Shown here: positions 1 to 64,000 of the stretch, piece by piece
Numbering within the stretch: the stretch's first letter is position 1
How the letters are laid out: every line of letters begins with the position of its first letter
Source: Alphaproteobacteria bacterium
GTDB taxonomy: Bacteria > Pseudomonadota > Alphaproteobacteria > UBA7887
Direction of reading: 5' to 3'
Assembly: GCA_030739735.1 (NCBI GenBank)
Contig: JASLYQ010000010.1
Coordinates: 16,712-80,711 of the forward strand
Length of the DNA: 64,000 bases
Position numbers and translations under genes: made by a program
The notes under the pieces: generated by a model
What the model was told of the DNA's origin: nothing
Database searches by the model: none
The model's input: the letters and a program-made list of their open reading frames with translations, nothing else

Positions 1-357
1 CGCCAGGGCCTCGGCCACCCGCCGTTCACGATCGCCTATGCGATGCACGGCCAGTGGCTCGCCCAAGCACTCGTCGATGCGGTGGCGAGGATTGAGCGAG
101 CCATAGGGATCCTGGAAGACCATTTGTAGTGTGCGCGGCAGCATGCGTGGACGATGGGGATCGCGCTTGCCACCATTGATGACGATGCGACCACGCCAAT
201 TGCGTGCCAGCCCAGCCACGGCGCGCAACACAGTGGTCTTGCCGCAGCCGGATTCACCGACCAGCCCCAGGACCTCGCCGCGCGCTACATGGAGCGACAA
301 CTCGTGCACAGCCGTCACATCCTGATAGTTGAGCGAGAAGCCCTCGATCTCGATCAT
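1..357 (-). CDS. ABC transporter ATP-binding protein (DppF/OppF-like), N-terminal part; gene runs off the window
   Basis: Manual minus-strand translation from the ATG at 355-357 gives MIEIEGFSLNYQDVTAVHELSLHVARGEVLGLVGESGCGKTTVLRAVAGL..., with Walker A GESGCGKTT. The start overlaps the stop of the upstream ATPase (ATGA). It is absent from the ORF track because it is truncated by the window edge. Confidence 0.8.
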   Translation of the reverse strand, partial: MIEIEGFSLNYQDVTAVHELSLHVARGEVLGLVGESGCGKTTVLRAVAGLARNWRGRIVINGGKRDPHRPRMLPRTLQMVFQDPYGSLNPRHRIDECLGEPLAVHRIGDRERRVAEALA

Positions 358-1118
358 GGCGTTGCCAGCAGCTTCGGCGCGGCATCCAGTAGTGCGCGCG
401 TATATGGGTGTGTTGCTTCGTCTAGCTCGGACAGTGTCTCGACCACCTTACCCTCGCGCATGACCAACACGCGGTCGCAGAAACGGCCGACCAGGGACAG
501 GTCGTGACTGATCAGGATCAGACCCATACCGCGGGCCTGGACCTGGCCATCCAGCTCGGCCAGCACGCGCTCGCGGGCGATGATGTCAAGGGCTGAGGTG
601 GGTTCATCAGCTATCAGCAAAGCCGGATCTGGAGCTAGCATCATGGCGATCATGGCGCGCTGGCCGAGCCCGCCCGAGAGTTCGTGCGGATAGGCCTGCC
701 AAACCCGCGCCGCATCGCCCACATGCACGGATTTCAGTAGAGCCAGCCCAGCTACGCGCGCGCCAGAGCCGCGAAGGCCACGATGGCGACGCAGTGTCTC
801 GCCAATTTGCGCACCGACGGTCATGACAGGGTTCAGGGCATGCCGGGCGTCCTGGAGGATCATCGCCAGACGATCGCCGCGCAAGCGAGCAAGCTCAGAA
901 AGCAACATCTCGCGGCCTTGCAAGGCTAGATGCTCGACCGACACTGACGCATGCGACCCGAGCATGCCCATCAGCGCCCGTCCCACGCTCGACTTACCGG
1001 CGCCTGATTGCCCAACAATTCCGAGTTTCTCCTGCCCCAAGGAAAAGCTCACATCCGCGACTACGGGCGCTGCGCCATAATCGACGGTGAGCGCTTTAAC
1101 TTCAAGCAACGTGCTCAT
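354..1118 (-). CDS. ABC transporter ATP-binding protein (DppD/OppD-like)
   Basis: The ORF 354..1262 contains the Walker A GQSGAGKSS, the LSGGLGQR signature and the Walker B LLIADEPTSALD. The likely true start is MSTLLEVKALTVDYG (ATG 1116-1118), which overlaps the stop of the upstream permease. Confidence 0.85.
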   Translation of the reverse strand: MSTLLEVKALTVDYGAAPVVADVSFSLGQEKLGIVGQSGAGKSSVGRALMGMLGSHASVSVEHLALQGREMLLSELARLRGDRLAMILQDARHALNPVMTVGAQIGETLRRHRGLRGSGARVAGLALLKSVHVGDAARVWQAYPHELSGGLGQRAMIAMMLAPDPALLIADEPTSALDIIARERVLAELDGQVQARGMGLILISHDLSLVGRFCDRVLVMREGKVVETLSELDEATHPYTRALLDAAPKLLATP

Positions 1119-1927
1119 GTCCGCGGATCCAGCACATCGCGCAAGCCATCGCCAAGCAGATTGAAGCCGAGGCTGACGAAAACGATGGCAAGTCCCGGTA
1201 CTGTCGCGACCCACCACTGATCGAATAGATATTCGCGACCCGCTGCGATCATCGCCCCCCACTCTGGCGTTGAAGGCGGAACGCCGAGACCGAGAAAGCC
1301 GAAGCCAGCGACAGTGAGAACAATTCCGGCCATGTCGAGCGTTATACGAACGACCAGTGAGTTAACACACATGGGCATAATTTGTCGACGAACGATGCGC
1401 CATGTCGAAGCACCTTGTAGGCGCGCTGCAGCAACAAAATCGCTGTCGCGTATACTCAACGTCTCGGCCCGAGCAACGCGGGCGTAAACAGGCCATGCGG
1501 TGACAGCGATCGCCAGCACCGCATTCTCTAGCCCGGCGCCGAGTGCTGCTGCCAGCGCCAAGGCCAGAATCAGACGTGGAAAGGCAAGAAAAATATCCGT
1601 GAGCCGCATCAGCGCGATATCAGCCCAGCCGCCGAGCATCCCAGCGAGACAGCCGAGAACGAAACCCAGCGGTGCCGCCGTCACAGTCACCAACACGATG
1701 ATGAGAAGCGTCGTGCGGGCACCCCATAGCATGCGCGAGAGGATGTCGCGACCTAGCTCGTCGGTGCCGAGGGGATGCCCGCCGCCCGCCGCCATCAAAC
1801 GCGAATCTAGGTTTTGTCCCAAGGGATCATAAGGGGCTAACCAAGGCGCGAACAGCGCTGCCAATACCAATATGCCAACGATGACGATGCCGACCGCAGC
1901 TACCGGATTGCTGAACAGCGCCCTCAT
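1115..1927 (-). CDS. Peptide ABC transporter permease (DppC/OppC-like)
   Basis: 270 aa with multiple TM helices and an N-terminal signature typical of DppC/OppC (…LAPYDPLGQNLDSRLMAAGGGHPLGTDELGRDILSRMLWGAR…). Confidence 0.85.
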   Translation of the reverse strand: MRALFSNPVAAVGIVIVGILVLAALFAPWLAPYDPLGQNLDSRLMAAGGGHPLGTDELGRDILSRMLWGARTTLLIIVLVTVTAAPLGFVLGCLAGMLGGWADIALMRLTDIFLAFPRLILALALAAALGAGLENAVLAIAVTAWPVYARVARAETLSIRDSDFVAAARLQGASTWRIVRRQIMPMCVNSLVVRITLDMAGIVLTVAGFGFLGLGVPPSTPEWGAMIAAGREYLFDQWWVATVPGLAIVFVSLGFNLLGDGLRDVLDPRT

Positions 1928-2949
1928 GACACGCGCGGGTCCAGCAGGGTGTAAAGCAGATCGGCGATCAGGTTGAGACCGAGGAAAACCACGCCGATGA
2001 CAAGCGTGCTGCCAAGCACCGCGTTCATATCAGCATTGAGCAGAGAGTTAGTCATATAGCTGCCAAGGCCGGGCCATGCGAACACAGTCTCGGTCAAGAC
2101 CGAACCTTCGAGCAGAGCGCCATAGGAGAGTGCCACCACCGTGACCAATGGAACAGCCGCATTGGCGAGCGCGTGACGCCAGACCACGCGCGCTTCGGAC
2201 ATGCCCTTGGCGCGCGCTGCCAGCACATATTCCTGGCCCAGCTGCTCGACCATCAGGCTGCGGGTCATGCGCGCAATGTAGGCCACGGAAAAACTGCCCA
2301 AGACCAGAGCCGGCAAAGCCAGATGCGACAGGGCATTGCCGAGGATAGCCCACTCACCATCGAGCGCAGCATCGAACAGCAGCAGGCCTGTGACCGGTGC
2401 AACAATGTCCTCGTAGTAGACATCGATGCGGCCCGGGCCAGCGGCCCAGCCAAGATTGGCATAGAACACCAGCAGCACGATCATGGCGAGCCAGAATGCC
2501 GGCGTCGAATAGCCGAGCAGGGAGACCACGCGCACGAGATGGTCAGGCCAACGCCCACGCCGGCTTGCCGCCAATACACCAGCGGGCACGCCGAGCGCGA
2601 TGCCAATCATGATGGCTACGGTCGCAAGCTCCATCGTGGCGGGAAAATAGCGGACGATATCGTCCACCACCGGACGGGTGGTGACGACGCTTGTACCGAA
2701 GTCGCCCGAAAAGATACCTTGCAGGTAGAGCCCGAACTGTATGGCGAGAGAGCGGTCGAGCCCCATCGCCACTTTGGCAGCGGCATAGGTCTCGGGGCTT
2801 GCGCGGTCGCCGACCACCGCCAGGACTGGGTCGATTGGGATCACCCGGCCAATGATAAAGGTCACCACAAGGAGCCCGAACAGCGTGAAGGCAACACCGG
2901 CAAACTGCTGCGCCGCTGCAGCCAGACGGCGCTTACTTACTGATGCCAT
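1924..2949 (-). CDS. Peptide ABC transporter permease (DppB/OppB-like)
   Basis: 341-aa polytopic membrane protein with a C-terminal …IADLLYTLLDPRV motif typical of DppB-family permeases. Its stop overlaps the start of the downstream permease by 4 nt. Confidence 0.85.
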   Translation of the reverse strand: MASVSKRRLAAAAQQFAGVAFTLFGLLVVTFIIGRVIPIDPVLAVVGDRASPETYAAAKVAMGLDRSLAIQFGLYLQGIFSGDFGTSVVTTRPVVDDIVRYFPATMELATVAIMIGIALGVPAGVLAASRRGRWPDHLVRVVSLLGYSTPAFWLAMIVLLVFYANLGWAAGPGRIDVYYEDIVAPVTGLLLFDAALDGEWAILGNALSHLALPALVLGSFSVAYIARMTRSLMVEQLGQEYVLAARAKGMSEARVVWRHALANAAVPLVTVVALSYGALLEGSVLTETVFAWPGLGSYMTNSLLNADMNAVLGSTLVIGVVFLGLNLIADLLYTLLDPRVS

Positions 2950-4498
2950 GGTACAGCGTCTGGTCGCTGGTGAGACCCGCCGTAAAACCTTTGACGCCAG
3001 CCGTAAGCGCGATCAGCTCATTCTCCTGGAACAGCACGATGAAAGGCGAATCCGCCTGGATGCGGCGTTGCAGCTCACCATAAATCTTGGCGCGGCGCGC
3101 GGTGTCCCGCTCCAGCACTGCCTGCTCGGCCAACGCCGTTATCTCAGGAATCTCCCAGCCGTTGCGCCAAGCTAGCGTACGCTCGCGCGCGTCGTCGCTG
3201 TTGTCGGGATTGCGGGCGAAGGTCGAGGCATTGGTGTGCGGATCGAGATAGTCGGGTCCCCACTGGCCAATAAAAATCTCGTGGCGGCGAGCGCGGTAGC
3301 GGGTCAGAACTTGCTTGCCTGTTCCGGGCAGAATCTCCACGGCCACGCCGGCCTCGGCCATCGACGCCTGTATCGCCTGGGCCACCAGCATCATCACCGG
3401 GTCGGAACGCACATCCATACCGACACTGAAGCCGTCGGCCAGACCGGCCTCCGCTAACAACGCCTTCGCCTGCGCTGGGCGATAGGCAAAGGGGCGCTCT
3501 TCCAACGCCGCGAAAAAGCCCTTCGGCAGAAAACTCTGATGTGCGCTGGCGCGGCCGGCAAGCAGCGTCGCCGCAATAGCTTCGTAGTCGACCAACTGTC
3601 GCAAGGCTCGGCGCACCTCCGGGCGGCCGAGCAGAGGATGGCGTTGGTTGAGTGCCATGTAAAATAGGCGCGCCCGTGGCACGGTGAGCACACGAATGTT
3701 CTCATCTTTCGCCAGCGCCGCGATCTGGTCAGGCCCCAGATTTCGTGCAGCGTCAATATCGCCGGCTTCCAGCAGCAACCTTTGCGTGGCAGGTTCGCGA
3801 ATGTCGCGCAGGACCACGCGCTTGAGCGCCGGTTTGCCGCCGGAATACTCAGGATTGGCGTCGAGCAGCAGGTACTCGCCCGGCTGCCAGCGCTTCAGCG
3901 TAAAGGGCCCGGAACCCGCGGCGTGACTGCGCAACCAATCCGACTTCCTGCCAGCGACTGCTTCTCGGTCCACCACGGACGCGATCCCCGCAGAGAGCAC
4001 ATTCAATACCAGAGAGGGTGCATAGGCACGGTCCAAGCCGAGCACAAATCGTCGCGCATCGAGCGCCCGAATCCGATCCTGCACCGACGCCGCCGTCAGC
4101 CCCAGTTGGGTGAGGATGAAGCTCGGCGCCTTGTTAAGAGTCACCCCGCGCCGCAGGGAAAAGACGGCATCCGCCGCCTCGATGGACCTGTCGCCGGGAA
4201 ATGTCAGGTCGTCGCGCAGGGTGAACGTGAAGACACGTCCATCATGACTCACCTGCCAACTTTCCACGATCTCGCCGACCGGATTGGCGGGATCGTCCGG
4301 GTTGGCACGGAACAGGCGCTGATAGAGGTTGGCGTTGATCTCCATGCCCGAGAACTCGAAAACCTCGGCCGGATCTAGGCTCACCAGATCGTCCAACGCC
4401 TTTGCCATAACGAAAACGGAGCGCGGCGTGCCAGCCACCGCAGGAGAGACGGCGGCCAGCAAAGCGAGCACGAAAAGCAGGTGGCGTGACTTGGGCAT
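2933..4498 (-). CDS. ABC transporter substrate-binding protein, family 5 (DppA/OppA-like), secreted
   Basis: 521 aa with an N-terminal signal peptide MPKSRHLLFVLALLAAVSPAVAG. It is the first gene of a five-gene operon (SBP-permease-permease-ATPase-ATPase) on the minus strand. Confidence 0.8.
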   Translation of the reverse strand: MPKSRHLLFVLALLAAVSPAVAGTPRSVFVMAKALDDLVSLDPAEVFEFSGMEINANLYQRLFRANPDDPANPVGEIVESWQVSHDGRVFTFTLRDDLTFPGDRSIEAADAVFSLRRGVTLNKAPSFILTQLGLTAASVQDRIRALDARRFVLGLDRAYAPSLVLNVLSAGIASVVDREAVAGRKSDWLRSHAAGSGPFTLKRWQPGEYLLLDANPEYSGGKPALKRVVLRDIREPATQRLLLEAGDIDAARNLGPDQIAALAKDENIRVLTVPRARLFYMALNQRHPLLGRPEVRRALRQLVDYEAIAATLLAGRASAHQSFLPKGFFAALEERPFAYRPAQAKALLAEAGLADGFSVGMDVRSDPVMMLVAQAIQASMAEAGVAVEILPGTGKQVLTRYRARRHEIFIGQWGPDYLDPHTNASTFARNPDNSDDARERTLAWRNGWEIPEITALAEQAVLERDTARRAKIYGELQRRIQADSPFIVLFQENELIALTAGVKGFTAGLTSDQTLYHGISK

Positions 4499-4558
4499 AG
4501 GCCGTCTCTATAGTCTCGCGCTCTCCGCCATCCGGCGCAACACCTGCACCCTTGGACA

Positions 4559-5725
4559 TTGATGACTGGTCAAATCCTCAGCCCCACCGAGATGATCGCC
4601 CGCCTGGTGTCGTTCGATACCACCAGCCACAAGTCGAACCTGGCGCTGATCGACTTCGTCGCTAACTATCTGGCCGGCCACGGCATCGAATCGACGCGAA
4701 TATTTGACGACGAAGGCAGGAAGGCGAATCTGTTCGCTACCATCGGCGACGAAGCCGATGGCGGCATTGTGCTGTCGGGACATACGGACGTGGTACCGGT
4801 AGATGACCAGGACTGGACTGACGACCCCTTCATCATGGTTGAACGCAACGATTGCCTGTTCGGGCGCGGCACCGCCGACATGAAGAGCTTCATTGCGGTC
4901 GCCCTTACCGCGGTGCCCGATCTCATCGCCGCGCGGCCGCGTATTCCCGTGCATCTTGCGCTCTCCTATGATGAGGAGGTGGGCTGCCTCGGTGCGCCGC
5001 GGTTGGTCGAACTGCTCAAGGCGGCACCTTTCACACCCATGGCGGTGATTGTCGGCGAGCCGACCCTGATGAGGGTCGTTGACCGCCATAAGAGTGGCAA
5101 TCGTTTCGTAACGGAAGTAACTGGGCGCGAGGCCCACTCTGCCCACACCGACAAGGGCGTCAGTGCGAATCTTGTTGCCGGCCGCCTGATCGCCTTCCTC
5201 GACGGTCTGATGCGCCAAGCCTGGACCCGCCGGGACGACGGCTTTGACCCCCCTTACGACACCTTGCATGTGGGCGTTGTCGAAGGCGGCACGGCAAGCA
5301 ACATCCTGGCGCGGCGCTGCCGCTTCATCTGGGAGGTTCGCAGCCTTCCCAGCACGGATCTGGAGCGCGAGTTCCTGGCACCTTTTCAGACCTTCATCAA
5401 CGACGAAGTGTTGCCGGAAATGCATGCCGTCGCACCCGAGGCGAATATCGTGACGCAAGCGACCGTGTCCATGGAAGCCTTGGCGCCAACGGTCGATTCG
5501 CCTGCCGAAGCCCTGGCCCGCAAGCTCGCCGGCTTTAACGGCCCTACCGGTTCCGTGTCTTTCGGCACCGAAGGCGGCCTGTTCGCCGGCGGCGGCGTTC
5601 CGACGGTGGTTTGCGGGCCCGGCAGCATCCTGCAGGCGCACAAGGCCGATGAATATATCGATATGTCTCAAGTCGAAGCCTGCATCACGTTTATGGAGCG
5701 CCTGGTCGATCACGTTCGGCGCTGA
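4559..5725 (+). CDS. argE: Acetylornithine deacetylase (M20 peptidase family, ArgE)
   Basis: The 388-aa N-terminus MMTGQILSPTEMIARLVSFDTTSHKSNLALIDFVANYL…GHTDVVPV is characteristic of ArgE/M20 metal-binding motifs. Confidence 0.75.
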   Translation: MMTGQILSPTEMIARLVSFDTTSHKSNLALIDFVANYLAGHGIESTRIFDDEGRKANLFATIGDEADGGIVLSGHTDVVPVDDQDWTDDPFIMVERNDCLFGRGTADMKSFIAVALTAVPDLIAARPRIPVHLALSYDEEVGCLGAPRLVELLKAAPFTPMAVIVGEPTLMRVVDRHKSGNRFVTEVTGREAHSAHTDKGVSANLVAGRLIAFLDGLMRQAWTRRDDGFDPPYDTLHVGVVEGGTASNILARRCRFIWEVRSLPSTDLEREFLAPFQTFINDEVLPEMHAVAPEANIVTQATVSMEALAPTVDSPAEALARKLAGFNGPTGSVSFGTEGGLFAGGGVPTVVCGPGSILQAHKADEYIDMSQVEACITFMERLVDHVRR

Positions 5726-6428
5726 GGGCTTCCTCTTCCAGCGCACGGGTTTCGCCCTCGATCACAGCCTCAAGCCGACTCATAAATGCCGTGCGATCAA
5801 GTCCCGGTGGAATCGGCTCGAGTGCGCTAAGAATGAGTCGCCGCGATCGCTTAAGGAAAGCCCGTCTCCCCCAGGTCAGCCCGGAGTTGACCGCCACCGG
5901 CACCACGGGCACGCCAAGATGGCGGTAGAGCGCTGCCACGCCTGGATGGTAGGGCTGGCTCTCACCCGGCGGCACGCGCGTCCCTTCCGGGAAAATGACG
6001 GGCTGCCGGCCACCTGCCACCGCCGCCTCGACATCGTGCAGCATGGCTTTCAGGGCGCGTGGGCCGGTCGCGCGATCGACCGCCACCTGCCCCGTTTTGA
6101 CGAGATACCAGCCAAAGAAAGGGATCCAGGTCAGTTCGCGCTTCAGAATGAAGCAGGGATCCGCGATGATGCGGTTGAGCGCGATGGTCTCCCAGGCTGA
6201 TTGATGCTTGCAAGCTACTAGGCACGGGCCCCGCAAACGCGCCGTGCCGCGCACCTCGATGTTGGCGCCGACAACGTGGCATAGCAGGTAGTCCACAGCC
6301 CAGGCCCAAAACCGGACCGTGCGCAGAAAGATCTGCCGCGGCAGCAGCAACGCCGGAAACAGCAAAAGAGCCAGCAGTATCGTGAGGCCGAAGAAGCTGA
6401 GATTAAAAAGGAGAGACCGGATAAGCAT
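5691..6428 (-). CDS. plsC: 1-acyl-sn-glycerol-3-phosphate (lysophospholipid) acyltransferase, PlsC family
   Basis: Acyltransferase HxxxxD/E box (CKHQSAWE) and an FPEGTR motif are present, with an N-terminal TM segment. The ORF-track start (6509) overlaps the upstream gene. The likely start is MLIRSLLFNLSFF at 6428, which overlaps the stop of the DUF218 gene by 1 nt. Confidence 0.75.
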   Translation of the reverse strand: MLIRSLLFNLSFFGLTILLALLLFPALLLPRQIFLRTVRFWAWAVDYLLCHVVGANIEVRGTARLRGPCLVACKHQSAWETIALNRIIADPCFILKRELTWIPFFGWYLVKTGQVAVDRATGPRALKAMLHDVEAAVAGGRQPVIFPEGTRVPPGESQPYHPGVAALYRHLGVPVVPVAVNSGLTWGRRAFLKRSRRLILSALEPIPPGLDRTAFMSRLEAVIEGETRALEEEALSAERDRPGAP

Positions 6429-6994
6429 CAACGAATAACGAAGCGCGACAGCAGATATTTGCCATATTCGGAGACCAGCAGCATCAGCGTGCCGGGATGG
6501 CGCCACCAATCGCGAAGGGGCACGCTATCAGGAAACACCGGATGAGCGATAAGGGTAATCTCAGGCATCGCACGGTGAAACTCCAACAGGCTGCGCGGCA
6601 TGTGATAAGCGGCGGTAACCAGTCTCAGGCTGCCGTAGCTCTGCTTCGACATCCATGCGGCCGTCTCCATGGCATTGCCCCGAGTATCGTCCGCCTCATG
6701 GCCCAGAGCGACGCGCGCGACGTTGTCACTGCCACCATCGGCCCGAGCCACGCGCAGTAACTCCTCGACATCGACGCCGCGGTAGACGCCCGAGACGAAG
6801 AGTTTATCACCGAGGCCCCGCTCCAGTAGTTCCAGCCCTTCGACAAGGCGTCCACTACCGCCCGTGAGCACAATGATGGCATCGCTCTTTTGATCCGGAA
6901 TACTTACCGCTGTCGGCAAACCGGTAACGAATCGCGCCAGGCCGATTGTGCCAACCAGTAGTAATGCAAGAATGCTGAGACTAACAAACCGCAT
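6428..6994 (-). CDS. YdcF/ElyC (DUF218) family protein
   Basis: 188 aa with an N-terminal TM/signal segment followed by the DUF218 core (…DAIIVLTGGSGRLVEGLELLERGLGDKLFVSGV…). It is part of the conserved ftsE-ftsX-DUF218-plsC array. Confidence 0.7.
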   Translation of the reverse strand: MRFVSLSILALLLVGTIGLARFVTGLPTAVSIPDQKSDAIIVLTGGSGRLVEGLELLERGLGDKLFVSGVYRGVDVEELLRVARADGGSDNVARVALGHEADDTRGNAMETAAWMSKQSYGSLRLVTAAYHMPRSLLEFHRAMPEITLIAHPVFPDSVPLRDWWRHPGTLMLLVSEYGKYLLSRFVIR

Positions 6995-7864
6995 TCAAGG
7001 CATCCTGGCCAGAGAGCGTAGCACCGTCAGCCGCGCTGAATACATGGCAATGATGCCGGTAAGAAACGGCAACACTACCAGAACGGATAACCCAAAAATA
7101 CCAAGCGAAAGCTCCGGCAACAACGGCGCATCGATACGACCGCCGACATGGCTGAGGCCGAAGAGTGCGGCAAAGGCGAACAACACGCCGCAAGTGCCAC
7201 CGCGCAAACCCAACCACAGGGCATGGCGCTGAAAATGGCGCGCGATATAGTGATCGTTGGCGCCCAGAAGATGCAGCAGCTCAATCATGGAGCGCTGCGC
7301 CGCCAGGCCCGCACGGGTTGCAAAGATAACCGTGAGCACGCCGACGCCGGCAATCAGTAGCAACATGGCCCCCGCAACCAGCTGGGCCAGACGCGCCAAG
7401 TCGATAAGCCTTTCGACCCAGGCCTTGCCGGTATCGAGAGAGGCCTCCGGCACTACGTTGGCAAGCCTGGCACTAACTTCCTGCCAATCAACCAAGGCCC
7501 TGGGGACGACGGATACATCAATCAGAACCGGCAACGGCAGATCGGCTGGCAGGTTGTCCTGGCCGATCCAGGGCTCAATAAGTGCGGCAACGCGCGCGGG
7601 CGGTATTGGCTCCGCCGTTTCGATACCGATGGTGCGCTGCATCACTTCGAGCGCATCGTTCACCATCGCCGTATCGGCAGTAGCGGGAAGCTCGATCGTG
7701 ACCACCGCAAAATCGCCTGACTGCCAATATACGATAGCATGCTCGAGTGACATAAGCGCAGCCACAGCCAAGGCCGCGAAGAACGTCTTGAGGCCAATTG
7801 TCCAAGGCAAGAAGAGGTTGCTACCTTCGCGGTCAAATGATAGCGGCGGGACCACCTGAGCCAT
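6995..7864 (-). CDS. ftsX: Cell division ABC transporter permease FtsX
   Basis: 289 aa with FtsX-like topology (an N-terminal TM, a periplasmic domain and 3 C-terminal TMs). It lies immediately downstream of ftsE. Confidence 0.8.
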   Translation of the reverse strand: MAQVVPPLSFDREGSNLFLPWTIGLKTFFAALAVAALMSLEHAIVYWQSGDFAVVTIELPATADTAMVNDALEVMQRTIGIETAEPIPPARVAALIEPWIGQDNLPADLPLPVLIDVSVVPRALVDWQEVSARLANVVPEASLDTGKAWVERLIDLARLAQLVAGAMLLLIAGVGVLTVIFATRAGLAAQRSMIELLHLLGANDHYIARHFQRHALWLGLRGGTCGVLFAFAALFGLSHVGGRIDAPLLPELSLGIFGLSVLVVLPFLTGIIAMYSARLTVLRSLARMP

Positions 7865-7866
7865 TA

Positions 7867-8529
7867 CTATAACGCCTCACTGACGAGACGCCCGGCAGAG
7901 AGGTGCAGCCGCGAATGACCGCGGTCACGCGCCAACGCCTCGTCGTGAGTGGCGATCACGACGGAGGTATCGAGCTCGTTCAGGGCCTCGAAAAGACGCA
8001 TCAAACGCTCTCCATTGGCCGCATCTACATTGCCAGTAGGCTCGTCCGCCACCAACAGCATGGGCCGTCGCACCACGGCTCTGGCGATGGCCAGGCGCTG
8101 CTTCTCGCCGCCCGAGAGGGTTGGCGGGTAAGCCTCCATGCGATCGCCGAGACCGACCCAGTCGAGCAATTCCTCCACCGGCGCAGTAATCTCCGATTCG
8201 CGTGTACCCACCACATGCAACGGTAGTGCCACATTGTCGCGCGCCGTGAGATCGTCGAGTAGGCGAAAATCCTGAAAGACTACACCGATCCGCCGCCGCA
8301 GGCCGGCAAGCGTATTACGGTCAGCGGAAACCACATCCTCGTCAAAGACGCTTATCAGGCCCCGTGACGGCCGGTGCTCCAGATAGAGCAGGCGAAGCAG
8401 TGACGACTTCCCCGCGCCACTGGCGCCCGTAAGAAAATGGAAACTCCCTTGCTCCAGAGTAAAGGAGATGTCCTGCAACACTTCCGGACCAAGACCGTAT
8501 CGCATGCCGACATTCTCGAAGCGGACCAC
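7867..8529 (-). CDS. ftsE: Cell division ATP-binding protein FtsE
   Basis: Contains VRFENVGMRYG…GASGAGKSSLLRLL, LSGGEKQR and LLVADEPTGNVD motifs. The likely GTG start at 8529 gives MVRFENV…. The ORF-track extension to 8613 is probably spurious. Confidence 0.85.
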   Translation of the reverse strand: MVRFENVGMRYGLGPEVLQDISFTLEQGSFHFLTGASGAGKSSLLRLLYLEHRPSRGLISVFDEDVVSADRNTLAGLRRRIGVVFQDFRLLDDLTARDNVALPLHVVGTRESEITAPVEELLDWVGLGDRMEAYPPTLSGGEKQRLAIARAVVRRPMLLVADEPTGNVDAANGERLMRLFEALNELDTSVVIATHDEALARDRGHSRLHLSAGRLVSEAL

Positions 8530-8691
8530 CTCGCGCGGCCTCCCCCACCGACCAAGCAGAGGGCCAGAGTCGCACACACGCCGGACCCCAGTCCAGAGCT
8601 CAGCAGCTGCCATCTATCGGAGCCCAAGAAAAGCGGCTATGATCGCGCTGCTTTATGCCGGCTGAGGAGACAATCTCGCCGGAGAAATGAC

Positions 8692-9444
8692 ATGATTCTG
8701 AGCTGTCCTTCTTGTTCCACCCGGTTTTTCGTTGTTGACGAGGCGTTCGCCAGCGGCGGTCGCAGGCTGCGCTGCAGCAAATGTAAACACGACTGGTTCG
8801 AAGAAGCGCCTGACGCCACCGAAAAGGTTGTGGCCGTGGCTAGCCAGGAGAATGCGAAGGACGATATCGACGCCACGTTTGGCAAGGTGGCCTCTGACGA
8901 AGGCTCGGACGACAATATGCCACCGGTTGGAATCATCGGCGGCGGCGCAATTCGCGCAAGCCAAAACGGCGGCGGCTCCTGGATCAGCTGGCCAGCCCTG
9001 GTCAGTATGCTCGTCGCCCTGATAGCAGGGTTGGCACTGCTTTCGGATAGCGTTATCGCCACTTGGCCGCCTGCAAAACAGCTTTATGCCATGGTCGGCC
9101 TGCCCATCACGGAGCTCGGCGAAGGGTTGGAGATTCGAAATATCGAAGCTCGATTCGAACCCGCTCCCAATGGCTCGCGGCTGATTATCCTCGGCGACGT
9201 CGTCAATATCTCAAGCCACGCCCGAACCGTGCCGATGGTCCGCGTGGTACTACGCGACGACCAGGATACGGACCTGGGCGGTTGGCTCTTCCAAGCCACC
9301 GATCTCAAGATGATGCCCTCGGAGACGGTCTCCTTCCGCACAATCCACGAATCGCCGCCGAATGCGGCGAGGGATGCGGTCTTGGGCTTTACGGAGACGC
9401 CAACCGAAGCGGCGCCATCGCAGGAAAGCTCACCAGCTCAGTAA
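8692..9444 (+). CDS. MJ0042-type zinc-ribbon / DUF3426 family protein
   Basis: A likely start at MILSCPSCSTRFFVVDEAFASGGRRLRCSKCKHDWF (two CxxC pairs) is followed by a TM segment and a C-terminal domain. It is the usual divergent neighbour of ftsE in alphaproteobacteria. Confidence 0.7.
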   Translation: MILSCPSCSTRFFVVDEAFASGGRRLRCSKCKHDWFEEAPDATEKVVAVASQENAKDDIDATFGKVASDEGSDDNMPPVGIIGGGAIRASQNGGGSWISWPALVSMLVALIAGLALLSDSVIATWPPAKQLYAMVGLPITELGEGLEIRNIEARFEPAPNGSRLIILGDVVNISSHARTVPMVRVVLRDDQDTDLGGWLFQATDLKMMPSETVSFRTIHESPPNAARDAVLGFTETPTEAAPSQESSPAQ

Positions 9445-9451
9445 CTTTAGC

Positions 9452-11884
9452 TCAATACCAGCGCAGCAATCTCTGAATGTAATCACGCTCGTCCTGCGAG
9501 CGGCTGCGCTCGCCCGAGCGGCGATATAGCTCGTCGAGGATCTCACGGCTACGCTGCACGTCGGAGGCCTCGGGAATATCGACCCGACCGATAGCATTGC
9601 CGCGATTGTTCGGCGGCACGCGGCCGAGGGGATCGCGCCCCCCTTCGTTGGAGCGCTGGTAGCCCTGGTCGCCCGGTTGCCAGCCCTCGCCCTGGCTCAT
9701 CATGCGCTCGATGATCTCGCCGGCTCCTTCTTGCAATTGCTGCAAGGCCTCGGCCTGGGAGCCGACGGCACGATCCGGGCGCCCGCCACGCAATTGTTCG
9801 CGCGCCTCGCGCATGGCGCGCTCGGCCCGGCCGAGGCCACCCGGGATAGAGCCACCTTCCTCACCGACCCCGCGCATGACGTTGCCAAGCTCGCGCCGCA
9901 GCGACTCCTGCACTTCGGCGCCGGACTCTCCTCCCCCCTGCCCGTCGTCGTCGCGCCGCCCGCGCCTGCCCGACTGCGCCTGTTCCAAGGTCTCGTTCAT
10001 CAGCTGGTTCTGATCGGACATGATCTGCTGCAATTCGCGCAGAATCGGATCGCCCTCGCCGTCGCGGACTTGCGGCAGTTGGCTCTGCGATTGCAGGTTC
10101 TCAAGCATGCGCTGAAGCTCATTGAGCATTTCCTGTGCGGCTTCTGGCGCGCCGGTAAACGCCATATCACGGGCCTGGTCGATCATAGCGTGCAAGTCCT
10201 CACGATCGAGAGCGTTGGCGTTGGGATCGGTCGCCTGCATGCTCGGATCGAGCGGTGACTGGTTTTCGCCAGCCTCCGCGAGAGCCTCGAGGTATTCGTC
10301 GAGGGCGTCCTTGAGCCGCTCCATCAGCTCAGCTAGGTCTTTGCCGTCGGCGTCCCCAGCCAGGGCCTCGCGCAATGCCTCCTCCGCATCACGAAGGGCG
10401 TCCTCCGCCAGCGACAAGGCCCCGTCCTCTACCCGCAGTGCAATATCCCACAAAAGGTCGACCACCTCGCGCAAACCATCGCCCTCTTGCATCAGAAGCA
10501 GGCGCTCTGCGGCCATCGTCAGACCGAGAAAGACCACGGTATCCTCGGCATAACTCAAAGGGTCATTGGCGATATCGCCGAGTCCGATTTGCACGAGCGC
10601 GGACTGATCAGGGGATAAAGCCAAAACTCGCCGCTGCTCTACGATCGCCACCGCCACCGGATGACGAAACTCCCGCTCTGGTAGCACCATGTTCCAGACC
10701 GGCGCCTCGCCCGTCTGCCCACCAGTATCCTTGGCACGTAGGACAAAGTTGACCGGCATACCGGCCCAAGGATGAGCAGTAAGGTCGTGGTAGCTCGTAC
10801 CCGCCGCTTCGGCCGGCGCCACCCCTGGAAGCGGCAGGATTAGGCTGACCGCGGTCGCTACAGGAGAGCTTGTTTCTCCGGGCCGGTCGATGTCGGCGAT
10901 AACCGCCGCCAGACCGAAATCGTCACTTGCCTTATAGGCAAGAGTTAGCACGCTGCGCCGCGTTGCCTCCGGATTATCGGTCATTGTCACCGTCGGTGGC
11001 ATATCATGAACGATACGTAGGCTCCACTTAGCAAGAAAATGCTTTCCCTGAGTAATCGTCAGTGAGGCATCGTCTTCGAGTGTTACATCAAGAGCGAATT
11101 CCGTATCGCTTTCCGCGGCGAACTCCGCTGCAGAACCGCCATGCCACAGCGTGGGAAGATGGCCACCACCATGCACGCGCGCCACCAGCACGCTGCCGGC
11201 AACGACGGCAATTGGCGCGCCATCCCCCTGGACCGGAGATTCGTCAACACCGATATCTCGTGCCTCGGTAAGGAAAACGGGTGCGAGACCTGTATAATCC
11301 GGCGGATCTATCCATGCAGTCAGTTTGCCCGGTCCGACCGCCGTGAAGACCGACATATCGGGCGTAAGCGCTTCGCCCAAGCGGGCGCTCAAGTGGTCAC
11401 CGGCGCTCAACACTCCAACCAGCATAAGCAAGACGATGACCGCGCGCAGGGCGAAGGGATCACGCCGCCAGAGCGCGCTTTCTGGCCAGCCGACGTGCAA
11501 CTTGCTGAGCAGCGTCTCCATGCGCCGGACATGACTGCGCCAGACCGCCCATGTTACTGGATCGTCCGCCTGCGCCGGGCGATCAAGCACGGTCGACAAG
11601 GGGCGATGATCGATAACGCTGACGCGCTCAAGACGACGGATGCCGGCTTCACGCGCCGGCAGCAGGAAAGCACCACGCCCGCGCCACAGCGTCCAAACGA
11701 GAGCGCCGGCAAAGGCCACGAGACCAAGCGCATGGAGCCAGCCGGGAAGATAGATCCAAAGCCCGAATACGGTAATCACCGCAAAGCCACCGATCACACC
11801 GAATCCTGGCAATAGGGCCGGCACAATACGCTCCCACGCCAGTGCGGCACGGCTTAGCGCTACCTTGCGCCGAAGTCCCGGCAT
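9452..11884 (-). CDS. TIGR02302/DUF4175 family large membrane-anchored protein with an acidic, low-complexity coiled-coil C-terminal half
   Basis: An 810-830 aa ORF with N-terminal TM helices, then a long E/D/A/L-rich region (…LRDAEEALREALAGDADGKDLAELMERLKDALDEYLEALAEAG…). It sits directly upstream of lysA, as is typical for this family. The start was moved to MPGLRRK… (11884) to avoid overlap with lysA. Confidence 0.6.
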   Translation of the reverse strand: MPGLRRKVALSRAALAWERIVPALLPGFGVIGGFAVITVFGLWIYLPGWLHALGLVAFAGALVWTLWRGRGAFLLPAREAGIRRLERVSVIDHRPLSTVLDRPAQADDPVTWAVWRSHVRRMETLLSKLHVGWPESALWRRDPFALRAVIVLLMLVGVLSAGDHLSARLGEALTPDMSVFTAVGPGKLTAWIDPPDYTGLAPVFLTEARDIGVDESPVQGDGAPIAVVAGSVLVARVHGGGHLPTLWHGGSAAEFAAESDTEFALDVTLEDDASLTITQGKHFLAKWSLRIVHDMPPTVTMTDNPEATRRSVLTLAYKASDDFGLAAVIADIDRPGETSSPVATAVSLILPLPGVAPAEAAGTSYHDLTAHPWAGMPVNFVLRAKDTGGQTGEAPVWNMVLPEREFRHPVAVAIVEQRRVLALSPDQSALVQIGLGDIANDPLSYAEDTVVFLGLTMAAERLLLMQEGDGLREVVDLLWDIALRVEDGALSLAEDALRDAEEALREALAGDADGKDLAELMERLKDALDEYLEALAEAGENQSPLDPSMQATDPNANALDREDLHAMIDQARDMAFTGAPEAAQEMLNELQRMLENLQSQSQLPQVRDGEGDPILRELQQIMSDQNQLMNETLEQAQSGRRGRRDDDGQGGGESGAEVQESLRRELGNVMRGVGEEGGSIPGGLGRAERAMREAREQLRGGRPDRAVGSQAEALQQLQEGAGEIIERMMSQGEGWQPGDQGYQRSNEGGRDPLGRVPPNNRGNAIGRVDIPEASDVQRSREILDELYRRSGERSRSQDERDYIQRLLRWY

Positions 11885-11904
11885 GGCCGCTGGGCCACGA
11901 CGCT

Positions 11905-13182
11905 TCACGGCGTTGTGCCTTCTTGCAACCAGTCCGGCAAGCAATCCAAGCCAAGAAGTGTCTCATATTTCATGCGCGGACGCACTTCTGCCCAGCGCTC
12001 ACCGTCGATCAAAACTTCCGGAACCAGCAAACGGCCGTTATAGGTCGAGGCCATGACCGCGCCATAGGCGCCGGCCGAGCGAAAGGCGATCAGATCACCC
12101 GCGGAAAGCGGCGGCAAAGGCATCTGCGTGGCAAAGGTATCACCGGATTCACAAACCGGGCCGACCACATCGGCTGGTTCGAAGGGCACATCGGCGGTGG
12201 GTTGCGCAACCGCCGCGATGGCGTGTTGAGCGCCGTACATTGCCGGGCGTACGAGATCATTCATAGCCGCATCAACGATGATGAAACGCCGCTCTTCGGT
12301 CTCCTTCACGTAAATCACCCGTGCCAGCAAGATGCCCGCATTCCCGACAATCACGCGTCCCGGCTCCAGCACGATGCGGCAATCGAGCCCTTCGGTGAGC
12401 GCGAAGACCATCTCAGCATAAGCCGCCGGCGATGGCGGCGTCTCGTCGCCGTAAGGAATGCCAAGGCCACCACCGAGGTCGAGCCGACGAATAACATGGC
12501 CGTCGGCGCGTAAGGATTGCACGAGATCTATGGCACACTCAAACGCACGGCGAAATGGCTCAAGATCAGTCAGCTGCGAGCCGATATGCACGTCAACACC
12601 ATCCACCTCCAGCCCTGGTAATGCTGCTGCAGCAGCATAGAGGGCGGGCGCTTGCCCGATGGCAACACCGAACTTATCACGGCGACGGCCGGTCGAAATC
12701 TTGTCGTGCGAGCCGGCGTCCACATCCGGATTAACACGTAGCGCGACCAGCGCCGTCGTCGACAGTGAAGCGGCAGTTTCCGACAAGGCCACCAGCTCGG
12801 GCTCGGATTCGACGTTGAAATGCGTCACCCCGGAGGACAAGGCGAAGGCCATTTCCTCGCGCGTCTTGCCGACCCCAGAATAAACGATCTTCTCCAGCGC
12901 CACGCCGGCAGCAAGCGCGCGGCGAATTTCGCCTTCCGAAACCACATCCGCGCCGGCGCCAAGCCTTGCCAGAGTGGCGATGACGGCCAAATTTCCGTTC
13001 GCCTTAACGGAATAGGCAACCAACGCGTCACGCCCGGCAAAGGCATCGGCTATGACCCGGTAATGGCGGCTGATAGTAGCGGTAGAATAACAATAGCAAG
13101 GGGTGCCTAATGCATCGGCAATGGCGGTAAGCGGCACGGATTCGGCGTGCAGCACGCCGTTACGATAGGCGAAATAGTCCAC
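11905..13182 (-). CDS. lysA: Diaminopimelate decarboxylase
   Basis: A 425-aa PLP fold III decarboxylase with N-terminus MDYFAYRNGVLHAESVPLTAIADALGTPCYCYS…. The start codon is GTG (13180-13182). Confidence 0.9.
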   Translation of the reverse strand: MDYFAYRNGVLHAESVPLTAIADALGTPCYCYSTATISRHYRVIADAFAGRDALVAYSVKANGNLAVIATLARLGAGADVVSEGEIRRALAAGVALEKIVYSGVGKTREEMAFALSSGVTHFNVESEPELVALSETAASLSTTALVALRVNPDVDAGSHDKISTGRRRDKFGVAIGQAPALYAAAAALPGLEVDGVDVHIGSQLTDLEPFRRAFECAIDLVQSLRADGHVIRRLDLGGGLGIPYGDETPPSPAAYAEMVFALTEGLDCRIVLEPGRVIVGNAGILLARVIYVKETEERRFIIVDAAMNDLVRPAMYGAQHAIAAVAQPTADVPFEPADVVGPVCESGDTFATQMPLPPLSAGDLIAFRSAGAYGAVMASTYNGRLLVPEVLIDGERWAEVRPRMKYETLLGLDCLPDWLQEGTTP

Positions 13183-13286
13183 TAACGCTCGTCCTCGTTC
13201 GACGGCGACTTGGGATCACCCTTGCGGCCGCAGGCGACGATTAGTGCCGAGGCCAGCAGACCGAGGAGAACGCGGCGGCGGCTCAT
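13182..13286 (-). CDS. Small lipoprotein (34 aa) between argH and lysA
   Basis: Manual translation gives [34 protein letters not shown] with a lipobox (LIVAC). Its start overlaps the argH stop and its stop overlaps the lysA GTG start. It is below the ORF-track size cut-off. Confidence 0.5.
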
Positions 13287-14707
13287 CGCCAACGCTTCCG
13301 CGTCCGCTCAATTGCGCCCCGCACCTGATCAGGCGCCGTGCCGCCATAGCTCACACGGCTCACCACCGACCGCGTGACTCCGAGCACCTCGAACACGCGC
13401 TCGTCTATGGCAGCCTCTACACCCTGCATGACGTCCAGGGGCAAGTCTGCAAGGTCACAATCCCGCTCCTCTGCTAGGCGCACCAGGCGTCCGGTCACAC
13501 CATGGGCCTGACGGAAGGGCATGCCAAGCATCCGCACCAGCCAATCAGCCAGATCGGTCGCGGTGGTGTAGCCGACCCCCGCCATCGCATGCATGCGCGC
13601 TTCGTCGATCCGCATATCACCGATCATGCCAGCCGCCGCCCGGGTACAAAGAACAAGCGTATCAAGCGCATCGAAAACCGGCTCCTTGTCCTCCTGCATG
13701 TCCTTGGAATAGGCCAAGGGCAAGCCCTTTAGCGCCACCAGTAAAGATGTGAAAGCGCCCAAGATCCGACCGCTCTTGCCGCGCACCAGCTCAGCTGCAT
13801 CGGGATTGCGCTTTTGCGGCATGATGCTGGAACCCGTGGTGAAGGCCTCACTGAGCTTCACGAAGGCAAAGCCCGGGCTCGACCAAACCACCAACTCCTC
13901 TGCCAGGCGCGATAGGTGCATCGCTGCAATGGAGGCAGCCGCCAAGACCTCCAGGGCGAAGTCCCGGTCAGAGACGGAATCGATGGAATTCTCGGTCGGC
14001 GCAGCGAAACCGAGCGCCTTCGCCGTCATCTCCCTGTCGATGGGAAACGATGTGCCGGCGAGTGCCGCGGCGCCGAGTGGGCATTGATTTAACCTGGTTC
14101 TGGCGTCGGCTAGCCGACCCCGGTCGCGCCCAAACATCTCCACGTAGGCCATCAGATGGTGGCCGAGCGTGACAGGCTGGGCCGGCTGCAAATGAGTGAA
14201 GCCGGGCATGACCGAGTCCGCATGCTCTTCCGCTCGCCGCAGCAGCGCGGCTTGCAGGTCGCAGAGCGCAGCATCACAATCTGCAATGGCCTCGCGCACC
14301 CAGAGCTTAAAATCGGTCGCCACTTGGTCGTTGCGCGAGCGCGCAGTGTGCAGCCGCTTGCCAGCTTCGCCGATAAGCTCCGTTAGCCGTGCCTCGATAT
14401 TGAGATGCACGTCCTCGAGAGCAGGATCGAAGGTAAAATCGCCGGCCTCGATCTCCGCCTCGACGCTGTCGAGCCCCTCCTGGATAGCGGCGCCGTCGGC
14501 GGCATCGAGAATGCCGACGGCCACCAGCATCTCGGCATGAGCGCGCGAACCGGCGATGTCCTGAGCATAGAGACGCTTGTCGAACGCGACAGACGGGTTT
14601 ATGCGAGCCATGATGTCGGCTGGCCCGCTTTTGAAGTGGCCGCCCCACATCGTCCGCGCGCTATCGCCAGCGGGCGGCGCCGGGGGGGTGTTGTCATCTT
14701 GGCTCAT
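13283..14707 (-). CDS. argH: Argininosuccinate lyase
   Basis: Fumarate-lyase fold with …[42 protein letters not shown]…. An alternative start is MWGGHF at 14650. Confidence 0.9.
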
Positions 14708-14746
14708 GGCCGGTCTCCGGTCTCGCTGGCGTGGGAGTGAATACCG

Positions 14747-15325
14747 ATGCTAACAGGCAAACGCACAGCCCTTGCAGCACTCGCGGTCGTCGCCATCGCG
14801 GTGACAGCCATTCTCGCCGGAAAGTTCGAGGGATCAACCCCTGTGACAAGCGAATTGTTCCCGCGCCCAGCCGGGAGATTGCTCCCGTTCATCTGGCACG
14901 ACGCGCCAAAACCCTTGCCCGAGATCGCCTTTGCGGCGCCTGACAAGACACCGGCAAGCTTCGGCGACTTCACAGGCGGCATAACGCTGGTCAATCTCTG
15001 GGCCACCTGGTGCGCTCCGTGCCTGCGCGAGATGCCTATGCTCGATGCGCTTGCGGGCACCGTAGAGGACCTCAAAGTCGTGGCTCTTAACCAGAACCGT
15101 GGTGGCATGGCGGTGGCCGGCCCCTTCTGGGAGGAAAAGGGCTTCGCCAATCTCGCCCTCTACCTCGACCCTACCTTCAGCGCAGCCGGAATGCTGGTTG
15201 AGCGCGGCCTGCCCCTCACTATTCTGCTCGATCGCGACGGTCAGGAAATCGCCCGCCTCGAAGGAATCGCCGAATGGGATGCCCCTGAGGTAATCGCCTA
15301 TTTCCAAGTTCTAACAGCGAAGTAG
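14747..15325 (+). CDS. tlpA: Thiol:disulfide interchange protein, TlpA-like thioredoxin-fold periplasmic reductase
   Basis: An N-terminal membrane anchor and the WATWCAPC motif (CxxC). Its position adjacent to argH matches the known argH-tlpA arrangement in Bradyrhizobium. Confidence 0.8.
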
Positions 15326-15366
15326 TCGCAAATCTAAAATCCGATTTTAAATTTGTATGTTCCGGA

Positions 15367-15999
15367 TCAAGCCGAAGCGGAGGGGCGAGATGAGACGCGG
15401 CCGTACCAGCCGGCGATATTGACCAACGACTCGGCGGGCTGAATCTTGATCCAGCCCGCAAAGTCGATGGCCACTAGTGCCGTAATGTCGGCAATCGAAT
15501 AGCTCTCGCCAGCCACATAGGGGGTCTTGGCCAAAACCTCGTCAAGTCTCTCATAGAAACGGGACAAGCGCTCCTTGCCACGTTGGGCCAGATCCGGAAT
15601 CTGCGCCACCGGATCGATACCAGGCAACGCCCGATCAGCAAAAGCTGGCACCGAGTTGCGAAAAGCCTCGCCAGCCGCGGCCATGCCGTCAAGCTCCATG
15701 CGGCGATTCCACATCTCAATGCGCGCGGCCTCCTCCGGCATGGCCCCCATCAGACACGGCTCGGGCTGCAGTCCCTCGAAATAGCGGCAGATGGCAACGG
15801 ATTCAGAGATATGGCCGCCGTCATCAAGCTCAAGACAAGGCACGCCGCCCATGGGATTGCGTGCCAGAAATTCAGGCGTGTGCTGCTCGCGGTTCTGCAA
15901 GTCAATCTGCACTGTCGGCACATCGATGCCCTTCTCCGCAAGAAAGATGCGAACCCGGCGCGGATTGGGCGCCGCCTTGAATTCGTAAAGCTTCATCAC
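15367..15999 (-). CDS. Glutathione S-transferase family protein
   Basis: 210 aa with an N-terminal thioredoxin-like GST domain (MMKLYEFKAAPNPRRVRIFLAEKGIDVP…GGVPCLELDDG…ESVAICRY) and a C-terminal helical domain. Confidence 0.75.
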   Translation of the reverse strand: MMKLYEFKAAPNPRRVRIFLAEKGIDVPTVQIDLQNREQHTPEFLARNPMGGVPCLELDDGGHISESVAICRYFEGLQPEPCLMGAMPEEAARIEMWNRRMELDGMAAAGEAFRNSVPAFADRALPGIDPVAQIPDLAQRGKERLSRFYERLDEVLAKTPYVAGESYSIADITALVAIDFAGWIKIQPAESLVNIAGWYGRVSSRPSASA

Positions 16000-16640
16000 T
16001 CGGTCCCCGTTCTTGCCAATGACGCCGCCGCCTCGTCGTCCCTCAGCGCCTTTTCAATCTCAGCTTTCAGGCCATCGTAGTCCTCGTGGGCCGGAAAGTG
16101 TGGAAATTCACTTCTCACTATCTCTGGCGCACGGAACAGGATACCCGTATCCGCTTGCCGTAGCATGGCGGTGTCATTGTAGGAATCACCGACGGCGACG
16201 GTACGAAAGTTCAGCGTCTGAAAGGCCTGCACCGCCTGACGCTTGGGGTCAACCTGGCGCAGCCGGTAGCCGTCGAGGGCGCCAACATTGTCGAAGGTCA
16301 GGTGGTGGCACATGAGCATGGGATGGCCGAGCTTAGCCACCAGCGGCTGCGCCAACTCGTAGAAAGTGTCCGACAGCACGGTCACCTGGCAGCGCCCATG
16401 CAACCAGTCGACAAACTCGCAAGCACCAGCCAAGGGATCGAGTGAAGCCGCGACGCTACGCAAATCCTCAAAGCCCAGGCCATTCTCACGCAACACCGAG
16501 AAACGGTACCGCATCAACACATCGTAATCGGGCTCGTCACGTGTCGTGCGGCACAGGGCTTCGATGCCGGTGCGCTTGGCCAGACCAACCCAGATCTCGG
16601 GCGTCAACACGCCCTCCATGTCGAGACAGGCTACGAACAA
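15996..16640 (-). CDS. thrH: ThrH-like HAD-family phosphoserine phosphatase / homoserine phosphotransferase
   Basis: …FVACLDMEGVLTPEIWVGLAKRTGIEALCRTTRDEPDYDVLMRYR…VLSDTFYE…GDSYNDTAML… is collinear with Pseudomonas ThrH ([43 protein letters not shown]…). The likely TTG start is at 16640. The ORF-track N-terminal extension overlaps the neighbouring gene. Confidence 0.65.
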   Translation of the reverse strand: MFVACLDMEGVLTPEIWVGLAKRTGIEALCRTTRDEPDYDVLMRYRFSVLRENGLGFEDLRSVAASLDPLAGACEFVDWLHGRCQVTVLSDTFYELAQPLVAKLGHPMLMCHHLTFDNVGALDGYRLRQVDPKRQAVQAFQTLNFRTVAVGDSYNDTAMLRQADTGILFRAPEIVRSEFPHFPAHEDYDGLKAEIEKALRDDEAAASLARTGTE

Positions 16641-16677
16641 CGATAAATCCCTTTGCAGATGAGACCGCGGAGTTCTA

Positions 16678-17589
16678 TCAGGCCGAAACGGTTTCGACAG
16701 CCACGAAATGAAAGCCGGGGATGACACCAACCGGGACGTTGAGGTTTCGGCGCATCTTCTCGTCAAGGCTTTCTGGCGTGTCGAATGCCAGGCGACGCAT
16801 CCCGTATGCCGCCAGGAAATCGTCGAGCTGCTCCGGCATGAGACCAAACTGCAGGGTCTCACCGCCGCGATCGAGCTCCGCCCGCAGTGAATCGAAGCTC
16901 TCATCCGCGTAGACGGAACGCGCCAGAAAAGTAAAGGCGAAGCGGCTGCCTATCGGCGCGTGATCGCGAACCAAGGCGAAGATAGACTCGACCTCGTGCG
17001 GGGTCAGATATTCCATCACACCCTCCGCCACAAAAATCGTCGGCAAAGTGCGATGGTAGCCCGCGCCGTAGAGACCCTCGCACACAGTTTGACGCCTGAA
17101 ATCTATGCCGACGCGGCATACGCCAGTAGGCACTCCGTCGCCATCGGCGAGTACGCGGTCGCGAAAGGTAATAACGTCCTGTTGGTCAACCTCGAACACG
17201 GGCAAATCCGCGAGCTCATCGGCAAGGCGGAGTGACAGCGTGTCGCAACCGGCCCCGAAGATCACCAATTGCCGCATGCCGTCCGCCAAGGCGTCACGTA
17301 CGGCTCCTTCGATCCAGGGCTTGCGGTACACGACATGGGTGATCAGGCCGTCCATGCCCTCTTCCCACTCGGCGATGAAGGTGGCACGCGCCTTGGCATC
17401 GTCGAGTGTTGCGAGCACGGGCCCAGCCTCGGCCGAAATCGCTGTGGCGAAGCGCTCAGCAAAGGGGTCCCGGAACATCTCAGCGTAAACCGGATCCTTA
17501 CTGACCACGGCACAGGCCGTGGATATGAGCATGGCGCTCTTGCTGATCGGACTGTCGTCCGGTTGTCCGATTCCCCGAATAGTCATCAC
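16678..17589 (-). CDS. Class I SAM-dependent methyltransferase (leucine carboxyl methyltransferase/TIGR00027-like)
   Basis: 303 aa with an …LVIFGAGCDTLSLRL… SAM-binding motif and the overall LCM-family architecture. Confidence 0.6.
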   Translation of the reverse strand: MMTIRGIGQPDDSPISKSAMLISTACAVVSKDPVYAEMFRDPFAERFATAISAEAGPVLATLDDAKARATFIAEWEEGMDGLITHVVYRKPWIEGAVRDALADGMRQLVIFGAGCDTLSLRLADELADLPVFEVDQQDVITFRDRVLADGDGVPTGVCRVGIDFRRQTVCEGLYGAGYHRTLPTIFVAEGVMEYLTPHEVESIFALVRDHAPIGSRFAFTFLARSVYADESFDSLRAELDRGGETLQFGLMPEQLDDFLAAYGMRRLAFDTPESLDEKMRRNLNVPVGVIPGFHFVAVETVSA

Positions 17590-17979
17590 TCTACTCCCCG
17601 CCTTCTACCCCCCACCTACCGTGACGATCATCTGCTGTGGCGGCAAGACATAGAAGTGGTGGCTCGATCCCATGACGTACACATGACGGAACAGAAACCT
17701 GGCAAGACGCAGTTCGACACGCCCGAGGTCCGGCAGCAGCGCGCGCCTCGTCTCATCCGCTGACGACGAAAGCAGAAAATCCATGGCCAGCATCGGCCTA
17801 TATTGAAAAAGCGTATCCTGCGTCAGCTTTGGTTCGTAGTCGGAAAATATCTCCTCCGGCGCCGGTGCCGCCGGGCCTCGTCAGTCGCATGGCCGGTAGG
17901 ATGGCAAAGAGACAGGCGGCGATGATCGCGAGGCTACGCATAACATTCTCCATACGCCTTATGTGGTTTTACAATGCGG

Positions 17980-19266
17980 TTATGCGATCGCGCCTATCAA
18001 CCGTGGAAACCACAGAACGAGCGCAGGGCTGAGGCTCGCTAGCACGATGACCACCAGGTGGCTGGCGAGAAACGGGGCCGATTCTTTGATCACCGCCTCG
18101 TAAGGCACTTCGGCGATGCGCGTCGCTGTCATCAGCGTCATGCCCACTGGCGGCGTGATATTGCCGAGATTCAGCGCCAGCAGCATGACCATGCCGAAAT
18201 GCAGCGGATCGAATCCGAGACTGACCATCGCCGGGGCCAGCACCGGCGCGGCCACGACCACCGCCGGCAACACGTCGATGACCATGCCAAGCGCGATCAG
18301 CAAGAGATCAACGACCAGGATCTGCACAACGGGATCGGTGCTGACGAGTCGAATGGCCTCGGCCGCCTCGCGGGCCACGCCGGAGCGCGTCACGGCCCAG
18401 CCGAGCACGGTCGAGGCGCCGAGCAGCAGGAACACCACGCCAGAGAAGCTCACCGTGTTCACCAGAGCCTCGCGCAAGGCAGCGCGATCGAGGCTGCGAT
18501 AGGCGAAGAGGCCAAGCGCTAGAGAATAGGCTGCTCCCAGCGCTCCGGCCTCGGTCAGGGTCGTGAGGCCGCCAAGAATGCCACCAACGATTATAATCGG
18601 AATGCCGAAGGCGGGCAGCGTAGCAATCCCCGTAACTAGGATGCGCCGTATGCGGATCTCCTCATGGCCGGCATAGCCGCGCCGCCACGACACCCAACCG
18701 CTGGCCACCAGCAGCGCGGCCGCCATCAGCAGTCCCGGCACGATGCCCGCCGCGAAGAGCTGTAACACCGAGATGTCGCGCAGCGTCGTCGCATAGACGA
18801 TCATGATCACGCTCGGTGGGATAATCGGCCCGATAATCGACGAGCAGGCCGTGACCGCAGCACTGTAGGCGGCACCATAGCCCTCGCGCTTCATGGTCGG
18901 GATCAGGGTCTTGCCGATGGCAACCGTGTCGGTAACAGCCGCACCGGTGATGCCTGCGAAAAAGACGCTAACCACGATATTGACGTGGCTGAGCGCGCCG
19001 GGGAGCTTCCCAAACAGGCTGTTAGCGAAGGCAACCATGCGCTCGGTCAGTCCCGAACGATTCATAATCTCGGCCGTGAAGACGAAGTAGGGCACGGCAA
19101 TCAGCACGAAGCCCGAGACCCCGGAAAAGAAGCGGTCGGCCACGATCTCGAGATAGCCTAGGCCACCGATCGAGACAGCCCCAACCAGACCGGAAACGAC
19201 CATCACCAGCCCGATCGGCACGCCGACGACAAGCAGGCCCACGAAAACGCCGAGCGCCCAGCTCAC
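17980..19266 (-). CDS. dctM: TRAP transporter large permease subunit (DctM family)
   Basis: 428-aa polytopic membrane protein. Its N-terminus MSWALGVFVGLLVVGVPIGLVMVVSGLVGA… is typical of DctM. Confidence 0.85.
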   Translation of the reverse strand: MSWALGVFVGLLVVGVPIGLVMVVSGLVGAVSIGGLGYLEIVADRFFSGVSGFVLIAVPYFVFTAEIMNRSGLTERMVAFANSLFGKLPGALSHVNIVVSVFFAGITGAAVTDTVAIGKTLIPTMKREGYGAAYSAAVTACSSIIGPIIPPSVIMIVYATTLRDISVLQLFAAGIVPGLLMAAALLVASGWVSWRRGYAGHEEIRIRRILVTGIATLPAFGIPIIIVGGILGGLTTLTEAGALGAAYSLALGLFAYRSLDRAALREALVNTVSFSGVVFLLLGASTVLGWAVTRSGVAREAAEAIRLVSTDPVVQILVVDLLLIALGMVIDVLPAVVVAAPVLAPAMVSLGFDPLHFGMVMLLALNLGNITPPVGMTLMTATRIAEVPYEAVIKESAPFLASHLVVIVLASLSPALVLWFPRLIGAIA

Positions 19267-19697
19267 AGATCAGCTCCCAGAAGCAACGAGCCTTGCACCA
19301 GGTGCACGAACAGCACCAGTCCCGCCACCGGCACCGAAGCCGTGACCCATCGCGCCGGCACCTGCAGAAAGTCTGAGACCATAATCAGTTCGTTGGAATC
19401 GACGAAGAAGCCAAAGCCGTACCAAACCAATGCCAGGCAGAAGCCGGCAACCAGAAGCAGCCCGATCGCCGAAAACTGACGTCGCACAGGCATCGGTAGT
19501 CGCGCAGCAAACATTACCATGGCAATATGCTCGCCACGCTTGAAGGCAACGGTGACGCTTAGCATCGCGATCCAGGGTAGGATCAGGCGCGCCAGAGACG
19601 TGCCCCAGGTCAGGGCGTGGCCGGTCACGATCTGCCAAGCGATGCCGTACAGCGATATGGAGAACATGATCGCGATCAGCACGCCACACAGCACCAT
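19263..19697 (-). CDS. dctQ: TRAP transporter small permease subunit (DctQ family)
   Basis: A four-TM small membrane protein whose stop overlaps the dctM start. The start was trimmed to MVLCGVLIAIMF… to avoid overlap with dctP. Confidence 0.7.
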   Translation of the reverse strand: MVLCGVLIAIMFSISLYGIAWQIVTGHALTWGTSLARLILPWIAMLSVTVAFKRGEHIAMVMFAARLPMPVRRQFSAIGLLLVAGFCLALVWYGFGFFVDSNELIMVSDFLQVPARWVTASVPVAGLVLFVHLVQGSLLLGADL

Positions 19698-19747
19698 CAC
19701 CGCCCTATCCAGGCGGTCGCTGAACAATCTCAGGCGGGCGAACACGA

Positions 19748-20819
19748 CTAGCGCAGATAAGTGTCGACACTCTGGCTTCTTAACTCGGCCCCGACGCGTT
19801 CGACTTCCGACCAAAGCGCCTCGACCTCGGCCGCAGAAATGCCAAAACCCTCGGTGATCCAGCTCTTAAAAGCGGGGCGGGTGATATCGCGCATACGCCC
19901 GCGCTCGGCGTCATCAAGCACGTGACAGGCTTCGAACTCGCGGCACGACACAGCCCAGCCCAACACCGCCTGGTGCGCGGCGATGCCATGGGCGATGGCA
20001 ATCGATTCCCGTGCCGATTCGACGACGGCGTGACGGTGCTGGACGGGCAACTCGTTGAGCCAGGCCTCACTGACCATCCAGGTAATCGTGTTGTACACAT
20101 GTCCGGTCCAGGTAGTGTAGTCGTTGACCTCCCACAGATTGAAGCCCAACGAGACCACCGGCGCATTGAACTGACCGTCAGCGAGCCCTGTGGTGAGCGC
20201 GGTAATCACCTCGCCCCAGGGCAGCGGCGTGGCCGAGGCCCCTAAGGCACGCATGGTGGCGATATGTGCCGGATTCTCCTCGACACGAATATTGAGGCCG
20301 GCGAAGTCCTCGACGCTGGTGATCAGGCGCTTGTTATTGGTCATGGCGACAAACCCGCCACCGTCGTCGAAGGTGCCAAGATAGCGCAGGCCGGTGTCGG
20401 CAACGCTCGGACGCATGAAGTCGGCGAACCATGCGGAATCAAAAAAGCCCCAAGCTTGGGCGTAGGAATCAAACAAGAACGGTGTGGCAACAATTTGGTA
20501 GCGCTTGTAGAACGACGACATGGCGCCGGACGAGAGCAGCGCCGACTGCACGATGCGCCCCTTCTGAGCCTGCTTGCCGGTTTCAACCTCGGAACCGAGC
20601 GCGCCGCTGCCGAATATCTCTACTATCACCTCGCCGCCCGTGCGCTCGCCCACCAAGCGGGCAAAGTGGTGCAAGGCGGGCGCGACCTCATTGTTTTCCA
20701 GGCTATCCGGGTAGAGGTGCGCGATCGTCATGGTTTGAGCGGCCTCGGCCACCTGAGCCGATACGGCGCTGCAAAGCACGGCTACGGCCGCGACGTGAAT
20801 AAGGCTGCGCGACATTTTG
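19748..20819 (-). CDS. dctP: TRAP transporter solute-binding subunit (DctP family), secreted
   Basis: After trimming the ORF-track extension, the start MSRSLIHVAAVAVLCSAVSAQVAEA is a signal peptide. It is followed by the DctP-fold SBP and is the first gene of the dctPQM operon. Confidence 0.75.
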
Positions 20820-21106
20820 TCCTCCATTGATGATCTGTCCGGCCACGCTAAAGTATTACAATGGCGCCGTTGGCGGCAAAGGGCGTTTTGACCCACGTAG
20901 ACACTTCCGGCACCATAGCCCGCATACTGCCAGACGCCTGGCCCGGCGGGGAAAGAGAATAGCAGTAGCATGACTTGTCGCGGATACCAGCCGGCCGCCA
21001 GCCAAAACCGAGGCTAGAGCTGGGTTCGACTGCGCGAAAAGGCCGCCTCAGGAGATTGGATCCAAAACGCTGCTGGGGAGTGGATCCGCAAGCTGCAATC
21101 CGTGGC

Positions 21107-21445
21107 TCAAAGCAACTTTCCCTCGAACGGGTGCCAACCCTTTGCGTGCACTATCTCCACCACCCACAGATCCGGGTCGCGGTCAATAGCGCGCGCGATA
21201 TACGCGTCAGCCTCTTCCTCGGTGACGCTCTCTCCGGATAGTGCCGCAATCCAGGCCCGCGCACCATCAACATCGCGCGTTTGAGAGAGCACGCGGCAAC
21301 CGTTTGCACCTTGGTTGAGCTTGAGAAGCAGCATGCCACCGTGGGGGTCCCCCTTGCGCAGGACGTAGACCGGAACGGCCTCGGCCATACAGCGGCGCAA
21401 ATGGGCCTGCATCCACAGCTCCGTCGGCAGGCGGGCCTCCTCCAT
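21107..21445 (-). CDS. DUF1491 family protein
   Basis: MEEARLPTELWMQAHLRRCMAEAVPVYVLRKGDPHGGMLLLKLNQG…GWHPF matches the conserved alphaproteobacterial DUF1491 pattern. The start was trimmed relative to the ORF track. Confidence 0.6.
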   Translation of the reverse strand: MEEARLPTELWMQAHLRRCMAEAVPVYVLRKGDPHGGMLLLKLNQGANGCRVLSQTRDVDGARAWIAALSGESVTEEEADAYIARAIDRDPDLWVVEIVHAKGWHPFEGKLL

Positions 21446-21446
21446 T

Positions 21447-21632
21447 TTAGTTAGTGATGGCTGCCATCCAGCCGATGTTGGAGATCGGCTCGTGGGTGAT
21501 GTTGACGCTGCGGGCCACAACATAGACGCCGCTCATCACACCGAGGACGACCACCGACGCATTAGTATTAGCTTGCTTAGCCAAGAAGAACGATACGGCC
21601 ACACACAGAGCTCTGACAGACAATCGCGTCAC
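21447..21632 (-). CDS. Small hydrophobic hypothetical protein (61 aa), possibly translationally coupled to DUF1491
   Basis: An ORF with one or two predicted TM segments whose stop abuts the DUF1491 start. No recognisable family. Confidence 0.3.
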   Translation of the reverse strand: MTRLSVRALCVAVSFFLAKQANTNASVVVLGVMSGVYVVARSVNITHEPISNIGWMAAITN

Positions 21633-22181
21633 GGCGTTCCTAACATTCTAATGTAGCTTAAGATGCCACCACCAGTTCGCGTCGAAAAACAAAATTAAAA
21701 ATCCCGCAACGGCCGTCACCATGAAACTGCGCAGTCAATTCTCGCTTCGTTGCGGATTGTTGGCGATCTCACAGAAAGCGGGTAGGCCTACTAACCACAC
21801 ATTCACCTGATTATCCCTCACAACGTGGCATTCGACACAGATGTCGTCGCCGATTAAGCCACCATTCTATGGGGTTTCGATTTCCGTATTGCCGGCATGT
21901 TGAACACACCACCACCTAGGCTACGACAATTGCCGCCGTTCTCGTTCGTACGCTCCCGCTATTTTCCAAATAACTTTATCTGAGGTGTGTCGTCAATGCC
22001 TCAACTTGGATCAGATACCCCGCCTCAAACGCCCTTGTATTGCGCGCTTCCAATGCGTCGAAATGGGCTGCAACCCTCATGACAGGGCGCGCAGAAGGAA
22101 GCAATTTTCACCTATAAGACCGGACCGCCGGCAATTGCATTTTCCGGATGACAGAAGGCGACTGCTAAGGCGCCATCCCAC

Positions 22182-23108
22182 TCAAATAGGGTCCCAACCG
22201 AAGACATTGGTTGTCACATCGAGACCATGGAACGAGGCCGAAAGCGCCGGCATCGCGTGCTCAGCGACACTCGCGGGGGTCCAGCCCTCACCACGATGGA
22301 CGGAGCGCACGGGGCGCGGCTGGCTCATGAGGAAGATCTCGTTGTTGCGCACGGCAAAAATCTGACCACTGACCCCCTCTTCGCTCGCCCGGTCGCTAAC
22401 CAGATAGGTGGCGAGAGGTGCGATTTTGTCCGGAGTCATCGCCTTCAGACGCGCGATTCTGGCGGCCTGGGAGTCGTCAGTGATGGGGATGGTGCCGATC
22501 ATGCGGCTCCAAGCGAAGGGCGATATGCAGTTCGAGCGCACACCGAAGCGCGCCATATCCAGCGCGATCGACTTCGATAGCCCGACGATACCAAGCTTTG
22601 CCGCAGAGTAGTTAGCCTGTCCGACATTTCCGATCAGACCAGAAGTCGATGTCATAAAGACGAAAGCGCCGCCGCCTTGCTCTCGAAAACGTGTCGCCGC
22701 GGCACGGCTGACATTAAAGCTACCCTTGAGATGAACCGAGATTACGGCATCCCAGTCCGCCTCGCTCATCTTGTGAAAAATACCGTCGCGCAGAATGCCG
22801 GCATTGCTGACTACCGCATCGAGCCCCCCGAAGGAATCGACAGCTTGGGCAACCATGGCTTCGGCAGCCTCTGGATCGGTGACGCTGTCGAAATTGGCCA
22901 CGGCCTCACCACCAGCAACGGCAATCTCGTCGACCACCTCAAGCGCCGGCACTTTATCCTCGCCCTCGCCCTTCTCGGTGCCGCCGAGATCATTAACGAC
23001 CACACGCGCACCCTCACCTGCCATCATGATAGCCATGGCGCGGCCGATACCCCGGCCTGCGCCCGAAATTAATACCCTCTTGCCTGCCAGCATGCCGCCT
23101 TTAGCCAT
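22182..23108 (-). CDS. SDR family NAD(P)-dependent oxidoreductase with a C-terminal extension
   Basis: Glycine-rich cofactor motif LISGAGRGIGRA, plus NAG (NAGILRD) and a catalytic YxxxK-type region. An extra domain of about 70 aa follows the Rossmann core. Confidence 0.7.
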   Translation of the reverse strand: MAKGGMLAGKRVLISGAGRGIGRAMAIMMAGEGARVVVNDLGGTEKGEGEDKVPALEVVDEIAVAGGEAVANFDSVTDPEAAEAMVAQAVDSFGGLDAVVSNAGILRDGIFHKMSEADWDAVISVHLKGSFNVSRAAATRFREQGGGAFVFMTSTSGLIGNVGQANYSAAKLGIVGLSKSIALDMARFGVRSNCISPFAWSRMIGTIPITDDSQAARIARLKAMTPDKIAPLATYLVSDRASEEGVSGQIFAVRNNEIFLMSQPRPVRSVHRGEGWTPASVAEHAMPALSASFHGLDVTTNVFGWDPI

Positions 23109-23533
23109 CGTCCTCTCCCTTGCGCAACAGCCACAGAAATCCAGCCGCAGCATTGATCCTAGTTGGCTCCGCTAACGAGTGCCAGTCGCGGGTTACGGAA
23201 TATAAAATGAGGCTTTGGAGCGCTTCAGGTCGAGATCGTGGCAATCCTCGTAACCGGAGGCTATCGGCCTGCCCAAGGCGCACCTCGATTCTGTGTAGAA
23301 GCAAACAGGCTGCCGTCCACTGACAGCCACCCGCTATCGAAACGAATGAGGACCTCCTTATCACAAACGGCTGACAGGCCGACAACCGAGGGGCTAAGCT
23401 GGTACACAACGAACCGGGGATCTTCATATTGCCGTAGGAACCCGTCTCAAAACCGAATCCGTATGGATGCCCAACAGGTTGATCCACGCTCATCCAGGAC
23501 CGTCGTGAATAATCCAGGCTAAGAGGGAACGTC

Positions 23534-24604
23534 ATGCAATTCGGAATAATGTATCTGTTCAGCGAGTTTGGCAAAAAGCCGCAGGCCCAGGTATTCAAGG
23601 AATTTCTCGAAGAAGTGGAACTGGCGGAGGAGTTGGGATTCGATTCAGTCTGGCTGCCAGAGCACCATTTCTCGGTTTACGGCATGCTGGGCGATACCCT
23701 AACCCTAGCCGCCGCCATCGCCCAGCGCACCAAACGGATTAAGATCGGCACCGCCGTCGTTCTTTTATCTCTACAGCACCCGGTACGGGTGGCCGAGCAG
23801 GCCGCTCTGGTGGATTGCCTGAGCGAGGGCCGGCTGTTGCTGGGCGTTGGTCGGGCTTACCAGCCGGGCGAATTCGCTGGTTTTGGCTTGGATCCGTCTG
23901 ACTCCCGCGAACGTTTCTTCGAAGCCATGGAGATCCTGCTGAAATGCTTCAGCAGCGAGACCTTCTCGCACCAAGGACAGTTCTGGTCCTGCAACGACGT
24001 GCAACTATTTCCCAAACCGGTGCAACAGCCCCATCCGCCTATGTACATGGCCGCCGTGTCGCCGCCGTCGTACCAGTTAGCGGCGCAGAGAGGCCTGTCG
24101 ATCCTGCGAGCGCCCCGCTTTACTTCATTGGAATTAGTGCAGGAGCAATGGGGCGAGTACACCAAATATATGAATGACGCTGGTCGCGACCCGATGAACC
24201 AGGATCAACCAATGTTGATGCAGACCTTCGTCGCCGAGACAGAAGCCGAGGCCAAGGACACGGCCGAGCCCCATGCCATGTGGTACCATGAACTGTTTCA
24301 GAAGGTACTGCCGGGCGCGCCGGGCAAAAAGATCCACTCCAGTTACGAGATTTACGACAAAGTGCGCCAAGCCCACGCCAAGGTCACATACGAGGACCTT
24401 GCTAGTTGGGGCAGCGCCTTTGGCACTCCGCAACAGGTGGCCGAGCGTATTCTCACTTATGCTACCGAGGCCGGCGTCAATCATTGGATGGCGGAGATGA
24501 AGTTCGGTGGCATGGGTCATGAGGAGACCAAACGGTCGATGCGGTTGTTCGCGGCAGAGGTCATGCCCAGGGTGCGCGAGGTGCTGGCCGCGCAAGCAGT
24601 CTGA
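23534..24604 (+). CDS. LLM class flavin-dependent oxidoreductase (luciferase-like monooxygenase family)
   Basis: 356 aa with a TIM-barrel LLM signature near the N-terminus (…FDSVWLPEHHFSVYGMLGDTLTLAAAIAQRTKRIKIGTAVVLLSL…). Confidence 0.75.
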   Translation: MQFGIMYLFSEFGKKPQAQVFKEFLEEVELAEELGFDSVWLPEHHFSVYGMLGDTLTLAAAIAQRTKRIKIGTAVVLLSLQHPVRVAEQAALVDCLSEGRLLLGVGRAYQPGEFAGFGLDPSDSRERFFEAMEILLKCFSSETFSHQGQFWSCNDVQLFPKPVQQPHPPMYMAAVSPPSYQLAAQRGLSILRAPRFTSLELVQEQWGEYTKYMNDAGRDPMNQDQPMLMQTFVAETEAEAKDTAEPHAMWYHELFQKVLPGAPGKKIHSSYEIYDKVRQAHAKVTYEDLASWGSAFGTPQQVAERILTYATEAGVNHWMAEMKFGGMGHEETKRSMRLFAAEVMPRVREVLAAQAV

Positions 24605-25008
24605 CAATGCACCGCGTGGTTCGACCACGGTCTGATGTGCGCCATGGGCTAAGGTATTTTTCGGGAACCACGGGCAAGCCATGCCTGGGCTGGCATCGCC
24701 GCTCTTAAAGGCGACGCTCACCGTGGTGGTGGCAGTGCTCGCTGGTCAGGGCCGTCAAATGTTCGGGATCCAGCTGCGGTACGGCTGTGGCACGCTCGCA
24801 GTATGCACCGTGGCGGTGGGGGCCTCAGATTCATCGTTCTCCCTATTGAGTCCTACCGCAAGCGCTGCTGATCGGCAGCCTGTTCCAAACGCCAGACGCG
24901 AGTTCTACGAAGTCATAAAAACGGTGGCGGAAACTGGCCGCGGACCACGGAGGCAAACCCCGAGCATAGGCTGCTGGATCAAAATGGCAGAACGCGGCTT
25001 GTCGCCTG

Positions 25009-25434
25009 TCAAATACCGTCGGGATTTCCGACTTCTATCTCGCCAAAGGAAATGATGCGTCCGTTGTCATCGGTAAAGGTGATGACGCCCTCATTCTCGT
25101 TGACAGTAGCACACGAGCTGATCCAACGAAAATTTTCCCACTCGACGCAAAGCTGACCCAGATCGTTGACCCACCAGCGGCCATCAGATTTCGAAACGGT
25201 GCTACCAATACCGCTCAGCTCCGCCCTCACCCGGCCGTTCACCGCGTGAAACATGACATAACTGGTTTCGTCGTTAGGATTGAAGCCATAGACGGTATTG
25301 CCACGCAGCAAAGCAGTCACCTCGTCAGAGCTCAAGCGCTTCGGCCGCGCTTCGGCATTGGAGACGATGCTCGATAGTGCGACGGCCAGCAAGAGCGCTA
25401 CGGTCGAAAGTTTGCTCAAGAATTTCATTATCAC
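25009..25434 (-). CDS. Secreted hypothetical protein (141 aa)
   Basis: A clear signal peptide MIMKFLSKLSTVALLLAVALSSIVSNAEA. The mature region has no recognisable catalytic motifs. Confidence 0.45.
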   Translation of the reverse strand: MIMKFLSKLSTVALLLAVALSSIVSNAEARPKRLSSDEVTALLRGNTVYGFNPNDETSYVMFHAVNGRVRAELSGIGSTVSKSDGRWWVNDLGQLCVEWENFRWISSCATVNENEGVITFTDDNGRIISFGEIEVGNPDGI

Positions 25435-25905
25435 CGCCGTTTCCGGCCATGTGCACTGGCTCTACAATATGGCCGCGGCAGGTACGAGTTCAAGAAGCCC
25501 CGTGGACGGTGGAACCCCGCCCCACAGACCGCGACACTATATTCCCATGGCATCGTGGGAGGTCATCCGAGCCATGAGCCCGAGGTAAGATCACAGGACC
25601 GCGAACGCAGGCGCCAACCCTGGCAGGCGCGCCACGCTTTTGGGCACAACAACTTTGATCGCGTCGACCACCTTGCTCAAAACCGCCTAGCCCACAATGC
25701 CTAACCGCGCAAAACTATCTCGAACGAGAAGTAAATGACTTGCAGCACAAAAATGGTGCGCCGATTTCCACAAATGCATCCCCTATTCAAGAGAGCGCTT
25801 GAGGTGCGGCACATGTATCACCGTCTGCCCCTATACGCGACCTCTCGTCGCACCACAACTGATCGAAAGGTGACCCGAAGACGTGCGCCACCGCCGCTCA
25901 CGGGG

Positions 25906-25981
25906 TGGTGGGCGATGACGGGATCGAACCGCCGACCTCCTCGGTGTAAACGAGGCGCTCTCCCAGCTGAGCTAATCGCCC
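25906..25981 (-). tRNA. tRNA-Val (anticodon TAC)
   Basis: The reverse complement reads GGGCGATTAGCTCAGCTGGGAGAGCGCCTCGTTTACACCGAGGAGGTCGGCGGTTCGATCCCGTCATCGCCCACCA. It has a 7-bp acceptor stem, a D-arm, an anticodon stem CCTCG/CGAGG with loop TTTACAC, a T-arm GGTTCGATCC and a 3' CCA. Confidence 0.9.
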
Positions 25982-26008
25982 GGCAATCAACGGGCCGCGA
26001 CCGGACCC

Positions 26009-26044
26009 AGAAAAAATAATGCCGGCCTCCGCGAAGAGGCCGGC
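26009..26044 (-). terminator. Rho-independent terminator downstream of hupB
   Basis: The minus-strand RNA would form GCCGGCCUC-uucgcg-GAGGCCGGC followed by AUUAUUUUUUCU. Confidence 0.7.
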
Positions 26045-26073
26045 ATGTTTCTTCTTACCGTCTCTTTTCTCAG

Positions 26074-26346
26074 CTAGTTGACCGCACTCTTCAGGCCTTT
26101 GCCGGCCCTAAACTTTGGCTGGTTTGAAGCTGCAATCAAGATCTTGTCACCGGTGCGAGGATTCCTACCTTGCGACGCCGCGCGACGAGTAACGCTGAAC
26201 GTGCCGAAGCCGACCAAGCGTACATCTTCCTTTCTTTTTAGCGCCGCAGTAATTGTATCCAATATCGCATCAACTGCCCCTGACGCATCAGATTTCGACA
26301 GATTGGCCGCGTCGGCAACTGCCCCGATGAGTTCGTTTTTGTTCAC
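26074..26346 (-). CDS. hupB: HU family DNA-binding protein
   Basis: 90 aa: MNKNELIGAVADAANLSKSDASGAVDAILDTITAALKRKEDVRLVGFGTFSVTRRAASQGRNPRTGDKILIAASNQPKFRAGKGLK. Confidence 0.9.
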   Translation of the reverse strand: MNKNELIGAVADAANLSKSDASGAVDAILDTITAALKRKEDVRLVGFGTFSVTRRAASQGRNPRTGDKILIAASNQPKFRAGKGLKSAVN

Positions 26347-26484
26347 AAGCGGGCCCCCCTATTGCTGAAACTAGACTCTCGGAAACTTGGCGGCTACAGA
26401 CCGCTATCCCATTGATCACACTCTACGGCGAGCCCAACAATGCGTCAATTCAAACATCCCCTAAAACTCCTGCTAAATCCGGTT

Positions 26485-28962
26485 TTAATGTGTTAGGACA
26501 GAATCGTCCCCACCCTCGTCGTTATCGATCGCCACTGATGCGGCCTCCGCCTCGTCCCATTCGACGGGAACAGGCCGGCCGGTCAACGCATGCTCAAGTA
26601 CTTCGCCGACCATCACCACAGGAATGATCGTGAGCTTCCGCTTCACGTTTTCCGGGATATCGGCCAAATCTTTCTCGTTTTCCTTGGGGATCAGCACAGT
26701 CGTCATTCCGCCACGTAAGGCAGCGAGCAGCTTCTCCTTCAAACCGCCGATCGGAAGCACCCGCCCGCGCAAAGTCACCTCCCCTGTCATGGCGATATCA
26801 TGGCGCACACTGATTCCGGTGAGGGCCGAGACGATGGACGTAGCAATCGCGATACCCGCTGACGGACCGTCCTTGGGAATCGCACCCTCCGGCACGTGGA
26901 CGTGCAAATCGCGCTTCTCAAACAAAGGCGGCTCGATGCCGAACTCGGTGGCACGCGAGCGCACATAGGAAACCGCCGCCTGCACCGATTCCTGCATCAC
27001 ATCACCAAGCTGGCCGGTGATCGTGCGCCGCCCCTTACCTGGCATAACCGCCGTTTCGATCGATAACAGTTCACCGCCCGTATCCGTGTAAGCAAGCCCC
27101 GTCACCACGCCGGTAAGCGGCTCGCTATCCGCCTCTCCGTGCCGGTACTTCGGCACACCGGCGTACTTCGCAAGGTTGCGCCGGGTGACCTTGACCTTAT
27201 GCTCCTCACCTTCCTTGCGCGTCTCAACCGATTTGCCGTCGGCCACGGCGAGCAGGATCTCCTTCACCGCCTTGCGGGTCAGATTGGCGATCTCACGCTC
27301 GAGATTGCGCACCCCGGCCTCACGCGTATAAAGGCGAACAATATCGCGCAGCGCCTCGTCAGAGATGGACCATTCGCCGTCCTTAAGGCCGTGGCGCTCG
27401 ACCTGCTTCGGGATCAGGTGGCGCCTGGCGATCTCGATCTTCTCTTCCTCCGTATAGCCGCCAAGCCGAATGGTCTCCATGCGGTCGAGCAAGGCCGGCG
27501 GAATGCGCAGCGTGTTCGCCGTGGTGATGAACATGACCTCGCTGAGATCGTAGTCGACCTCTAGATAATGGTCGTTGAAGGCCAGGTTCTGCTCCGGATC
27601 CAACACCTCCAGCAGCGCCGCTGCCGGATCGCCGCGAAAATCTGCCCCTATCTTGTCAATCTCGTCGAGTAGGAACAGGGGGTTGGAGGACTTCACCTTC
27701 TTCATGCCCTGGATGATCTTGCCGGGCAAAGAACCGATATAGGTCCGGCGATGGCCGCGGATCTCAGCCTCGTCGCGCACGCCACCCAGACTGATGCGCA
27801 CGAAGTTGCGCGCCGTGGCGCGCGCGATCGATTTGCCGAGCGAGGTTTTACCGACGCCCGGCGGTCCCACCAGGCATAGAATGGGTCCGCGCATCTTCTT
27901 GGCCCTGAGCTGAACTGCCAGATATTCGACGATGCGCTCTTTCACTCGCACCAGTCCATAATGATCCTCGTCCAGGATTGCCTGGGCGCGCACCAGATCC
28001 TTCTTGATACGTGTGCGTTTCTTCCAGGGGATCGACAGCATCCAGTCGAGGTAATTGCGCACGACCGTAGCTTCTGCTGACATCGGGCTCATATTGCGCA
28101 GCTTATTGAGTTCGCTGAGCGATTTCTCTCGCGCCTCGGCACTGAGCTTAGTCTTTTCAATCGCCTCTTCCAGCTCGGCGATCTCGTCCTTGCCGTCCTC
28201 GCCCTCGCCGAGTTCTTTCTGGATCGCCTTCATCTGCTCGTTGAGGTAATACTCGCGCTGGGTCTTCTCCATTTGCCGCTTGACCCGCGAGCGGATGCGC
28301 TTCTCGACTTGCATGACGCCGATCTCGCCTTCGATCATGGCGTAGACGCGCTCCAGGCGCTCGCGTACGGATTCTATCTCAAGCAGTTCCTGCTTCTCAG
28401 CAATCTTGATCGCGAGATGCGAGGCGATAGTGTCGATCAGCCGGCTAGGCTCCTCGATCTGATTGAGCGAGACCAGAACCTCCGGCGGCACCTTCTTGTT
28501 GAGCTTGACATAATTCTCAAACTGCGAGGTGACCGCGCGTGCCAGGGCTTCGATCTCGGCCGGATCCTCCTCGTGCTCGTCCATGAGCACGGCGAGGGCC
28601 TCGAAATAGTCGTCGATACGAGTATAGCGCTCGATCGTCGCGCGAGAGCCGCCTTCGACCAGGACCTTGACCGTACCGTCTGGCAGCTTTAGCAGCTGCA
28701 GCACCGTGCCGACGGTGCCGACCGCAAAAATTTCATCGGTCGATGGATCGTCCATGCCGGCATCGCGTTGGGTGACGAGCAGAATTTGCTTGTCGTTCTT
28801 CATAACCTCTTCCAGCGCGCGCACAGATTTGTCACGGCCCACGAAGAGCGGCACGATCATGTGAGGAAACACCACGATATCGCGCAGGGGAAGAACGGGA
28901 TAGAGGGTCGCAGGAGATGGTTTTGTCATCAGTCTCGCACCGTCACTGGCCCCGGCGGACAC
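26485..28962 (-). CDS. lon: ATP-dependent Lon protease
   Basis: An N-terminal LON substrate-binding domain ([26 protein letters not shown]), an AAA+ Walker [10 protein letters not shown], and a C-terminal Ser protease domain (…[10 protein letters not shown]…). An alternative start is MTKPS… at 28929. Confidence 0.95.
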
Positions 28963-29049
28963 CGGAGCAATGCCGCCGACCGGTCGGCCGTGCGGGATAC
29001 ACTTAGGTGGCGGTAACGAGCCGATTCGTCAAGTCCGCTGCGGACTTGA

Positions 29050-30318
<1,269 letters not shown>

Positions 30319-30451
30319 ATAGATCTCAACGCTAGTCGCGTGCGCGAATCGCCGATGCTAGACGCGGCATACACCAAACAACAACCATAGACTGAGTGCA
30401 CGGTGCCGCAAATGCAAAATCGTACTGGAGTGGTTGCGTCCAAGCCACACC

Positions 30452-31090
30452 TCAGCTCCCAGAATCCTCTTCTTCCGGCGTCGGGCGGCTGGTGACGACT
30501 TCGTCGATGAGCCCGAACTCCTTCGCCGCCTCTGGCATCAGGAAGCGGTCGCGCTCCATCGCTTTTTCGATGTCCGTGAGCTTCTGGCCGGTATGGCGGG
30601 CGTAAATCTCGTTGAGTCGGCTACGCAGCGCCAAGATCTCCTTGGCATGTATTTCGATATCTGTGGCCTGACCCTGAAAGCCGCCGGAAGGCTGGTGAAT
30701 CAAGATACGCGCGTTTGGCAGTGAGTGGCGCATGCCAGGAGTTCCGGCGGCCAGCAGCAATGACCCCATGGACGCAGCCTGGCCAATGCACAGGGTCGAG
30801 ACAGCCGGGCGGATGTATTGCATGGTGTCGTAAATCGCCAGGCCCGAGGTGACGACGCCACCCGGCGAGTTGATATAGAGGGCGATGTCCTTGGTTGGGT
30901 TCTCCGATTCAAGATAGAGCAGCTGCGCCGTGACCAATGATGCCACCAGATCATCAACCGCGCCCGTAACAAAGATGATGCGCTCCTTGAGCAGGCGCGA
31001 ATAGATATCATAGGCCCGCTCGCCACGGTTGGTCTGCTCCACCACCATGGGCACCAGCGCGTTCATAGTGGTCTCGATGGGATCCCTCAT
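30452..31090 (-). CDS. clpP: ATP-dependent Clp protease proteolytic subunit ClpP
   Basis: 212 aa with catalytic-triad context (…[14 protein letters not shown]…HQPSGG…). Confidence 0.95.
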
Positions 31091-31095
31091 CGTCT

Positions 31096-32436
31096 CTACT
31101 CCGCTTTCGCGTCAGCGTCCTCTGGATCGGCAAAGAGTTCTTCCCCAGTCGCCGCCTTTTCCTCGACATTGGCCATCTCGATAATGAAGTCGATCACCTT
31201 GTCCTCATAGAGCGGCGCCTGCAACTCACTCATGGCCTGCTGATTGCTGCGGAAATAGTCGAAGACCTGCTGCTCTTGGCCAGGATGGCGGCGGGCCTGG
31301 TCCATGACCGCGCGGTTGAGTTCTTCCTGGGGCACGACAATCTCGTTGCGCTGGCCAATCTCAGACAGCAGCAGGCCCAGACGGATGCGGCGCTCAGCGA
31401 TGTGGCGGTATTCCTCGCGCGCTTCCTCCTCGGTCTCGTCCATGTCGTCCCAGGTCTTGTTCTCGTGCTCCATGTCGTGGGTGATCTGTTGCCAGATCGA
31501 CTCGAACTCCCGCTCCAGCATGCCCGGCGGGACTTCGAAGTCGTGCTCCGCGGCAAGCTTGTCAAGGATGTCCCGCTTGAGGCGCGTGCGCGAGGCAGTG
31601 CCGTAGTCGCGATCAATCTGATCGCGCACGGCCGTACGCAGGGCAGCCAAATCGTCGAGCCCCATGCGCTCGGCGAGCGCATCATCGACCGCAGTTTTCT
31701 TGCGTTCGAGAAGTTGATGCACCTTGACCTCGAAAACCGCGTCCTTGCCAGCCACGGCCTCGCCCGGATAGTCCTCCGGGAAGGTCACCGTGACCTCGAC
31801 ATCATCGCCAACCTTGACGCCGATCAGTTGCTCCTCGAAGCCTGGCACCAGAGAATTCGAGCCGATCTCGATTTGGAACTCCTCAGCGCTACCGCCCTCG
31901 AACGCCTCGCCATCAATACGGCCGACGAAGTCGATGCGCAGGGCGTCGCCTTCAGCCGCATCGCGCACTTCCTCGACAACCTCGAAGTCCTTCTGCTCGT
32001 CAGCAATCTTCTGTACCGCCTCGTCGACGGTGTCGTCGCCCACCTCGACCTTGAGACGGGTGACCTCTATGCCCTTGAAATCGCCGGGCTCGATATCGGG
32101 CAAGGTCTCCAGCGACAGAGTGTATTCGAGGTCGGCACCGTTCTCGAACTCGCCCATGTCGACCTCGGGTTTCATTGCCGGGCGCACGCTATGGTCCATC
32201 ATGGCCTGTTCTGACGACTTGTTGATCGCCTCGGACAGCACCTCGTCCATCACCGCCTTTTCGAAACGCTTGCGTAGCAACGCCAAAGGCGCCTTGCCAG
32301 GCCGAAAGCCCTTGATTTCCGCGGTTTCCTGTATAGTCGACAGCTTCTCGACGATCTGCGACTCAATCTCGTCGGCGGGCACGATCACCTTGTATTCGCG
32401 CTTCAGACCCTCCGAGAGTGTTTCCGTTACCTGCAT
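31096..32436 (-). CDS. tig: Trigger factor
   Basis: 446 aa with N-terminus [25 protein letters not shown]… and an FKBP-type PPIase core in the middle. It is upstream of clpP, as is canonical. Confidence 0.9.
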
Positions 32437-32480
32437 GACGAACTCTGTTGTGATTGCCGAAAAGACGACCCCTAGGCGTA

Positions 32481-32567
32481 TGGTGCGGGCGAAGGGACTC
32501 GAACCCCCACGGCCTTACGGCCACCAGGACCTAAACCTGGCGCGTCTACCAGTTCCGCCACGCCCGC
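32481..32567 (-). tRNA. tRNA-Leu (anticodon TAG)
   Basis: The reverse complement reads GCGGGCGTGGCGGAACTGGTAGACGCGCCAGGTTTAGGTCCTGGTGGCCGTAAGGCCGTGGGGGTTCGAGTCCCTTCGCCCGCACCA. It is an 87-nt tRNA with a long variable arm. Anticodon stem CCAGG/CCTGG, loop TTTAGGT. Confidence 0.9.
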
Positions 32568-32650
32568 CGACACCGGAGCCAGGCCGACCCCCGCACCTGC
32601 GGGAGGGCGCGCAACATGTAGCCCTTCGTCGGGCGAAGACCAAGCAAAAC

Positions 32651-35047
32651 TTACAGGCGGGACAGACAGGCCTGAGCCGCAGCATCGATGATGGCGTCTT
32701 TGTCGACGCCGTGGACACGGTAAAGGTCGGACAGGTTGCCCGACTCCCCGAAGGAGGAGACGCCGAGTGGCTGCACGCGATGACCGGCCACCGAGCCGAG
32801 CCAGGCCAAAGTCGAAGGATGCCCATCGAGAACTGTCACCAACGCCGCATTCGGCGCCAGATCAGCGAGCAGACGCTCGATGGGCGCGACGACCGTGCTC
32901 TCGCCGGACTGACGGCCGCGTCTTGCCTCCTCCCAACCGCGATATAGGCGGTCAGCAGATGGCACGGCGAGCAAGCCTACTCCCGGTATATCCCCGGCGA
33001 TCGCAGCATGGGCCTCAACCACCTGAGGGGCCACGGCACCGCAATAAATGATGGCAATCTCCGTGCCCAACTCCGGCGCAACCTGCCAGTAGGCGCCGTC
33101 AAGCACCGCACTAGCGTCCATCTCGCGCTTGGGCTGAGCGATCGATCGGGTCGAAAGACGCAGATAGACGGAACCGCCATCATCATCCTGAATATGATCA
33201 AAACTCCAACGCATTATAGTGGAAAGCTCATCCACAAAAGCAGGTTCAAAATAGGTTAGGTTCGGTTGCGCAATGCCCATCGGTGGCGTGCCCAGGGACT
33301 GATGCGCACCACCCTCGGGCGCCAAGGTTATGCCGGACGGCGTGCCGATCAGCATGAAACGGGCGTCCTGATAGCAGGCGTAGACCATGGCGTCCTGGCC
33401 GCGCGCGATGAAGGGATCGTAGAGCGCGCCGATGGGCAGCAACCGCGTGCCGAACATCTCCGCCGACAGCCCCAGCGCGGCCAGCGTGAGGAACAGGTTG
33501 TTCTCAGCGATGCCGAGTTCAATATGCTGCCCCGTGGGTGATGCCGTCCAGCGCTGGGCCGAGACCACCTGCTCAGCCCGGAAGATATCGGCACGCTCGT
33601 GGCGGTCGAAGATCTGGCGTTGGTTAACCCAGCCGCCGAGATTGGTCGACACAGTGACGTCGGGCGAGGTTGTAATGAGGCGTCGAGCCAGCGCACTGTC
33701 ACCGCGGCCGATGTCGTTGAGAATGCGACCGAAGGCCTCCTGGGTTGAGGCCGTCTCCTTCACAGAAACCTCCAAGCTATCGGGGACCGCCACTCGTGGC
33801 GCGGCGAAGCGTCGCCTTACATCCGCCGCAAACGGCGCCGCATCGATCGCTGCCTGCAAGACCCCCGGCGCCAGGTTGAGCCCGGCAAACCGCTCCCACT
33901 CCTCACCGTCGCCAATGGCGTTCATGGCCTTGAAGTGCGCCATCTGCTCCGATGTCATGAGACCGGAATGGTTGTCCTTATGGCCTTCCAGGGGCAGCCC
34001 CTTACCCTTGACCGTATAGGCGATGATAGCCTGGGGCCGGTCGCTCTCAGCAGCCTTTGCGTATGCTTCGAGCACGGTTTCCAAATCGTGGCCCGCGAGA
34101 TTGGTCATCAGCGCATGCAGGGCATCGTCATCGTGATCGTCGAGCAGCGCCTTGATGCCGGCAGTATCGCCGAGATCGCGCCTGAGATGCTCGCGCCAGG
34201 CGGCGGCGCCCTTGAAGGTCAGCGCCGAATAGAGTTGGTTCGGGCAGCTGTCGATCCAGTCGAGCAACGCCTCGCCACCCGGACGCGGCGCCTGAGCCTG
34301 CAAGAGTTTGCCGTACTTGATGGTTTGCACGTCCCAGTTCATCGACGAGAACAGCCCGTCGAGCCGATTGAACAGACGATCGGTGACAACGCTATCGAGG
34401 CTCTGGCGGTTGTAGTCGATGATCCACCAACAGTTCCGCACGTCGTGCTTCCAACTCTCCAGCAGGGTCTCGAAGACCACGCCTTCGTCGAGTTCGGCAT
34501 CGCCGAAGAGTGCAATCATGCGCCCGTCGTGGGACCAGTCCTCGTGCTCCAGGCCGTGCAAGCGGAGATAGTCCTGGGTCAGCGAAGCGAAGACTGTCAT
34601 AGCACCACCCAAGCCCACCGAGCCGGTGGAAAAATCCACGTCGTCCTCATCCTTGGTGCGCGAGGGATAGGGCTGGGCGCCGCCGAAGCCACGAAAACGT
34701 GCCATCTGGTCTTGTGTCTGCCGACCGAACAGATACTGAATGGCGTGGAAGACCGGGCTCGCATGGGGCTTAACCGCGACACGGTCCTGGGGCCTCAGCG
34801 CGTGGAAATAGAGTGCCGTCATCAACGTCGCCAGCGAGGCCGAGGAAGCTTGATGGCCGCCCACCTTCACGCCATCCTTGGTCTCGCGGATGTGGTTGGC
34901 GTTGTGGATGATCCACGACGACAGCCAGACCACCTTGCGCTCAAGTTCTCGCAGCGCCCCTATATGGGGCGTGGTCTCGATGGTGGTGGCAGGGGAAGCG
35001 ACGGCGGCAACCGGCGGGACCATGTCAAATCTCCGGTGTTTCGGCAC
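32651..35047 (-). CDS. Pyruvate dehydrogenase E1 component homologue, homodimeric AceE type (TPP-dependent, transketolase-like)
   Basis: Collinear with E. coli AceE motifs: GGHQASSASLATL…YF (vs GGHISSFQSSATLY), ASPVFHA (vs GHISPGVYA), and LFGDAELDEGVVFE (vs FLGDGEMDEPES, TPP-binding). No E2/E3 genes are adjacent. An alternative start is MVPPVAAV at about 35023. Confidence 0.7.
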   Translation of the reverse strand: MPKHRRFDMVPPVAAVASPATTIETTPHIGALRELERKVVWLSSWIIHNANHIRETKDGVKVGGHQASSASLATLMTALYFHALRPQDRVAVKPHASPVFHAIQYLFGRQTQDQMARFRGFGGAQPYPSRTKDEDDVDFSTGSVGLGGAMTVFASLTQDYLRLHGLEHEDWSHDGRMIALFGDAELDEGVVFETLLESWKHDVRNCWWIIDYNRQSLDSVVTDRLFNRLDGLFSSMNWDVQTIKYGKLLQAQAPRPGGEALLDWIDSCPNQLYSALTFKGAAAWREHLRRDLGDTAGIKALLDDHDDDALHALMTNLAGHDLETVLEAYAKAAESDRPQAIIAYTVKGKGLPLEGHKDNHSGLMTSEQMAHFKAMNAIGDGEEWERFAGLNLAPGVLQAAIDAAPFAADVRRRFAAPRVAVPDSLEVSVKETASTQEAFGRILNDIGRGDSALARRLITTSPDVTVSTNLGGWVNQRQIFDRHERADIFRAEQVVSAQRWTASPTGQHIELGIAENNLFLTLAALGLSAEMFGTRLLPIGALYDPFIARGQDAMVYACYQDARFMLIGTPSGITLAPEGGAHQSLGTPPMGIAQPNLTYFEPAFVDELSTIMRWSFDHIQDDDGGSVYLRLSTRSIAQPKREMDASAVLDGAYWQVAPELGTEIAIIYCGAVAPQVVEAHAAIAGDIPGVGLLAVPSADRLYRGWEEARRGRQSGESTVVAPIERLLADLAPNAALVTVLDGHPSTLAWLGSVAGHRVQPLGVSSFGESGNLSDLYRVHGVDKDAIIDAAAQACLSRL

Positions 35048-35152
35048 GCCGAAATGGTATCATTTTTGGTTCTGCAAAGAATTGCGCAGTGCGTGCACTT
35101 ACTCCATGATTATAGCAGTTTATGCCAACATTCATTATAGTTACGGCATTTC

Positions 35153-35653
35153 ATGCCAAAGAGAGTCCGTAATATGCCTCGTGCCGACCTCGACGCCATA
35201 GACCGCAAGATCCTCACCGCCCTGCAGGAGCGCGCGCGCATGCCCAATGTGGAATTGGCTGGCGCCGTCGGTCTCTCGCCCTCGCCCTGCCTGCGCCGCG
35301 TGCGTGCGCTTGAAGATTGCGGCGTCATCCGCCGCTATGCGACCTTGGTCGACCAGTCGGCAGTGGGGCTACCGGTTAGCGTTTTTGTCAGCGTCTCTCT
35401 GGAACGCCAAATCGAATCGGCCTTAGATGAATTCGAGGCTACAGTCAAAGCTCGCCCCGAGGTCATGGAATGCTACCTCATGACTGGAACCGCCGACTAT
35501 CTTCTACGAATTGTTGTATCTGATTTAGAGGCTTACGAGCGTTTTCTAAAGGAACATCTAACCCGAATCTCTGGCGTCAGCAGCATCCAATCCAGTTTCG
35601 CTCTCAAACAAATCGCCTATCGCACGGCGCTGCCACTCGACGCATCTGAATAG
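35153..35653 (+). CDS. Lrp/AsnC family transcriptional regulator
   Basis: An HTH (DLDAIDRKILTALQERARMPNVELAGAVGLSPSPCLRRVRALEDCGVIRRY) plus a C-terminal RAM/AsnC ligand domain. It is divergent from the AceE-like gene. Confidence 0.85.
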   Translation: MPKRVRNMPRADLDAIDRKILTALQERARMPNVELAGAVGLSPSPCLRRVRALEDCGVIRRYATLVDQSAVGLPVSVFVSVSLERQIESALDEFEATVKARPEVMECYLMTGTADYLLRIVVSDLEAYERFLKEHLTRISGVSSIQSSFALKQIAYRTALPLDASE

Positions 35654-36170
35654 ACCACCACTTCAAACTTCTCCTCGCAAGTCGGTGCACAAAATAGCCC
35701 GTGATGAGGTCGTACTCCGCATCGCTGGTTCGGAAATTGTGGTGCCACTTTCGTTGCGCGCAGGCAGCCGCTGTTTATACGCGTCATCCGAAAAGTCGTG
35801 ATAATGCAGGTGAAACGAAACGCGGGGCTGCTCGAAAATGCCGCGCCTCTGAGCGCATTAGTTTTTGTTGTTTGCTGAAAATCAAGGACGACGAATAGCG
35901 CTACGCGCGACAACGCTGCCACATGTGGCCCCTTACCCTGCGCAGCCTTTCAGAGCAGCGGACATAATTCTCAAGTATCGATATCTCACCGGATTAAAAC
36001 GCAGACGCCCAACCATCTTCGCTGATCAGCACTGTTTCGGGCACTGTGGCCGACCGCCGAACCAATGCCGACATACCTGCGCCGATCTTGCTGCAAAAGA
36101 GTTGGAGGGCTGGTTCCACGTTGTCGGTCATAGGGATATAGTGGTCACAGAGTTCGATGGAAGATGGTTT

Positions 36171-36899
36171 GTGAGCGATATAGCAGGAATCAAGGCATTC
36201 ACTTTTGATGTCGGTGGCACGGTGCTGGATTGGCACAGCGGCACCAGCGCCGCCCTCAAATCGTGGGGTGATGCACGTGGTGTCACACTCGACTGGCCCG
36301 CAGTTGCCAACGAATGGCGACGGCAGACGCTCCGCGAAATGTTGGGGCCGGAGCAATCTGGGTTGCGCGTCGGCGCTTTAGCCAACCTCAATATCGACGG
36401 CGTGCACAAGGCTTTGGTGGGCCTTGCCATAGAAAAATTTGGCGGTCCGACACCGAGCGACGACGAGGCACAGACACTTGCTATGGCTTGGCACGACAAT
36501 CCGCCGTGGCCGGATTCAAGCCCAGGGATACAGCGACTGAATACGAAGTACATAACTGCCACGCTGACCATTCTCAGTGTCTCACTAATCGTTGATGCCT
36601 CGCGGTCAGCTGGTTTTCACTGGGACGCGGTGATTAGCTGCGAGATGCTCGATGTCTACAAGCTAAATCCCAAGGTCTATCGGGAGGGCGCGCGCCTGCT
36701 AGGCCTCGACCCGGCTGAGATCGTCATGGTCGCGGCGCACGACATGGATCTAAACGCCGCACGCGCGCAAGGTTTCCGCAGCGCTTTCGTGGCTCGTCGC
36801 GCCGAATGGGGGGGCAACACCCCGACACCGACCTGCGCGGACCATCACGACTTCATCGTCGACAGCCTCGAAGAGCTGGCGGATCAAGTGGGGACTTAA
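36171..36899 (+). CDS. HAD-superfamily hydrolase (haloacid dehalogenase-like)
   Basis: A likely GTG start gives MSDIAGIKAFTFDVGGTVLDW (HAD motif I DxDGT-like). Downstream motifs run through …AAHDMDLNAARAQGF. The ORF-track 5' extension (from 35865) lacks coding character. Confidence 0.6.
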   Translation: MSDIAGIKAFTFDVGGTVLDWHSGTSAALKSWGDARGVTLDWPAVANEWRRQTLREMLGPEQSGLRVGALANLNIDGVHKALVGLAIEKFGGPTPSDDEAQTLAMAWHDNPPWPDSSPGIQRLNTKYITATLTILSVSLIVDASRSAGFHWDAVISCEMLDVYKLNPKVYREGARLLGLDPAEIVMVAAHDMDLNAARAQGFRSAFVARRAEWGGNTPTPTCADHHDFIVDSLEELADQVGT

Positions 36900-37792
36900 T
36901 CGCCCGAGACAAAATCGACGTGGCCGAACAAAGCGTCGAGACGTGCCATGGTGTCCGCGGCCAACGGCGGAGCCGCCAGTGAGGCAACGTTCTCTGCCAG
37001 GTGATCGGGATTACCTGTACCGGTCAGGATGACACTGTCCGGCGCGCATTGCCGGCAATAGCGGTAACCCGCGTCGACCAAGGACTTGGCGCCGCCGTCA
37101 CGCACGATATCACGCAAACCCCCAGCGTCGATATCGACCAGCCCCGCCAGCAGTGCGTCAAGTGCGCGAGGATCGCTCAAGGCGCGACGCACAGCGAACA
37201 TGATCAGTGTCGCCACGCCGGTCTCCCTTGCTGGCGCCAAAACGCGTCTGGCGGCCGAAGGATTGAATAGATTGAAGCCGGCCATCATCATCTCAAAGCC
37301 GCCCTCGATGAGCGCCCGTTGCAGCATCTCGTGGCTCATATCGGTGCGGAAGTTCTCGCTGATGGCGATGTGGCGGATCTTGCCCTGCTCACGAAAGCGC
37401 TGCAGCACCGGGAGCTGGCGCTCGCGCGCGCGTTCATAGCGTTCGGGCCGCACCCCGTGCAGGTGGAAGATATCGATATACTCGGTACCGAGCGCACGCA
37501 GGCTCTCTTCCAGACTGCGCGCGAGCGCGGCGGGATCGTCCAGTGCGTGGGACTTGGTCGACACAATCACTTTTTCGCGGTGTCCGGCGATGCCCTCACC
37601 GACGATGCTCTCCGTGCCATAAGCCGCAGCAGTATCAAAAAAGGTGATGCCGAGGTCGAGGGCGCTTCGCACCAAGCACACGGACTCGGCGCGGCTCGCG
37701 CCCGTGCCCATACCAAGCCGGCTCGCGCCGCCGCCGCCGAGGCCAACGACGCTAGCCTCGAGCCCGGTGCGCCCGAGAGTGACTTTCTTCAT
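36896..37792 (-). CDS. Aldo/keto reductase
   Basis: MKKVTLGRTGLEASVVGLGGGGASRLG…LGITFFDTAAAYG is a canonical AKR N-terminus. Confidence 0.85.
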   Translation of the reverse strand: MKKVTLGRTGLEASVVGLGGGGASRLGMGTGASRAESVCLVRSALDLGITFFDTAAAYGTESIVGEGIAGHREKVIVSTKSHALDDPAALARSLEESLRALGTEYIDIFHLHGVRPERYERARERQLPVLQRFREQGKIRHIAISENFRTDMSHEMLQRALIEGGFEMMMAGFNLFNPSAARRVLAPARETGVATLIMFAVRRALSDPRALDALLAGLVDIDAGGLRDIVRDGGAKSLVDAGYRYCRQCAPDSVILTGTGNPDHLAENVASLAAPPLAADTMARLDALFGHVDFVSGD

Positions 37793-37793
37793 G

Positions 37794-38528
37794 TCAGGCG
37801 GGCGGCGCCACCAGCAGCCGGCCCTCGATGCCGTGGCGCGCGATCAGCCCGCTGACCAGGCCGCTTGCCTTGGCCTCCTCAACGAAGTCGCGCAGGAAGG
37901 TGGTTGCGGCCGTGTTCTCCTTCGCCGTGCCGATCGACTGCTGCACGGCGGTAAAACAGCCGTCGAGAACCTTGGCACCGGGCATCTCTTCGACATCACT
38001 CATCAACACCGGGCGAAGGCCTGCTAGCACGTCGAGCTTTTCCGCCACGAACAATTCACGCGCCGCCGCTAGCCCTTTGGCACGCAGCAGCTCAGCATGC
38101 TTCAGGTGGCGCGTCAGATAAAGGTCGTAGGCACTGCGCGCCGAGATGGCGATACGCACACCCTCGCGGTCTATCTCGTCAATGCTGGAGTAGGGTGAAC
38201 CCACCGGCACCAGATAGGTTGCCTCGATCTCCACATAGGCTGGCGAGAAGGCGATCTTCTCGGCCCGCGCCGGCTCGTGCGCGATAAGCCCGATATCCCA
38301 GAGATCGCTACCACCAGCATCCGCCAGTTCACCCGGCGATGGAAAGGTGACAAATTGCACGTCCACATCAAGACGGTCCGCAATCGCTTGTGCCATATCC
38401 GGCGCCACGCCGATCGGCCCGCCATCCAGCGCGCTGTCGCTAACCAGCAGGAAATTAGAAAGATTGATGCCCGCCCGCAAAGTGCCGCTGGACGCGAGTT
38501 CTGATGCAGCGCCGTTAGTCATGACCAT
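37794..38528 (-). CDS. Periplasmic-binding-protein type 3 (SBP_bac_3-like) domain protein with no evident signal peptide
   Basis: 244 aa with …TLRAGINLSNFLLVSDSALDGGPIGVAPDMAQAIADRL… resembling amino-acid/cyclohexadienyl SBPs. The N-terminus MVMTNGAASELASS is not a signal peptide and an in-frame stop precedes it. Confidence 0.5.
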   Translation of the reverse strand: MVMTNGAASELASSGTLRAGINLSNFLLVSDSALDGGPIGVAPDMAQAIADRLDVDVQFVTFPSPGELADAGGSDLWDIGLIAHEPARAEKIAFSPAYVEIEATYLVPVGSPYSSIDEIDREGVRIAISARSAYDLYLTRHLKHAELLRAKGLAAARELFVAEKLDVLAGLRPVLMSDVEEMPGAKVLDGCFTAVQQSIGTAKENTAATTFLRDFVEEAKASGLVSGLIARHGIEGRLLVAPPA

Positions 38529-38824
38529 TTAACCTATCGAAGTTTAAGATGGCCGCAGTCTACGTCGCCCGTGCCAGTGGTCAAAAGGTATCGAAGACGC
38601 CGGTGCGATCAAGGCACTTTCTGGCTATGACCTCGTTACCCGCAATCTGCCACCAGCTGCCCGCTAACGCGAACCAAACGGGCGGCTCGGCAGCGACCAT
38701 GTCGCCCTTACTGTAGGTAGCGGAGGGCGCCAGCACATTCAAAGCCCCGCAAACGCACCTTCTGCCACCCACCAAGCGACAATACGCCCAGCCAGCAGCA
38801 CATTGGAAAAGGTGATCGGCTCGC

Positions 38825-39595
38825 TCACGTCTTGCCGACCAGTTTCTCCCGCCTCGCCTCGGCGTGTTTGCGGTTTTCCGGATCGCGCGCCATGAGTAAA
38901 ATCTGATCCTGGTCGAGGTAGAGACTGTTGGGCATGGCAAAATGCCGGTTCACCGATTCCTTGACCATCTGCTGGGCGATACGCGGACGCTCGCAGATCT
39001 CCGCCGCGAGTTCACCCGCCGCCGCCATGGGATCGTCGGCAATCATTTCACAAAGGCCCCAGGCGAGCGCCGTCTCGGCATCAACCTTGCGGGCCAATGC
39101 ACCGATCAGCTTGGCGCGGGCGGAGCCTACGAGATTGCCTATACGCGGCAGGCTGTTCCAGGAATAGTTGATCCCGAGATCAACTTCAGGTGCCTGAAAC
39201 CAGGCGTTACTACCCATGATGCGGAAATCGCAACTGACCGCTAGCGACATGGCACCGCCAATAGCAGGGCCGTTGACCACGGCGACAGTAAGCGGACGCA
39301 AGCGCTCCCAGGCGGCACACATGTCCGCACCGAGCCGCACTAGACGCCGCGCCTCCGCCATCGACGCACCGTCGCCAAAGCCCTCGCGCTCGTCAAGATC
39401 AGCGCCAGCCGAGAAGGCGCGCCCGGCGCCGGTGACCAGCACGCAGGAGAGGTCGTCGCGCTCATCGAGCGCTTCCGCCACCTGCCTCAGCTCGCGCTTC
39501 AGCGCGTTGCTCATGGCATTGAGCTTCTCCGGTCGGTTAAGGGTTACGATGGCAATGCCGTCGGCATCGCTCACGGTCACGGTTTCGAATGTCAT
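38825..39595 (-). CDS. Enoyl-CoA hydratase/isomerase (crotonase) family protein
   Basis: MTFETVTVSDADGIAIVTLNRPEKLNAMS…VLVTGAGRAFSAGADLDE is the crotonase-fold CoA-binding signature. Confidence 0.8.
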   Translation of the reverse strand: MTFETVTVSDADGIAIVTLNRPEKLNAMSNALKRELRQVAEALDERDDLSCVLVTGAGRAFSAGADLDEREGFGDGASMAEARRLVRLGADMCAAWERLRPLTVAVVNGPAIGGAMSLAVSCDFRIMGSNAWFQAPEVDLGINYSWNSLPRIGNLVGSARAKLIGALARKVDAETALAWGLCEMIADDPMAAAGELAAEICERPRIAQQMVKESVNRHFAMPNSLYLDQDQILLMARDPENRKHAEARREKLVGKT

Positions 39596-40866
39596 TCCTT
39601 GCCTTTCAGAAGCGATCGCACACGCGCCGACGTGGCAATCTCACCGCTGCCCGCATAGGCCTCGTGATTGCTGTCAATCTCATCGAGCTTGTAGACGTAG
39701 TTAACCATCATGCCCAACGAGCGATCGAGGCCAGCCGTCGAGGTATCAGCGCTCGGCGCCAGGCGCTCGACACGCGCGCCATTGGTGAGGTGGAAATGGG
39801 CCACGGGATCGGCGGCGCGACCGCGGCGCTTCTCACGCAACAGGTAGTGCGCCGCCCCGACCAGAAGCGCCGCCTCATCGTCAGGTTCTCCCGCTTCCGT
39901 CTTCTCCAGCCAGCGGCGCAGGCCTGGGATCGGCGATAGTGTCGCGAATATCTTCAGCCCCGGGAACTCCGCGCGCAACAAATCGACAACCCGTTTGATG
40001 AGAAAGTTGCCAAAGCTGATTCCGGCAAGCCCTTGCTGAGCGTTAGAGATCGAATAAAAGATGGCAGCATCAGCTTCTGCGGCATCAAGCGGCGGTGGCG
40101 CTTCGTCCAGCAACGCCGCCATGTCGCCCGCGAGGCCCGTGGTCAGGGCAACCTCGACAAAGATCAGCGGCTCGTCAGGCATGCGCGGGTGAAAGAAGGC
40201 GAAACAGCGGCGGTCGGAATCGAGGCGGTTCTTGAGGTCGCTCCAGGAGCGGATCTCGTGCACCGCCTCATAGGCGATCAAGCGCTCGAGCAGATTCGCC
40301 GAGGAGTTCCAGGTGATACGCCGCAACTCTAGAAACCCAACATCGAACCATGATGCGAGCAGATCCTTTAGCTCGCTATCGATCACTTTTCGCACGGCCT
40401 CGCCCAGCGGCAGGTGGCGCAACTCAGCCCGTAGATCGATGAGGAACTTGACGCCACCGGGTAGGCCGCCAAGCTGGCGGAATAAGGCCGCGCGTGGCGC
40501 CTCCAGCGCCTCGCGCAAGGCGGCCTCGGCGCCGGCTACGCCCTGTAATTGCAAGCGCGCTGCATTGTCGAGTCGTCGCCTATCCAGGCCAAAGTTATTT
40601 CCAAGCAGTCCGATAAAGCGAGCGCGACCGTCTTCGTCGAGACACAAATAGGCCTCACTCAACTCTGCAGCGCGCGCTAAGGCGGAGACGGCACCGCCGC
40701 GCGCTTCCAGACACTCGCATATGGCCGCTTGCAGGCGCCGCAGATCATCATCGCTTAATCCCGGCGACAAGGAGTTGCCTAAGCCCCTTCCGCGCCCGGT
40801 CGCCAGACGGTGCAATCGCCGCAAGGTGCGGTCAAGGAAGGTCCTATCAGACATGGCTAATTTCAA
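39592..40866 (-). CDS. Malonyl-CoA decarboxylase family protein
   Basis: A 424-aa MCD-fold protein with an N-terminal helical domain and a C-terminal catalytic domain. Its stop overlaps the crotonase start by 4 nt (operon). Confidence 0.6.
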   Translation of the reverse strand: MKLAMSDRTFLDRTLRRLHRLATGRGRGLGNSLSPGLSDDDLRRLQAAICECLEARGGAVSALARAAELSEAYLCLDEDGRARFIGLLGNNFGLDRRRLDNAARLQLQGVAGAEAALREALEAPRAALFRQLGGLPGGVKFLIDLRAELRHLPLGEAVRKVIDSELKDLLASWFDVGFLELRRITWNSSANLLERLIAYEAVHEIRSWSDLKNRLDSDRRCFAFFHPRMPDEPLIFVEVALTTGLAGDMAALLDEAPPPLDAAEADAAIFYSISNAQQGLAGISFGNFLIKRVVDLLRAEFPGLKIFATLSPIPGLRRWLEKTEAGEPDDEAALLVGAAHYLLREKRRGRAADPVAHFHLTNGARVERLAPSADTSTAGLDRSLGMMVNYVYKLDEIDSNHEAYAGSGEIATSARVRSLLKGKE

Positions 40867-40975
40867 GATGCGCTAATAATGACCCATTTGATGGCCCGAG
40901 GCGGGTTCTCGGGTAGAAGCGGCGCACCAAACTCTTAGTCCACGAAGAAAATTGTGTGCTCAAATGGATCATCAT

Positions 40976-42469
40976 CTAATGCGCCTCGGTATAGCCCCTC
41001 GGCAAGGCCGCGAGCACGCTCGCCACGTAGTGCGGCAGCGCCTCGCTGACCAGCCCAAGCCCCGCGTAACTCGCAGCAGTGGCATGGATCCAGGCTGCCA
41101 TGCAGGCGGCATCGAAGGGCGTGGCACCGGCCGCCGTCAGCCCGGTGATGAGGCCGGCCAGAACGTCGCCAGTACCGGCAGTCGCCAGATTGGCCGGACT
41201 ACCGCATTCAATCACAGCGTGACCATCGGGCGCGGCTATCACGGTCTCCGGCCCTTTGAGAGCCATCACGGTCCGCGATTCCGCCGCACCGGCACGGGCG
41301 CGGGCAAGCCGGTCGCCGGTGGCGTCGAACAGGCGAGAAAACTCGCCGTCATGGGGTGTCAGCACGCTGGGGCAGGCCGCAGTAGCGGCAAAAAGCGTAT
41401 CGCGATCGTCAGCAAAGCTGGTCAGTGCGTCAGCATCGAGCACGACGCGCCGACCCGCGGTGAGCGCCAGCATGGCCTTTTCGCGCGTCGCCGCACCAAC
41501 ACCATTGCCGGGCCCGACGAGCACGGCGTTCTTGCGGGTGTCCGCAAGCACTTCAGCAAAATCGTCGTCCGACACCATCACCGATTCGAGGGCAGCGGCA
41601 TAGACCGGGAAGGAGCCGCCCGGCGCCACCACCGTCACCAGCCCAGCCCCTACCACGAGCGCCGAGCATGCCGCCAGCCGGGCGGCGCCAGTGGTGGTCT
41701 CGCCGCCAACGATCAGCGCATGACCGCGGTGATATTTATGACCTTCCTGCGTCGGCCGGGGCAGACGCGCCTGCCACAGGCGCGGCGCATTTAACGCAGT
41801 GACCGGCGCAATATCGTCGAGCACGCTGGGAGGAATTCCGATATCCGCTACCACGAGTTCACCGCAAAGTCCGCGACCCGGACTGAGGAGGTGCCCGGGC
41901 TTGGGACGGAAGAAGGTCACCGTCAGCGCTGCCGGCGCAGCGGCCCCGCGTATCTTGCCGGTATCGCCGTCGAGCCCGCTCGGCACGTCGATGGCGACGA
42001 CATCGTGCCGGCCAGCAGCCAACGCCTCGGCAAGGACCAGCGGCAGGCCATTGAGATCGCGTGAGAGGCCGGCGCCAAATAGGGCATCGACGACGAGACC
42101 ATGGCCGGCAAGACACGCCGGAGAGGCCTTGACGATAGGCCCCTGCCAGCGCCCAGCCATGATCGCCGCGTCACCGCAGAGGCTGTCAGGTTCGCCCCAC
42201 AGTGCCAGGGTGACGGGCCAGCCATAGCGGGCCAACTCGATAGCGACACCAAAGCCATCACCGCCATTGTTGCCAGGCCCGCAAAGCATCAGAGTGGGTC
42301 GCGGTGCCCAGCGGGCCCGAATCGCCCGCGTCACGGCCGCGCAGGCATTCTCCATCAAAACGATCCCCGCCGTGCCGGCAGCGACCGCCGCGGCATCAGC
42401 CGCGCCCATCTCAGCACAAGTCAGAACCGCCTGCGCGCGCCAATCGTCGTTTTCGTGGACGGTTTCCAT
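40976..42469 (-). CDS. nnr: Bifunctional NAD(P)H-hydrate repair enzyme Nnr (epimerase plus ADP-dependent dehydratase; YjeF N/C domains)
   Basis: An N-terminal YjeF-N domain (…GIVLMENAC…LCGPGNNGGDG…) plus a C-terminal carbohydrate-kinase-like YjeF-C domain (…GPGNGVG… …GSPANLATAGTGDVLAG). The likely start is METVHEND… at 42469. Confidence 0.8.
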   Translation of the reverse strand: METVHENDDWRAQAVLTCAEMGAADAAAVAAGTAGIVLMENACAAVTRAIRARWAPRPTLMLCGPGNNGGDGFGVAIELARYGWPVTLALWGEPDSLCGDAAIMAGRWQGPIVKASPACLAGHGLVVDALFGAGLSRDLNGLPLVLAEALAAGRHDVVAIDVPSGLDGDTGKIRGAAAPAALTVTFFRPKPGHLLSPGRGLCGELVVADIGIPPSVLDDIAPVTALNAPRLWQARLPRPTQEGHKYHRGHALIVGGETTTGAARLAACSALVVGAGLVTVVAPGGSFPVYAAALESVMVSDDDFAEVLADTRKNAVLVGPGNGVGAATREKAMLALTAGRRVVLDADALTSFADDRDTLFAATAACPSVLTPHDGEFSRLFDATGDRLARARAGAAESRTVMALKGPETVIAAPDGHAVIECGSPANLATAGTGDVLAGLITGLTAAGATPFDAACMAAWIHATAASYAGLGLVSEALPHYVASVLAALPRGYTEAH

Positions 42470-42612
42470 ACGCTGTAGCCTAGTCCTGACGGCGCCATTG
42501 GGCAAAGGCTTGGCGCGTCACAAAAGCGCAACAAAACCGATACAGAAACCGTAACGCCGGACCGCTACGACCTGCCGTAAGCGACAAGTCGAAGCGTGGA
42601 AGGAGCTTTTGC

Positions 42613-44127
42613 ATGTCAATCAGGCGCGGGACGCGCTTTATAGGCACTACCATCATGGTATTGCTCTTGGCCGCAACGCAAGTGCAGGCGCAGGCGACGG
42701 ACAGCGATATCGAGACGCGCATTTTTGAGCTTGAGCAACAGCTCATCCTGCTGAAACGGCAGCTCGAGACGCAGGTCAAGCAGGCCCAGCAAGCCGCCGA
42801 TAAAGCCGCAGCGAGTGCGGATGCGGGCGGCGTGACCGTCAAGATGAAAGGCCCGACGCCAGAGTTTCAGACGGCCGACGGCGCCAGCACCATGAAAATT
42901 ACAGGCCGCATCCATTACGACACCGCGCTCTACAACCAGGACGGTGTGGGCTCAGGAGAGCAGGACGTGCGCATCGATCCGGATGCCAGCAGCGGCACCA
43001 ACTTCCGCCGTGCCCGCATCGGCGTGACCGGCAAGATCGAGAACGACTGGCAATACCTATTGATGCTCGATTCTGGCGGCGCGCCGGACAACAATGCCTT
43101 TCTTTACGAGGGTTTGATCAGCTATGTCGGCCTCCGGCCGCTGGCGATCAATCTCGGTCGCCACAAGGCGGCGACCGGATTCAACGAGCGCATCAGCTCT
43201 AACGACATCAGCTTCATCGAACGCTCTCTCGGTCACACTGTAGCGAGTGGCCCCTTCACGCGGCCGGCCAATGGCCTCTCGGTGAATGCCCACGGCGAGC
43301 AATGGTACGTCGATACGGGCATCTGGTACGGCGCCATCAACGACGATGCCGGCGACGATTTCCTATTTTGCAACGGTCGCACCGCCTTCGCGCCGATCAA
43401 CGACAAGCGAATAATGTTACACTTCGGTACCCATGCCTCGTGGATGATCGAGCCCCAGCAGGTCGCAGCCGGCACCACCGTGACTTGGCGCGACAACCCC
43501 GAGTTGCGCGTCGACGGCACGCGCTGGGTCAGCGCCACCAGCAACACCAGCCCGGCCAACGGCATCCGCAACGACGATGCCTGGTCCTACGGCCTCGAAG
43601 CGGCGGCAAAGTACGAAAGCGTATGGCTCAACGGCGAGATTAACTGGTTCGGTATGGACCAGATCTCTGATCCGGCCGAGCACTTCGCCGACAACCTACC
43701 GGACCTAGAATATATGGGCTACTACATCCAGGGTGGCTGGATCATCACCGGCGAGAGCAAGGGCTACAACATGTCCAAGGCGGCCTGGTCAGGCGTCAGG
43801 CCGGCCGAGCCATTCAATCTCGGCAGCGGCGGCCCGGGCGCCTGGGAGCTGGCCTTTCGCTACAGCTATGTCGACCTCGACGATGAGGTCAATACTTTCC
43901 TCAACGACAGCAACGGCACCAGTTGGCTGGTTGGCACCCGTGGCGGCAGGGAAACCAATTTCACCCTGGGCGTAAACTGGTACATCAACACGTACATTCG
44001 CTTCATGTTCAACTATATCCACGCCGACGTAGATCGCACCACAGCAGGCGACCAGCCGGGGGCAGGCGGCCTCGCCACCGGCGACAGCTTCGACATGCTC
44101 GGCCTGCGTGCGCAGGTAAAATGGTAG
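42613..44127 (+). CDS. OprO/OprP-family (phosphate-selective porin O/P) outer-membrane porin
   Basis: A signal peptide (…VLLLAATQVQAQA), an N-terminal coiled-coil segment (IETRIFELEQQLILLKRQLETQVKQAQQ), then a beta-rich region ending in a C-terminal aromatic residue (…LRAQVKW). Confidence 0.55.
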   Translation: MSIRRGTRFIGTTIMVLLLAATQVQAQATDSDIETRIFELEQQLILLKRQLETQVKQAQQAADKAAASADAGGVTVKMKGPTPEFQTADGASTMKITGRIHYDTALYNQDGVGSGEQDVRIDPDASSGTNFRRARIGVTGKIENDWQYLLMLDSGGAPDNNAFLYEGLISYVGLRPLAINLGRHKAATGFNERISSNDISFIERSLGHTVASGPFTRPANGLSVNAHGEQWYVDTGIWYGAINDDAGDDFLFCNGRTAFAPINDKRIMLHFGTHASWMIEPQQVAAGTTVTWRDNPELRVDGTRWVSATSNTSPANGIRNDDAWSYGLEAAAKYESVWLNGEINWFGMDQISDPAEHFADNLPDLEYMGYYIQGGWIITGESKGYNMSKAAWSGVRPAEPFNLGSGGPGAWELAFRYSYVDLDDEVNTFLNDSNGTSWLVGTRGGRETNFTLGVNWYINTYIRFMFNYIHADVDRTTAGDQPGAGGLATGDSFDMLGLRAQVKW

Positions 44128-44560
44128 ACTAACGAATAAACGTGATAAGGATGAACGACACCATCGACGAGCCGACCCCTCCTTTGCCGGTAATTTTCGT
44201 CTCCAACCTCCACATGGGTTGACGAACTCTAGGGACCGGTGGCCACACCGTTAGTCTTTTCATTTATGTCGATAAAACGATTTCAAAATTTCTGAAATCA
44301 GGCGCTTTCATCTCCTCACGAAAGCGCTCGAAGATCCAGGGCCACGTAACGGGGTTGCCGTTCTGGTCGAGGTATCAGCCCTAGCAGCTAGAGACCCAGA
44401 CGGTGGTCTTCATGGCCTCGCGGATGGCGGAGTTAAAGCGATCGGTGGCCTCACGCTTCGGTGCGATAGCTCATGGGGCGATCCTGGCGCCGAACCGGAG
44501 GAGCGTCAACCTTGGCTTTTGTGGCCATTGGGCGTAACAGTCAAAGGGATGGAGGTGAGC

Positions 44561-45862
44561 ATGGCACGCAGAGAACGCGGACTATTCGAGCTTTACGAAG
44601 ATCCGGAACGGGCCGATGGCGTGATCTTCTCGCGGCGCTCAAAAAGCGACCGCCGCGGCTTCCTCAAAGGTGTCGGCCTCGGTGCTCTGGCGGCAGCTCT
44701 GGGCGCCGGTATTCCCTATGCGCGCTTCATGCCGAGCGGCCTGATCCCGGCGGCGCTGGCCGACGAGAGCAGCTGGGTGACCTTGCTCGCGACAGACGGC
44801 CTAACCGTGCTCAACGACCGGCCGATTAACGCCGAAACGCCGGCCCATCTGCTTGACGACGATATCACGCCCAATCACCGCCATTTCGTGCGCAACAACG
44901 GCATCATGCCCGAAGTCGAGCGTGGCCGCAGCTGGCATTTCACGATCGAAGGCGCGGTCAGCAATCCCATGACCTTCGGCCTCAACAATCTCTCGCGCCA
45001 GTTCGAGGTAGTGCAGAAGGCGCTGCAACTCGAATGCGGCGGCAATGGCCGCGGCGGCTTCAATCCGCCGGCGCGTGGCAACCAATGGACCACCGGCGCG
45101 ATCGGCAATGCGATGTATACTGGTGTGCGTCTTGCCGACGTTTTGAAAGCTGCCGGCGTCAAGGCCGAGTCGGTCTATACCGCGCATTATTCGGCCGATA
45201 CCCATCTTTCTGGCGATTCCGAAAAGTTGCCAATCTCGCGCGGCATGCCGGTCAGTAAGGCCATGCAACCCAATACGCTGCTGGCGTTCGCCATGAATGG
45301 TGAGCCCCTACCCCTGCTACACGGCGGGCCGCTGCGGATCGTCGCGCCGGGCTGGCCGGGCTCGGTTTCGCAGAAATGGCTCAAACGGCTAATAGTGCGC
45401 GACCAGGTGCATGATGGGCCGAAAATGACCGGCAAGTCATACCGTGTGCCGGCGAATCCCGTGGCGCCTGGTACGGATGTCGCCAACGAGGACATGCGCA
45501 TCATCGAATCCATGCCCGTGAAATCGCTGATCACGCGGCCGCAGACGGGGCTGGAGACCGCGCTGGGCACGCCACTCGCCGTGCGCGGCCACGCCTGGGC
45601 CGGCGACCGTGACGTAAGCGCTGTCAATGTAAGCATCGATTTCGGCGCCTCTTGGCAGCACGCCGAGCTCTCCGCGCCGCCGAACGCGGGCTCGTGGCAG
45701 ACCTGGAACACCGAAGTCAGCTTCCCGCAGACCGGCTATTACGAGATCTGGGCGCGGGCGACAGACGACGCCGGACTGATGCAGCCGATGGTCGTTCCCG
45801 GCTGGAACCCGCGCGGCTACCTCAACAACAGTTGCCACCGCATCGCTATCACCGTCGCCTGA
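44561..45862 (+). CDS. sorA: Sulfite dehydrogenase molybdopterin subunit SorA-like (sulfite-oxidase family), Tat-secreted
   Basis: A Tat motif RRGFLKGVGLGALAAALGAG, a sulfite-oxidase Moco domain and a C-terminal dimerisation domain. An SD sequence GGAGGTG lies 8 nt upstream of ATG 44561. The reading frame is open further upstream but without coding signal. Confidence 0.75.
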   Translation: MARRERGLFELYEDPERADGVIFSRRSKSDRRGFLKGVGLGALAAALGAGIPYARFMPSGLIPAALADESSWVTLLATDGLTVLNDRPINAETPAHLLDDDITPNHRHFVRNNGIMPEVERGRSWHFTIEGAVSNPMTFGLNNLSRQFEVVQKALQLECGGNGRGGFNPPARGNQWTTGAIGNAMYTGVRLADVLKAAGVKAESVYTAHYSADTHLSGDSEKLPISRGMPVSKAMQPNTLLAFAMNGEPLPLLHGGPLRIVAPGWPGSVSQKWLKRLIVRDQVHDGPKMTGKSYRVPANPVAPGTDVANEDMRIIESMPVKSLITRPQTGLETALGTPLAVRGHAWAGDRDVSAVNVSIDFGASWQHAELSAPPNAGSWQTWNTEVSFPQTGYYEIWARATDDAGLMQPMVVPGWNPRGYLNNSCHRIAITVA

Positions 45863-46134
45863 TGCAGGGCATTGAGCTGGCCCTGCTGCTGGGACTTGCC
45901 GCCCTGCCCGCCCGCGCCAACGAACCGGTGCCAGGTGAGGAGACGGTCGAAACCCTGTGCATCGCCTGCCATTCAATCGCCATTGTGGCGCAGCAGCGCC
46001 TCTCGCGCCGGGTCTGGGACGAAGTGCTGGTCTGGATGGTCGAGGAACAGGGCATGCCAGCGCTGGACAGAGACCAGCTGTCCGTGGTGCTCGACTATTT
46101 GGCCAAGCACTACGGCCCGGAGGTGCCGCGCTAG
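45862..46134 (+). CDS. sorB: Monohaem cytochrome c, SorB-like electron-acceptor subunit
   Basis: A signal peptide MQGIELALLLGLAALPARA and a single CIACH haem-binding motif. The ATG overlaps the sorA stop (TGATG). Confidence 0.7.
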   Translation: MQGIELALLLGLAALPARANEPVPGEETVETLCIACHSIAIVAQQRLSRRVWDEVLVWMVEEQGMPALDRDQLSVVLDYLAKHYGPEVPR

Positions 46135-46250
46135 AATTTTGTTTGGTCTGGTTTGTCGGCTTCGGTGGCCTTGTGACAACCGCCCTTAAAGCGCGTACCC
46201 ACCTTCGGACCAACCTCGCCCTCGAGCAAAGGCATGTAGCTCAGCAAGCG

Positions 46251-46409
46251 TCATGCCGAGACGCATGCCACGAAGGTCGGCGCATCGCGTTCGTTCCGTT
46301 TCTTTTGCGCCTGACCCTCAATCTTCTCGCGCCGCTCCTGTTCAAAACGCTCGTAGTGCCCAGCGACCTCGGTTTCCAAATCGTGCACGCCGGCGCGGTA
46401 ATATGGCAT
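46251..46409 (-). CDS. Possible small protein (52 aa), uncharacterised
   Basis: Manual translation gives MPYYRAGVHDLETEVAGHYERFEQERREKIEGQAQKKRNERDAPTFVACVSA. It is below the ORF-track cut-off and has no other support. Confidence 0.25.
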   Translation of the reverse strand: MPYYRAGVHDLETEVAGHYERFEQERREKIEGQAQKKRNERDAPTFVACVSA

Positions 46410-46501
46410 CCCTCAAGAGCTGACCCGCGATTATGAAAAAGCTGGCGGCCCAGGCAAGGCTCGATCAGACTGCCGGCGCAAGCGAAAGCGGAGGATCGCT
46501 C

Positions 46502-47116
46502 ATGGCCCTGGCCGTCATCAGTGCCGGCTTCGGCCGCACCGGCACCAACTCGATGAAGACCGCCCTGGAACTGCTTGGCTTCGGCCCCTGCCACCACATG
46601 AAGGAGGTGCGGCCGAGCGAGTCGCAAACGCGCATTTGGCGCGCCATCGCGGCAGGCGACACGCCGGACTGGGATGCTGCCTTTACCGGCTTCAAGGCTA
46701 GCGTCGATTGGCCGAGCGCCTTCTATTGGCGCCAGATCAGCGCCCATTGGCCAAAGGCCAAGATCCTGCTCACCGTGCGCGATTCCGAGAGCTGGTACCG
46801 CAGCATGGAGAACACCATCCTGCAACTAATCAAGCGCAGCACGGACCCCGAGTCGCTCGGCGTGTCGCTGATAGGCAAGCAAGTCTTCGGCGGCGACATC
46901 GAGAACCGCGACACGATCATCGCCGCCTATGAGCGCAATACGGCCGAGGTGCAGGCGGCCTTCGGTCCAGACCACCTGCTCACCTACCATATCGGCGATG
47001 GCTGGGAGCCTTTGTGCGAGTTTCTCGGCGTGCCGGTGCCGGATCAGGACTTTCCGAGAACTAACTCGACCGCCGAATTCCAGCAAATGACAGCCAACAT
47101 AACTAACACAGCCTGA
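46502..47116 (+). CDS. Sulfotransferase family protein (PAPS-dependent-like)
   Basis: MALAVISAGFGRTGTNS is a 5'-phosphosulfate-binding P-loop-like motif. …ILLTVRDSESWYRSM resembles the 3'-phosphate-binding motif. About 205 aa. Confidence 0.6.
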   Translation: MALAVISAGFGRTGTNSMKTALELLGFGPCHHMKEVRPSESQTRIWRAIAAGDTPDWDAAFTGFKASVDWPSAFYWRQISAHWPKAKILLTVRDSESWYRSMENTILQLIKRSTDPESLGVSLIGKQVFGGDIENRDTIIAAYERNTAEVQAAFGPDHLLTYHIGDGWEPLCEFLGVPVPDQDFPRTNSTAEFQQMTANITNTA

Positions 47117-47126
47117 GGATTGAGCC

Positions 47127-47585
47127 ATGAGCGGGATCGCGTCGCGTCACCTTTTCGACATAGAGATTGGCATCCAAGCGCCGCAGTCGCTCGGTGCCAC
47201 CCCGTTCGGCGAGCGCCGTATCGTCTACCTTACCGGCGGCAACTTTACAGGCGACCGGCTCAAAGGGCGCATACTGCCGGGTGGCGGCGACTGGCTGCTT
47301 GGCCGCGCCGACGGCACTATGCAGCTCGACGTGCGCCTGACCCTGGAGACCGACGACAAGGCCTTAATTTTCATGACCTACCACGGCATCCGCCACGGCC
47401 CGGAAGAGGTCACCGCGCGGCTCAATGCCGGTGAGCCTGTCGACCCGTCGGAGTACTATTTTCGCACCACACCTTATTTCGAGACCGCCGCCGAGCGCTA
47501 TGCCTGGCTCAACACTATCTGCACTGTCGGAATCGGCGACCGCACGCCGGAAGGCCCCCGCTACGCGGTCTACGAGGTGCTTTAG
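47127..47585 (+). CDS. DUF3237 (UPF0311) family protein
   Basis: 152 aa with a beta-rich pattern (…FGERRIVYLTGGNFTGDRLKGRILPGGGDWLL…) typical of DUF3237. Confidence 0.5.
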   Translation: MSGIASRHLFDIEIGIQAPQSLGATPFGERRIVYLTGGNFTGDRLKGRILPGGGDWLLGRADGTMQLDVRLTLETDDKALIFMTYHGIRHGPEEVTARLNAGEPVDPSEYYFRTTPYFETAAERYAWLNTICTVGIGDRTPEGPRYAVYEVL

Positions 47586-47701
47586 GCACTCTTGGGCAAG
47601 AGCTGGCTCAGCTCAGCCAGCCGACTGTCTTCGAGAGCAGTGGCGCGGATCGGCACCATGGCGCGATAACCGGAAGCGGTGAGCATAGCAGTACATCAAA
47701 A

Positions 47702-47719
47702 CTGGTCAAGTATTAACAA
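47702..47719 (+). promoter_or_regulatory. Putative operator half-palindrome cTGGTCAAGTATTAACAa in the AT-rich region upstream of the sensor kinase
   Basis: It shares TGGT…TATTAAC with the motif at 50705-50720. The surrounding region is about 45% GC against a genome average of about 63%. Confidence 0.35.
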
Positions 47720-47870
47720 TAATAAATGCAGTTAAATCAATGTAATAATATATCATTATAATGCAAAATTCGAATAAGTTAACCGATGTTTGACGAAAAT
47801 TATCCAGCCCCTCGCAGGCAATTTGTTGCGAGACGAGAAATATTCAGTCAGCACGCAGCTTGACAGATTT

Positions 47871-47885
47871 GGCTGATATGAACCA
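47871..47885 (+). promoter_or_regulatory. Putative operator GGCTGATATGAACCA, 37 bp upstream of the histidine-kinase start
   Basis: 13 of 15 identical to GGTTGATATTAACCA at 50706-50720. Confidence 0.4.
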
Positions 47886-47921
47886 GTTTGTAGGCCATTG
47901 CACATTTACGGATGAAAAACA

Positions 47922-49376
47922 GTGGCTGCCCTCCGCTCCCTACATAGCCTACAGCTGATCCACGGCCTGGCGCTGGTGCTGCTTGTCGGCATCACCGGCA
48001 TCGCCGGCACGGTCGGGCTGGTGCTAAGCGAGCGCTGGTCGGCGGAAGCCCTGCGCATCGACAGCCTGTTGCGGCTGGCGGAAGAAGCACGCGGCGACCT
48101 CTATCGTCAGACCAAGGAGCTTTTCGACTATCATTTTCTCAACGATCCGGATGCCGCTGAGGAATACCGTGTTTACGGCGAGGCGCTGGCGGCCAAGCTG
48201 GCAGAACTCGATCGCCTGGCCAACAAGCCCGAAGAGAAAGCCGTCATTACAGGGCTGATAACCGCCCAGGAAGCCGCGCGCATCGATGCCGATGCGATCA
48301 TGGCGCGCGAGAGCGGTGGGTTCGACGATGCGGAGAAGCTTGCTCTTCTTGATACCGAACTCGAGGTTGGCAGCCTTGCGGCGGTAGAGGCTGCATTAGA
48401 CCGGGCAGCAAGAGAGTTTTTGCAGGCCCGCGGCGACCTGCAACAGCGGGTCTCACGTCTATCTACCATCGGTTTCGGGGTACTGCTCCTGGTGCTGATT
48501 GCCGCCGCCGGCCTTCTCCTTTATGCGCGCGGCATCATGCAACGAGCCTTCATCGCGCCGTTGTCCGAGTTGCTGCAAGCGCTAGCAGCCTTTGGCGCCG
48601 GGCGCCTGGATAGCCCGGTTGAAGAGCGCGGCGCAGCCGAGATGGTAACGCTGCAACGCGCTATCAATGCCATGACAGACGAAGTGGCGCAAAGCCGCAT
48701 GGCGTTAGTGCGCAGCGAGAAGCAAGCGGCGTTAGGCGCGCTGGTGCCGGTGGTCGCGCACAACATCCGCAATCCGCTTGCCAGCATCCGGGCCACGGCC
48801 CAGGTGCTGCCCGACGCGTCCGACGAGGCGGCTAAGAGCAAGGCGACAAAGGATATCCTCAGCGCCGTCGACCGGCTGAATGCCTGGCTGACCTCGCTGC
48901 TCTCCTATCTCGACCCCGGCGGCGCCCACCGCAAGGCCGGAAGGTTGGCCACTTGCGCCGACACAGCAATCTCTCTGCTTGCGGCCAAGCTCACCGAAAA
49001 AGAGGTCACGGTGACTCGCCAGGCCTGGGACGACGGTGGCAAGGTCTCACTCGACGCCAATCTGATGGAACAAGCAATCTACGGCTTGCTGGTCAATGCG
49101 GCGGAAGCCTCACCTCAAGGCGGACGGCTGAAGTTGACGGCTGGAAGTGACGAGACCATGAGCTGGCTCTCGATTAGCGATCAAGGCAGCGGGTTGCCCT
49201 TCTCCCCCAGCGCCGACGGCGTCATTCCTGGCCCCACCACCAAGGCCTGGGGCAGCGGCCTCGGCATCCCGTTCGCCTACAAGATCTGCGAGTTGCATGA
49301 CGGAACTTTGCAGTTCGACGACGTGGATGGCGGTGGCACGCGCGCCACCATCTCTCTGCCGGCGGTGGCGGCATGA
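47922..49376 (+). CDS. Sensor histidine kinase (two TM helices, periplasmic helical sensor, HAMP, HisKA, HATPase_c)
   Basis: TM1 about aa 15-38, TM2 about aa 186-208. H-box VVAHNIRNPLASI. G1/G2 boxes …DQGSGLPF…GSGLGIP. Its stop overlaps the start of the response regulator. Confidence 0.85.
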   Translation: MAALRSLHSLQLIHGLALVLLVGITGIAGTVGLVLSERWSAEALRIDSLLRLAEEARGDLYRQTKELFDYHFLNDPDAAEEYRVYGEALAAKLAELDRLANKPEEKAVITGLITAQEAARIDADAIMARESGGFDDAEKLALLDTELEVGSLAAVEAALDRAAREFLQARGDLQQRVSRLSTIGFGVLLLVLIAAAGLLLYARGIMQRAFIAPLSELLQALAAFGAGRLDSPVEERGAAEMVTLQRAINAMTDEVAQSRMALVRSEKQAALGALVPVVAHNIRNPLASIRATAQVLPDASDEAAKSKATKDILSAVDRLNAWLTSLLSYLDPGGAHRKAGRLATCADTAISLLAAKLTEKEVTVTRQAWDDGGKVSLDANLMEQAIYGLLVNAAEASPQGGRLKLTAGSDETMSWLSISDQGSGLPFSPSADGVIPGPTTKAWGSGLGIPFAYKICELHDGTLQFDDVDGGGTRATISLPAVAA

Positions 49377-50683
49377 GCGGCGCCACGATCCTCGTCGTCG
49401 ATGACGAGACCCCGTTTGCCGAGGCGGTGGCGATGCGGCTCGCACGCGACGGCCACGGAGCGAGTGTAGCCGGCACGCTCGGAGAGGCGCGCGCGCATCT
49501 TGCCAAGGCCGAGACAGATCTCGTTTTGCTCGACATGCGCCTGCCAGACGGCACCGGCCTCGATTTGCTGAGCGAGATCGCCGGCGTCTCGGTGGTCGCG
49601 GTAACAGCCTTCGGTGATCTTGATAACGCCGTCGAGGCCATGAAGCGCGGCGCCGTCGACTATTTGCGCAAGCCCCTCGACCTCGACGAGTTGGCGCTGG
49701 TTGTCGAGCGGGTGCTGGAATCGCACAACCTTCGCCGCCGCCTCGGCTACTCAGTTGAGCGCGAAGCCCATGCAGGCAGCGCCACGGCGCTGCTCGGCGA
49801 CAGCCCGGCAATGTGCGTAGCACGTCAGGAGATCGAAACCATCGCCGCGGTCCACACAGACGGCGACGCCCCTAACCTGATGCTGCTCGGCGAGACGGGC
49901 ACAGGCAAGTCCGTTGCGGCGCGGCTGGTGCATGAGCTGGGGCCCCGTGCGGGCCGCCCCTTCGTGCGTATCGACTGCATCGGCCTGCAACACCTCGATG
50001 CCGACCGTGAGCTATTCGGTGACAACGGAACGCCGGGCCTGCTGGAAGCGGCCGAGGATGGCAGTCTCTTTCTCGACGAGGTCTGCGAGCTGTCGCCAGA
50101 CCTTCAGGCCAAGCTGCTGACGGTGTTAGAGAACCGTGCCCTGCGCCACGCGGATGGCCGGCGCGAGATGCCCTTGCGGGCGCGCATCATCGCCGCCAGC
50201 AACCGCGACATCGCTGCCGAGGCCAGCGGCGGGCGCTTCCGCGCCGACCTCTATTATCGCCTCGATGTGCTGCATATCCAACTACCGGCCTTGCGGGATT
50301 GCCCCGGCGACGCGGTGCTTCTAGCCAGGCATTTCGTTGGTGAGACCGCACAGCGCTACGGCCGCGAGACGCCGCGACTGTCGAAAGCCGCGGCAGCGGC
50401 CTTAGGACGCTACGACTGGCCCGGCAATGTGCGCGAGCTTGCCCATGTCATCGAGCGCGCTGTGCTGCTCGACCGCAGCGGTGCCTTAGAGCCCTCCGCC
50501 CTGCCACTCACTCAAGCTGTGGCAAAGGCACGGCCTGAGTCCGTCAGTTCGCTGGCCGATACCGAACGCAGCGCCCTCGAACAGGCGCTTGCGGAAGCCG
50601 GCGGCAACGTCTCCGCCGCGGCACGGACGCTCGGCATCACCCGCATGACCATGCGCTACCGTAAGCGCAAGCATGGTTTATGA
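49373..50683 (+). CDS. NtrC-family response regulator (REC, AAA+ sigma-54-interaction-type domain, Fis-type HTH) with a degenerate GAFTGA motif
   Basis: REC domain ILVVDDETPF…DLVLLDMRLPDG. Walker A GETGTGKS. Instead of ESELFGHEKGAFTGA the sequence reads RELFGDNGTPGLLEAAEDGSLFLDE, so GAFTGA is absent. C-terminal HTH NVSAAARTLGITRMTMRYR. Confidence 0.85.
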   Translation: MSGATILVVDDETPFAEAVAMRLARDGHGASVAGTLGEARAHLAKAETDLVLLDMRLPDGTGLDLLSEIAGVSVVAVTAFGDLDNAVEAMKRGAVDYLRKPLDLDELALVVERVLESHNLRRRLGYSVEREAHAGSATALLGDSPAMCVARQEIETIAAVHTDGDAPNLMLLGETGTGKSVAARLVHELGPRAGRPFVRIDCIGLQHLDADRELFGDNGTPGLLEAAEDGSLFLDEVCELSPDLQAKLLTVLENRALRHADGRREMPLRARIIAASNRDIAAEASGGRFRADLYYRLDVLHIQLPALRDCPGDAVLLARHFVGETAQRYGRETPRLSKAAAAALGRYDWPGNVRELAHVIERAVLLDRSGALEPSALPLTQAVAKARPESVSSLADTERSALEQALAEAGGNVSAAARTLGITRMTMRYRKRKHGL

Positions 50684-50704
50684 TATCCGAAACGGGACGG
50701 AATT

Positions 50705-50720
50705 GGTTGATATTAACCAT
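50705..50720 (+). promoter_or_regulatory. Near-perfect 16-bp palindrome TGGTTGATATTAACCA (putative operator/UAS site 1)
   Basis: TGGTTGAT/ATTAACCA arms. Located in the AT-rich spacer between the regulator gene and the TonB-dependent receptor gene. Confidence 0.45.
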
Positions 50721-50732
50721 ATTCGAGTTTAA

Positions 50733-50752
50733 ATTGGTTCATTTAAACCAAT
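50733..50752 (+). promoter_or_regulatory. Perfect inverted repeat ATTGGTT-N6-AACCAAT (putative operator/UAS site 2)
   Basis: Its centre lies exactly 30 bp (three helical turns) from the centre of site 1, and the two sites share the TGGTT…AACCA half-sites. About 120 bp upstream of the receptor gene ATG. Confidence 0.45.
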
Positions 50753-50871
50753 AAATATCTTTTAAAACAATAGCTTGTGTAAAATTTCTAACGTTACTGT
50801 TTGACGCCTATGCCGGACGCCTTTACACCCTTCCCTCAAAGAAGACGATCTATCCTCGGGAGGGATATTCT

Positions 50872-53361
50872 ATGCCTTTTCTGGCCCACCGGGCTGGCCG
50901 GCCACTCGCGGCGGTCGCCACTGTTATTCTTGTCACCACCACTGCTGCCTGGAGCCAGGACGCACCCGTTTCCGTGCTGCCCGACATCGAGGTCATCGGG
51001 ACCACGCCGCTGTTGGGTACCGGCACCCCGATCAACAAGGTGCCCGGCAACCCACAGACGCTGTCCGAGGACGCCATCGAGCGCTATCCCAGCAATCAGT
51101 TGATCGATCAACTGCACAGCCAACTCAACAGCGTCACCGTTGTCGATGTCCAGAACAGTACCTATCAGAAAGATATCCGCTATCGCGGCTTCGCAGCCTC
51201 ACCCCTGCTCGGTGAATCCCAGGGCATCGCAGTGTTTCAGAACGGTGTCCGCATTAACGAGGCTTTCGGAGACACAGTGCAGTGGGACCTGATCCCCGAG
51301 CCCGCCATCCGTAGCATGAATCTGGTCAACAACAATCCCGCCTTCGGCCTCAATGCACTGGGCGGTGCGATCGCCATCGACATGCATGACGGCTTCAGCT
51401 TCCAGGGCATGGAGGCAGAAGCTCACGGTGGCTACTGGGAGCGCTGGGGCACGGAAATGCAGGCGGGCTGGGCCAACGAGAATTTTGCGGCTTACGTCGC
51501 CGCCGATCGCCAGAACGACGGCGGCTGGCGCAACGAATCCGAATCTGAGTTGTCCCGGCTTTACGGTGACGTTGCGATGGCGGGCGACGAATTCCAGATC
51601 AATTTTAATTTTACTTATGCCGACACAGACCTGATCGGCAACGGCCCGTCCCCAGCGGAACTCCTCGCCGCCAACCGGCGCGCCGTGTTCACCACACCAG
51701 ACACGACGGAAAACGAAATATTCTTCTTCCAAGGCAATGGCAGTTACGACGTCAGCGACATCGCTTCGGTTCAGGCCAATGCCTATTTCCGCCGCATCAC
51801 GCGCTCGACCCTGAACGGCGACGAGATTGCCGGCGAACAATGCGATCGCGGCGTTTTACTCGCCACATTCGCGGCTGACGGCAATCTGGCTGGCACCGTC
51901 GGCAACGGCGGCGCGGTGACCCTCAACCCAGAAAACTATCTCTGCGTCGAAGAAGATGACCCGACCCTACTCATCGACCAGAACGGCAACGCGATCGCGG
52001 CCTCCGCCGCCACTCCAGGCGCCGAGAACACCACGTCCACCCAGACCATGACCTATGGCGGCGCCATTCAGGAGGTCATTGAGGACGCCCTTTTCGGCCT
52101 CGACAACACGTTTATCTTCGGTACCGCACTCGACTTCTCGCAGACCCGCTTCCACAACGAGCAGCATGTGGGCTCGATCAATCTTGCGCGGGCGATCGTT
52201 AATACCGGCTCGCCTATCCTCAATGTGCAAGGCTATACGTCAGCCGCCGCCGGCGGCTCTCTGGTCGCCGGAGAAGCCACGCCGACGCAAATCAAGAACA
52301 CCACAGCGAGCCTCGGCATCTACGCTACCGACACGCTTGATGTCACAGATGCGCTCAGTGTCATGCTCGCTGGGCGCTTCAATCGCACCTCAAGCGATAC
52401 CAGCGACGAATTCGTATACGATGCGGTACGTGCCGGCAGCTTACAAAGCTCTAGCATCTTCAGCCGCTTCAACCCGGCGGTGGGCTTCACCTATGCGGTC
52501 GAGCCGCTAAACTCCACGGTCTATGGCAGCGCCGGCGAGAACACGCGCGCCCCGACACCAGCCGAGCTCGGCTGCGCCGATCCGAACGCGCCTTGCCGCT
52601 TCCCAAATGCTTTTCTGTCCGATCCGCCTCTCGACCAGGTGGTTTCGCGCACCTTCGAGGCCGGCGCGCGTGGCGCCATTCCCGGACTGCCCAACGATCT
52701 TGACGTGAACTGGAACTTCAGCGTCTACACTACGACCAACTTCGACGACATTCTCTTCGTCTCAGGCGGCACTGGGCTTGGCGCCGGCTTTTTCAAGAAT
52801 GTCGGTAACACCCGCCGCCGCGGCATCGAGGCAGGTGCCAACGGGCGCTGGGACCGCCTCGGCTTCTACGCCAATTACGGCTTCATTGAGGCGACCTTCG
52901 AATCCGAGTTTACCGTGGCCTCGACCAACCATCCCCTGGCAGCATCGCTCGGTGGCGGCCAGAGCATTCCGGTCTCCAAGGGTGATAACATCCCCGGTGT
53001 GCCAGACCACACGCTCAACCTCGGCGTCGATTACGCGCTCACCGAGGACTGGGTTCTGGGTGGCACCATGGTCACACGCTCGGGCGTCTATCTGCGCGGT
53101 GACGAGGGCAATCTGCTGCCGCGCACCAACGGCTATACAGTGTTCAATACCCACACTACCTACGTGCTTAGCGATTATGTGGAGGTCTTCGGGCGCATCG
53201 AGAATCTCTTCGACTCCAACTACGAGACCTTCGGCGTGCTCGGCGAGATTGGCAACGACACGCCGATCTACGAGCTACCAAACGGCATTACCAATCCCCG
53301 ATATCTCTCGCCTGGACAGCCATTCGCTGCCTATGTTGGCGTGCGCATAAGGTTGAACTAA
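50872..53361 (+). CDS. TonB-dependent outer-membrane receptor
   Basis: A signal peptide (…TTAAWSQDAP) and a plug domain with a TonB-box-like PDIEVIGT, then an 829-aa barrel with alternating beta-strand patterns. Confidence 0.8.
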   Translation: MPFLAHRAGRPLAAVATVILVTTTAAWSQDAPVSVLPDIEVIGTTPLLGTGTPINKVPGNPQTLSEDAIERYPSNQLIDQLHSQLNSVTVVDVQNSTYQKDIRYRGFAASPLLGESQGIAVFQNGVRINEAFGDTVQWDLIPEPAIRSMNLVNNNPAFGLNALGGAIAIDMHDGFSFQGMEAEAHGGYWERWGTEMQAGWANENFAAYVAADRQNDGGWRNESESELSRLYGDVAMAGDEFQINFNFTYADTDLIGNGPSPAELLAANRRAVFTTPDTTENEIFFFQGNGSYDVSDIASVQANAYFRRITRSTLNGDEIAGEQCDRGVLLATFAADGNLAGTVGNGGAVTLNPENYLCVEEDDPTLLIDQNGNAIAASAATPGAENTTSTQTMTYGGAIQEVIEDALFGLDNTFIFGTALDFSQTRFHNEQHVGSINLARAIVNTGSPILNVQGYTSAAAGGSLVAGEATPTQIKNTTASLGIYATDTLDVTDALSVMLAGRFNRTSSDTSDEFVYDAVRAGSLQSSSIFSRFNPAVGFTYAVEPLNSTVYGSAGENTRAPTPAELGCADPNAPCRFPNAFLSDPPLDQVVSRTFEAGARGAIPGLPNDLDVNWNFSVYTTTNFDDILFVSGGTGLGAGFFKNVGNTRRRGIEAGANGRWDRLGFYANYGFIEATFESEFTVASTNHPLAASLGGGQSIPVSKGDNIPGVPDHTLNLGVDYALTEDWVLGGTMVTRSGVYLRGDEGNLLPRTNGYTVFNTHTTYVLSDYVEVFGRIENLFDSNYETFGVLGEIGNDTPIYELPNGITNPRYLSPGQPFAAYVGVRIRLN

Positions 53362-54005
53362 TGACAGAGATAGGGGTCCTCGCCAGCACCCTCGACTTGC
53401 TTGCCAAAGGCGGGCCAGTGATGATGGTGCTACTTGCCGTCTCAGGCCTGGCGGTCCTGATCATCGTTGCCAAGCTGCTACAATTCGCGCGTCTCGGCCT
53501 CGGCAACCTGAAGTTTGTCGATCCGGCCATGACGGCGCTTGGGCGCAGCGAGCCGCAAGCAGCCCTGGCGCTGCTCGCTAAACGCAGGCACCCAGTGGCA
53601 CGAGCGATGGAAAGCGCGATCACCACCAGCACTGATTTCGGGCTCACGGCCGAGGATCGAGACGCCGAGATCAGTCGCGTCGGCAGTGCCCAGATCCGCG
53701 ATCTCGAAAGCCACCTGCGTGGCCTCGAGGTGATCGCAAATTTAAGTCCCCTACTCGGCCTGCTGGGCACCGTCATTGGCATGATCGGTGCCTTTGCCAA
53801 GCTTGAAGATGCCGGCTCCAAAGTCGATCCCGCCATGCTCGCCGGCGGCATTTGGGAGGCGCTTCTGACTACCGCTTTCGGGCTCGTCATTGCAATTCCG
53901 GCGTTGGCCGCCTTCTACGTGCTTGAAGGTCGCGTGGAGAGCGTGCGCGCGGTCATGAAAGATGCCGTAACGCGCATTCTAGGAAGCACGGTGGCGAGGC
54001 GCTAA
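53361..54005 (+). CDS. exbB: MotA/TolQ/ExbB proton-channel family protein
   Basis: 214 aa with three TM helices, including the conserved TM2/TM3 (…LSPLLGLLGTVIGMIGAF… …WEALLTTAFGLVIAIPA…). Confidence 0.8.
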   Translation: MTEIGVLASTLDLLAKGGPVMMVLLAVSGLAVLIIVAKLLQFARLGLGNLKFVDPAMTALGRSEPQAALALLAKRRHPVARAMESAITTSTDFGLTAEDRDAEISRVGSAQIRDLESHLRGLEVIANLSPLLGLLGTVIGMIGAFAKLEDAGSKVDPAMLAGGIWEALLTTAFGLVIAIPALAAFYVLEGRVESVRAVMKDAVTRILGSTVARR

Positions 54006-54007
54006 AC

Positions 54008-54415
54008 ATGGATTTTGGCGAGCACGAACGCGCCAAGTCCCAGCTCAGCATCGCGCCGCTGATCGACGTGGTGTTCCTACTGCTAGTCTTCTTCATGCTC
54101 GCTGGCTCGTTTATCCGCCAGACCGCGTTCGATCTGGCGATGGGCCAGCGCCCGTTACCGGGCGAGGCGACGGCCGTGGAAACCGGCCCACTACTGGTCA
54201 GGGTCGCGGACAACGGGCGCATCACCCTCAACGGCCTTGTGCTGCCGCTCGACCAGCTCGGTGGCGAGCTGCTCGGGCGCAGTGACGGCGATGCGGAGCA
54301 CAAGGTGACGCTCCGTGCCGGCGGCGGGGTCGCGGTGCAGCGGTTGGTCTCAGTGATGGATCGCATCACCGGCGCCGGCTTCCACAACATCCGTCTGACA
54401 CCGCCGGATAGCTAG
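54008..54415 (+). CDS. exbD: ExbD/TolR family biopolymer transport protein (copy 1)
   Basis: 135 aa with an N-terminal …IAPLIDVVFLLLVFFML TM anchor typical of ExbD/TolR. Confidence 0.8.
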   Translation: MDFGEHERAKSQLSIAPLIDVVFLLLVFFMLAGSFIRQTAFDLAMGQRPLPGEATAVETGPLLVRVADNGRITLNGLVLPLDQLGGELLGRSDGDAEHKVTLRAGGGVAVQRLVSVMDRITGAGFHNIRLTPPDS

Positions 54416-54417
54416 GC

Positions 54418-54837
54418 ATGAAATTTTCTGGCAGGGAACGGTTGCGCGGCGGCATCAACATGGTGCCACTGATCAATATCGTCTTTCTCCTGCTGATCTT
54501 CTTCATGCTGTCCAGCACACTTGTCACGCCCGACAACCTAGAGGTAACGCTGCCAGAATCCGAGACCGCGCGCGCCGTCGAGAGCCAACCCATCATGCTC
54601 GTCGTCGACAGCCAAGGGCGGATTACCATAAACAATCGCGAGATCCGCGCGGATGAGGTCACCAGTCGGCTGGCTGGGGTTACTGAGACCCATGCCGACG
54701 CCAGCTTGGTGATTAAAGCCGATGCCACGGCAACCTATGCTGAGCTCGGTACCTTGCTACACGCGGCCAAGACTGTCGGCATCGCGCGTATAGCGCTGGC
54801 CACGCGCGAGCCAGACTCTAAGACGACAGCACCGTGA
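54418..54837 (+). CDS. exbD: ExbD/TolR family biopolymer transport protein (copy 2)
   Basis: 139 aa with …NMVPLINIVFLLLIFFML. It is a paralogue of the preceding gene, separated by a 3-nt spacer. Confidence 0.8.
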   Translation: MKFSGRERLRGGINMVPLINIVFLLLIFFMLSSTLVTPDNLEVTLPESETARAVESQPIMLVVDSQGRITINNREIRADEVTSRLAGVTETHADASLVIKADATATYAELGTLLHAAKTVGIARIALATREPDSKTTAP

Positions 54838-56138
54838 GCGGCGTTCGCTCATACGAGTTTATAGCCGCAGCCGTGCTCTCCGGCGTGGTGCATATGGCGG
54901 CCATGACCGGGCTGGTGTTCTACCAGGCGGAGCCTGACGAAGAGGCCCCGGCGCCGATGGTCTATCTTGAGCTTAGCGCTCTCGATACAGATGTGACGGC
55001 GGAAGGCCCTGCCGATCCGGCCATGGCCCCGGCGCCAAGCCAGCTCAGCGAGACGACAGAGCCACTGCCGCCAGATGCTATGACGCCCGTGCCCCTGGCG
55101 CCGTCGCCACCGCCGGAGTTAGCCAAGATCACACCGCCCGAAGACCTTGACGAGCCATCGCCGCCGGACCTCGCGCCCCCTCCCCCGGACGAGGCACCGA
55201 TGCCCGAGCTGGCACCACCGCCGTTGGAGCTGACCGAGATCACACCGCCCGAAGACCTCAGCGAGCCACCGCCGCCGGACCTCGTACCCCCGCCCCCGGA
55301 CGAGGCGCCGATGCCCGAGCTGGCACCGCCACCGTTGGAACTGGCCGAGATCACACCGCCCGAAAACCTCAGCGTGCCACCGCCGCCGGACCTGACCCCG
55401 CCGCCGCCCGAGATCGTGCGCATGCCGGGTCTGGCGCCACCGCCGCTGCGCCTGTTGACAGAAATTGTCTCGCCCGACGATCTCGCCGAGCCACCACCAC
55501 CAGACCTGGCGCCGGCGCCCGAAGTGCTGCGCATGCCCGATCTGGTGCCACCACCATTGCAGAAACTGGCCGATATCGTGCCGCCCGAAGAACTGGCGGA
55601 ACCGCCGCCGCCCGAGACAATGCCGCCGCCGCAGCGCGACGAACTTGTCGAGTTGCCGCGCCAGCGGCCCAAACCAGAGCCGCCGGTACGCCGCGTTGAG
55701 ACACCGCCGTCGCCCGTGGCACAACCCGAGCGCACCCCCCTACCTCCGGTCGAGGAGACGCCACCGCAACAGGTCGCAAGCCTGCCCGCGCCGATACCTG
55801 CTCCCACGGCGCCACCGGGGCCTACCAGTCAGTCGCCGGAAGCGCTCGCAGCCTATGGCGGTAGCTTGTTCCACGCCATCAACACCACGGCCACACGCAA
55901 CTACCCGGCCCGCGCACTGAAACGGCGCCAGGAAGGCGTCGTGCCCATGCGACTGACGATAGACGCCGACGGCGCTCTGGTCTCAGCCATCGTCCTCGAC
56001 AAAAGCGAGGCGCCCTCGCGTCTCATCACGGCGGCACTGAAAGCCGTGCAAAAAGCCGCCCCCTTTCCTGCCTTCAGCAACGACCTCGGCAACGACCAAC
56101 GCCAATTCGACGTCCGCATCGTTTACAAGATTCGCTAG
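54834..56138 (+). CDS. tonB: TonB family energy transducer with an unusually long proline-rich tandem-repeat linker
   Basis: An N-terminal TM (…AAAVLSGVVHMAAMTGLVFY), about five imperfect 37-aa Pro-rich repeats (ELxEITPPEDLxEPPPPDLxPPPPDEAPMPELAPPPL), and a C-terminal TonB domain (…GVVPMRLTIDADGALVSAIVLDKS…). Confidence 0.8.
   Translation: MSGVRSYEFIAAAVLSGVVHMAAMTGLVFYQAEPDEEAPAPMVYLELSALDTDVTAEGPADPAMAPAPSQLSETTEPLPPDAMTPVPLAPSPPPELAKITPPEDLDEPSPPDLAPPPPDEAPMPELAPPPLELTEITPPEDLSEPPPPDLVPPPPDEAPMPELAPPPLELAEITPPENLSVPPPPDLTPPPPEIVRMPGLAPPPLRLLTEIVSPDDLAEPPPPDLAPAPEVLRMPDLVPPPLQKLADIVPPEELAEPPPPETMPPPQRDELVELPRQRPKPEPPVRRVETPPSPVAQPERTPLPPVEETPPQQVASLPAPIPAPTAPPGPTSQSPEALAAYGGSLFHAINTTATRNYPARALKRRQEGVVPMRLTIDADGALVSAIVLDKSEAPSRLITAALKAVQKAAPFPAFSNDLGNDQRQFDVRIVYKIR
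55096..55620 (+). repeat. Tandem repeat of about 111 bp, about 4.7 imperfect copies, inside tonB
   Basis: Nucleotide-level repetition is visible (…gagatcacaccgcccgaagacctcagcgagccaccgccgccggacctcg… recurs with point differences). It encodes the Pro-rich linker. Confidence 0.7.
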
Positions 56139-56211
56139 GCATAACCGGCGACGCAAACCCGGTTGGTGACTTCGCTTAAGGGTCAACCATTTGCGTGGCC
56201 GTTAGCGCCCC

Positions 56212-56943
56212 TCAGTCGTCGCACTCCAGCTCCGCCAGGCGCATCTTGGCCTGGTCCACGACGATGCTTTCGTAGGCGTTCTCGACCGGCAGGGTTGTGG
56301 CGGCGGTGAGCAAGTCCCGGGCCTGAGGGCAGTAGTCGTTGTCGAGCAAGGTCAGGCCGATGGCGTATTCGAGATTGACGCCATTCCTCTCGGGCGCCAG
56401 GGCATAGGCCTTCTCAAAAGCGGTGAGTGACTGCTCCTCATCAGCGTCGTAGAACATCCTCGCCATGAGACTGCCGGCGGCAGAGACGATCTCGGCGTGC
56501 CATGCGCCGAGGCTTAAGAGCGCCGGCACCATGTTCGGGTCGAGCGCCAGCGCCTTGTCGATGGCGCCGCGAGTTAGCTCGGCATAGCCCTCGCTGAGCG
56601 CATCTACGACGCTTATGGTCTGGGCATAACGGCCCATGGCATGGGAATGCTGCAAGTGGGCCTCGGGGTTGTTCGCATCTTGCGCAACGGCTCGCTCGGC
56701 AAGTGCGACGGCGCGGCTGAAAAGAGCTTTCTTGTCGTCCTCCGCCGCCAGGTAATAGCCGTGTAGGGCGAGGGATTCAGCGGCCATCGCCAGGGATGCC
56801 GATGTCGCTTCCGCTTCGCCGAAGTCCGCCGCTTCGAGAAAACGACCCCCATCAAAGGCAGCTTGCACCTCGGGGGAAACTTGTGCCAGCACGGGCGATG
56901 CCACGAGCATCGCCCCAACTACGGCAGCAATCAGGAATTTCAT
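56212..56943 (-). CDS. Secreted alpha-helical (TPR-like) hypothetical protein
   Basis: A signal peptide MKFLIAAVVGAMLVASPVLAQ. The mature part is Ala/Leu-rich and helical with no catalytic motif. Its start overlaps the stop of ridA (operon). Confidence 0.45.
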   Translation of the reverse strand: MKFLIAAVVGAMLVASPVLAQVSPEVQAAFDGGRFLEAADFGEAEATSASLAMAAESLALHGYYLAAEDDKKALFSRAVALAERAVAQDANNPEAHLQHSHAMGRYAQTISVVDALSEGYAELTRGAIDKALALDPNMVPALLSLGAWHAEIVSAAGSLMARMFYDADEEQSLTAFEKAYALAPERNGVNLEYAIGLTLLDNDYCPQARDLLTAATTLPVENAYESIVVDQAKMRLAELECDD

Positions 56944-57362
56944 TCTGTGTCCTCTATGACCGCTTCTGCCTCGATCTCGACTGTCAGCTCGGGCAGCACA
57001 AGCGCGCTCACCTCGACCAGCGTCGAGGCCGGGCGGACGTCGCCGAAATAGCGCTGCCGGATAGGGTTAATACGCGCGCGATCGGCTATGTCAGTGAGAT
57101 AGACCACCACCTTGGTAATTTGCTGCGGCGCGCCACCGGCCGCGCGCAGCACAGTATCGAGATTCTGCATCGCCACCTCGAACTGACCGACCGTATCGGC
57201 CGGAATGCTGCCGTCCTCGGCGATTCCCACGGTGCCGGATATCCAGATGCGATCGCCCGCCCGCGTGGCGTGGCAGTAATGGCTCACCGGCTCATGCTGA
57301 CCCGGAATCATGAAGCGCTCAATCTTGGGCATCAGACCTCCCCTTTGCACGTGGCGCATCAT
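56940..57362 (-). CDS. ridA: RidA (YjgF/TdcF/L-PSP) family reactive-intermediate deaminase
   Basis: …ATRAGDRIWISGTVGIAEDGS… …TKVVVYLTDIADRARINPIRQRYFGD…. The probable start is MPKIERF (57332). Confidence 0.75.
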   Translation of the reverse strand: MMRHVQRGGLMPKIERFMIPGQHEPVSHYCHATRAGDRIWISGTVGIAEDGSIPADTVGQFEVAMQNLDTVLRAAGGAPQQITKVVVYLTDIADRARINPIRQRYFGDVRPASTLVEVSALVLPELTVEIEAEAVIEDTE

Positions 57363-57394
57363 AACCGCGGATTGCGCAATGCAAAGCGGTTAGC

Positions 57395-58024
57395 ATGCGC
57401 GCTATGATACGACGATTCGAGGAGCGCTGGGCCGTCTACTTCGTGCCGCAGCCGGATGAATTGCTGGCAAGGCTGGGGCGGATCTGGTTCGCAGCCCATG
57501 GCCACACACCCTACCTGGCCTCGCCCCGGCAGTATGGCTTCCACGCCACCTTGAAGGCGCCGTTTGATATGACCGCAGCGGGGCTTCTCCTGAGCGCTCG
57601 ACGGTTGGCACTGCGCCTCGATCCAGTCGTCTTGCCAAGCTTAAGGGCAGTCGCCATGGGACGTTATCTGGCTTTGACGCCGGAACAGCCCTGCCCTGCC
57701 GTAGCGGCGCTGGCGCAAAGCCTGGTGGTCGGTCTCGATTTCTTTCGCGTGCCAGCGCAGCGGCACTGGGTCGGACTAACGCCGCGTCAACGCCAGAATG
57801 CCCGACGCTGGGGCTACCCCTGGACGGGGCGCGATTACCACTTTCACATGACCCTGGCCGGACCTTTCGCGAGTGTGCCGATGGCGGCTTGGCTCGAAAA
57901 CGCGCAGCAGCATTTTGCACCACTGGCCCAGCAACGCGTAGTCATCGACACGATCTCATTATGTCGGCAACCGACAGCAGGCGTGCCGTTCTCAGAGGTC
58001 GTGCGCCTGCCGCTTGGTGGTTAG
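57395..58024 (+). CDS. DUF1045 family protein (2H phosphoesterase superfamily-like)
   Basis: Two H-x-T motifs, FHATLKAPF and FHMTLAGPF, spaced about 110 aa apart in a protein of about 209 aa. Confidence 0.55.
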   Translation: MRAMIRRFEERWAVYFVPQPDELLARLGRIWFAAHGHTPYLASPRQYGFHATLKAPFDMTAAGLLLSARRLALRLDPVVLPSLRAVAMGRYLALTPEQPCPAVAALAQSLVVGLDFFRVPAQRHWVGLTPRQRQNARRWGYPWTGRDYHFHMTLAGPFASVPMAAWLENAQQHFAPLAQQRVVIDTISLCRQPTAGVPFSEVVRLPLGG

Positions 58025-58025
58025 C

Positions 58026-58682
58026 TTACTCGGCGGCGTCGCGGGCCGCTCTTTTGGCCATCTGAGCCAACGCGATGTCGAGGTCGCGGCTGTTTCGGCC
58101 GAGGCCGTTACGCACCATGTTGTCGCGCATGGGATTGCCGTTACCCGAATGGGCGACCATGCCCTCTGGCGACGTCGGGGTGGTGACAGCGGGCCAATGC
58201 CCGGGCTGCGGGTCAGAGCCCTCGACGACGATGTCGAGCGGGTCATCGTCCTCGATCACCGGCACCTTGCCGACATAGACGCAGTTCCAGCTCGCCTCGA
58301 GCGGGATGTTATTGGGGTCGAAGAAGTAGATTGACCAGATGGTGCCGTGATCGACCGCGCCTCTGACCTCGATGCCCGCCGCCTCGAGCCGGTCCTTAAG
58401 GGCGAACAGGTCCTGGCGCGAGGGAACCGTGAAAGAGACATGGTCGTAGCCGATGGACTCCTCGGTCATAGCGCCGTGAAATTTGTCGTAAGCCATCGCC
58501 TTGGCGCCATCGTAAGCAAAAAAAGCGACCGCGCCATCGCCAACCTGAAAGAAGTAGTGGCGGTAGCCGTCATGGCTAATGCCAGCGACCAATGGCATCT
58601 CCAGGAGATCGCGATAGAAGCGGATCGTCTTCTCGATATCGGGTGTGATGAACGCCAGATGGTTGAGGCCGGTAAAAATCAT
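58026..58682 (-). CDS. VOC (glyoxalase/bleomycin-resistance/extradiol dioxygenase) family protein
   Basis: MIFTGLNHLAFITPDIEKTIRFYRDLLEMPLV is a typical VOC beta-alpha-beta-beta-beta module start. A second module follows (…YDHVSFTV…). The start was trimmed from the ORF-track 58790. Confidence 0.65.
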   Translation of the reverse strand: MIFTGLNHLAFITPDIEKTIRFYRDLLEMPLVAGISHDGYRHYFFQVGDGAVAFFAYDGAKAMAYDKFHGAMTEESIGYDHVSFTVPSRQDLFALKDRLEAAGIEVRGAVDHGTIWSIYFFDPNNIPLEASWNCVYVGKVPVIEDDDPLDIVVEGSDPQPGHWPAVTTPTSPEGMVAHSGNGNPMRDNMVRNGLGRNSRDLDIALAQMAKRAARDAAE

Positions 58683-58740
58683 GCCGCACTCCTCTGTAAA
58701 CGCATCCCCACGCCGCGAAGGATAGCGCGGCGACGCGATT

Positions 58741-60153
58741 GTGCCTATAGCTGGAGAGGAAGGGAGACAGACCATGGCGCGTGCGTCCATTCACGATCTC
58801 GATACCATCATCACCCGTCTCGACAAGATGGGCCGGCTGCTGCGCGTTCACAGCACAGTTGATCCCGTGCATGACTTGGCGGCCATCGCCGCGGCCTACG
58901 AAGGGGGCCCGCGCGCGGTACTATTCGAATCCGTAGCTAATAGTGAATATCCCGTATTTACAGGACTTTACTGGTCACGCGAGTTGCTGGCAGCACTCAC
59001 CGGAAAGGACGAAGCCGAGCTACCGAGCTATGTCGGTGAGCGCATCGCCCGCTGGCAGAAGCGCCCGCGCCCACCGGTCGTGCGCGACAACGGCCCGGTG
59101 ATCGCCAACCGCCAGAAGCGGGTCAACCTCGGCAAGCTACCGATCCCAACCCATGCTTTGGAAGACGGCGGGCCTTATCTCGATGCCGGCGTGGTCATCG
59201 CGCGCGATCCCGAGAGCGGCGTGCGCAATGCCTCCATCCAGCGCTTCATGGTCGCCGACCGCAACACCCTGGTGATCAACATCGACGCCGGCCGTCACCT
59301 TGAGACTTATCTCCAGCGCGCTGCGACTCGTGGCGAGACCTTGCCCTTATCTATCAATATCGGGGTCGGGCCGGGGTTGCATTTCGCCGCCGCAACGCCA
59401 GCCGAGGCCGCACCGATCGACAGCGACGAGCTCGGCATTGCCAGCGAATTCCACGGCGCCCCGCTCGAGCTGGTCGCCAGTACCGGTACACACTCGCGCG
59501 TAGAGATGGTGGCTCACGCTATGTTCGCGCTCGAATGCGAGATAATTCCGGGCGAGCTGGCCGATGAAGGTCCCTTCGCCGAGGTCACGGGCTATTACGC
59601 CACGCGCGAGCCGCGCCCGGTGGTGCATGTCAAAGCGGTGTACCATCGCGACAACCCGATCTTCCAAACCATCATCTCAGGCGTCGAGGTTTTCAACTCG
59701 GTCGGCCTGCTCGGTGAAGCCAACGTGCTGGCGCTGGTGCAGCGCCAGGTGCCTGGTGTGCGCGACGTCTATTTCAGCCACGGCGGCTGCGGTTTCTATC
59801 ACGCCGTCGTACAGATGACGCAGGTACGCGCGGGCTGGAGCAAGCAGGCAATCCTCGCCACCTTTGCAGCTTTCCCGCCGCTGAAGATAGTCACGGTGGT
59901 CGATGACGATGTGGATATCCGCGATCCCGGTGATGTGGAGTGGGCTATGGCGACACGTCTCGACCCCGCCCACGGCATCGTCACCGTTAACAAGACTTTC
60001 GGCCACGGCCTCAATCCGAGCTTTCCTGACTATCTCGGAGCCAAGGTCGGCTTTGATGCCACCCGCCGCTTCCCCTTCGAGGCAGTGCACCACAGAGCCA
60101 AGCTAAAGACCCTGTCACTCGATAGCATCGAGATGACAACGAAAGAAATCTAG
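58741..60153 (+). CDS. UbiD-family (prFMN-dependent) decarboxylase
   Basis: About 460 aa. …GGPYLDAGVVIARDPESGVRNASIQRFMV… …VEMVAHAMFALECEI… follows the UbiD-fold pattern. An alternative start is MARASIHDL at 58774. No ubiX is present in the window. Confidence 0.6.
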   Translation: MPIAGEEGRQTMARASIHDLDTIITRLDKMGRLLRVHSTVDPVHDLAAIAAAYEGGPRAVLFESVANSEYPVFTGLYWSRELLAALTGKDEAELPSYVGERIARWQKRPRPPVVRDNGPVIANRQKRVNLGKLPIPTHALEDGGPYLDAGVVIARDPESGVRNASIQRFMVADRNTLVINIDAGRHLETYLQRAATRGETLPLSINIGVGPGLHFAAATPAEAAPIDSDELGIASEFHGAPLELVASTGTHSRVEMVAHAMFALECEIIPGELADEGPFAEVTGYYATREPRPVVHVKAVYHRDNPIFQTIISGVEVFNSVGLLGEANVLALVQRQVPGVRDVYFSHGGCGFYHAVVQMTQVRAGWSKQAILATFAAFPPLKIVTVVDDDVDIRDPGDVEWAMATRLDPAHGIVTVNKTFGHGLNPSFPDYLGAKVGFDATRRFPFEAVHHRAKLKTLSLDSIEMTTKEI

Positions 60154-60426
60154 CGCTCGGCCTAGCTGAACCTCTCGCCGAGATTGGCCAAAGCGTCGCC
60201 GGCCGGGCTGTCACCTGCATACGAGGCCAAGATAAGCCACGTCAAAGCAACATAAGTGTACGTTTTAAAAAATATTTGCCGAGAGGCTTGCATAAATCGC
60301 TCGAAATCTCCCGCGGACGACAGAGCACCGCATTGACCACCACCGGGTTCGTGCCAAAGATGCTGAATGCTATCTTGGGAACGCCGTGATCGGGGAGGTG
60401 TCGATGTGACAGACGATTCTTTGCCT

Positions 60427-61227
60427 ATGCGGGTCGGTGTTGCCGGCCTCGGCGCGATAGGCATGGCCGTGGCGCGGGGTCTTGACCGCGGCATTCCCGG
60501 ACTTACCTTGGGGGCCGTCGCAGCACGCAATCTCGACAGGGCTCACGAGCGAATCTCGGGGTTCGCTTACCCGCCCGAAGTGGTTCGAGCCGCAGATTTT
60601 GCTAGTTGCACTGACGTCATTGTTGAATGTGCGCCGGCCAGCGCGTTTCGCAGTATTGCCGAGCCGGCTCTTGCGGCAGGGCGTGTTCTTATCCCCGCGA
60701 GCATTGGGGCCCTGCTCTCCCACGAAGACCTTATCGGCCTGGCAGAGCGCAACGGCGGGCGCATCATCGCGCCGACGGGAGCCCTGATCGGCCTCGACGC
60801 CGTTCGCGCCGCCGCCGAGGACAAGATCGCCTCCGTGCGCATGGTCACGCGCAAGCCACCGGCATCGCTAGCCGGCGCCCCGTATCTGGCCAAACATGAT
60901 ATTCGCCTCGATGGCCTGTCGCAGCCCTTGAAAATCTTCGACGGCAACGCCCGCGAAGGCGCGCTAGGCTTCCCTGCCAACGTCAATGTCGCGGCGGCGC
61001 TGAGCCTTGCCGGAATCGGCCCCGAACGCACGCGGTTGGAGATCTGGGCCGACCCAGCCCTCAGCCGCAACACGCACCACATTGAGGTCGAGGCTAACAG
61101 TGCCCGGTTCTCTATGACGATAGAAAACGTGCCGAGCGACGAGAACCCCCGCACCGGTCGCATCACCGCGCTGAGTTTACTGGCAACATTGCGCCGCTTG
61201 ACCGGCACGCTGACGGTGGGGACTTAA
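60427..61227 (+). CDS. L-aspartate dehydrogenase-like protein (NadX/DUF108 family)
   Basis: MRVGVAGLGAIGMAVARGL is a Rossmann start, and the C-terminal …HHIEVEANSARFSMTIENVPSDENPRTGRI… is typical of NadX. The start was moved to ATG 60427. Confidence 0.6.
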   Translation: MRVGVAGLGAIGMAVARGLDRGIPGLTLGAVAARNLDRAHERISGFAYPPEVVRAADFASCTDVIVECAPASAFRSIAEPALAAGRVLIPASIGALLSHEDLIGLAERNGGRIIAPTGALIGLDAVRAAAEDKIASVRMVTRKPPASLAGAPYLAKHDIRLDGLSQPLKIFDGNAREGALGFPANVNVAAALSLAGIGPERTRLEIWADPALSRNTHHIEVEANSARFSMTIENVPSDENPRTGRITALSLLATLRRLTGTLTVGT

Positions 61228-61321
61228 ACAGCGTCACGGTTCCGCCTAGAACCGGACATAGTGCCGCCCAAACCGACTGGCCAATTACAAGCCCCGTTCT
61301 CGTCAAAGGTCGAAAAGTGCT

Positions 61322-62470
61322 TCAAGACGCGCACAGCAATCCTGGCAGGCTGGCGAACAAGTCACCCTCGCCAAACGCGCCGGCTTTGGTAACGAGACAA
61401 AGCTGACGGCCACGATAGAGTAGTCGCGACAATGGCACGTTCGGGGCGACCTCACCGAGCACAACAACGCGATGTATGCCGAGCGCTGCCAACACCGACG
61501 CGGCGGTGTCCCCGCCAGTGACCAGCAGCGTACCGAAGTGCCGGCGCTCGAGCACGGCAGCAACGCTCTCGCCAAGCGCTACCGCAACGGCTTCGGGTTG
61601 TGCATCAGTCTCAGCAGTGGTAACGCGCAGCAATGCATCGCCAGTCCCGGCAACCACCTTGTCGACATCGAGCTGGCCGCAGGGTGCAAGCCAGTCTTCG
61701 CAGTCGCCACGCGCCAGCAAGGCCGCGGCCTGTCTCCGCCCCGCAGCGGCGCGCGAGCCAAGCACCGAGAGAATGGGACGAGCAGCGGCGCCGGGCAGCC
61801 GCGGCGGCAACGGTTCCGGGACGAGCGCACCTGCGAGAGCACTGCCAAGACCGGCGGCCCCTGCCAGCAAGGCCGTTTCCGCTCGCTGCAAGGCCCAGTC
61901 GGCGATGGCCGCAAGATCGCCATCGCAGCTGGCATCAGCGATCCATGCGCGACGGCCGGCCCGGGGTGGCTCGTCACGCACCACCTCGCAGACGAGAGAT
62001 GGGTCGGCGGCCGCAAGCTGCTCCGCCAGCGGTCGCGCCGAAGTGCCGGAGATCGCATCGTGCACGTCCACGGTGTTCCCCAACGGCACACCGTGGACGT
62101 GAACCTCGCCGCCCACCACGGTACGCCCCTGCGACGGGACGGCGGGTGTTACGACGAGTTCCGTACGACCGCTAGCAGCCAACCCGGCCACAAGCTCGAC
62201 GGCGACATGGCCACGCAAAGTGGAATCGATCTTCTTGAACCAGACCGCAGGCGCCAGGCGCGCCATGGCGGCATAGCCCGCCTTGACCGCGGCTTGCGCT
62301 TCGGCAGCCGGCAGGTGCCGCGAAGCCGTCGTCAGCGATACCACATCACCATCGGTGGCAAGCCCATCGGGCGCGGTCGCCACCAGTGTGGTCATGCCCC
62401 GCGCTGCGAACGGCGCCGCCGCATCGAATGCGCCGGTCAGATCGTCGGCGACGATGCCAACTTGCGTCAA
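61322..62470 (-). CDS. Four-carbon acid sugar kinase (DUF1537/DUF1357; OtnK/DtnK family)
   Basis: MTQVGIVADDLTGAFDAAAPFAARG… is the hallmark N-terminus of DUF1537 kinases. 382 aa. Confidence 0.7.
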   Translation of the reverse strand: MTQVGIVADDLTGAFDAAAPFAARGMTTLVATAPDGLATDGDVVSLTTASRHLPAAEAQAAVKAGYAAMARLAPAVWFKKIDSTLRGHVAVELVAGLAASGRTELVVTPAVPSQGRTVVGGEVHVHGVPLGNTVDVHDAISGTSARPLAEQLAAADPSLVCEVVRDEPPRAGRRAWIADASCDGDLAAIADWALQRAETALLAGAAGLGSALAGALVPEPLPPRLPGAAARPILSVLGSRAAAGRRQAAALLARGDCEDWLAPCGQLDVDKVVAGTGDALLRVTTAETDAQPEAVAVALGESVAAVLERRHFGTLLVTGGDTAASVLAALGIHRVVVLGEVAPNVPLSRLLYRGRQLCLVTKAGAFGEGDLFASLPGLLCAS

Positions 62471-63432
62471 ACGGTCTCCAGCGGCGGCGTCTTGGCCATG
62501 CGCCGGGCATAAGCCAGGGCGGCCAACATGTTGGTGTGGTCCGCCTTGCCCGTCCAGGCGATGTCGAAAGCAGTGCCGTGGTCGACCGAGACGCGCTGTA
62601 TCGGCAGTCCCAGAGAGACATTCACCGTGGTCTCAAAGGCAATCAGCTTGGTCGGGATGTGACCCTGGTCATGGTAGTTCGCCACCACCAGATCGAACTC
62701 ACCACGGTGGGTACGGAAGAACACCGTATCGGGCGGATAGGGCCCGCTGGCGGCGATGCCTTCGGCCTGGGCCGCCTCGATCGCTGGCACAATCTCACGC
62801 GTGTCCTCGTCGCCGAACAGACCGCCCTCACCGCAATGGGGGTTAAGCCCAGCGCAGGCGATGCGCGGAGTCTCGACACCGAGACGGCGGAAATGGGTGT
62901 TCCCGGCCCGGATGGTCTCCAGCACTCGCGCCTTTCGCGTACGCCGGATCGCCTCGGTCAGAGACAGATGGGTCGAGACGTGGATACAGGACAGCGCATC
63001 CGAATAGAGCAACATAAATGACGACGGTGCCCCGCAGAGATGTTGGATCAGTCCGGTGTGGCCGTCATACTCGTGCCCGGCACGGTGCAGCGCCGTCTTG
63101 TTGAGTGGCGCCGTCACGATTACCGAGATCTCGCCCGCCCGTGCCATCTCCACCGCCTTGACCACGTAGCCATGGGCGGCGTGACCACCACCGGCGGAGA
63201 TCTCGCCATCGCGGATGCTCTCCTTCTTGGGCGTATCGACGGCGATCACTTTGACATCGTTGCCTATCGCGAGCCCCGCTCCTGTCACCCCGTTAGCTCG
63301 CGCGAGAATATCCGGATCACCGATCACGACGATGCCGTCACGAACCTCGGGCGGCAAAGTCGCCAATGCCTTGCACGTCACTTCGGGTCCGACTCCGCTG
63401 GGATCGCCCAGAGTAATTCCAAGTGGTTTCAT
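62467..63432 (-). CDS. PdxA-family NAD-dependent dehydrogenase (4-phospho-threonate / 4-hydroxythreonine-4-phosphate dehydrogenase-like, PdxA2)
   Basis: MKPLGITLGDPSGVGPEV… …HGTAFDIAWTGKADHTNM…. Its stop overlaps the kinase gene (ATGA). Confidence 0.75.
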   Translation of the reverse strand: MKPLGITLGDPSGVGPEVTCKALATLPPEVRDGIVVIGDPDILARANGVTGAGLAIGNDVKVIAVDTPKKESIRDGEISAGGGHAAHGYVVKAVEMARAGEISVIVTAPLNKTALHRAGHEYDGHTGLIQHLCGAPSSFMLLYSDALSCIHVSTHLSLTEAIRRTRKARVLETIRAGNTHFRRLGVETPRIACAGLNPHCGEGGLFGDEDTREIVPAIEAAQAEGIAASGPYPPDTVFFRTHRGEFDLVVANYHDQGHIPTKLIAFETTVNVSLGLPIQRVSVDHGTAFDIAWTGKADHTNMLAALAYARRMAKTPPLETV

Positions 63433-63879
63433 GGCCGAGAACCTAGCACAGCCAGTGGCCAGCGCGAATAATTCACGTCACCTACCACGGAGATATTCAA
63501 CCTGGTCGAAGCGCGTGTCGAATGGCACCAAACTCACGAAAAGGGAAGCCATCGCCGCAGGTAATCGCCGCGCTGACGCAGCGACAGACCGAGCCGCCCT
63601 GTGTCAGATGATCAGGCATCTGCTGATAGGGATACGGAGCTGCCGTAAATCACTGCCATGCGGCTGCGGGTTGCGGCGGGGTGTGAAACTCGGACTCGAT
63701 CGCATCCGGTAAGGGTACGACAGCGCCTTTCTCCTCCTGAGCGAGAGGCGCAGCACGGCGATCAACGCTGCTATGCCAATCTGGAATCGCATAGGCTGGA
63801 TAATTAGCACGAGAAGTGCTTGCACCGAGTTTACCTTTATGTTGTTTGCCAGTTTCCGAGGCCCATCAAAGACAAGGAG

Positions 63880-64000
63880 ATGGTAGTGACTCGCACGCAC
63901 AAGATCGCCGTGGTCGGCGGCGATGGAATCGGACCGGAAGTGGCCAGTGCGGGCATGCGCGTATTGCAGGCTGTGGCAGCGCTCGATGGCTTCACTCTTG
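63880..64000 (+). CDS. Isocitrate/isopropylmalate/tartrate dehydrogenase family protein, N-terminal fragment; gene runs off the window
   Basis: MVVTRTHKIAVVGGDGIGPEVASAGMRVLQAVAALDGF…, with the SD AAGGAGA 4 nt upstream of the ATG. Confidence 0.6.
   Translation, partial: MVVTRTHKIAVVGGDGIGPEVASAGMRVLQAVAALDGFTL

What the first reader, a model, noticed from the sequence alone, without database searches (positions are those of the whole stretch)
47640..56138. Two-component system with a GAFTGA-less NtrC-family regulator immediately upstream of a TonB-dependent receptor, ExbB, two ExbD paralogues and TonB
A sensor kinase and a REC-AAA+-HTH regulator are co-directional with, and directly upstream of, a complete outer-membrane energised-uptake machine. 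The regulator's central domain retains Walker A (GETGTGKS) but replaces the sigma-54-contacting GAFTGA loop with DNGTPG. I could also find no -24/-12 (GG-N10-GC) promoter in the 190-bp spacer before the receptor gene. This points to an enhancer-binding-protein homologue that activates through sigma-70, as described for Rhodobacter NtrC and HupR. The uptake substrate is not evident from context. Lower-GC regions flank the block.
Basis: partly seen in the sequence, partly recalled or inferred. Interest (0 to 1): 0.55.

Follow-up and report, generated by a model that had tools for sequence, protein, structure and literature searches.

The report
NtrC-type regulator lacking sigma-54 loop
A two-component regulator of the NtrC family has lost the loop it would need to work with sigma-54, and it very probably controls the neighbouring outer-membrane uptake operon through conserved upstream binding sites and an ordinary-looking promoter; regulators of this kind are already known in other alphaproteobacteria, so this is a new example, not a new principle.

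Summary
Seven co-directional genes are present: sensor kinase, REC-AAA+-HTH regulator, TonB-dependent receptor, ExbB, two ExbD and TonB. The kinase starts at 47922, not 47640.

The regulator has a 9-residue deletion that removes GAFTGA (ELFG-DNGTP-GLLE). Its phospho-acceptor and all ATPase motifs are invariant across 31 relatives, and dN/dS is 0.14. The 188-bp spacer before the receptor gene contains no GG-N10-GC at all.

- Two perfect TGGTT-N6-AACCA palindromes lie 31 bp apart upstream of the receptor gene, and a third lies in the kinase promoter.
- The same operator recurs in 5 related loop-less loci.
- It also recurs in a sister clade that keeps GAFT(S/N/G)A and has an orthologous receptor gene.
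- There, −24/−12 promoters follow the palindromes. The loop-less clade has TTGAC-N17-TAnnnn instead.

So the regulator's loop and its target promoter changed together, which supports sigma-54-independent, probably sigma-70, activation. No experiment exists, the presence of rpoN in this genome could not be checked, and the uptake substrate is unknown.

Loop-less enhancer-binding proteins are already established (Rhodobacter NtrC, HupR, Caulobacter NtrC, NtrX, VpsR). This is a new member of a known kind.

The parts
47860..47865 (+). TTGACA, candidate −35 of the kinase-regulator promoter
   Evidence: TTGAC(A/T) followed after 3-4 nt by the palindrome is conserved in the window, L005, L007, L093 and L094. 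Its role as a −35 element is inferred.
47870..47885 (.). Single operator palindrome TGGCTGATATGAACCA, 37 nt before the kinase start codon. Probable autoregulation site.
   Evidence: The same site sits upstream of the kinase gene in L005 (8498), L007 (8467), L093 (4479) and L094 (4496).
47922..49376 (+). Sensor histidine kinase: two transmembrane segments around a ~145-residue periplasmic region with no Pfam match, then HAMP, HisKA and HATPase_c.
   Evidence: The kinase core is closest to AtoS/ZraS, the type that pairs with NtrC-family regulators. The start codon was corrected.
49373..50683 (+). Response regulator with REC, AAA+ and Fis-type HTH domains, lacking the L1/GAFTGA loop.
50021..50035 (+). 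Remnant of loop L1 (residues 217-221, DNGTP), where relatives have HEKGAFT(S/G)Axxxx.
   Evidence: The 9-residue gap shows in the alignments. The AlphaFold model has a tight hairpin at residues 216-221.
50704..50719 (.). Distal operator palindrome TGGTTGATATTAACCA.
50735..50750 (.). Proximal operator palindrome TGGTTCATTTAAACCA, 31 bp from the distal one.
50801..50829 (+). Candidate sigma-70-type promoter of the receptor operon: TTGACG, 17 nt, TACACC.
   Evidence: TTGAC(G/C/T)-N17-TA(A/C)(A/G)nn is conserved in the window, L005, L009, L093 and L094. Its function is inferred and it is not mapped.
50872..53361 (+). TonB-dependent receptor (829 aa) with no N-terminal signalling extension.
53361..54005 (+). 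ExbB (MotA/TolQ/ExbB family).
54008..54415 (+). ExbD paralogue 1.
54418..54837 (+). ExbD paralogue 2.
54834..56138 (+). TonB (434 aa): long proline-rich linker containing a 111-bp tandem repeat, then a TonB_C domain.

Best explanation
The membrane kinase senses an unknown periplasmic signal and phosphorylates Asp54 of the regulator. The regulator is an NtrC-family protein whose sigma-54-contacting loop was deleted in an ancestor of this alphaproteobacterial clade.

The phosphorylated regulator assembles on two palindromes, TGGTT-N6-AACCA, spaced 31 bp apart and centred about 58 and 89 bp upstream of a −35-like TTGACG. From there it turns on a sigma-70-type promoter (TTGACG-N17-TACACC). That promoter drives the operon for the outer-membrane receptor and its own ExbB-ExbD-ExbD-TonB energiser.

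A third, single palindrome lies just downstream of a conserved TTGACA in the kinase promoter, so the system also regulates itself, probably by repression.

Nucleotide binding, and probably hydrolysis, is still needed, because every ATPase residue is conserved.

Shown: gene content, the loop deletion, conservation of the ATPase residues, the conserved operators, and the absence of −24/−12. Inferred: who binds the palindromes, the direction of regulation, the sigma factor, the signal and the substrate.
For: Loop deletion:
- Searches show the deletion.
- The 33 loop-less cluster representatives form one clade in the tree when the loop columns are left out.
- Remnant loops vary in length and sequence, which suggests relaxed constraint.

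An active protein, not a decaying one:
- REC D54, Walker A K179, Walker B D235/E236, sensor I N277, arginines R290/R296 and sensor II R354 are invariant in 31 sequences.
- dN/dS is 0.137 overall and 0.099 in the AAA+ domain against an 81%-identical orthologue.
- The model is confident (pLDDT 84.7). Its AAA+ domain superposes on NtrC1 at about 2 Å, and Brucella NtrX is the top full-length match.

Operators:
- Exact or one-mismatch TGGTT-N6-AACCA matches number 5 in the window against 0.74 expected, and three of them sit in the two promoters.
- Tandem pairs occur 10 times in 14 related loci (234 kb) against 0.07 in simulations. Every pair lies immediately upstream of the receptor or regulator gene.
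- The recognition helix is conserved across both clades.

Promoter swap:
- Sister-clade loci L010, L012, L013, L015 and L016 have −24/−12 elements 85-125 bp downstream of the palindromes.
- Their regulators keep GAFT(S/N/G)A, and their receptor is a full-length homologue (31% identity, E 2e-121).
- Loop-less loci have no −24/−12. In 5 of 7 they have TTGAC-N17-TAnnnn, with operator-to-promoter distances of 58.5, 59.5, 80.5, 80.5 and 91.5 bp. These differ by about 11-bp steps, one helical turn (distances counted by me from the sequences).

Synteny and precedent:
- Kinase-regulator-receptor-ExbB-ExbD-ExbD-TonB is conserved in 7 loci at 55-100% regulator identity.
- Rhodobacter NtrC, Caulobacter NtrC, HupR and VpsR are loop-less and act at sigma-70 promoters.
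Against: - There is no experimental datum of any kind for this family.
- The proposed −10 hexamers are weak (TACACC, TAAGCC), and L007 and L095 fit the promoter pattern poorly.
- Bootstrap support for a single loss of the loop is only 47/100.
- A high-GC subclade close to the query (L008, L099) has neither the palindromes nor an adjacent receptor gene, so the regulon is not uniform across the clade.
- No terminator is predicted between the regulator and receptor genes, so some read-through from the kinase promoter is possible.
- Whether this genome encodes sigma-54 is unknown.
Confidence: 0.65

Rival explanations
1. The regulator is only a DNA-binding repressor or anti-activator. The receptor operon has a constitutive sigma-70 promoter that the regulator shuts off, and the signal relieves this.
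For: At the kinase promoter the palindrome lies immediately after a conserved TTGACA, where a bound protein would block RNA polymerase. Caulobacter NtrC represses several sigma-70 promoters. TyrR is mainly a repressor.
Against: At the receptor promoter the two sites lie about 58-90 bp upstream of the −35-like element. That is enhancer-like geometry, the same as in the sigma-54-using sister clade, and a poor place for simple occlusion. The helical phasing and the weak −10 hexamers fit activation better. Strict conservation of the hydrolysis residues is not needed for a plain repressor.
Confidence: 0.15
2. The palindromes serve mainly autoregulation, or are bound by another protein. The receptor operon is expressed by read-through from the kinase promoter, or from a promoter read by an alternative (for example ECF) sigma factor.
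For: No terminator-like site lies between the regulator and receptor genes. The −10 candidates are poor sigma-70 matches.
Against: No sigma or anti-sigma gene is in the neighbourhood, and the receptor lacks an N-terminal signalling domain. Tandem palindromes sit specifically before the receptor gene in 10 loci from two clades. A TTGAC −35 at 17-nt spacing is the sigma-70 pattern.
Confidence: 0.12
3. The regulator still activates sigma-54 holoenzyme through other contacts, at an unrecognised or distant promoter.
For: The AAA+ machinery and the L2 region are intact. Public annotation calls it 'sigma-54 dependent'.
Against: GAFTGA is essential for the sigma-54 contact, and deletions give sigma-70-dependent proteins. 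No GG-N10-GC exists in the spacer. The sister clade shows what a real −24/−12 looks like at the equivalent position. Remnant loops are unconserved.
Confidence: 0.04
4. The regulator is a decaying, non-functional remnant, and the adjacency is only inherited synteny.
For: It has lost a motif that defines its family.
Against: dN/dS is 0.14. Catalytic and phospho-acceptor residues are invariant across 31 sequences down to 54% identity. Operators and gene order are conserved.
Confidence: 0.02

Closest known systems
Rhodobacter capsulatus NtrC (Cullen, Bowman and Kranz 1996; Bowman and Kranz 1998, as cited in the paper read)
   Same: Alphaproteobacterial REC-AAA+-HTH regulator with the L1/GAFTGA loop deleted. 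It is phosphorylation dependent and activates the housekeeping RNA polymerase, as an enhancer-binding protein according to the title cited. From my own knowledge, not read here, its binding sites are tandem and lie far upstream of the promoter. It needs ATP binding.
   Different: A different orthologous group: the NCBIfam NtrC score is 243 bits against a cut-off of 559. A different regulon, nitrogen genes versus a TonB uptake operon. The deletion arose independently, inside a family whose other members keep GAFT(S/N/G)A.
Caulobacter crescentus NtrC (bioRxiv 10.1101/2023.06.06.543975)
   Same: An 8-residue L1 deletion of similar size. It acts at sigma-70 promoters as both activator and repressor, with ATPase residues retained and required.
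   Different: It belongs to the nitrogen-assimilation two-component system, is not orthologous, and has no link to TonB-dependent transport.
NtrX of Alphaproteobacteria (Brucella abortus structures 5M7N, 5M7O, 5M7P)
   Same: Best full-length structural match to the model. It has a shortened L1 without GAFTGA.
   Different: The NCBIfam NtrX score is 270 bits against a cut-off of 600. Identity is about 31%. Its partner kinase (NtrY) and genomic context differ.
HupR (R. capsulatus), VpsR (Vibrio cholerae), TyrR and DhaR (E. coli)
   Same: Sigma54_activat-domain proteins that lack a functional GAFTGA and work with sigma-70.
   Different: Their input logic differs. VpsR needs neither phosphorylation nor ATP to function; it works together with c-di-GMP. 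TyrR and DhaR are not response regulators and HupR activates in its unphosphorylated form (both from my own knowledge, not read here). Here all ATPase and phospho-acceptor residues are strictly conserved.
Sister clade of GAFT(S/N/G)A regulators next to TonB-dependent receptor genes (Methylophilus, Methylotenera and others; uncharacterised)
   Same: About 46-52% identity, the same operator palindrome, an orthologous receptor gene, and the same enhancer-like site arrangement.
   Different: These keep loop L1 and have −24/−12 promoters. Gene order is receptor then regulator, without the ExbB-ExbD-ExbD-TonB genes directly downstream.
PfeS/PfeR and PirS/PirR of Pseudomonas aeruginosa (from my own knowledge, not tested here)
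   Same: A two-component system placed next to a TonB-dependent receptor gene and inducing it in response to the transported ligand.
   Different: Those regulators are OmpR-type, not AAA+ proteins, and they do not control a dedicated TonB-ExbBD set.

Membership tests
[quoted passage not shown] | AAA+ central domain of the Sigma54_activat type (PF00158) | tested here: met
   PF00158 E 3.2e-36 over residues 141-303. The AAA+ domain of the model superposes on NtrC1, FlrC and PspF at 2-2.5 Å.
[quoted passage not shown] | GAFTGA (or a tolerated variant) at the tip of loop L1, which contacts sigma-54 | tested here: not met
   A 9-residue deletion removes it. No variant occurs elsewhere in the window. 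The model shows only a tight turn at residues 216-221.
[quoted passage not shown] | Target promoter of the −24/−12 (GG-N10-GC) type | tested here: not met
   There is no GG-N10-GC at all in 50684-50871, and nothing scores above 7/11 upstream of the kinase gene. Sister-clade loci do have such promoters.
[quoted passage not shown] | rpoN present in the genome | not testable with these tools
   Only 64 kb of the genome is available.
NtrC-family (group I) response regulators, REC-AAA+-HTH_8 | Receiver domain with phospho-acceptor Asp, AAA+ domain, C-terminal Fis-type HTH | tested here: met
   Response_reg E 1e-20, AAA_lid_14, HTH_8 E 5e-13. D54 is invariant.
NtrC, NtrX, AtoC, ZraR or PEP-CTERM PrsR orthologues | Score above the NCBIfam equivalog cut-off | tested here: not met
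   The best scores, 243-276 bits, are far below the cut-offs of 503-760 bits.
Loop-less, sigma-70-acting enhancer-binding-protein homologues (Rc NtrC, Cc NtrC, HupR type) | L1 deletion together with retained DNA-binding and receiver domains | tested here: met
Loop-less, sigma-70-acting enhancer-binding-protein homologues (Rc NtrC, Cc NtrC, HupR type) | Demonstrated activation or repression of a sigma-70-dependent promoter | not testable with these tools
   Only sequence evidence exists: a conserved TTGAC-N17-TAnnnn downstream of conserved operators.
TonB-ExbB-ExbD energy-transducing system with its outer-membrane receptor | Plug plus 22-strand barrel receptor; MotA/ExbB; ExbD; TonB C-terminal domain | tested here: met
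   PF07715 and PF00593; PF01618; PF02472 twice; PF03544. No NCBIfam equivalog or substrate class was reached.

The most novel reading that the evidence does not exclude
An orthologous enhancer-dependent regulon was rewired as a unit from sigma-54 to sigma-70. The remote tandem enhancer sites, the helical phasing and a fully intact ATPase were kept. This would mean the loop-less AAA+ ring still uses ATP to activate sigma-70 holoenzyme from a distance. The loop-bearing sister clade offers a ready-made natural control for finding out how.
Probability: 0.3. Interest if true: 0.7.

Novelty: new member of a known kind. Interest (0 to 1): 0.45.

Why it matters
How enhancer-binding-protein homologues without the GAFTGA loop activate the housekeeping polymerase is still unclear; for Caulobacter NtrC the paper read says so outright.

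This family offers a matched pair. Two sister clades share the operator and have orthologous receptor genes. One clade has the loop and −24/−12 promoters. The other lacks the loop and has −35/−10-like promoters. That makes the co-evolution of activator and promoter directly testable by loop grafts and promoter swaps.

There is also a practical point. Public annotation labels these proteins 'sigma-54 dependent transcriptional regulator', which is probably wrong for the whole clade. The regulated module, a receptor with its own TonB-ExbB-ExbD2 set, is abundant in marine alphaproteobacterial metagenome bins, and its substrate is unknown.

Tried and rejected
- **Metagenome scan with the kinase-promoter motif TTGACW-N3-4-TGGYTGATATNAACCA.** It found only the contig already held as L007, plus two chance matches inside a coding region of a low-GC organism.
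- **Perfect TGGCACTACCGTTGCA at 8216-8231, minus strand.** It lies inside an ABC-ATPase-like ORF (7867-8613) and encodes NVALPLH, so it is a chance match and no evidence for sigma-54 use.
- **Receptor substrate.** No NCBIfam equivalog, no PDB chain at E ≤ 0.001 by sequence, only generic 'iron complex receptor' names among homologues, no riboswitch or other Rfam family in 42000-57000, and no useful literature.
- **PHO boxes.** A simple TGTCAY-N5-TGTCAY search of the window is not enriched and does not hit the porin promoter. Only L093 and L094 show convincing 11-bp-phased repeats. The phosphate link therefore stays a weak lead.
- **Other degenerate palindrome matches in the window.** Those at 9283 and 30038 are inside ORFs. 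The one at 47604 is part of a hairpin after the upstream gene. None has the GATAT core.
- **First tree.** It was rooted by mistake on a Vibrio protein that is itself loop-less (VpsR-like). It was redone.
- **Class II or MerR-like reading of the kinase promoter.** Considered, but no consistent −10 hexamer was found at the spacings needed (my reading of the sequences).

Full report
**What is there**

The region holds seven co-directional genes with overlapping or nearly abutting ends:
- A sensor kinase at 47922-49376, with two membrane segments around a ~145-residue periplasmic region that has no Pfam match, followed by HAMP, HisKA and HATPase_c.
- A response regulator at 49373-50683, with Response_reg, Sigma54_activat (E 3e-36), AAA_lid_14 and HTH_8.
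- After a 188-bp spacer, a TonB-dependent receptor at 50872-53361.
- ExbB at 53361-54005.
- Two ExbD paralogues at 54008-54415 and 54418-54837, 29% identical to each other.
- A 434-residue TonB at 54834-56138.

That frame is closed by stop codons until the GTG at 47922, and 47586-47921 is an AT-rich intergenic region.

GC falls only at the two promoter-bearing spacers: 0.44 at 47700-47999 and 0.49 at 50700-50999. It does not fall downstream of tonB. So 'lower-GC regions flank the block' is only half right, and the composition does not suggest foreign DNA.

**The loop is really gone and the rest is intact**

HMMER alignments to Aquifex NtrC1 put a 9-residue gap exactly over GAFTGA: ELFG-DNGT-PGLLE against ELFGYEKGAFTGAVSSKEGFFE. 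No GAFTGA-like string exists elsewhere in the window.

Among 120 homologues, 33 cluster representatives at 54-98% identity have the same loss. Their remnant loops vary in length (5-9 residues) and in sequence. The next relatives, at about 50% identity, carry GAFTSA, GAFTNA, GAFTDA or GAYTGA. Published work regards substitutions at these positions as compatible with sigma-54 activation.

With the loop columns removed, the 33 loop-less proteins form one clade nested inside the loop-bearing family, though NJ bootstrap support is only 47/100.

The following residues are invariant across 31 loop-less sequences:
- REC D54
- Walker A K179
- Walker B D235/E236
- sensor I N277
- R290/R296
- sensor II R354

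Against an 81%-identical orthologue, dN/dS is 0.137 for the whole gene and 0.099 for the AAA+ domain.

An AlphaFold model (mean pLDDT 84.7) shows a normal AAA+ fold with L1 reduced to a tight hairpin. Its best full-length PDB match is Brucella NtrX, which itself has a short loop. The AAA+ domain superposes on NtrC1, FlrC and PspF at about 2 Å.

The protein is not an orthologue of NtrC, NtrX, AtoC, ZraR or PrsR. Its NCBIfam scores of 243-276 bits fall far below the cut-offs of 503-760 bits.

**Promoters and operators**

The regulator-receptor spacer has no TGGCAC-N5-TTGC match with up to 2 mismatches, and in fact no GG-N10-GC at all.

It does contain two perfect TGGTT-N6-AACCA palindromes, at 50704-50719 and 50735-50750, 31 bp apart. 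The repeat finder recovered them independently as a 19-nt direct repeat. A third copy, TGGCTGATATGAACCA, lies at 47870-47885, 37 nt before the kinase start codon. The window holds 5 matches to the strict pattern against 0.74 expected.

**Comparative evidence**

The gene order kinase, loop-less regulator, receptor, ExbB, ExbD, ExbD, TonB recurs in seven loci at 55-100% regulator identity.
- A tandem pair of the same palindrome (consensus TTGGCTGATATCAGCCAA) precedes the receptor gene in six of these loci.
- A single copy immediately follows a conserved TTGAC(A/T) in front of the kinase gene in five of them.

The sister clade has the same palindromes, usually in tandem, next to its regulator gene (L010, L011, L012, L013, L015, L016). 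Its regulators keep GAFT(S/N/G)A. Its receptor is a full-length homologue of the window's receptor (31% identity, E 2e-121).

Over 14 loci (234 kb) there are 10 tandem pairs against 0.07 in first-order Markov simulations. Every pair lies directly upstream of the receptor or regulator gene.

**The decisive contrast**

In five sister-clade loci a −24/−12 element follows the palindromes by about 85-125 bp and precedes the next gene:

| Locus | Element |
|---|---|
| L010 | TGGCACGCATATTGCT |
| L013 | TGGTACATTTTTTGCA |
| L015 | TGGAATATATTTTGCA |
| L016 | TGGAATGTTTATTGCA |
| L012 | TGGCACAGAACTTGAT (imperfect at −12) |

None of the seven loop-less loci has such an element (best score 7/11 or none). 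Five of them (window, L005, L009, L093, L094) instead share TTGAC(G/C/T)-N17-TA(A/C)(A/G)nn. In the window this is 50801-50829.

The distance from the centre of the proximal palindrome to the −35-like hexamer is 58.5, 59.5, 91.5, 80.5 and 80.5 bp respectively. These values differ by about one or more helical turns (my count from the sequences).

So the loss of the sigma-54-contacting loop and the replacement of the −24/−12 promoter go together, while the operator, its enhancer-like position and the receptor gene next to it stayed the same.

**Most likely mechanism**

The shown steps are the anatomy described above. The inferred steps are as follows. The kinase senses a periplasmic signal and phosphorylates D54. 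The regulator oligomerises on the tandem palindromes and activates a sigma-70-type promoter for the receptor-exbB-exbD-exbD-tonB operon. This probably needs nucleotide binding or hydrolysis, because the ATPase residues are invariant. It would parallel Rhodobacter NtrC and Caulobacter NtrC.

The single palindrome right after TTGACA in the kinase promoter suggests autoregulation, and by its geometry more likely repression.

I put this at about 0.65. The rivals are:
- a pure repressor (0.15)
- read-through, another sigma factor or another binding protein (0.12)
- residual sigma-54 dependence (0.04)
- a decaying gene (0.02)

**Limits**

- There is no experimental evidence.
- The −10 candidates are weak, and two loci (L007, L095) fit the promoter pattern poorly.
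- A high-GC subclade that is the query's nearest neighbour in the tree lacks the palindromes. L008 has ExbB-ExbD-ExbD-TonB but no receptor next to the regulator, and L099 has none of them.
- Whether the genome has rpoN could not be tested.
- The organism is known only as an uncultured marine alphaproteobacterium from metagenome bins.

**Substrate and signal remain unknown**

The receptor reaches no NCBIfam equivalog and has no PDB relative by sequence. Its homologues carry only generic names, and no riboswitch is present.

A Porin_O_P gene is a conserved upstream neighbour, directly adjacent in L007, L093 and L094, and one locus (L095) has PhoX next to the kinase gene. The porin promoters of L093 and L094 carry 11-bp-phased GTCAC-like repeats that resemble PHO boxes, but the window's copy is weak. 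A link to phosphorus scavenging is therefore only a lead.

**Comparison with what is known**

Enhancer-binding-protein homologues without GAFTGA that act with sigma-70 are well documented: R. capsulatus NtrC and HupR, Caulobacter NtrC, NtrX, VpsR, TyrR and DhaR.

This protein works like them by every sequence criterion available. It fails two defining tests for a sigma-54 activator, the loop and the −24/−12 target. It is not an orthologue of any named member.

I found no paper linking a GAFTGA-less regulator, or an NtrC-family two-component system, to a TonB/ExbBD operon.

Verdict: a new member of a known kind, with a useful natural control in its loop-bearing sister clade. Interest is moderate (0.45).

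Noticed in passing
window 42510-42560 (upstream of the Porin_O_P gene 42613-44127); L093 2788-2850; L094 2577-2640; L007 6670-6720: GTCAC/GACAT/GTAAC-like direct repeats occur at 11-bp spacing with A-rich spacers. They resemble tandem PHO boxes (consensus recalled from memory). They are clear in L093 and L094 and weak in the window. The porin is a conserved upstream neighbour of the two-component system, and L095 has a PhoX phosphatase gene next to the kinase gene. This hints at phosphorus scavenging.
   Followed up: partly
window 55122-55445 (inside tonB): A 111-bp tandem repeat (2.4-2.9 copies, 83-91% matching) encodes the proline-rich linker of TonB and raises local GC to 0.70-0.71. TonB length varies from 396 to 503 residues among related loci.
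   Followed up: partly
window 8216-8231, minus strand: A perfect sigma-54 consensus, TGGCACTACCGTTGCA, lies inside an ABC-ATPase-like ORF (7867-8613) where it encodes NVALPLH. It is a chance match, not a promoter.
   Followed up: yes
window 47680-47860: A stretch of about 180 bp upstream of the kinase promoter is unusually AT-rich (the 300-bp bin 47700-47999 has GC 0.44) and contains overlapping AT palindromes (47738-47770). In the 81%-identical relative L005 the corresponding position holds two extra genes (RidA-like and DUF1330). Its role is unknown.
   Followed up: no
window 44519-47585: A sulfite-oxidase-like molybdoenzyme, a small protein that looks like a c-type cytochrome, a sulfotransferase (Sulfotransfer_4) and a DUF3237 protein lie between the porin gene and the kinase gene in this lineage and in L005. 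In L007, L093 and L094 the porin gene directly precedes the kinase gene.
   Followed up: partly
window 47602-47621: A 10+10 nt inverted repeat, GCTGGCTCAG/CTCAGCCAGC, sits just after the stop codon of the DUF3237 gene. It matches the degenerate operator pattern by chance and has no T-run.
   Followed up: no
L008 and L099 (high-GC relatives, regulators P0015 and P0024): The loop-less subclade nearest to the query in the tree, from organisms with about 69-70% GC, has no TGGYT-N6-ARCCA sites. In L008 the regulator is next to ExbB-ExbD-ExbD-TonB but not a receptor gene, and the receptor homologue P0167 shares that contig length (3,261,019 bp), so it probably lies elsewhere on the contig. In L099 the regulator has no TonB genes nearby at all.
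   Followed up: partly
L059 8001-9362 (Vibrio albus): A distant relative used as an outgroup is itself loop-less (ELFGDMSTQREGMFQ) and is presumably a VpsR-type protein. It is an independent loss of L1.
   Followed up: no
regulator 49373-50683 and its cluster (P0121, P0123, P0124 and others): NCBI annotation names these proteins 'sigma-54 dependent transcriptional regulator'. Given the missing loop and missing −24/−12 promoters, the name is probably wrong for the whole clade.
   Followed up: yes
L016 7737-7929; L010 11478-11725: In the loop-bearing sister clade the palindromes and the −24/−12 promoter can precede the regulator gene itself (L016). In L010 they precede an operon of small unannotated proteins, a periplasmic-binding-like protein and an ABC-2 permease, followed by NosR/ApbE, with no receptor gene. 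The family's targets are therefore not limited to TonB-dependent receptors.
   Followed up: partly

Follow-up and report, generated by a model that had tools for sequence, protein, structure and literature searches.

A conserved palindrome as candidate operator of a GAFTGA-less NtrC-family regulator, at its own operon and at a TonB-dependent receptor operon

Two operons and a shared palindrome

The window (the whole stretch of alphaproteobacterial DNA that was analysed, 64 kb in length with 61% GC) carries the genes for a sensor histidine kinase and a response regulator, which stand beside an operon for TonB-dependent uptake. The kinase has two predicted transmembrane segments and a periplasmic domain of roughly 145 amino acids, a layout read from its sequence, and for the receptor subfamily no solved relative was found by sequence. 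Both intergenic regions fall to 24–25% GC at their lowest (100 bp windows). The features are as follows:

47604–47619, no strand: possible further, weak site TGGCTCAGCTCAGCCA; fourth-best in the window with 14.9 bits
47859–47864, plus strand: CTTGAC, -35-like element of the kinase/regulator promoter; invariant in 8 independent loci
47870–47885, no strand: kinase-proximal candidate operator TGGCTGATATGAACCA; 26.1 bits, conserved in 8 loci
47922–49376, plus strand: sensor histidine kinase (translation; Pfam HAMP, HisKA, HATPase)
49373–50683, plus strand: NtrC-family response regulator, proposed binder of the palindrome (Pfam REC, AAA+, Fis-type HTH)
50704–50719, no strand: distal site T1, TGGTTGATATTAACCA; exact match, 25.5 bits
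50733–50752 (core 50735–50750), no strand: proximal site T2, ATTGGTTCATTTAAACCAAT; exact match, 23.4 bits
50753–50800, plus strand: AT-rich spacer between T2 and the -35 element, about 22% GC; partly conserved in the close clade
50801–50829, plus strand: putative sigma-70-type promoter TTGACG-N17-TACACC; conserved hexamers
50872–53361, plus strand: TonB-dependent receptor (Pfam)
53361–54005, plus strand: ExbB (Pfam)
54008–54415 and 54418–54837, plus strand: ExbD, two genes (Pfam)
54834–56138, plus strand: TonB-like protein (Pfam)
50872–56138, plus strand: whole target operon; synteny in L081, L082, L086, L088, L091, L099 and L100

The element shared by the two operons is a 16 bp palindrome, TGGYT-N6-ARCCA (consensus TGGTTSATATNAACCA). 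Its exact form TGGTT-N6-AACCA occurs twice in the window, at 50704–50719 and 50735–50750, both upstream of the receptor gene, against an expectation of 0.01, and none of 100 shuffles contained two or more copies; matches with one mismatch number five (0.74 expected) and include the kinase-proximal copy. We also scored the window with a symmetrized weight matrix built solely from the sites of other loci, and the palindromes at 47870, 50704 and 50735 were the top three matches with the scores listed above, the next-best being 14.9 and then 9.5 bits. Matches of at least 23 bits are expected 9e-4 times per 64 kb and 2.4e-5 times per 392 bp of the local AT-rich composition, so that AT-richness does not explain the three observed, and the objection that the motif might be no more frequent than expected for AT-rich DNA is thereby answered for the window. 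In addition, the neighbourhoods of 80 other NtrC-family regulator genes, 770 kb in total, contained no match of at least 20 bits. For the weak site at 47604–47619, approx. 0.16 matches of 14.9 bits are expected per 64 kb, and it showed no conservation within the alignable region of L082.

These data refine the initial annotation of the two spacers. The 13-of-15 identity that it reported between two 15-mers holds, with GGCTGATATGAACCA at 47871–47885 as given, but its partner GGTTGATATTAACCA lies at 50705–50719 and not at 50706–50720. The perfect inverted repeat ATTGGTTcatttaAACCAAT was found where it had been placed, at 50733–50752, although the centres of the two receptor-proximal sites are 31 bp apart (50711.5 to 50742.5) and not 30 bp. 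A proposed third, degenerate copy, TGGTCAAGTATTAACAA at 47703–47719, did not survive the analysis, as it has a 7 nt spacer and mismatched half-sites, falls outside the top 25 matrix matches and lies in a stretch that is missing in L081 and L085 and unconserved in L082. The 9-mer TGTTTGACG is indeed shared by both spacers (47787 and 50798), but it carries no weight as a signal, with two copies in 14 of 100 shuffles; the copy at 50798 coincides with the -35 region that is conserved at the receptor promoter, and the copy at 47787 is unconserved.

A regulator without the GAFTGA loop

The regulator shows the domain set of a bEBP, i.e. a REC domain with a phospho-acceptor aspartate (PF00072, 74 bits; Asp54 is invariant in alignment A1), an AAA+ sigma-54-interaction domain (PF00158, 125 bits) with Walker A (GETGTGK) and Walker B (DE) motifs, and a C-terminal Fis-type HTH (PF02954, HTH_8, 49 bits). 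The GAFTGA (L1) loop is absent: the loop segment ELFGDNGTPGLLEAAEDGSLFLDE reads ELFG-DNGTPG-LLEAAE, a 9-residue gap compared with Aquifex NtrC1. The loop is likewise absent in all 33 closest homologues (P0001–P0032 and P0037), and its length varies within this loop-less clade. An L1 loop deleted from an otherwise intact AAA+ domain is the pattern of sigma-54-independent bEBP-like activators, and it indicates that the regulator's targets would be -35/-10 promoters rather than sigma-54 promoters.

Against the NCBIfam equivalogs, no model reached its cut-off, the top-scoring being PrsR (TIGR02915, 276 bits against 502.6), with NtrX (NF051870, 270 against 600), AtoC (NF008469, 274 against 714) and NtrC (TIGR01818, 243 against 558.6) falling further below; matches in the PDB included NtrX (5m7n) and VpsR (7v2b). 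By its domains and its missing loop, the protein is a previously uncharacterized candidate for the known class of enhancer-binding-protein-like regulators that work independently of sigma-54.

Conservation of sites and promoters in related loci

The initial annotation had called for an alignment of orthologous intergenic regions, and in this comparison the palindromes keep their position in 8–10 independent loci while the flanking DNA is randomized. Upstream of the kinase gene, CTTGAC-N5-palindrome recurs in eight loci with regulators 55–84% identical (the window, L081, L082, L085, L088, L091, L093 and L100), CTTGAC always lying 5 nt upstream of the palindrome, and these are the sole two conserved blocks in the alignment of this region (A4). 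The kinase-proximal palindrome, centred 44 bp ahead of the kinase start codon, fills the spacer/-10 region of the CTTGAC promoter, whose -10 candidates (ACCAGT or CCAGTT) are weak and assigned by conservation alone. The same loci carry tandem palindromes upstream of the receptor gene, T1 being conserved in all TBDR-type loci and T2 also being conserved. Only the kinase, regulator, receptor, ExbBD and TonB genes are constant across the loci, the flanking genes being variable. Retention of the palindrome in the same two places amid divergent surroundings supports the earlier proposal of an operator shared by both operons, and over-representation, positional conservation in orthologous promoters and independently constrained half-sites together indicate that the palindrome is a genuine protein-binding site kept in evolution.

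One clade spaces its tandem sites 31 bp apart and another 40 bp, approx. three and four helical turns, which is consistent with the suggestion that they form a same-face pair for a dimeric activator. In the window, T1 and T2 are centred 89.5 and 58.5 bp upstream of TTGACG, and across the loci the centre of the second site lies 58.5–59.5, 79.5–80.5 or 91.5 bp from the -35 element, in steps of approx. 10–11 bp. The hexamers of the putative receptor promoter are conserved in four close orthologues and its 17 nt spacer is variable, and TTGAC-N17-TAnnnn is present upstream of the receptor in distant loci; the -10 element TACACC is weak and this putative promoter, too, was assigned by conservation alone. 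A scan for GG-N10-GC with up to three mismatches to TGGCAC-N5-TTGCA gave no match in the ten receptor-upstream regions of loop-less loci and none in seven of the eight kinase promoter regions, the eighth (L088) having one three-mismatch element, and alignment A2 contains no conserved GG/GC pair from the sites to the start codon.

The pattern has exceptions. The kinase-proximal site is missing in L086 and L099, L093 has one clear receptor site, and in L099 there are two weak ones at a distance of 19 bp. Sites are entirely absent from the L090 clade, a group without the receptor gene whose HTH is nevertheless almost identical; as the HTH is conserved well beyond the motif-bearing clades, its identity alone is no proof of specificity.

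The closest loop-intact relatives keep GAFTNA, GAFTSA or GAFTGA and have a recognition helix (LGITRMTMRYRM) identical with that of the window regulator. We compared four such sister loci, L001, L003 and L004 (Methylophilus, Methylotenera and a Pseudomonadota MAG) and the alphaproteobacterial-type L101. All carry the TGGTT-N6-AACCA palindrome, often in tandem, and 82–105 bp downstream of it a canonical -24/-12 sigma-54 promoter (TGGTACATTTTTTGCA, TGGAATATATTTTGCA, TGGAATGTTTATTGCA and TGGCACGCATATTGCT), with one or two mismatches in the same scan as above. In L001 and L003 this promoter drives a receptor 31–35% identical over its full length with that of the window, and in L004 and L101 the motif stands beside the regulator family amid other neighbours and other targets. 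That the motif accompanies the regulator family even in relatives whose neighbouring genes are different argues for the earlier notion of an autoregulated kinase/regulator regulon. The sister loci differ from the window locus in some respects: no kinase gene stands next to the regulator in L001, L003 and L004, the 6 nt centre of the palindrome is GTAAAC or GTATAC as opposed to SATATN in loop-less loci, and the tandem spacing is 22, 23 or 34 bp, so that same-face phasing is not universal.

Loop presence thus covaries with promoter class, loop-intact regulators standing with sigma-54 promoters and loop-less ones with receptor promoters lacking -24/-12 elements. We lean, by a narrow balance, towards reading the family as one that documents a natural rewiring of an enhancer-binding protein, from sigma-54 to sigma-70, in which the helix, operator, tandem layout and receptor-subfamily target would have been kept and, in one alphaproteobacterial lineage, GAFTGA deleted and the -24/-12 element replaced by a helically phased TTGAC-N17-TAnnnn.

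Proposed mechanism, alternatives and significance

We consider it probable that the palindrome is the operator of the regulator encoded at 49373–50683, with the tandem sites activating the putative sigma-70-type receptor promoter and the single site repressing the regulator's own operon. Most likely, TGGYT-N6-ARCCA is bound by dimers of this regulator via the Fis-type HTH. A periplasmic signal would lead the membrane kinase to phosphorylate the regulator, which would assemble on the tandem sites; these face the same side of the helix at a distance of 31 bp and would serve as an upstream activating sequence approx. 60 bp from TTGACG-N17-TACACC, across the AT-rich spacer, itself possibly a bend or UP-element region. 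The assembled regulator would then activate the receptor/ExbB/ExbD/ExbD/TonB operon via the housekeeping RNA polymerase, as in Rhodobacter capsulatus NtrC, a route suggested by the loss of the GAFTGA loop together with a target that has -35/-10 but not -24/-12 elements. At the regulator's own operon, the location of the single site inside the core promoter points to repression and not to activation, and occupancy of this operator, 5 nt past CTTGAC, would most likely block RNA polymerase, so that negative autoregulation is probable, its direction being read from position only. Within this model we infer which protein binds, which way it regulates each promoter, which sigma factor is used and what signal acts.

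Several known systems bear on this model. The enhancer of Escherichia coli NtrC at glnAp2 consists of two dimer sites separated by about three helical turns, and a single promoter-overlapping site at its own operon (glnLp) gives negative autoregulation; the window would resemble this layout of tandem activating sites plus a single promoter-overlapping site, although E. coli NtrC depends on sigma-54 and on its GAFTGA loop and recognizes TGCACC-N5-GGTGCA. In Pseudomonas aeruginosa, PfeS/PfeR and PirS/PirR pair a periplasm-sensing kinase and a response regulator beside the gene of a substrate-induced receptor, but PfeR and PirR are OmpR-type winged-helix proteins, not AAA+ proteins, and use direct repeats close to the -35 element. 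R. capsulatus NtrC uses tandem upstream sites and both activates and represses (glnB p1/p2). Like the window regulator, it combines REC, AAA+ and a Fis-type HTH with a deleted L1/GAFTGA loop, but the window regulator belongs to a different family (no NtrC, NtrX or AtoC equivalog at cut-off), and its system, known here from sequence alone, differs in the TGGYT-N6-ARCCA operator, the membrane HAMP kinase with a periplasmic domain and a TonB-dependent uptake target in place of nitrogen genes. Some bEBPs without GAFTGA, among them R. capsulatus NtrC, Caulobacter NtrC and VpsR, work at sigma-70 promoters (bioRxiv 10.1101/2023.06.06.543975). Caulobacter NtrC, NtrX and Vibrio cholerae VpsR have likewise lost the sigma-54 contact loop, kept the AAA+ fold and regulate -35/-10 promoters, but they belong to other subfamilies in which the loop was lost independently, their operators and regulons differ, and VpsR additionally needs c-di-GMP. 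In the PEP-CTERM regulatory system PrsK/PrsR, a DNA motif was linked to the regulator by co-occurrence (PMC1569441); PrsR differs in being sigma-54-dependent, in having a motif containing TTTACA and in targeting PEP-CTERM proteins.

We also weighed other explanations of the palindrome. It might be a genuine operator for a factor encoded elsewhere, e.g. a global nutrient or metal regulator, with the kinase and regulator genes merely among its targets. TonB-dependent receptors are often under such global control, the half-site TGGT/ACCA presumably resembles GntR-type half-sites, and the binder is inferred, with the motif-free L090 clade having a nearly identical HTH. However, the kinase and the adjacent regulator are the sole regulators constant across all loci, the motif tracks the regulator family into L004 and L101 with other neighbours and targets, and the sister-clade sites are placed upstream of sigma-54 promoters, which need an enhancer-binding protein, the adjacent regulator being the sole one present. 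A 16 bp palindrome with a 6 nt centre also fits the Fis-type HTH dimers of the NtrC-type family, and its spacing is unlike the GntR (N3) and LysR (T-N11-A) patterns; we regard another binder as unlikely. It is very unlikely that the regulator still uses sigma-54 at an unusual promoter despite its altered loop: the AAA+ domain is otherwise intact and sigma-54-like consensus strings occur elsewhere in the window, but the whole GAFTGA segment is deleted, the loop length drifts within the clade, the receptor and kinase regions gave the near-empty scan described above, and the perfect consensus (8216) is part of a coding sequence.

A role of the palindromes as RNA hairpins, in termination or stabilization of the regulator transcript or as 5′ leader structure, has a still smaller probability. 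The two receptor-proximal palindromes do directly follow the regulator stop codon, and an 86 nt segment folds with -15.2 kcal/mol (z = -1.8), but 24 sites contain no compensatory change, six of the 24 are non-pairs at each variable position, the arms vary independently and covariation is below the shuffle mean. The stems are short, AT-rich and without a T-tract, no terminator was called at the sites and no Rfam family matched; the motif also occurs between the kinase -35 element and start codon and upstream of the relatives' sigma-54 promoters. Chance similarity, for which the unusual AT-richness of both intergenic regions might speak, is refuted to the point of being negligible by three sites at so low a local expectation and by positions conserved in at least eight independent loci.

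If the palindrome is the operator of the adjacent regulator, an uncharacterized two-component system, which marine and soil Alphaproteobacteria keep next to an operon for TonB-dependent uptake, gains a specific candidate operator and a two-promoter regulon, and the receptor's regulator and operator would offer a route to the inducing signal. The lineage would also be an independent addition to the few AAA+ regulators of enhancer-binding type that abandoned sigma-54. Its close relatives, which combine loop, operator and homologous target with sigma-54 promoters, may serve as matched natural variants for studies of activation through the housekeeping polymerase and, if the rewiring is true, matched regulators with and without the loop that share an operator could be used to study the action of an AAA+ activator on a sigma-70 promoter.

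A probable operator in the window

We examined the near-palindromic motif which the initial annotation had noticed upstream of both the kinase/regulator and the receptor operons, the genes of which are arranged as follows.

47922-49376, + strand, histidine kinase (HAMP, HisKA, HATPase)
49373-50683, + strand, NtrC-family response regulator (REC, AAA+ sigma-54-interaction domain, Fis-type HTH)
50872-53361, + strand, TonB-dependent receptor
up to 56138, + strand, ExbB, ExbD, ExbD and a TonB-like protein

As read from its sequence, the kinase has a periplasmic domain of ~145 residues flanked by two predicted membrane segments. The GC content, 61% for the whole window, dips to 24-25% in both intergenic regions (100-bp windows). 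The exact palindrome TGGTT-N6-AACCA occurs twice in the 64 kb, at 50704-50719 and 50735-50750 in front of the receptor gene, against 0.01 expected, and none of 100 shuffles had two copies; the kinase-upstream copy, TGGCTGATATGAACCA at 47870-47885, is one mismatch away from it. A symmetrised weight matrix was then built from sites of other loci only, i.e. with the window excluded, and was evaluated by an exact score-distribution calculation. In the window the three sites score 26.1, 25.5 and 23.4 bits, followed by matches of 14.9 (47604) and 9.5 bits, whereas matches of at least 23 bits are expected at 9e-4 per 64 kb. In the local AT-rich composition the expectation is 2.4e-5 per 392 bp, so that the motif is far commoner than AT-rich DNA would produce by chance, an origin that the initial annotation had raised. 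The same matrix found no match of at least 20 bits in 770 kb around 80 other NtrC-family regulator genes, a control set of relatives at most 46% identical, found via generic NtrC-family peptides (YxWPGNVRE and LLDMRLPDG) and unsuitable as orthologues.

Three of the sites described initially are therefore real, and their sequences had been quoted correctly, although one coordinate was off by one and the tandem sites lie 31 bp apart centre to centre, not 30 bp. The supposed third copy at 47703-47719 is spurious, having a 7-nt spacer and poor half-sites, falling outside the top 25 matrix matches and not being conserved. The 9-mer TGTTTGACG is indeed found in both spacers, but two copies turn up in 14% of shuffles and the one at 47787 is not conserved. 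The fourth-best matrix match, TGGCTCAGCTCAGCCA at 47604-47619 (extended arms GCTGGCT/AGCCAGC), is separated by 266 bp from the kinase-proximal site further downstream; approx. 0.16 such matches are expected per 64 kb, and where the orthologous locus L082 can be aligned, no conservation is seen. A weak auxiliary site, a hairpin behind the DUF3237 gene and a chance match are all conceivable.

Conservation of the sites in orthologous loci

Homologues of the regulator were taken from one protein search and their contigs were compared. In nine orthologous loci, with regulators 81-84% (L081, L082 and L085) or 55-58% (L086, L088, L091, L093, L099 and L100) identical to that of the window, the order kinase, regulator, receptor, ExbB, ExbD, ExbD, TonB is kept, and the genes outside this block vary. 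Sites are kept upstream of both the kinase and the receptor genes, as the initial reading would predict. In eight independent loci the kinase gene is preceded by CTTGAC, then five variable bases, then (T/C)GGYTSAWATNAACCA; CTTGAC and the palindrome are the sole conserved blocks in this alignment, and the centre of the site lies 35-45 bp 5' of the kinase start codon. The kinase-proximal site is absent from L086 and L099. Receptor genes are mostly preceded by two sites, with a spacing of 31 bp in the window, L081, L082 and L085 and of 40 bp in L086, L088, L091 and L100; L093 has a single clear site, and L099 two weak, degraded ones 19 bp apart. A metagenome scan for CTTGAC-N5-TGGYTSAWATNAACCA gave five matches, three of them upstream of kinase orthologues, on contigs already in the comparison or near-identical to those; the other two are unrelated, about the number expected by chance on a rough estimate from the information content of the pattern. 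The L090 clade has neither a TGGYT-N6-ARCCA site nor a receptor gene, despite a nearly identical HTH (LGISRMAMRYRM). In this loop-less clade, whose regulator P0015 is 56% identical, the genes at 4502-10149 of L090 encode kinase, regulator, ExbB, ExbD, ExbD and a TonB-like protein, and an AGAACA-N12-TGTTCT repeat lies upstream of a CTTGAC.

An inverted repeat of this kind might act in RNA, as a hairpin, terminator or riboswitch, but these readings were rejected, since no covariation, terminator call or Rfam match was found at the sites. Among 24 aligned sites the three inner arm base pairs are invariant, and the two variable arm positions change independently in each arm, with non-pairs in 6 of 24 sites at each position; compensatory changes number zero and covariation is under the shuffle mean. 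The pattern fits two TGGYT half-sites that would each be read independently by a protein dimer. Directly 5' of the receptor start codon, an 18-nt block, TATCCTCGGGAGGGATAT at 50851-50868, is invariant in four close orthologues while its flanks vary; it includes the Shine-Dalgarno sequence and an imperfect inverted repeat, is absent from distant loci, and the predicted fold of this leader RNA is no better than that of shuffles (z = -0.43). At 49333-49403, in the kinase/regulator gene overlap, a sub-threshold Rfam match to the sRNA family CcsR1 (22.8 bits versus a gathering score of 65.3; E = 0.02) in all likelihood reflects chance similarity within coding sequence.

The regulator, its putative promoters and its loop-intact relatives

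Asp54 (the phospho-acceptor), GETGTGK (Walker A), DE (Walker B) and a Fis-type HTH are all present in the regulator. It carries ELFGDNGTPG where enhancer-binding proteins carry ELFGHEKGAFTGA...G, the sigma-54-contacting loop, leaving a 9-residue gap versus Aquifex NtrC1. Its 33 closest homologues are also loop-less, with residual lengths that vary, and more distant ones carry GAFT(S/G/N)A. No NCBIfam equivalog (PrsR, AtoC, NtrX or NtrC) was matched at cut-off; judged by sequence, the regulator belongs to none of these families, and the PrsR motif was rejected for this system along with PrsR membership, the NCBIfam score being below cut-off. A scan for GG-N10-GC likewise led us to reject a sigma-54 promoter in front of either the receptor or the kinase gene: with at most three mismatches there is none upstream of the receptor gene in ten of ten loop-less loci, and in eight kinase promoter regions the sole match is one 3-mismatch element in L088. 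Both the loop and the promoter class define sigma-54-dependent bacterial enhancer-binding proteins (bEBPs), and the system lacks these two features. Elsewhere in the window a perfect sigma-54 consensus (TGGCACTACCGTTGCA) lies at 8216-8231 (-), with a one-mismatch copy at 10080-10095 (+); the former is probably chance, being inside an ABC-ATPase-like coding region (encoding ..VALPLH..).

In the receptor-upstream regions, the sites are followed by an AT-rich spacer (18-33% GC in most loci; a fraction of 0.41 in L093) and then by TTGACN-N17-TAnnnn. In four close loci TTGAC and TACACC are invariant and the 17-nt spacer between them is variable, as would be expected if this were a genuine -35/-10 promoter. 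From the centre of the second site to the -35 element the distance is 58.5-59.5, 79.5-80.5 or 91.5 bp, in steps near whole helical turns; the -10 elements of these putative promoters are weak.

The few matches of 14-16 bits in the 770-kb control set were located in L001 and L004, loci of the closest loop-intact relatives (46% identity) which, like L003, came from the same contig scan as that set; the recognition helix LGITRMTMRYRM is common to the window regulator and these two. Tandem TGGTT-N6-AACCA sites were found in L001 (813 and 847), L003 (2304 and 2326) and L004 (4737 and 4760), with sigma-54 promoters TGGTACATTTTTTGCA, TGGAATATATTTTGCA and TGGAATGTTTATTGCA 82-93 bp 3' of the pairs. Tandem spacings in these sister clades are 22, 23 and 34 bp, not all in helical phase. 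A further relative, L101 (regulator 52% identical, with GAFTSA and an adjacent kinase gene), has a single CGGTTGTTATCAACCA site, with TGGCACGCATATTGCT 104 bp further downstream. The operator goes along with the regulator family whichever genes lie next to it, and the promoter class co-varies with whether the sigma-54 contact loop is present. Since an enhancer-binding protein is required at sigma-54 promoters, and these loci encode no other than the adjacent regulator, the regulator family probably binds the palindrome; this is the strongest argument for such binding. Downstream of the sigma-54 promoter in L001 and L003 lies a gene for a TonB-dependent receptor 31-35% identical over its full length to that of the window, and the three receptors have in common the Cys-containing block ELGC..P..PC.(F/L)PNAF.

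Genomic surroundings and the proposed circuit

The stretch 39592-47585 includes genes for malonyl-CoA decarboxylase (39592-40866, -), YjeF (40976-42505, -) and a Porin_O_P phosphate-selective-type porin (42613-44127, +), the last with no operator-like site upstream. In L088, L091 and L100 these genes stand in identical order and are followed directly by the kinase gene, so the molybdopterin oxidoreductase/sulfotransferase/DUF3237 block (~44.5-47.6 kb) appears to be an insertion between porin and kinase. From the DUF3237 gene to the kinase promoter (47586-47860) there is a stretch without conservation, its place being taken by RidA-like and DUF1330 genes in L081 and in a JGI contig. Its first part (47586-47690) can be aligned, with gaps, to a minus-strand gene of L082 encoding 69 aa, of which it seems to be a remnant, and the rest (47690-47860) is AT-rich with several minus-strand sigma-70-like promoter matches, e.g. 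TTGACC-16-TATGCT at 47709-47682. Megablast of the region against plasmids gave no match.

With regard to substrate, the receptor has a conserved Cys pair (ELGCADPNAPCRFPNAF) and no relative by sequence among solved structures (PDB). In L099 (66-4362), Porin_O_P, rhodanese and divergent PhoX alkaline phosphatase genes precede the kinase gene; this PhoX neighbourhood and the recurrent porin hint that the system may be connected with the acquisition of phosphorus or anions. Receptor homologues (31-36% identity) occur in methylotrophs, namely in the Methylophilus MAG locus L001 and on plasmids of Methylobacterium and Candidatus Methylocalor, as well as in Burkholderiales, those on plasmids (33-36%) being weak contextual leads. 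On the Variovorax plasmid NZ_CP138497.1 the homologue lies beside genes for a PQQ-dependent methanol/ethanol dehydrogenase and NosR/ApbE-like proteins, and this methylotroph/dehydrogenase context is a lead only.

Comparative evidence thus lends support to a shared operator, and sharpens that interpretation. The kinase would sense a periplasmic signal and phosphorylate the regulator, dimers of which, on the tandem sites, would activate the TTGACG-N17-TACACC promoter of the receptor/ExbBD/TonB operon via the housekeeping polymerase. We infer this mode of activation from the anatomy of the regulator and the precedent of Rhodobacter capsulatus NtrC, which the present system resembles in its loop-less AAA+ response regulator, tandem upstream sites and putative sigma-70 promoter. 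Action at sigma-70 promoters has been reported for bEBPs without GAFTGA, among them R. capsulatus NtrC, Caulobacter NtrC, NtrX and VpsR (bioRxiv 10.1101/2023.06.06.543975). The kinase-operon site, which begins 5 nt downstream of CTTGAC, takes up the spacer and -10 region; to judge from this position, the regulator bound there would hinder polymerase, giving negative autoregulation. E. coli NtrC at glnLp offers an analogue, and the layout of sites resembles that of NtrC at glnAp2 and glnLp. Neither this operator nor such a pairing of regulator and receptor turned up in the searchable literature. What the comparison adds is one operator, and in part one type of target, common to loop-intact and loop-less relatives.
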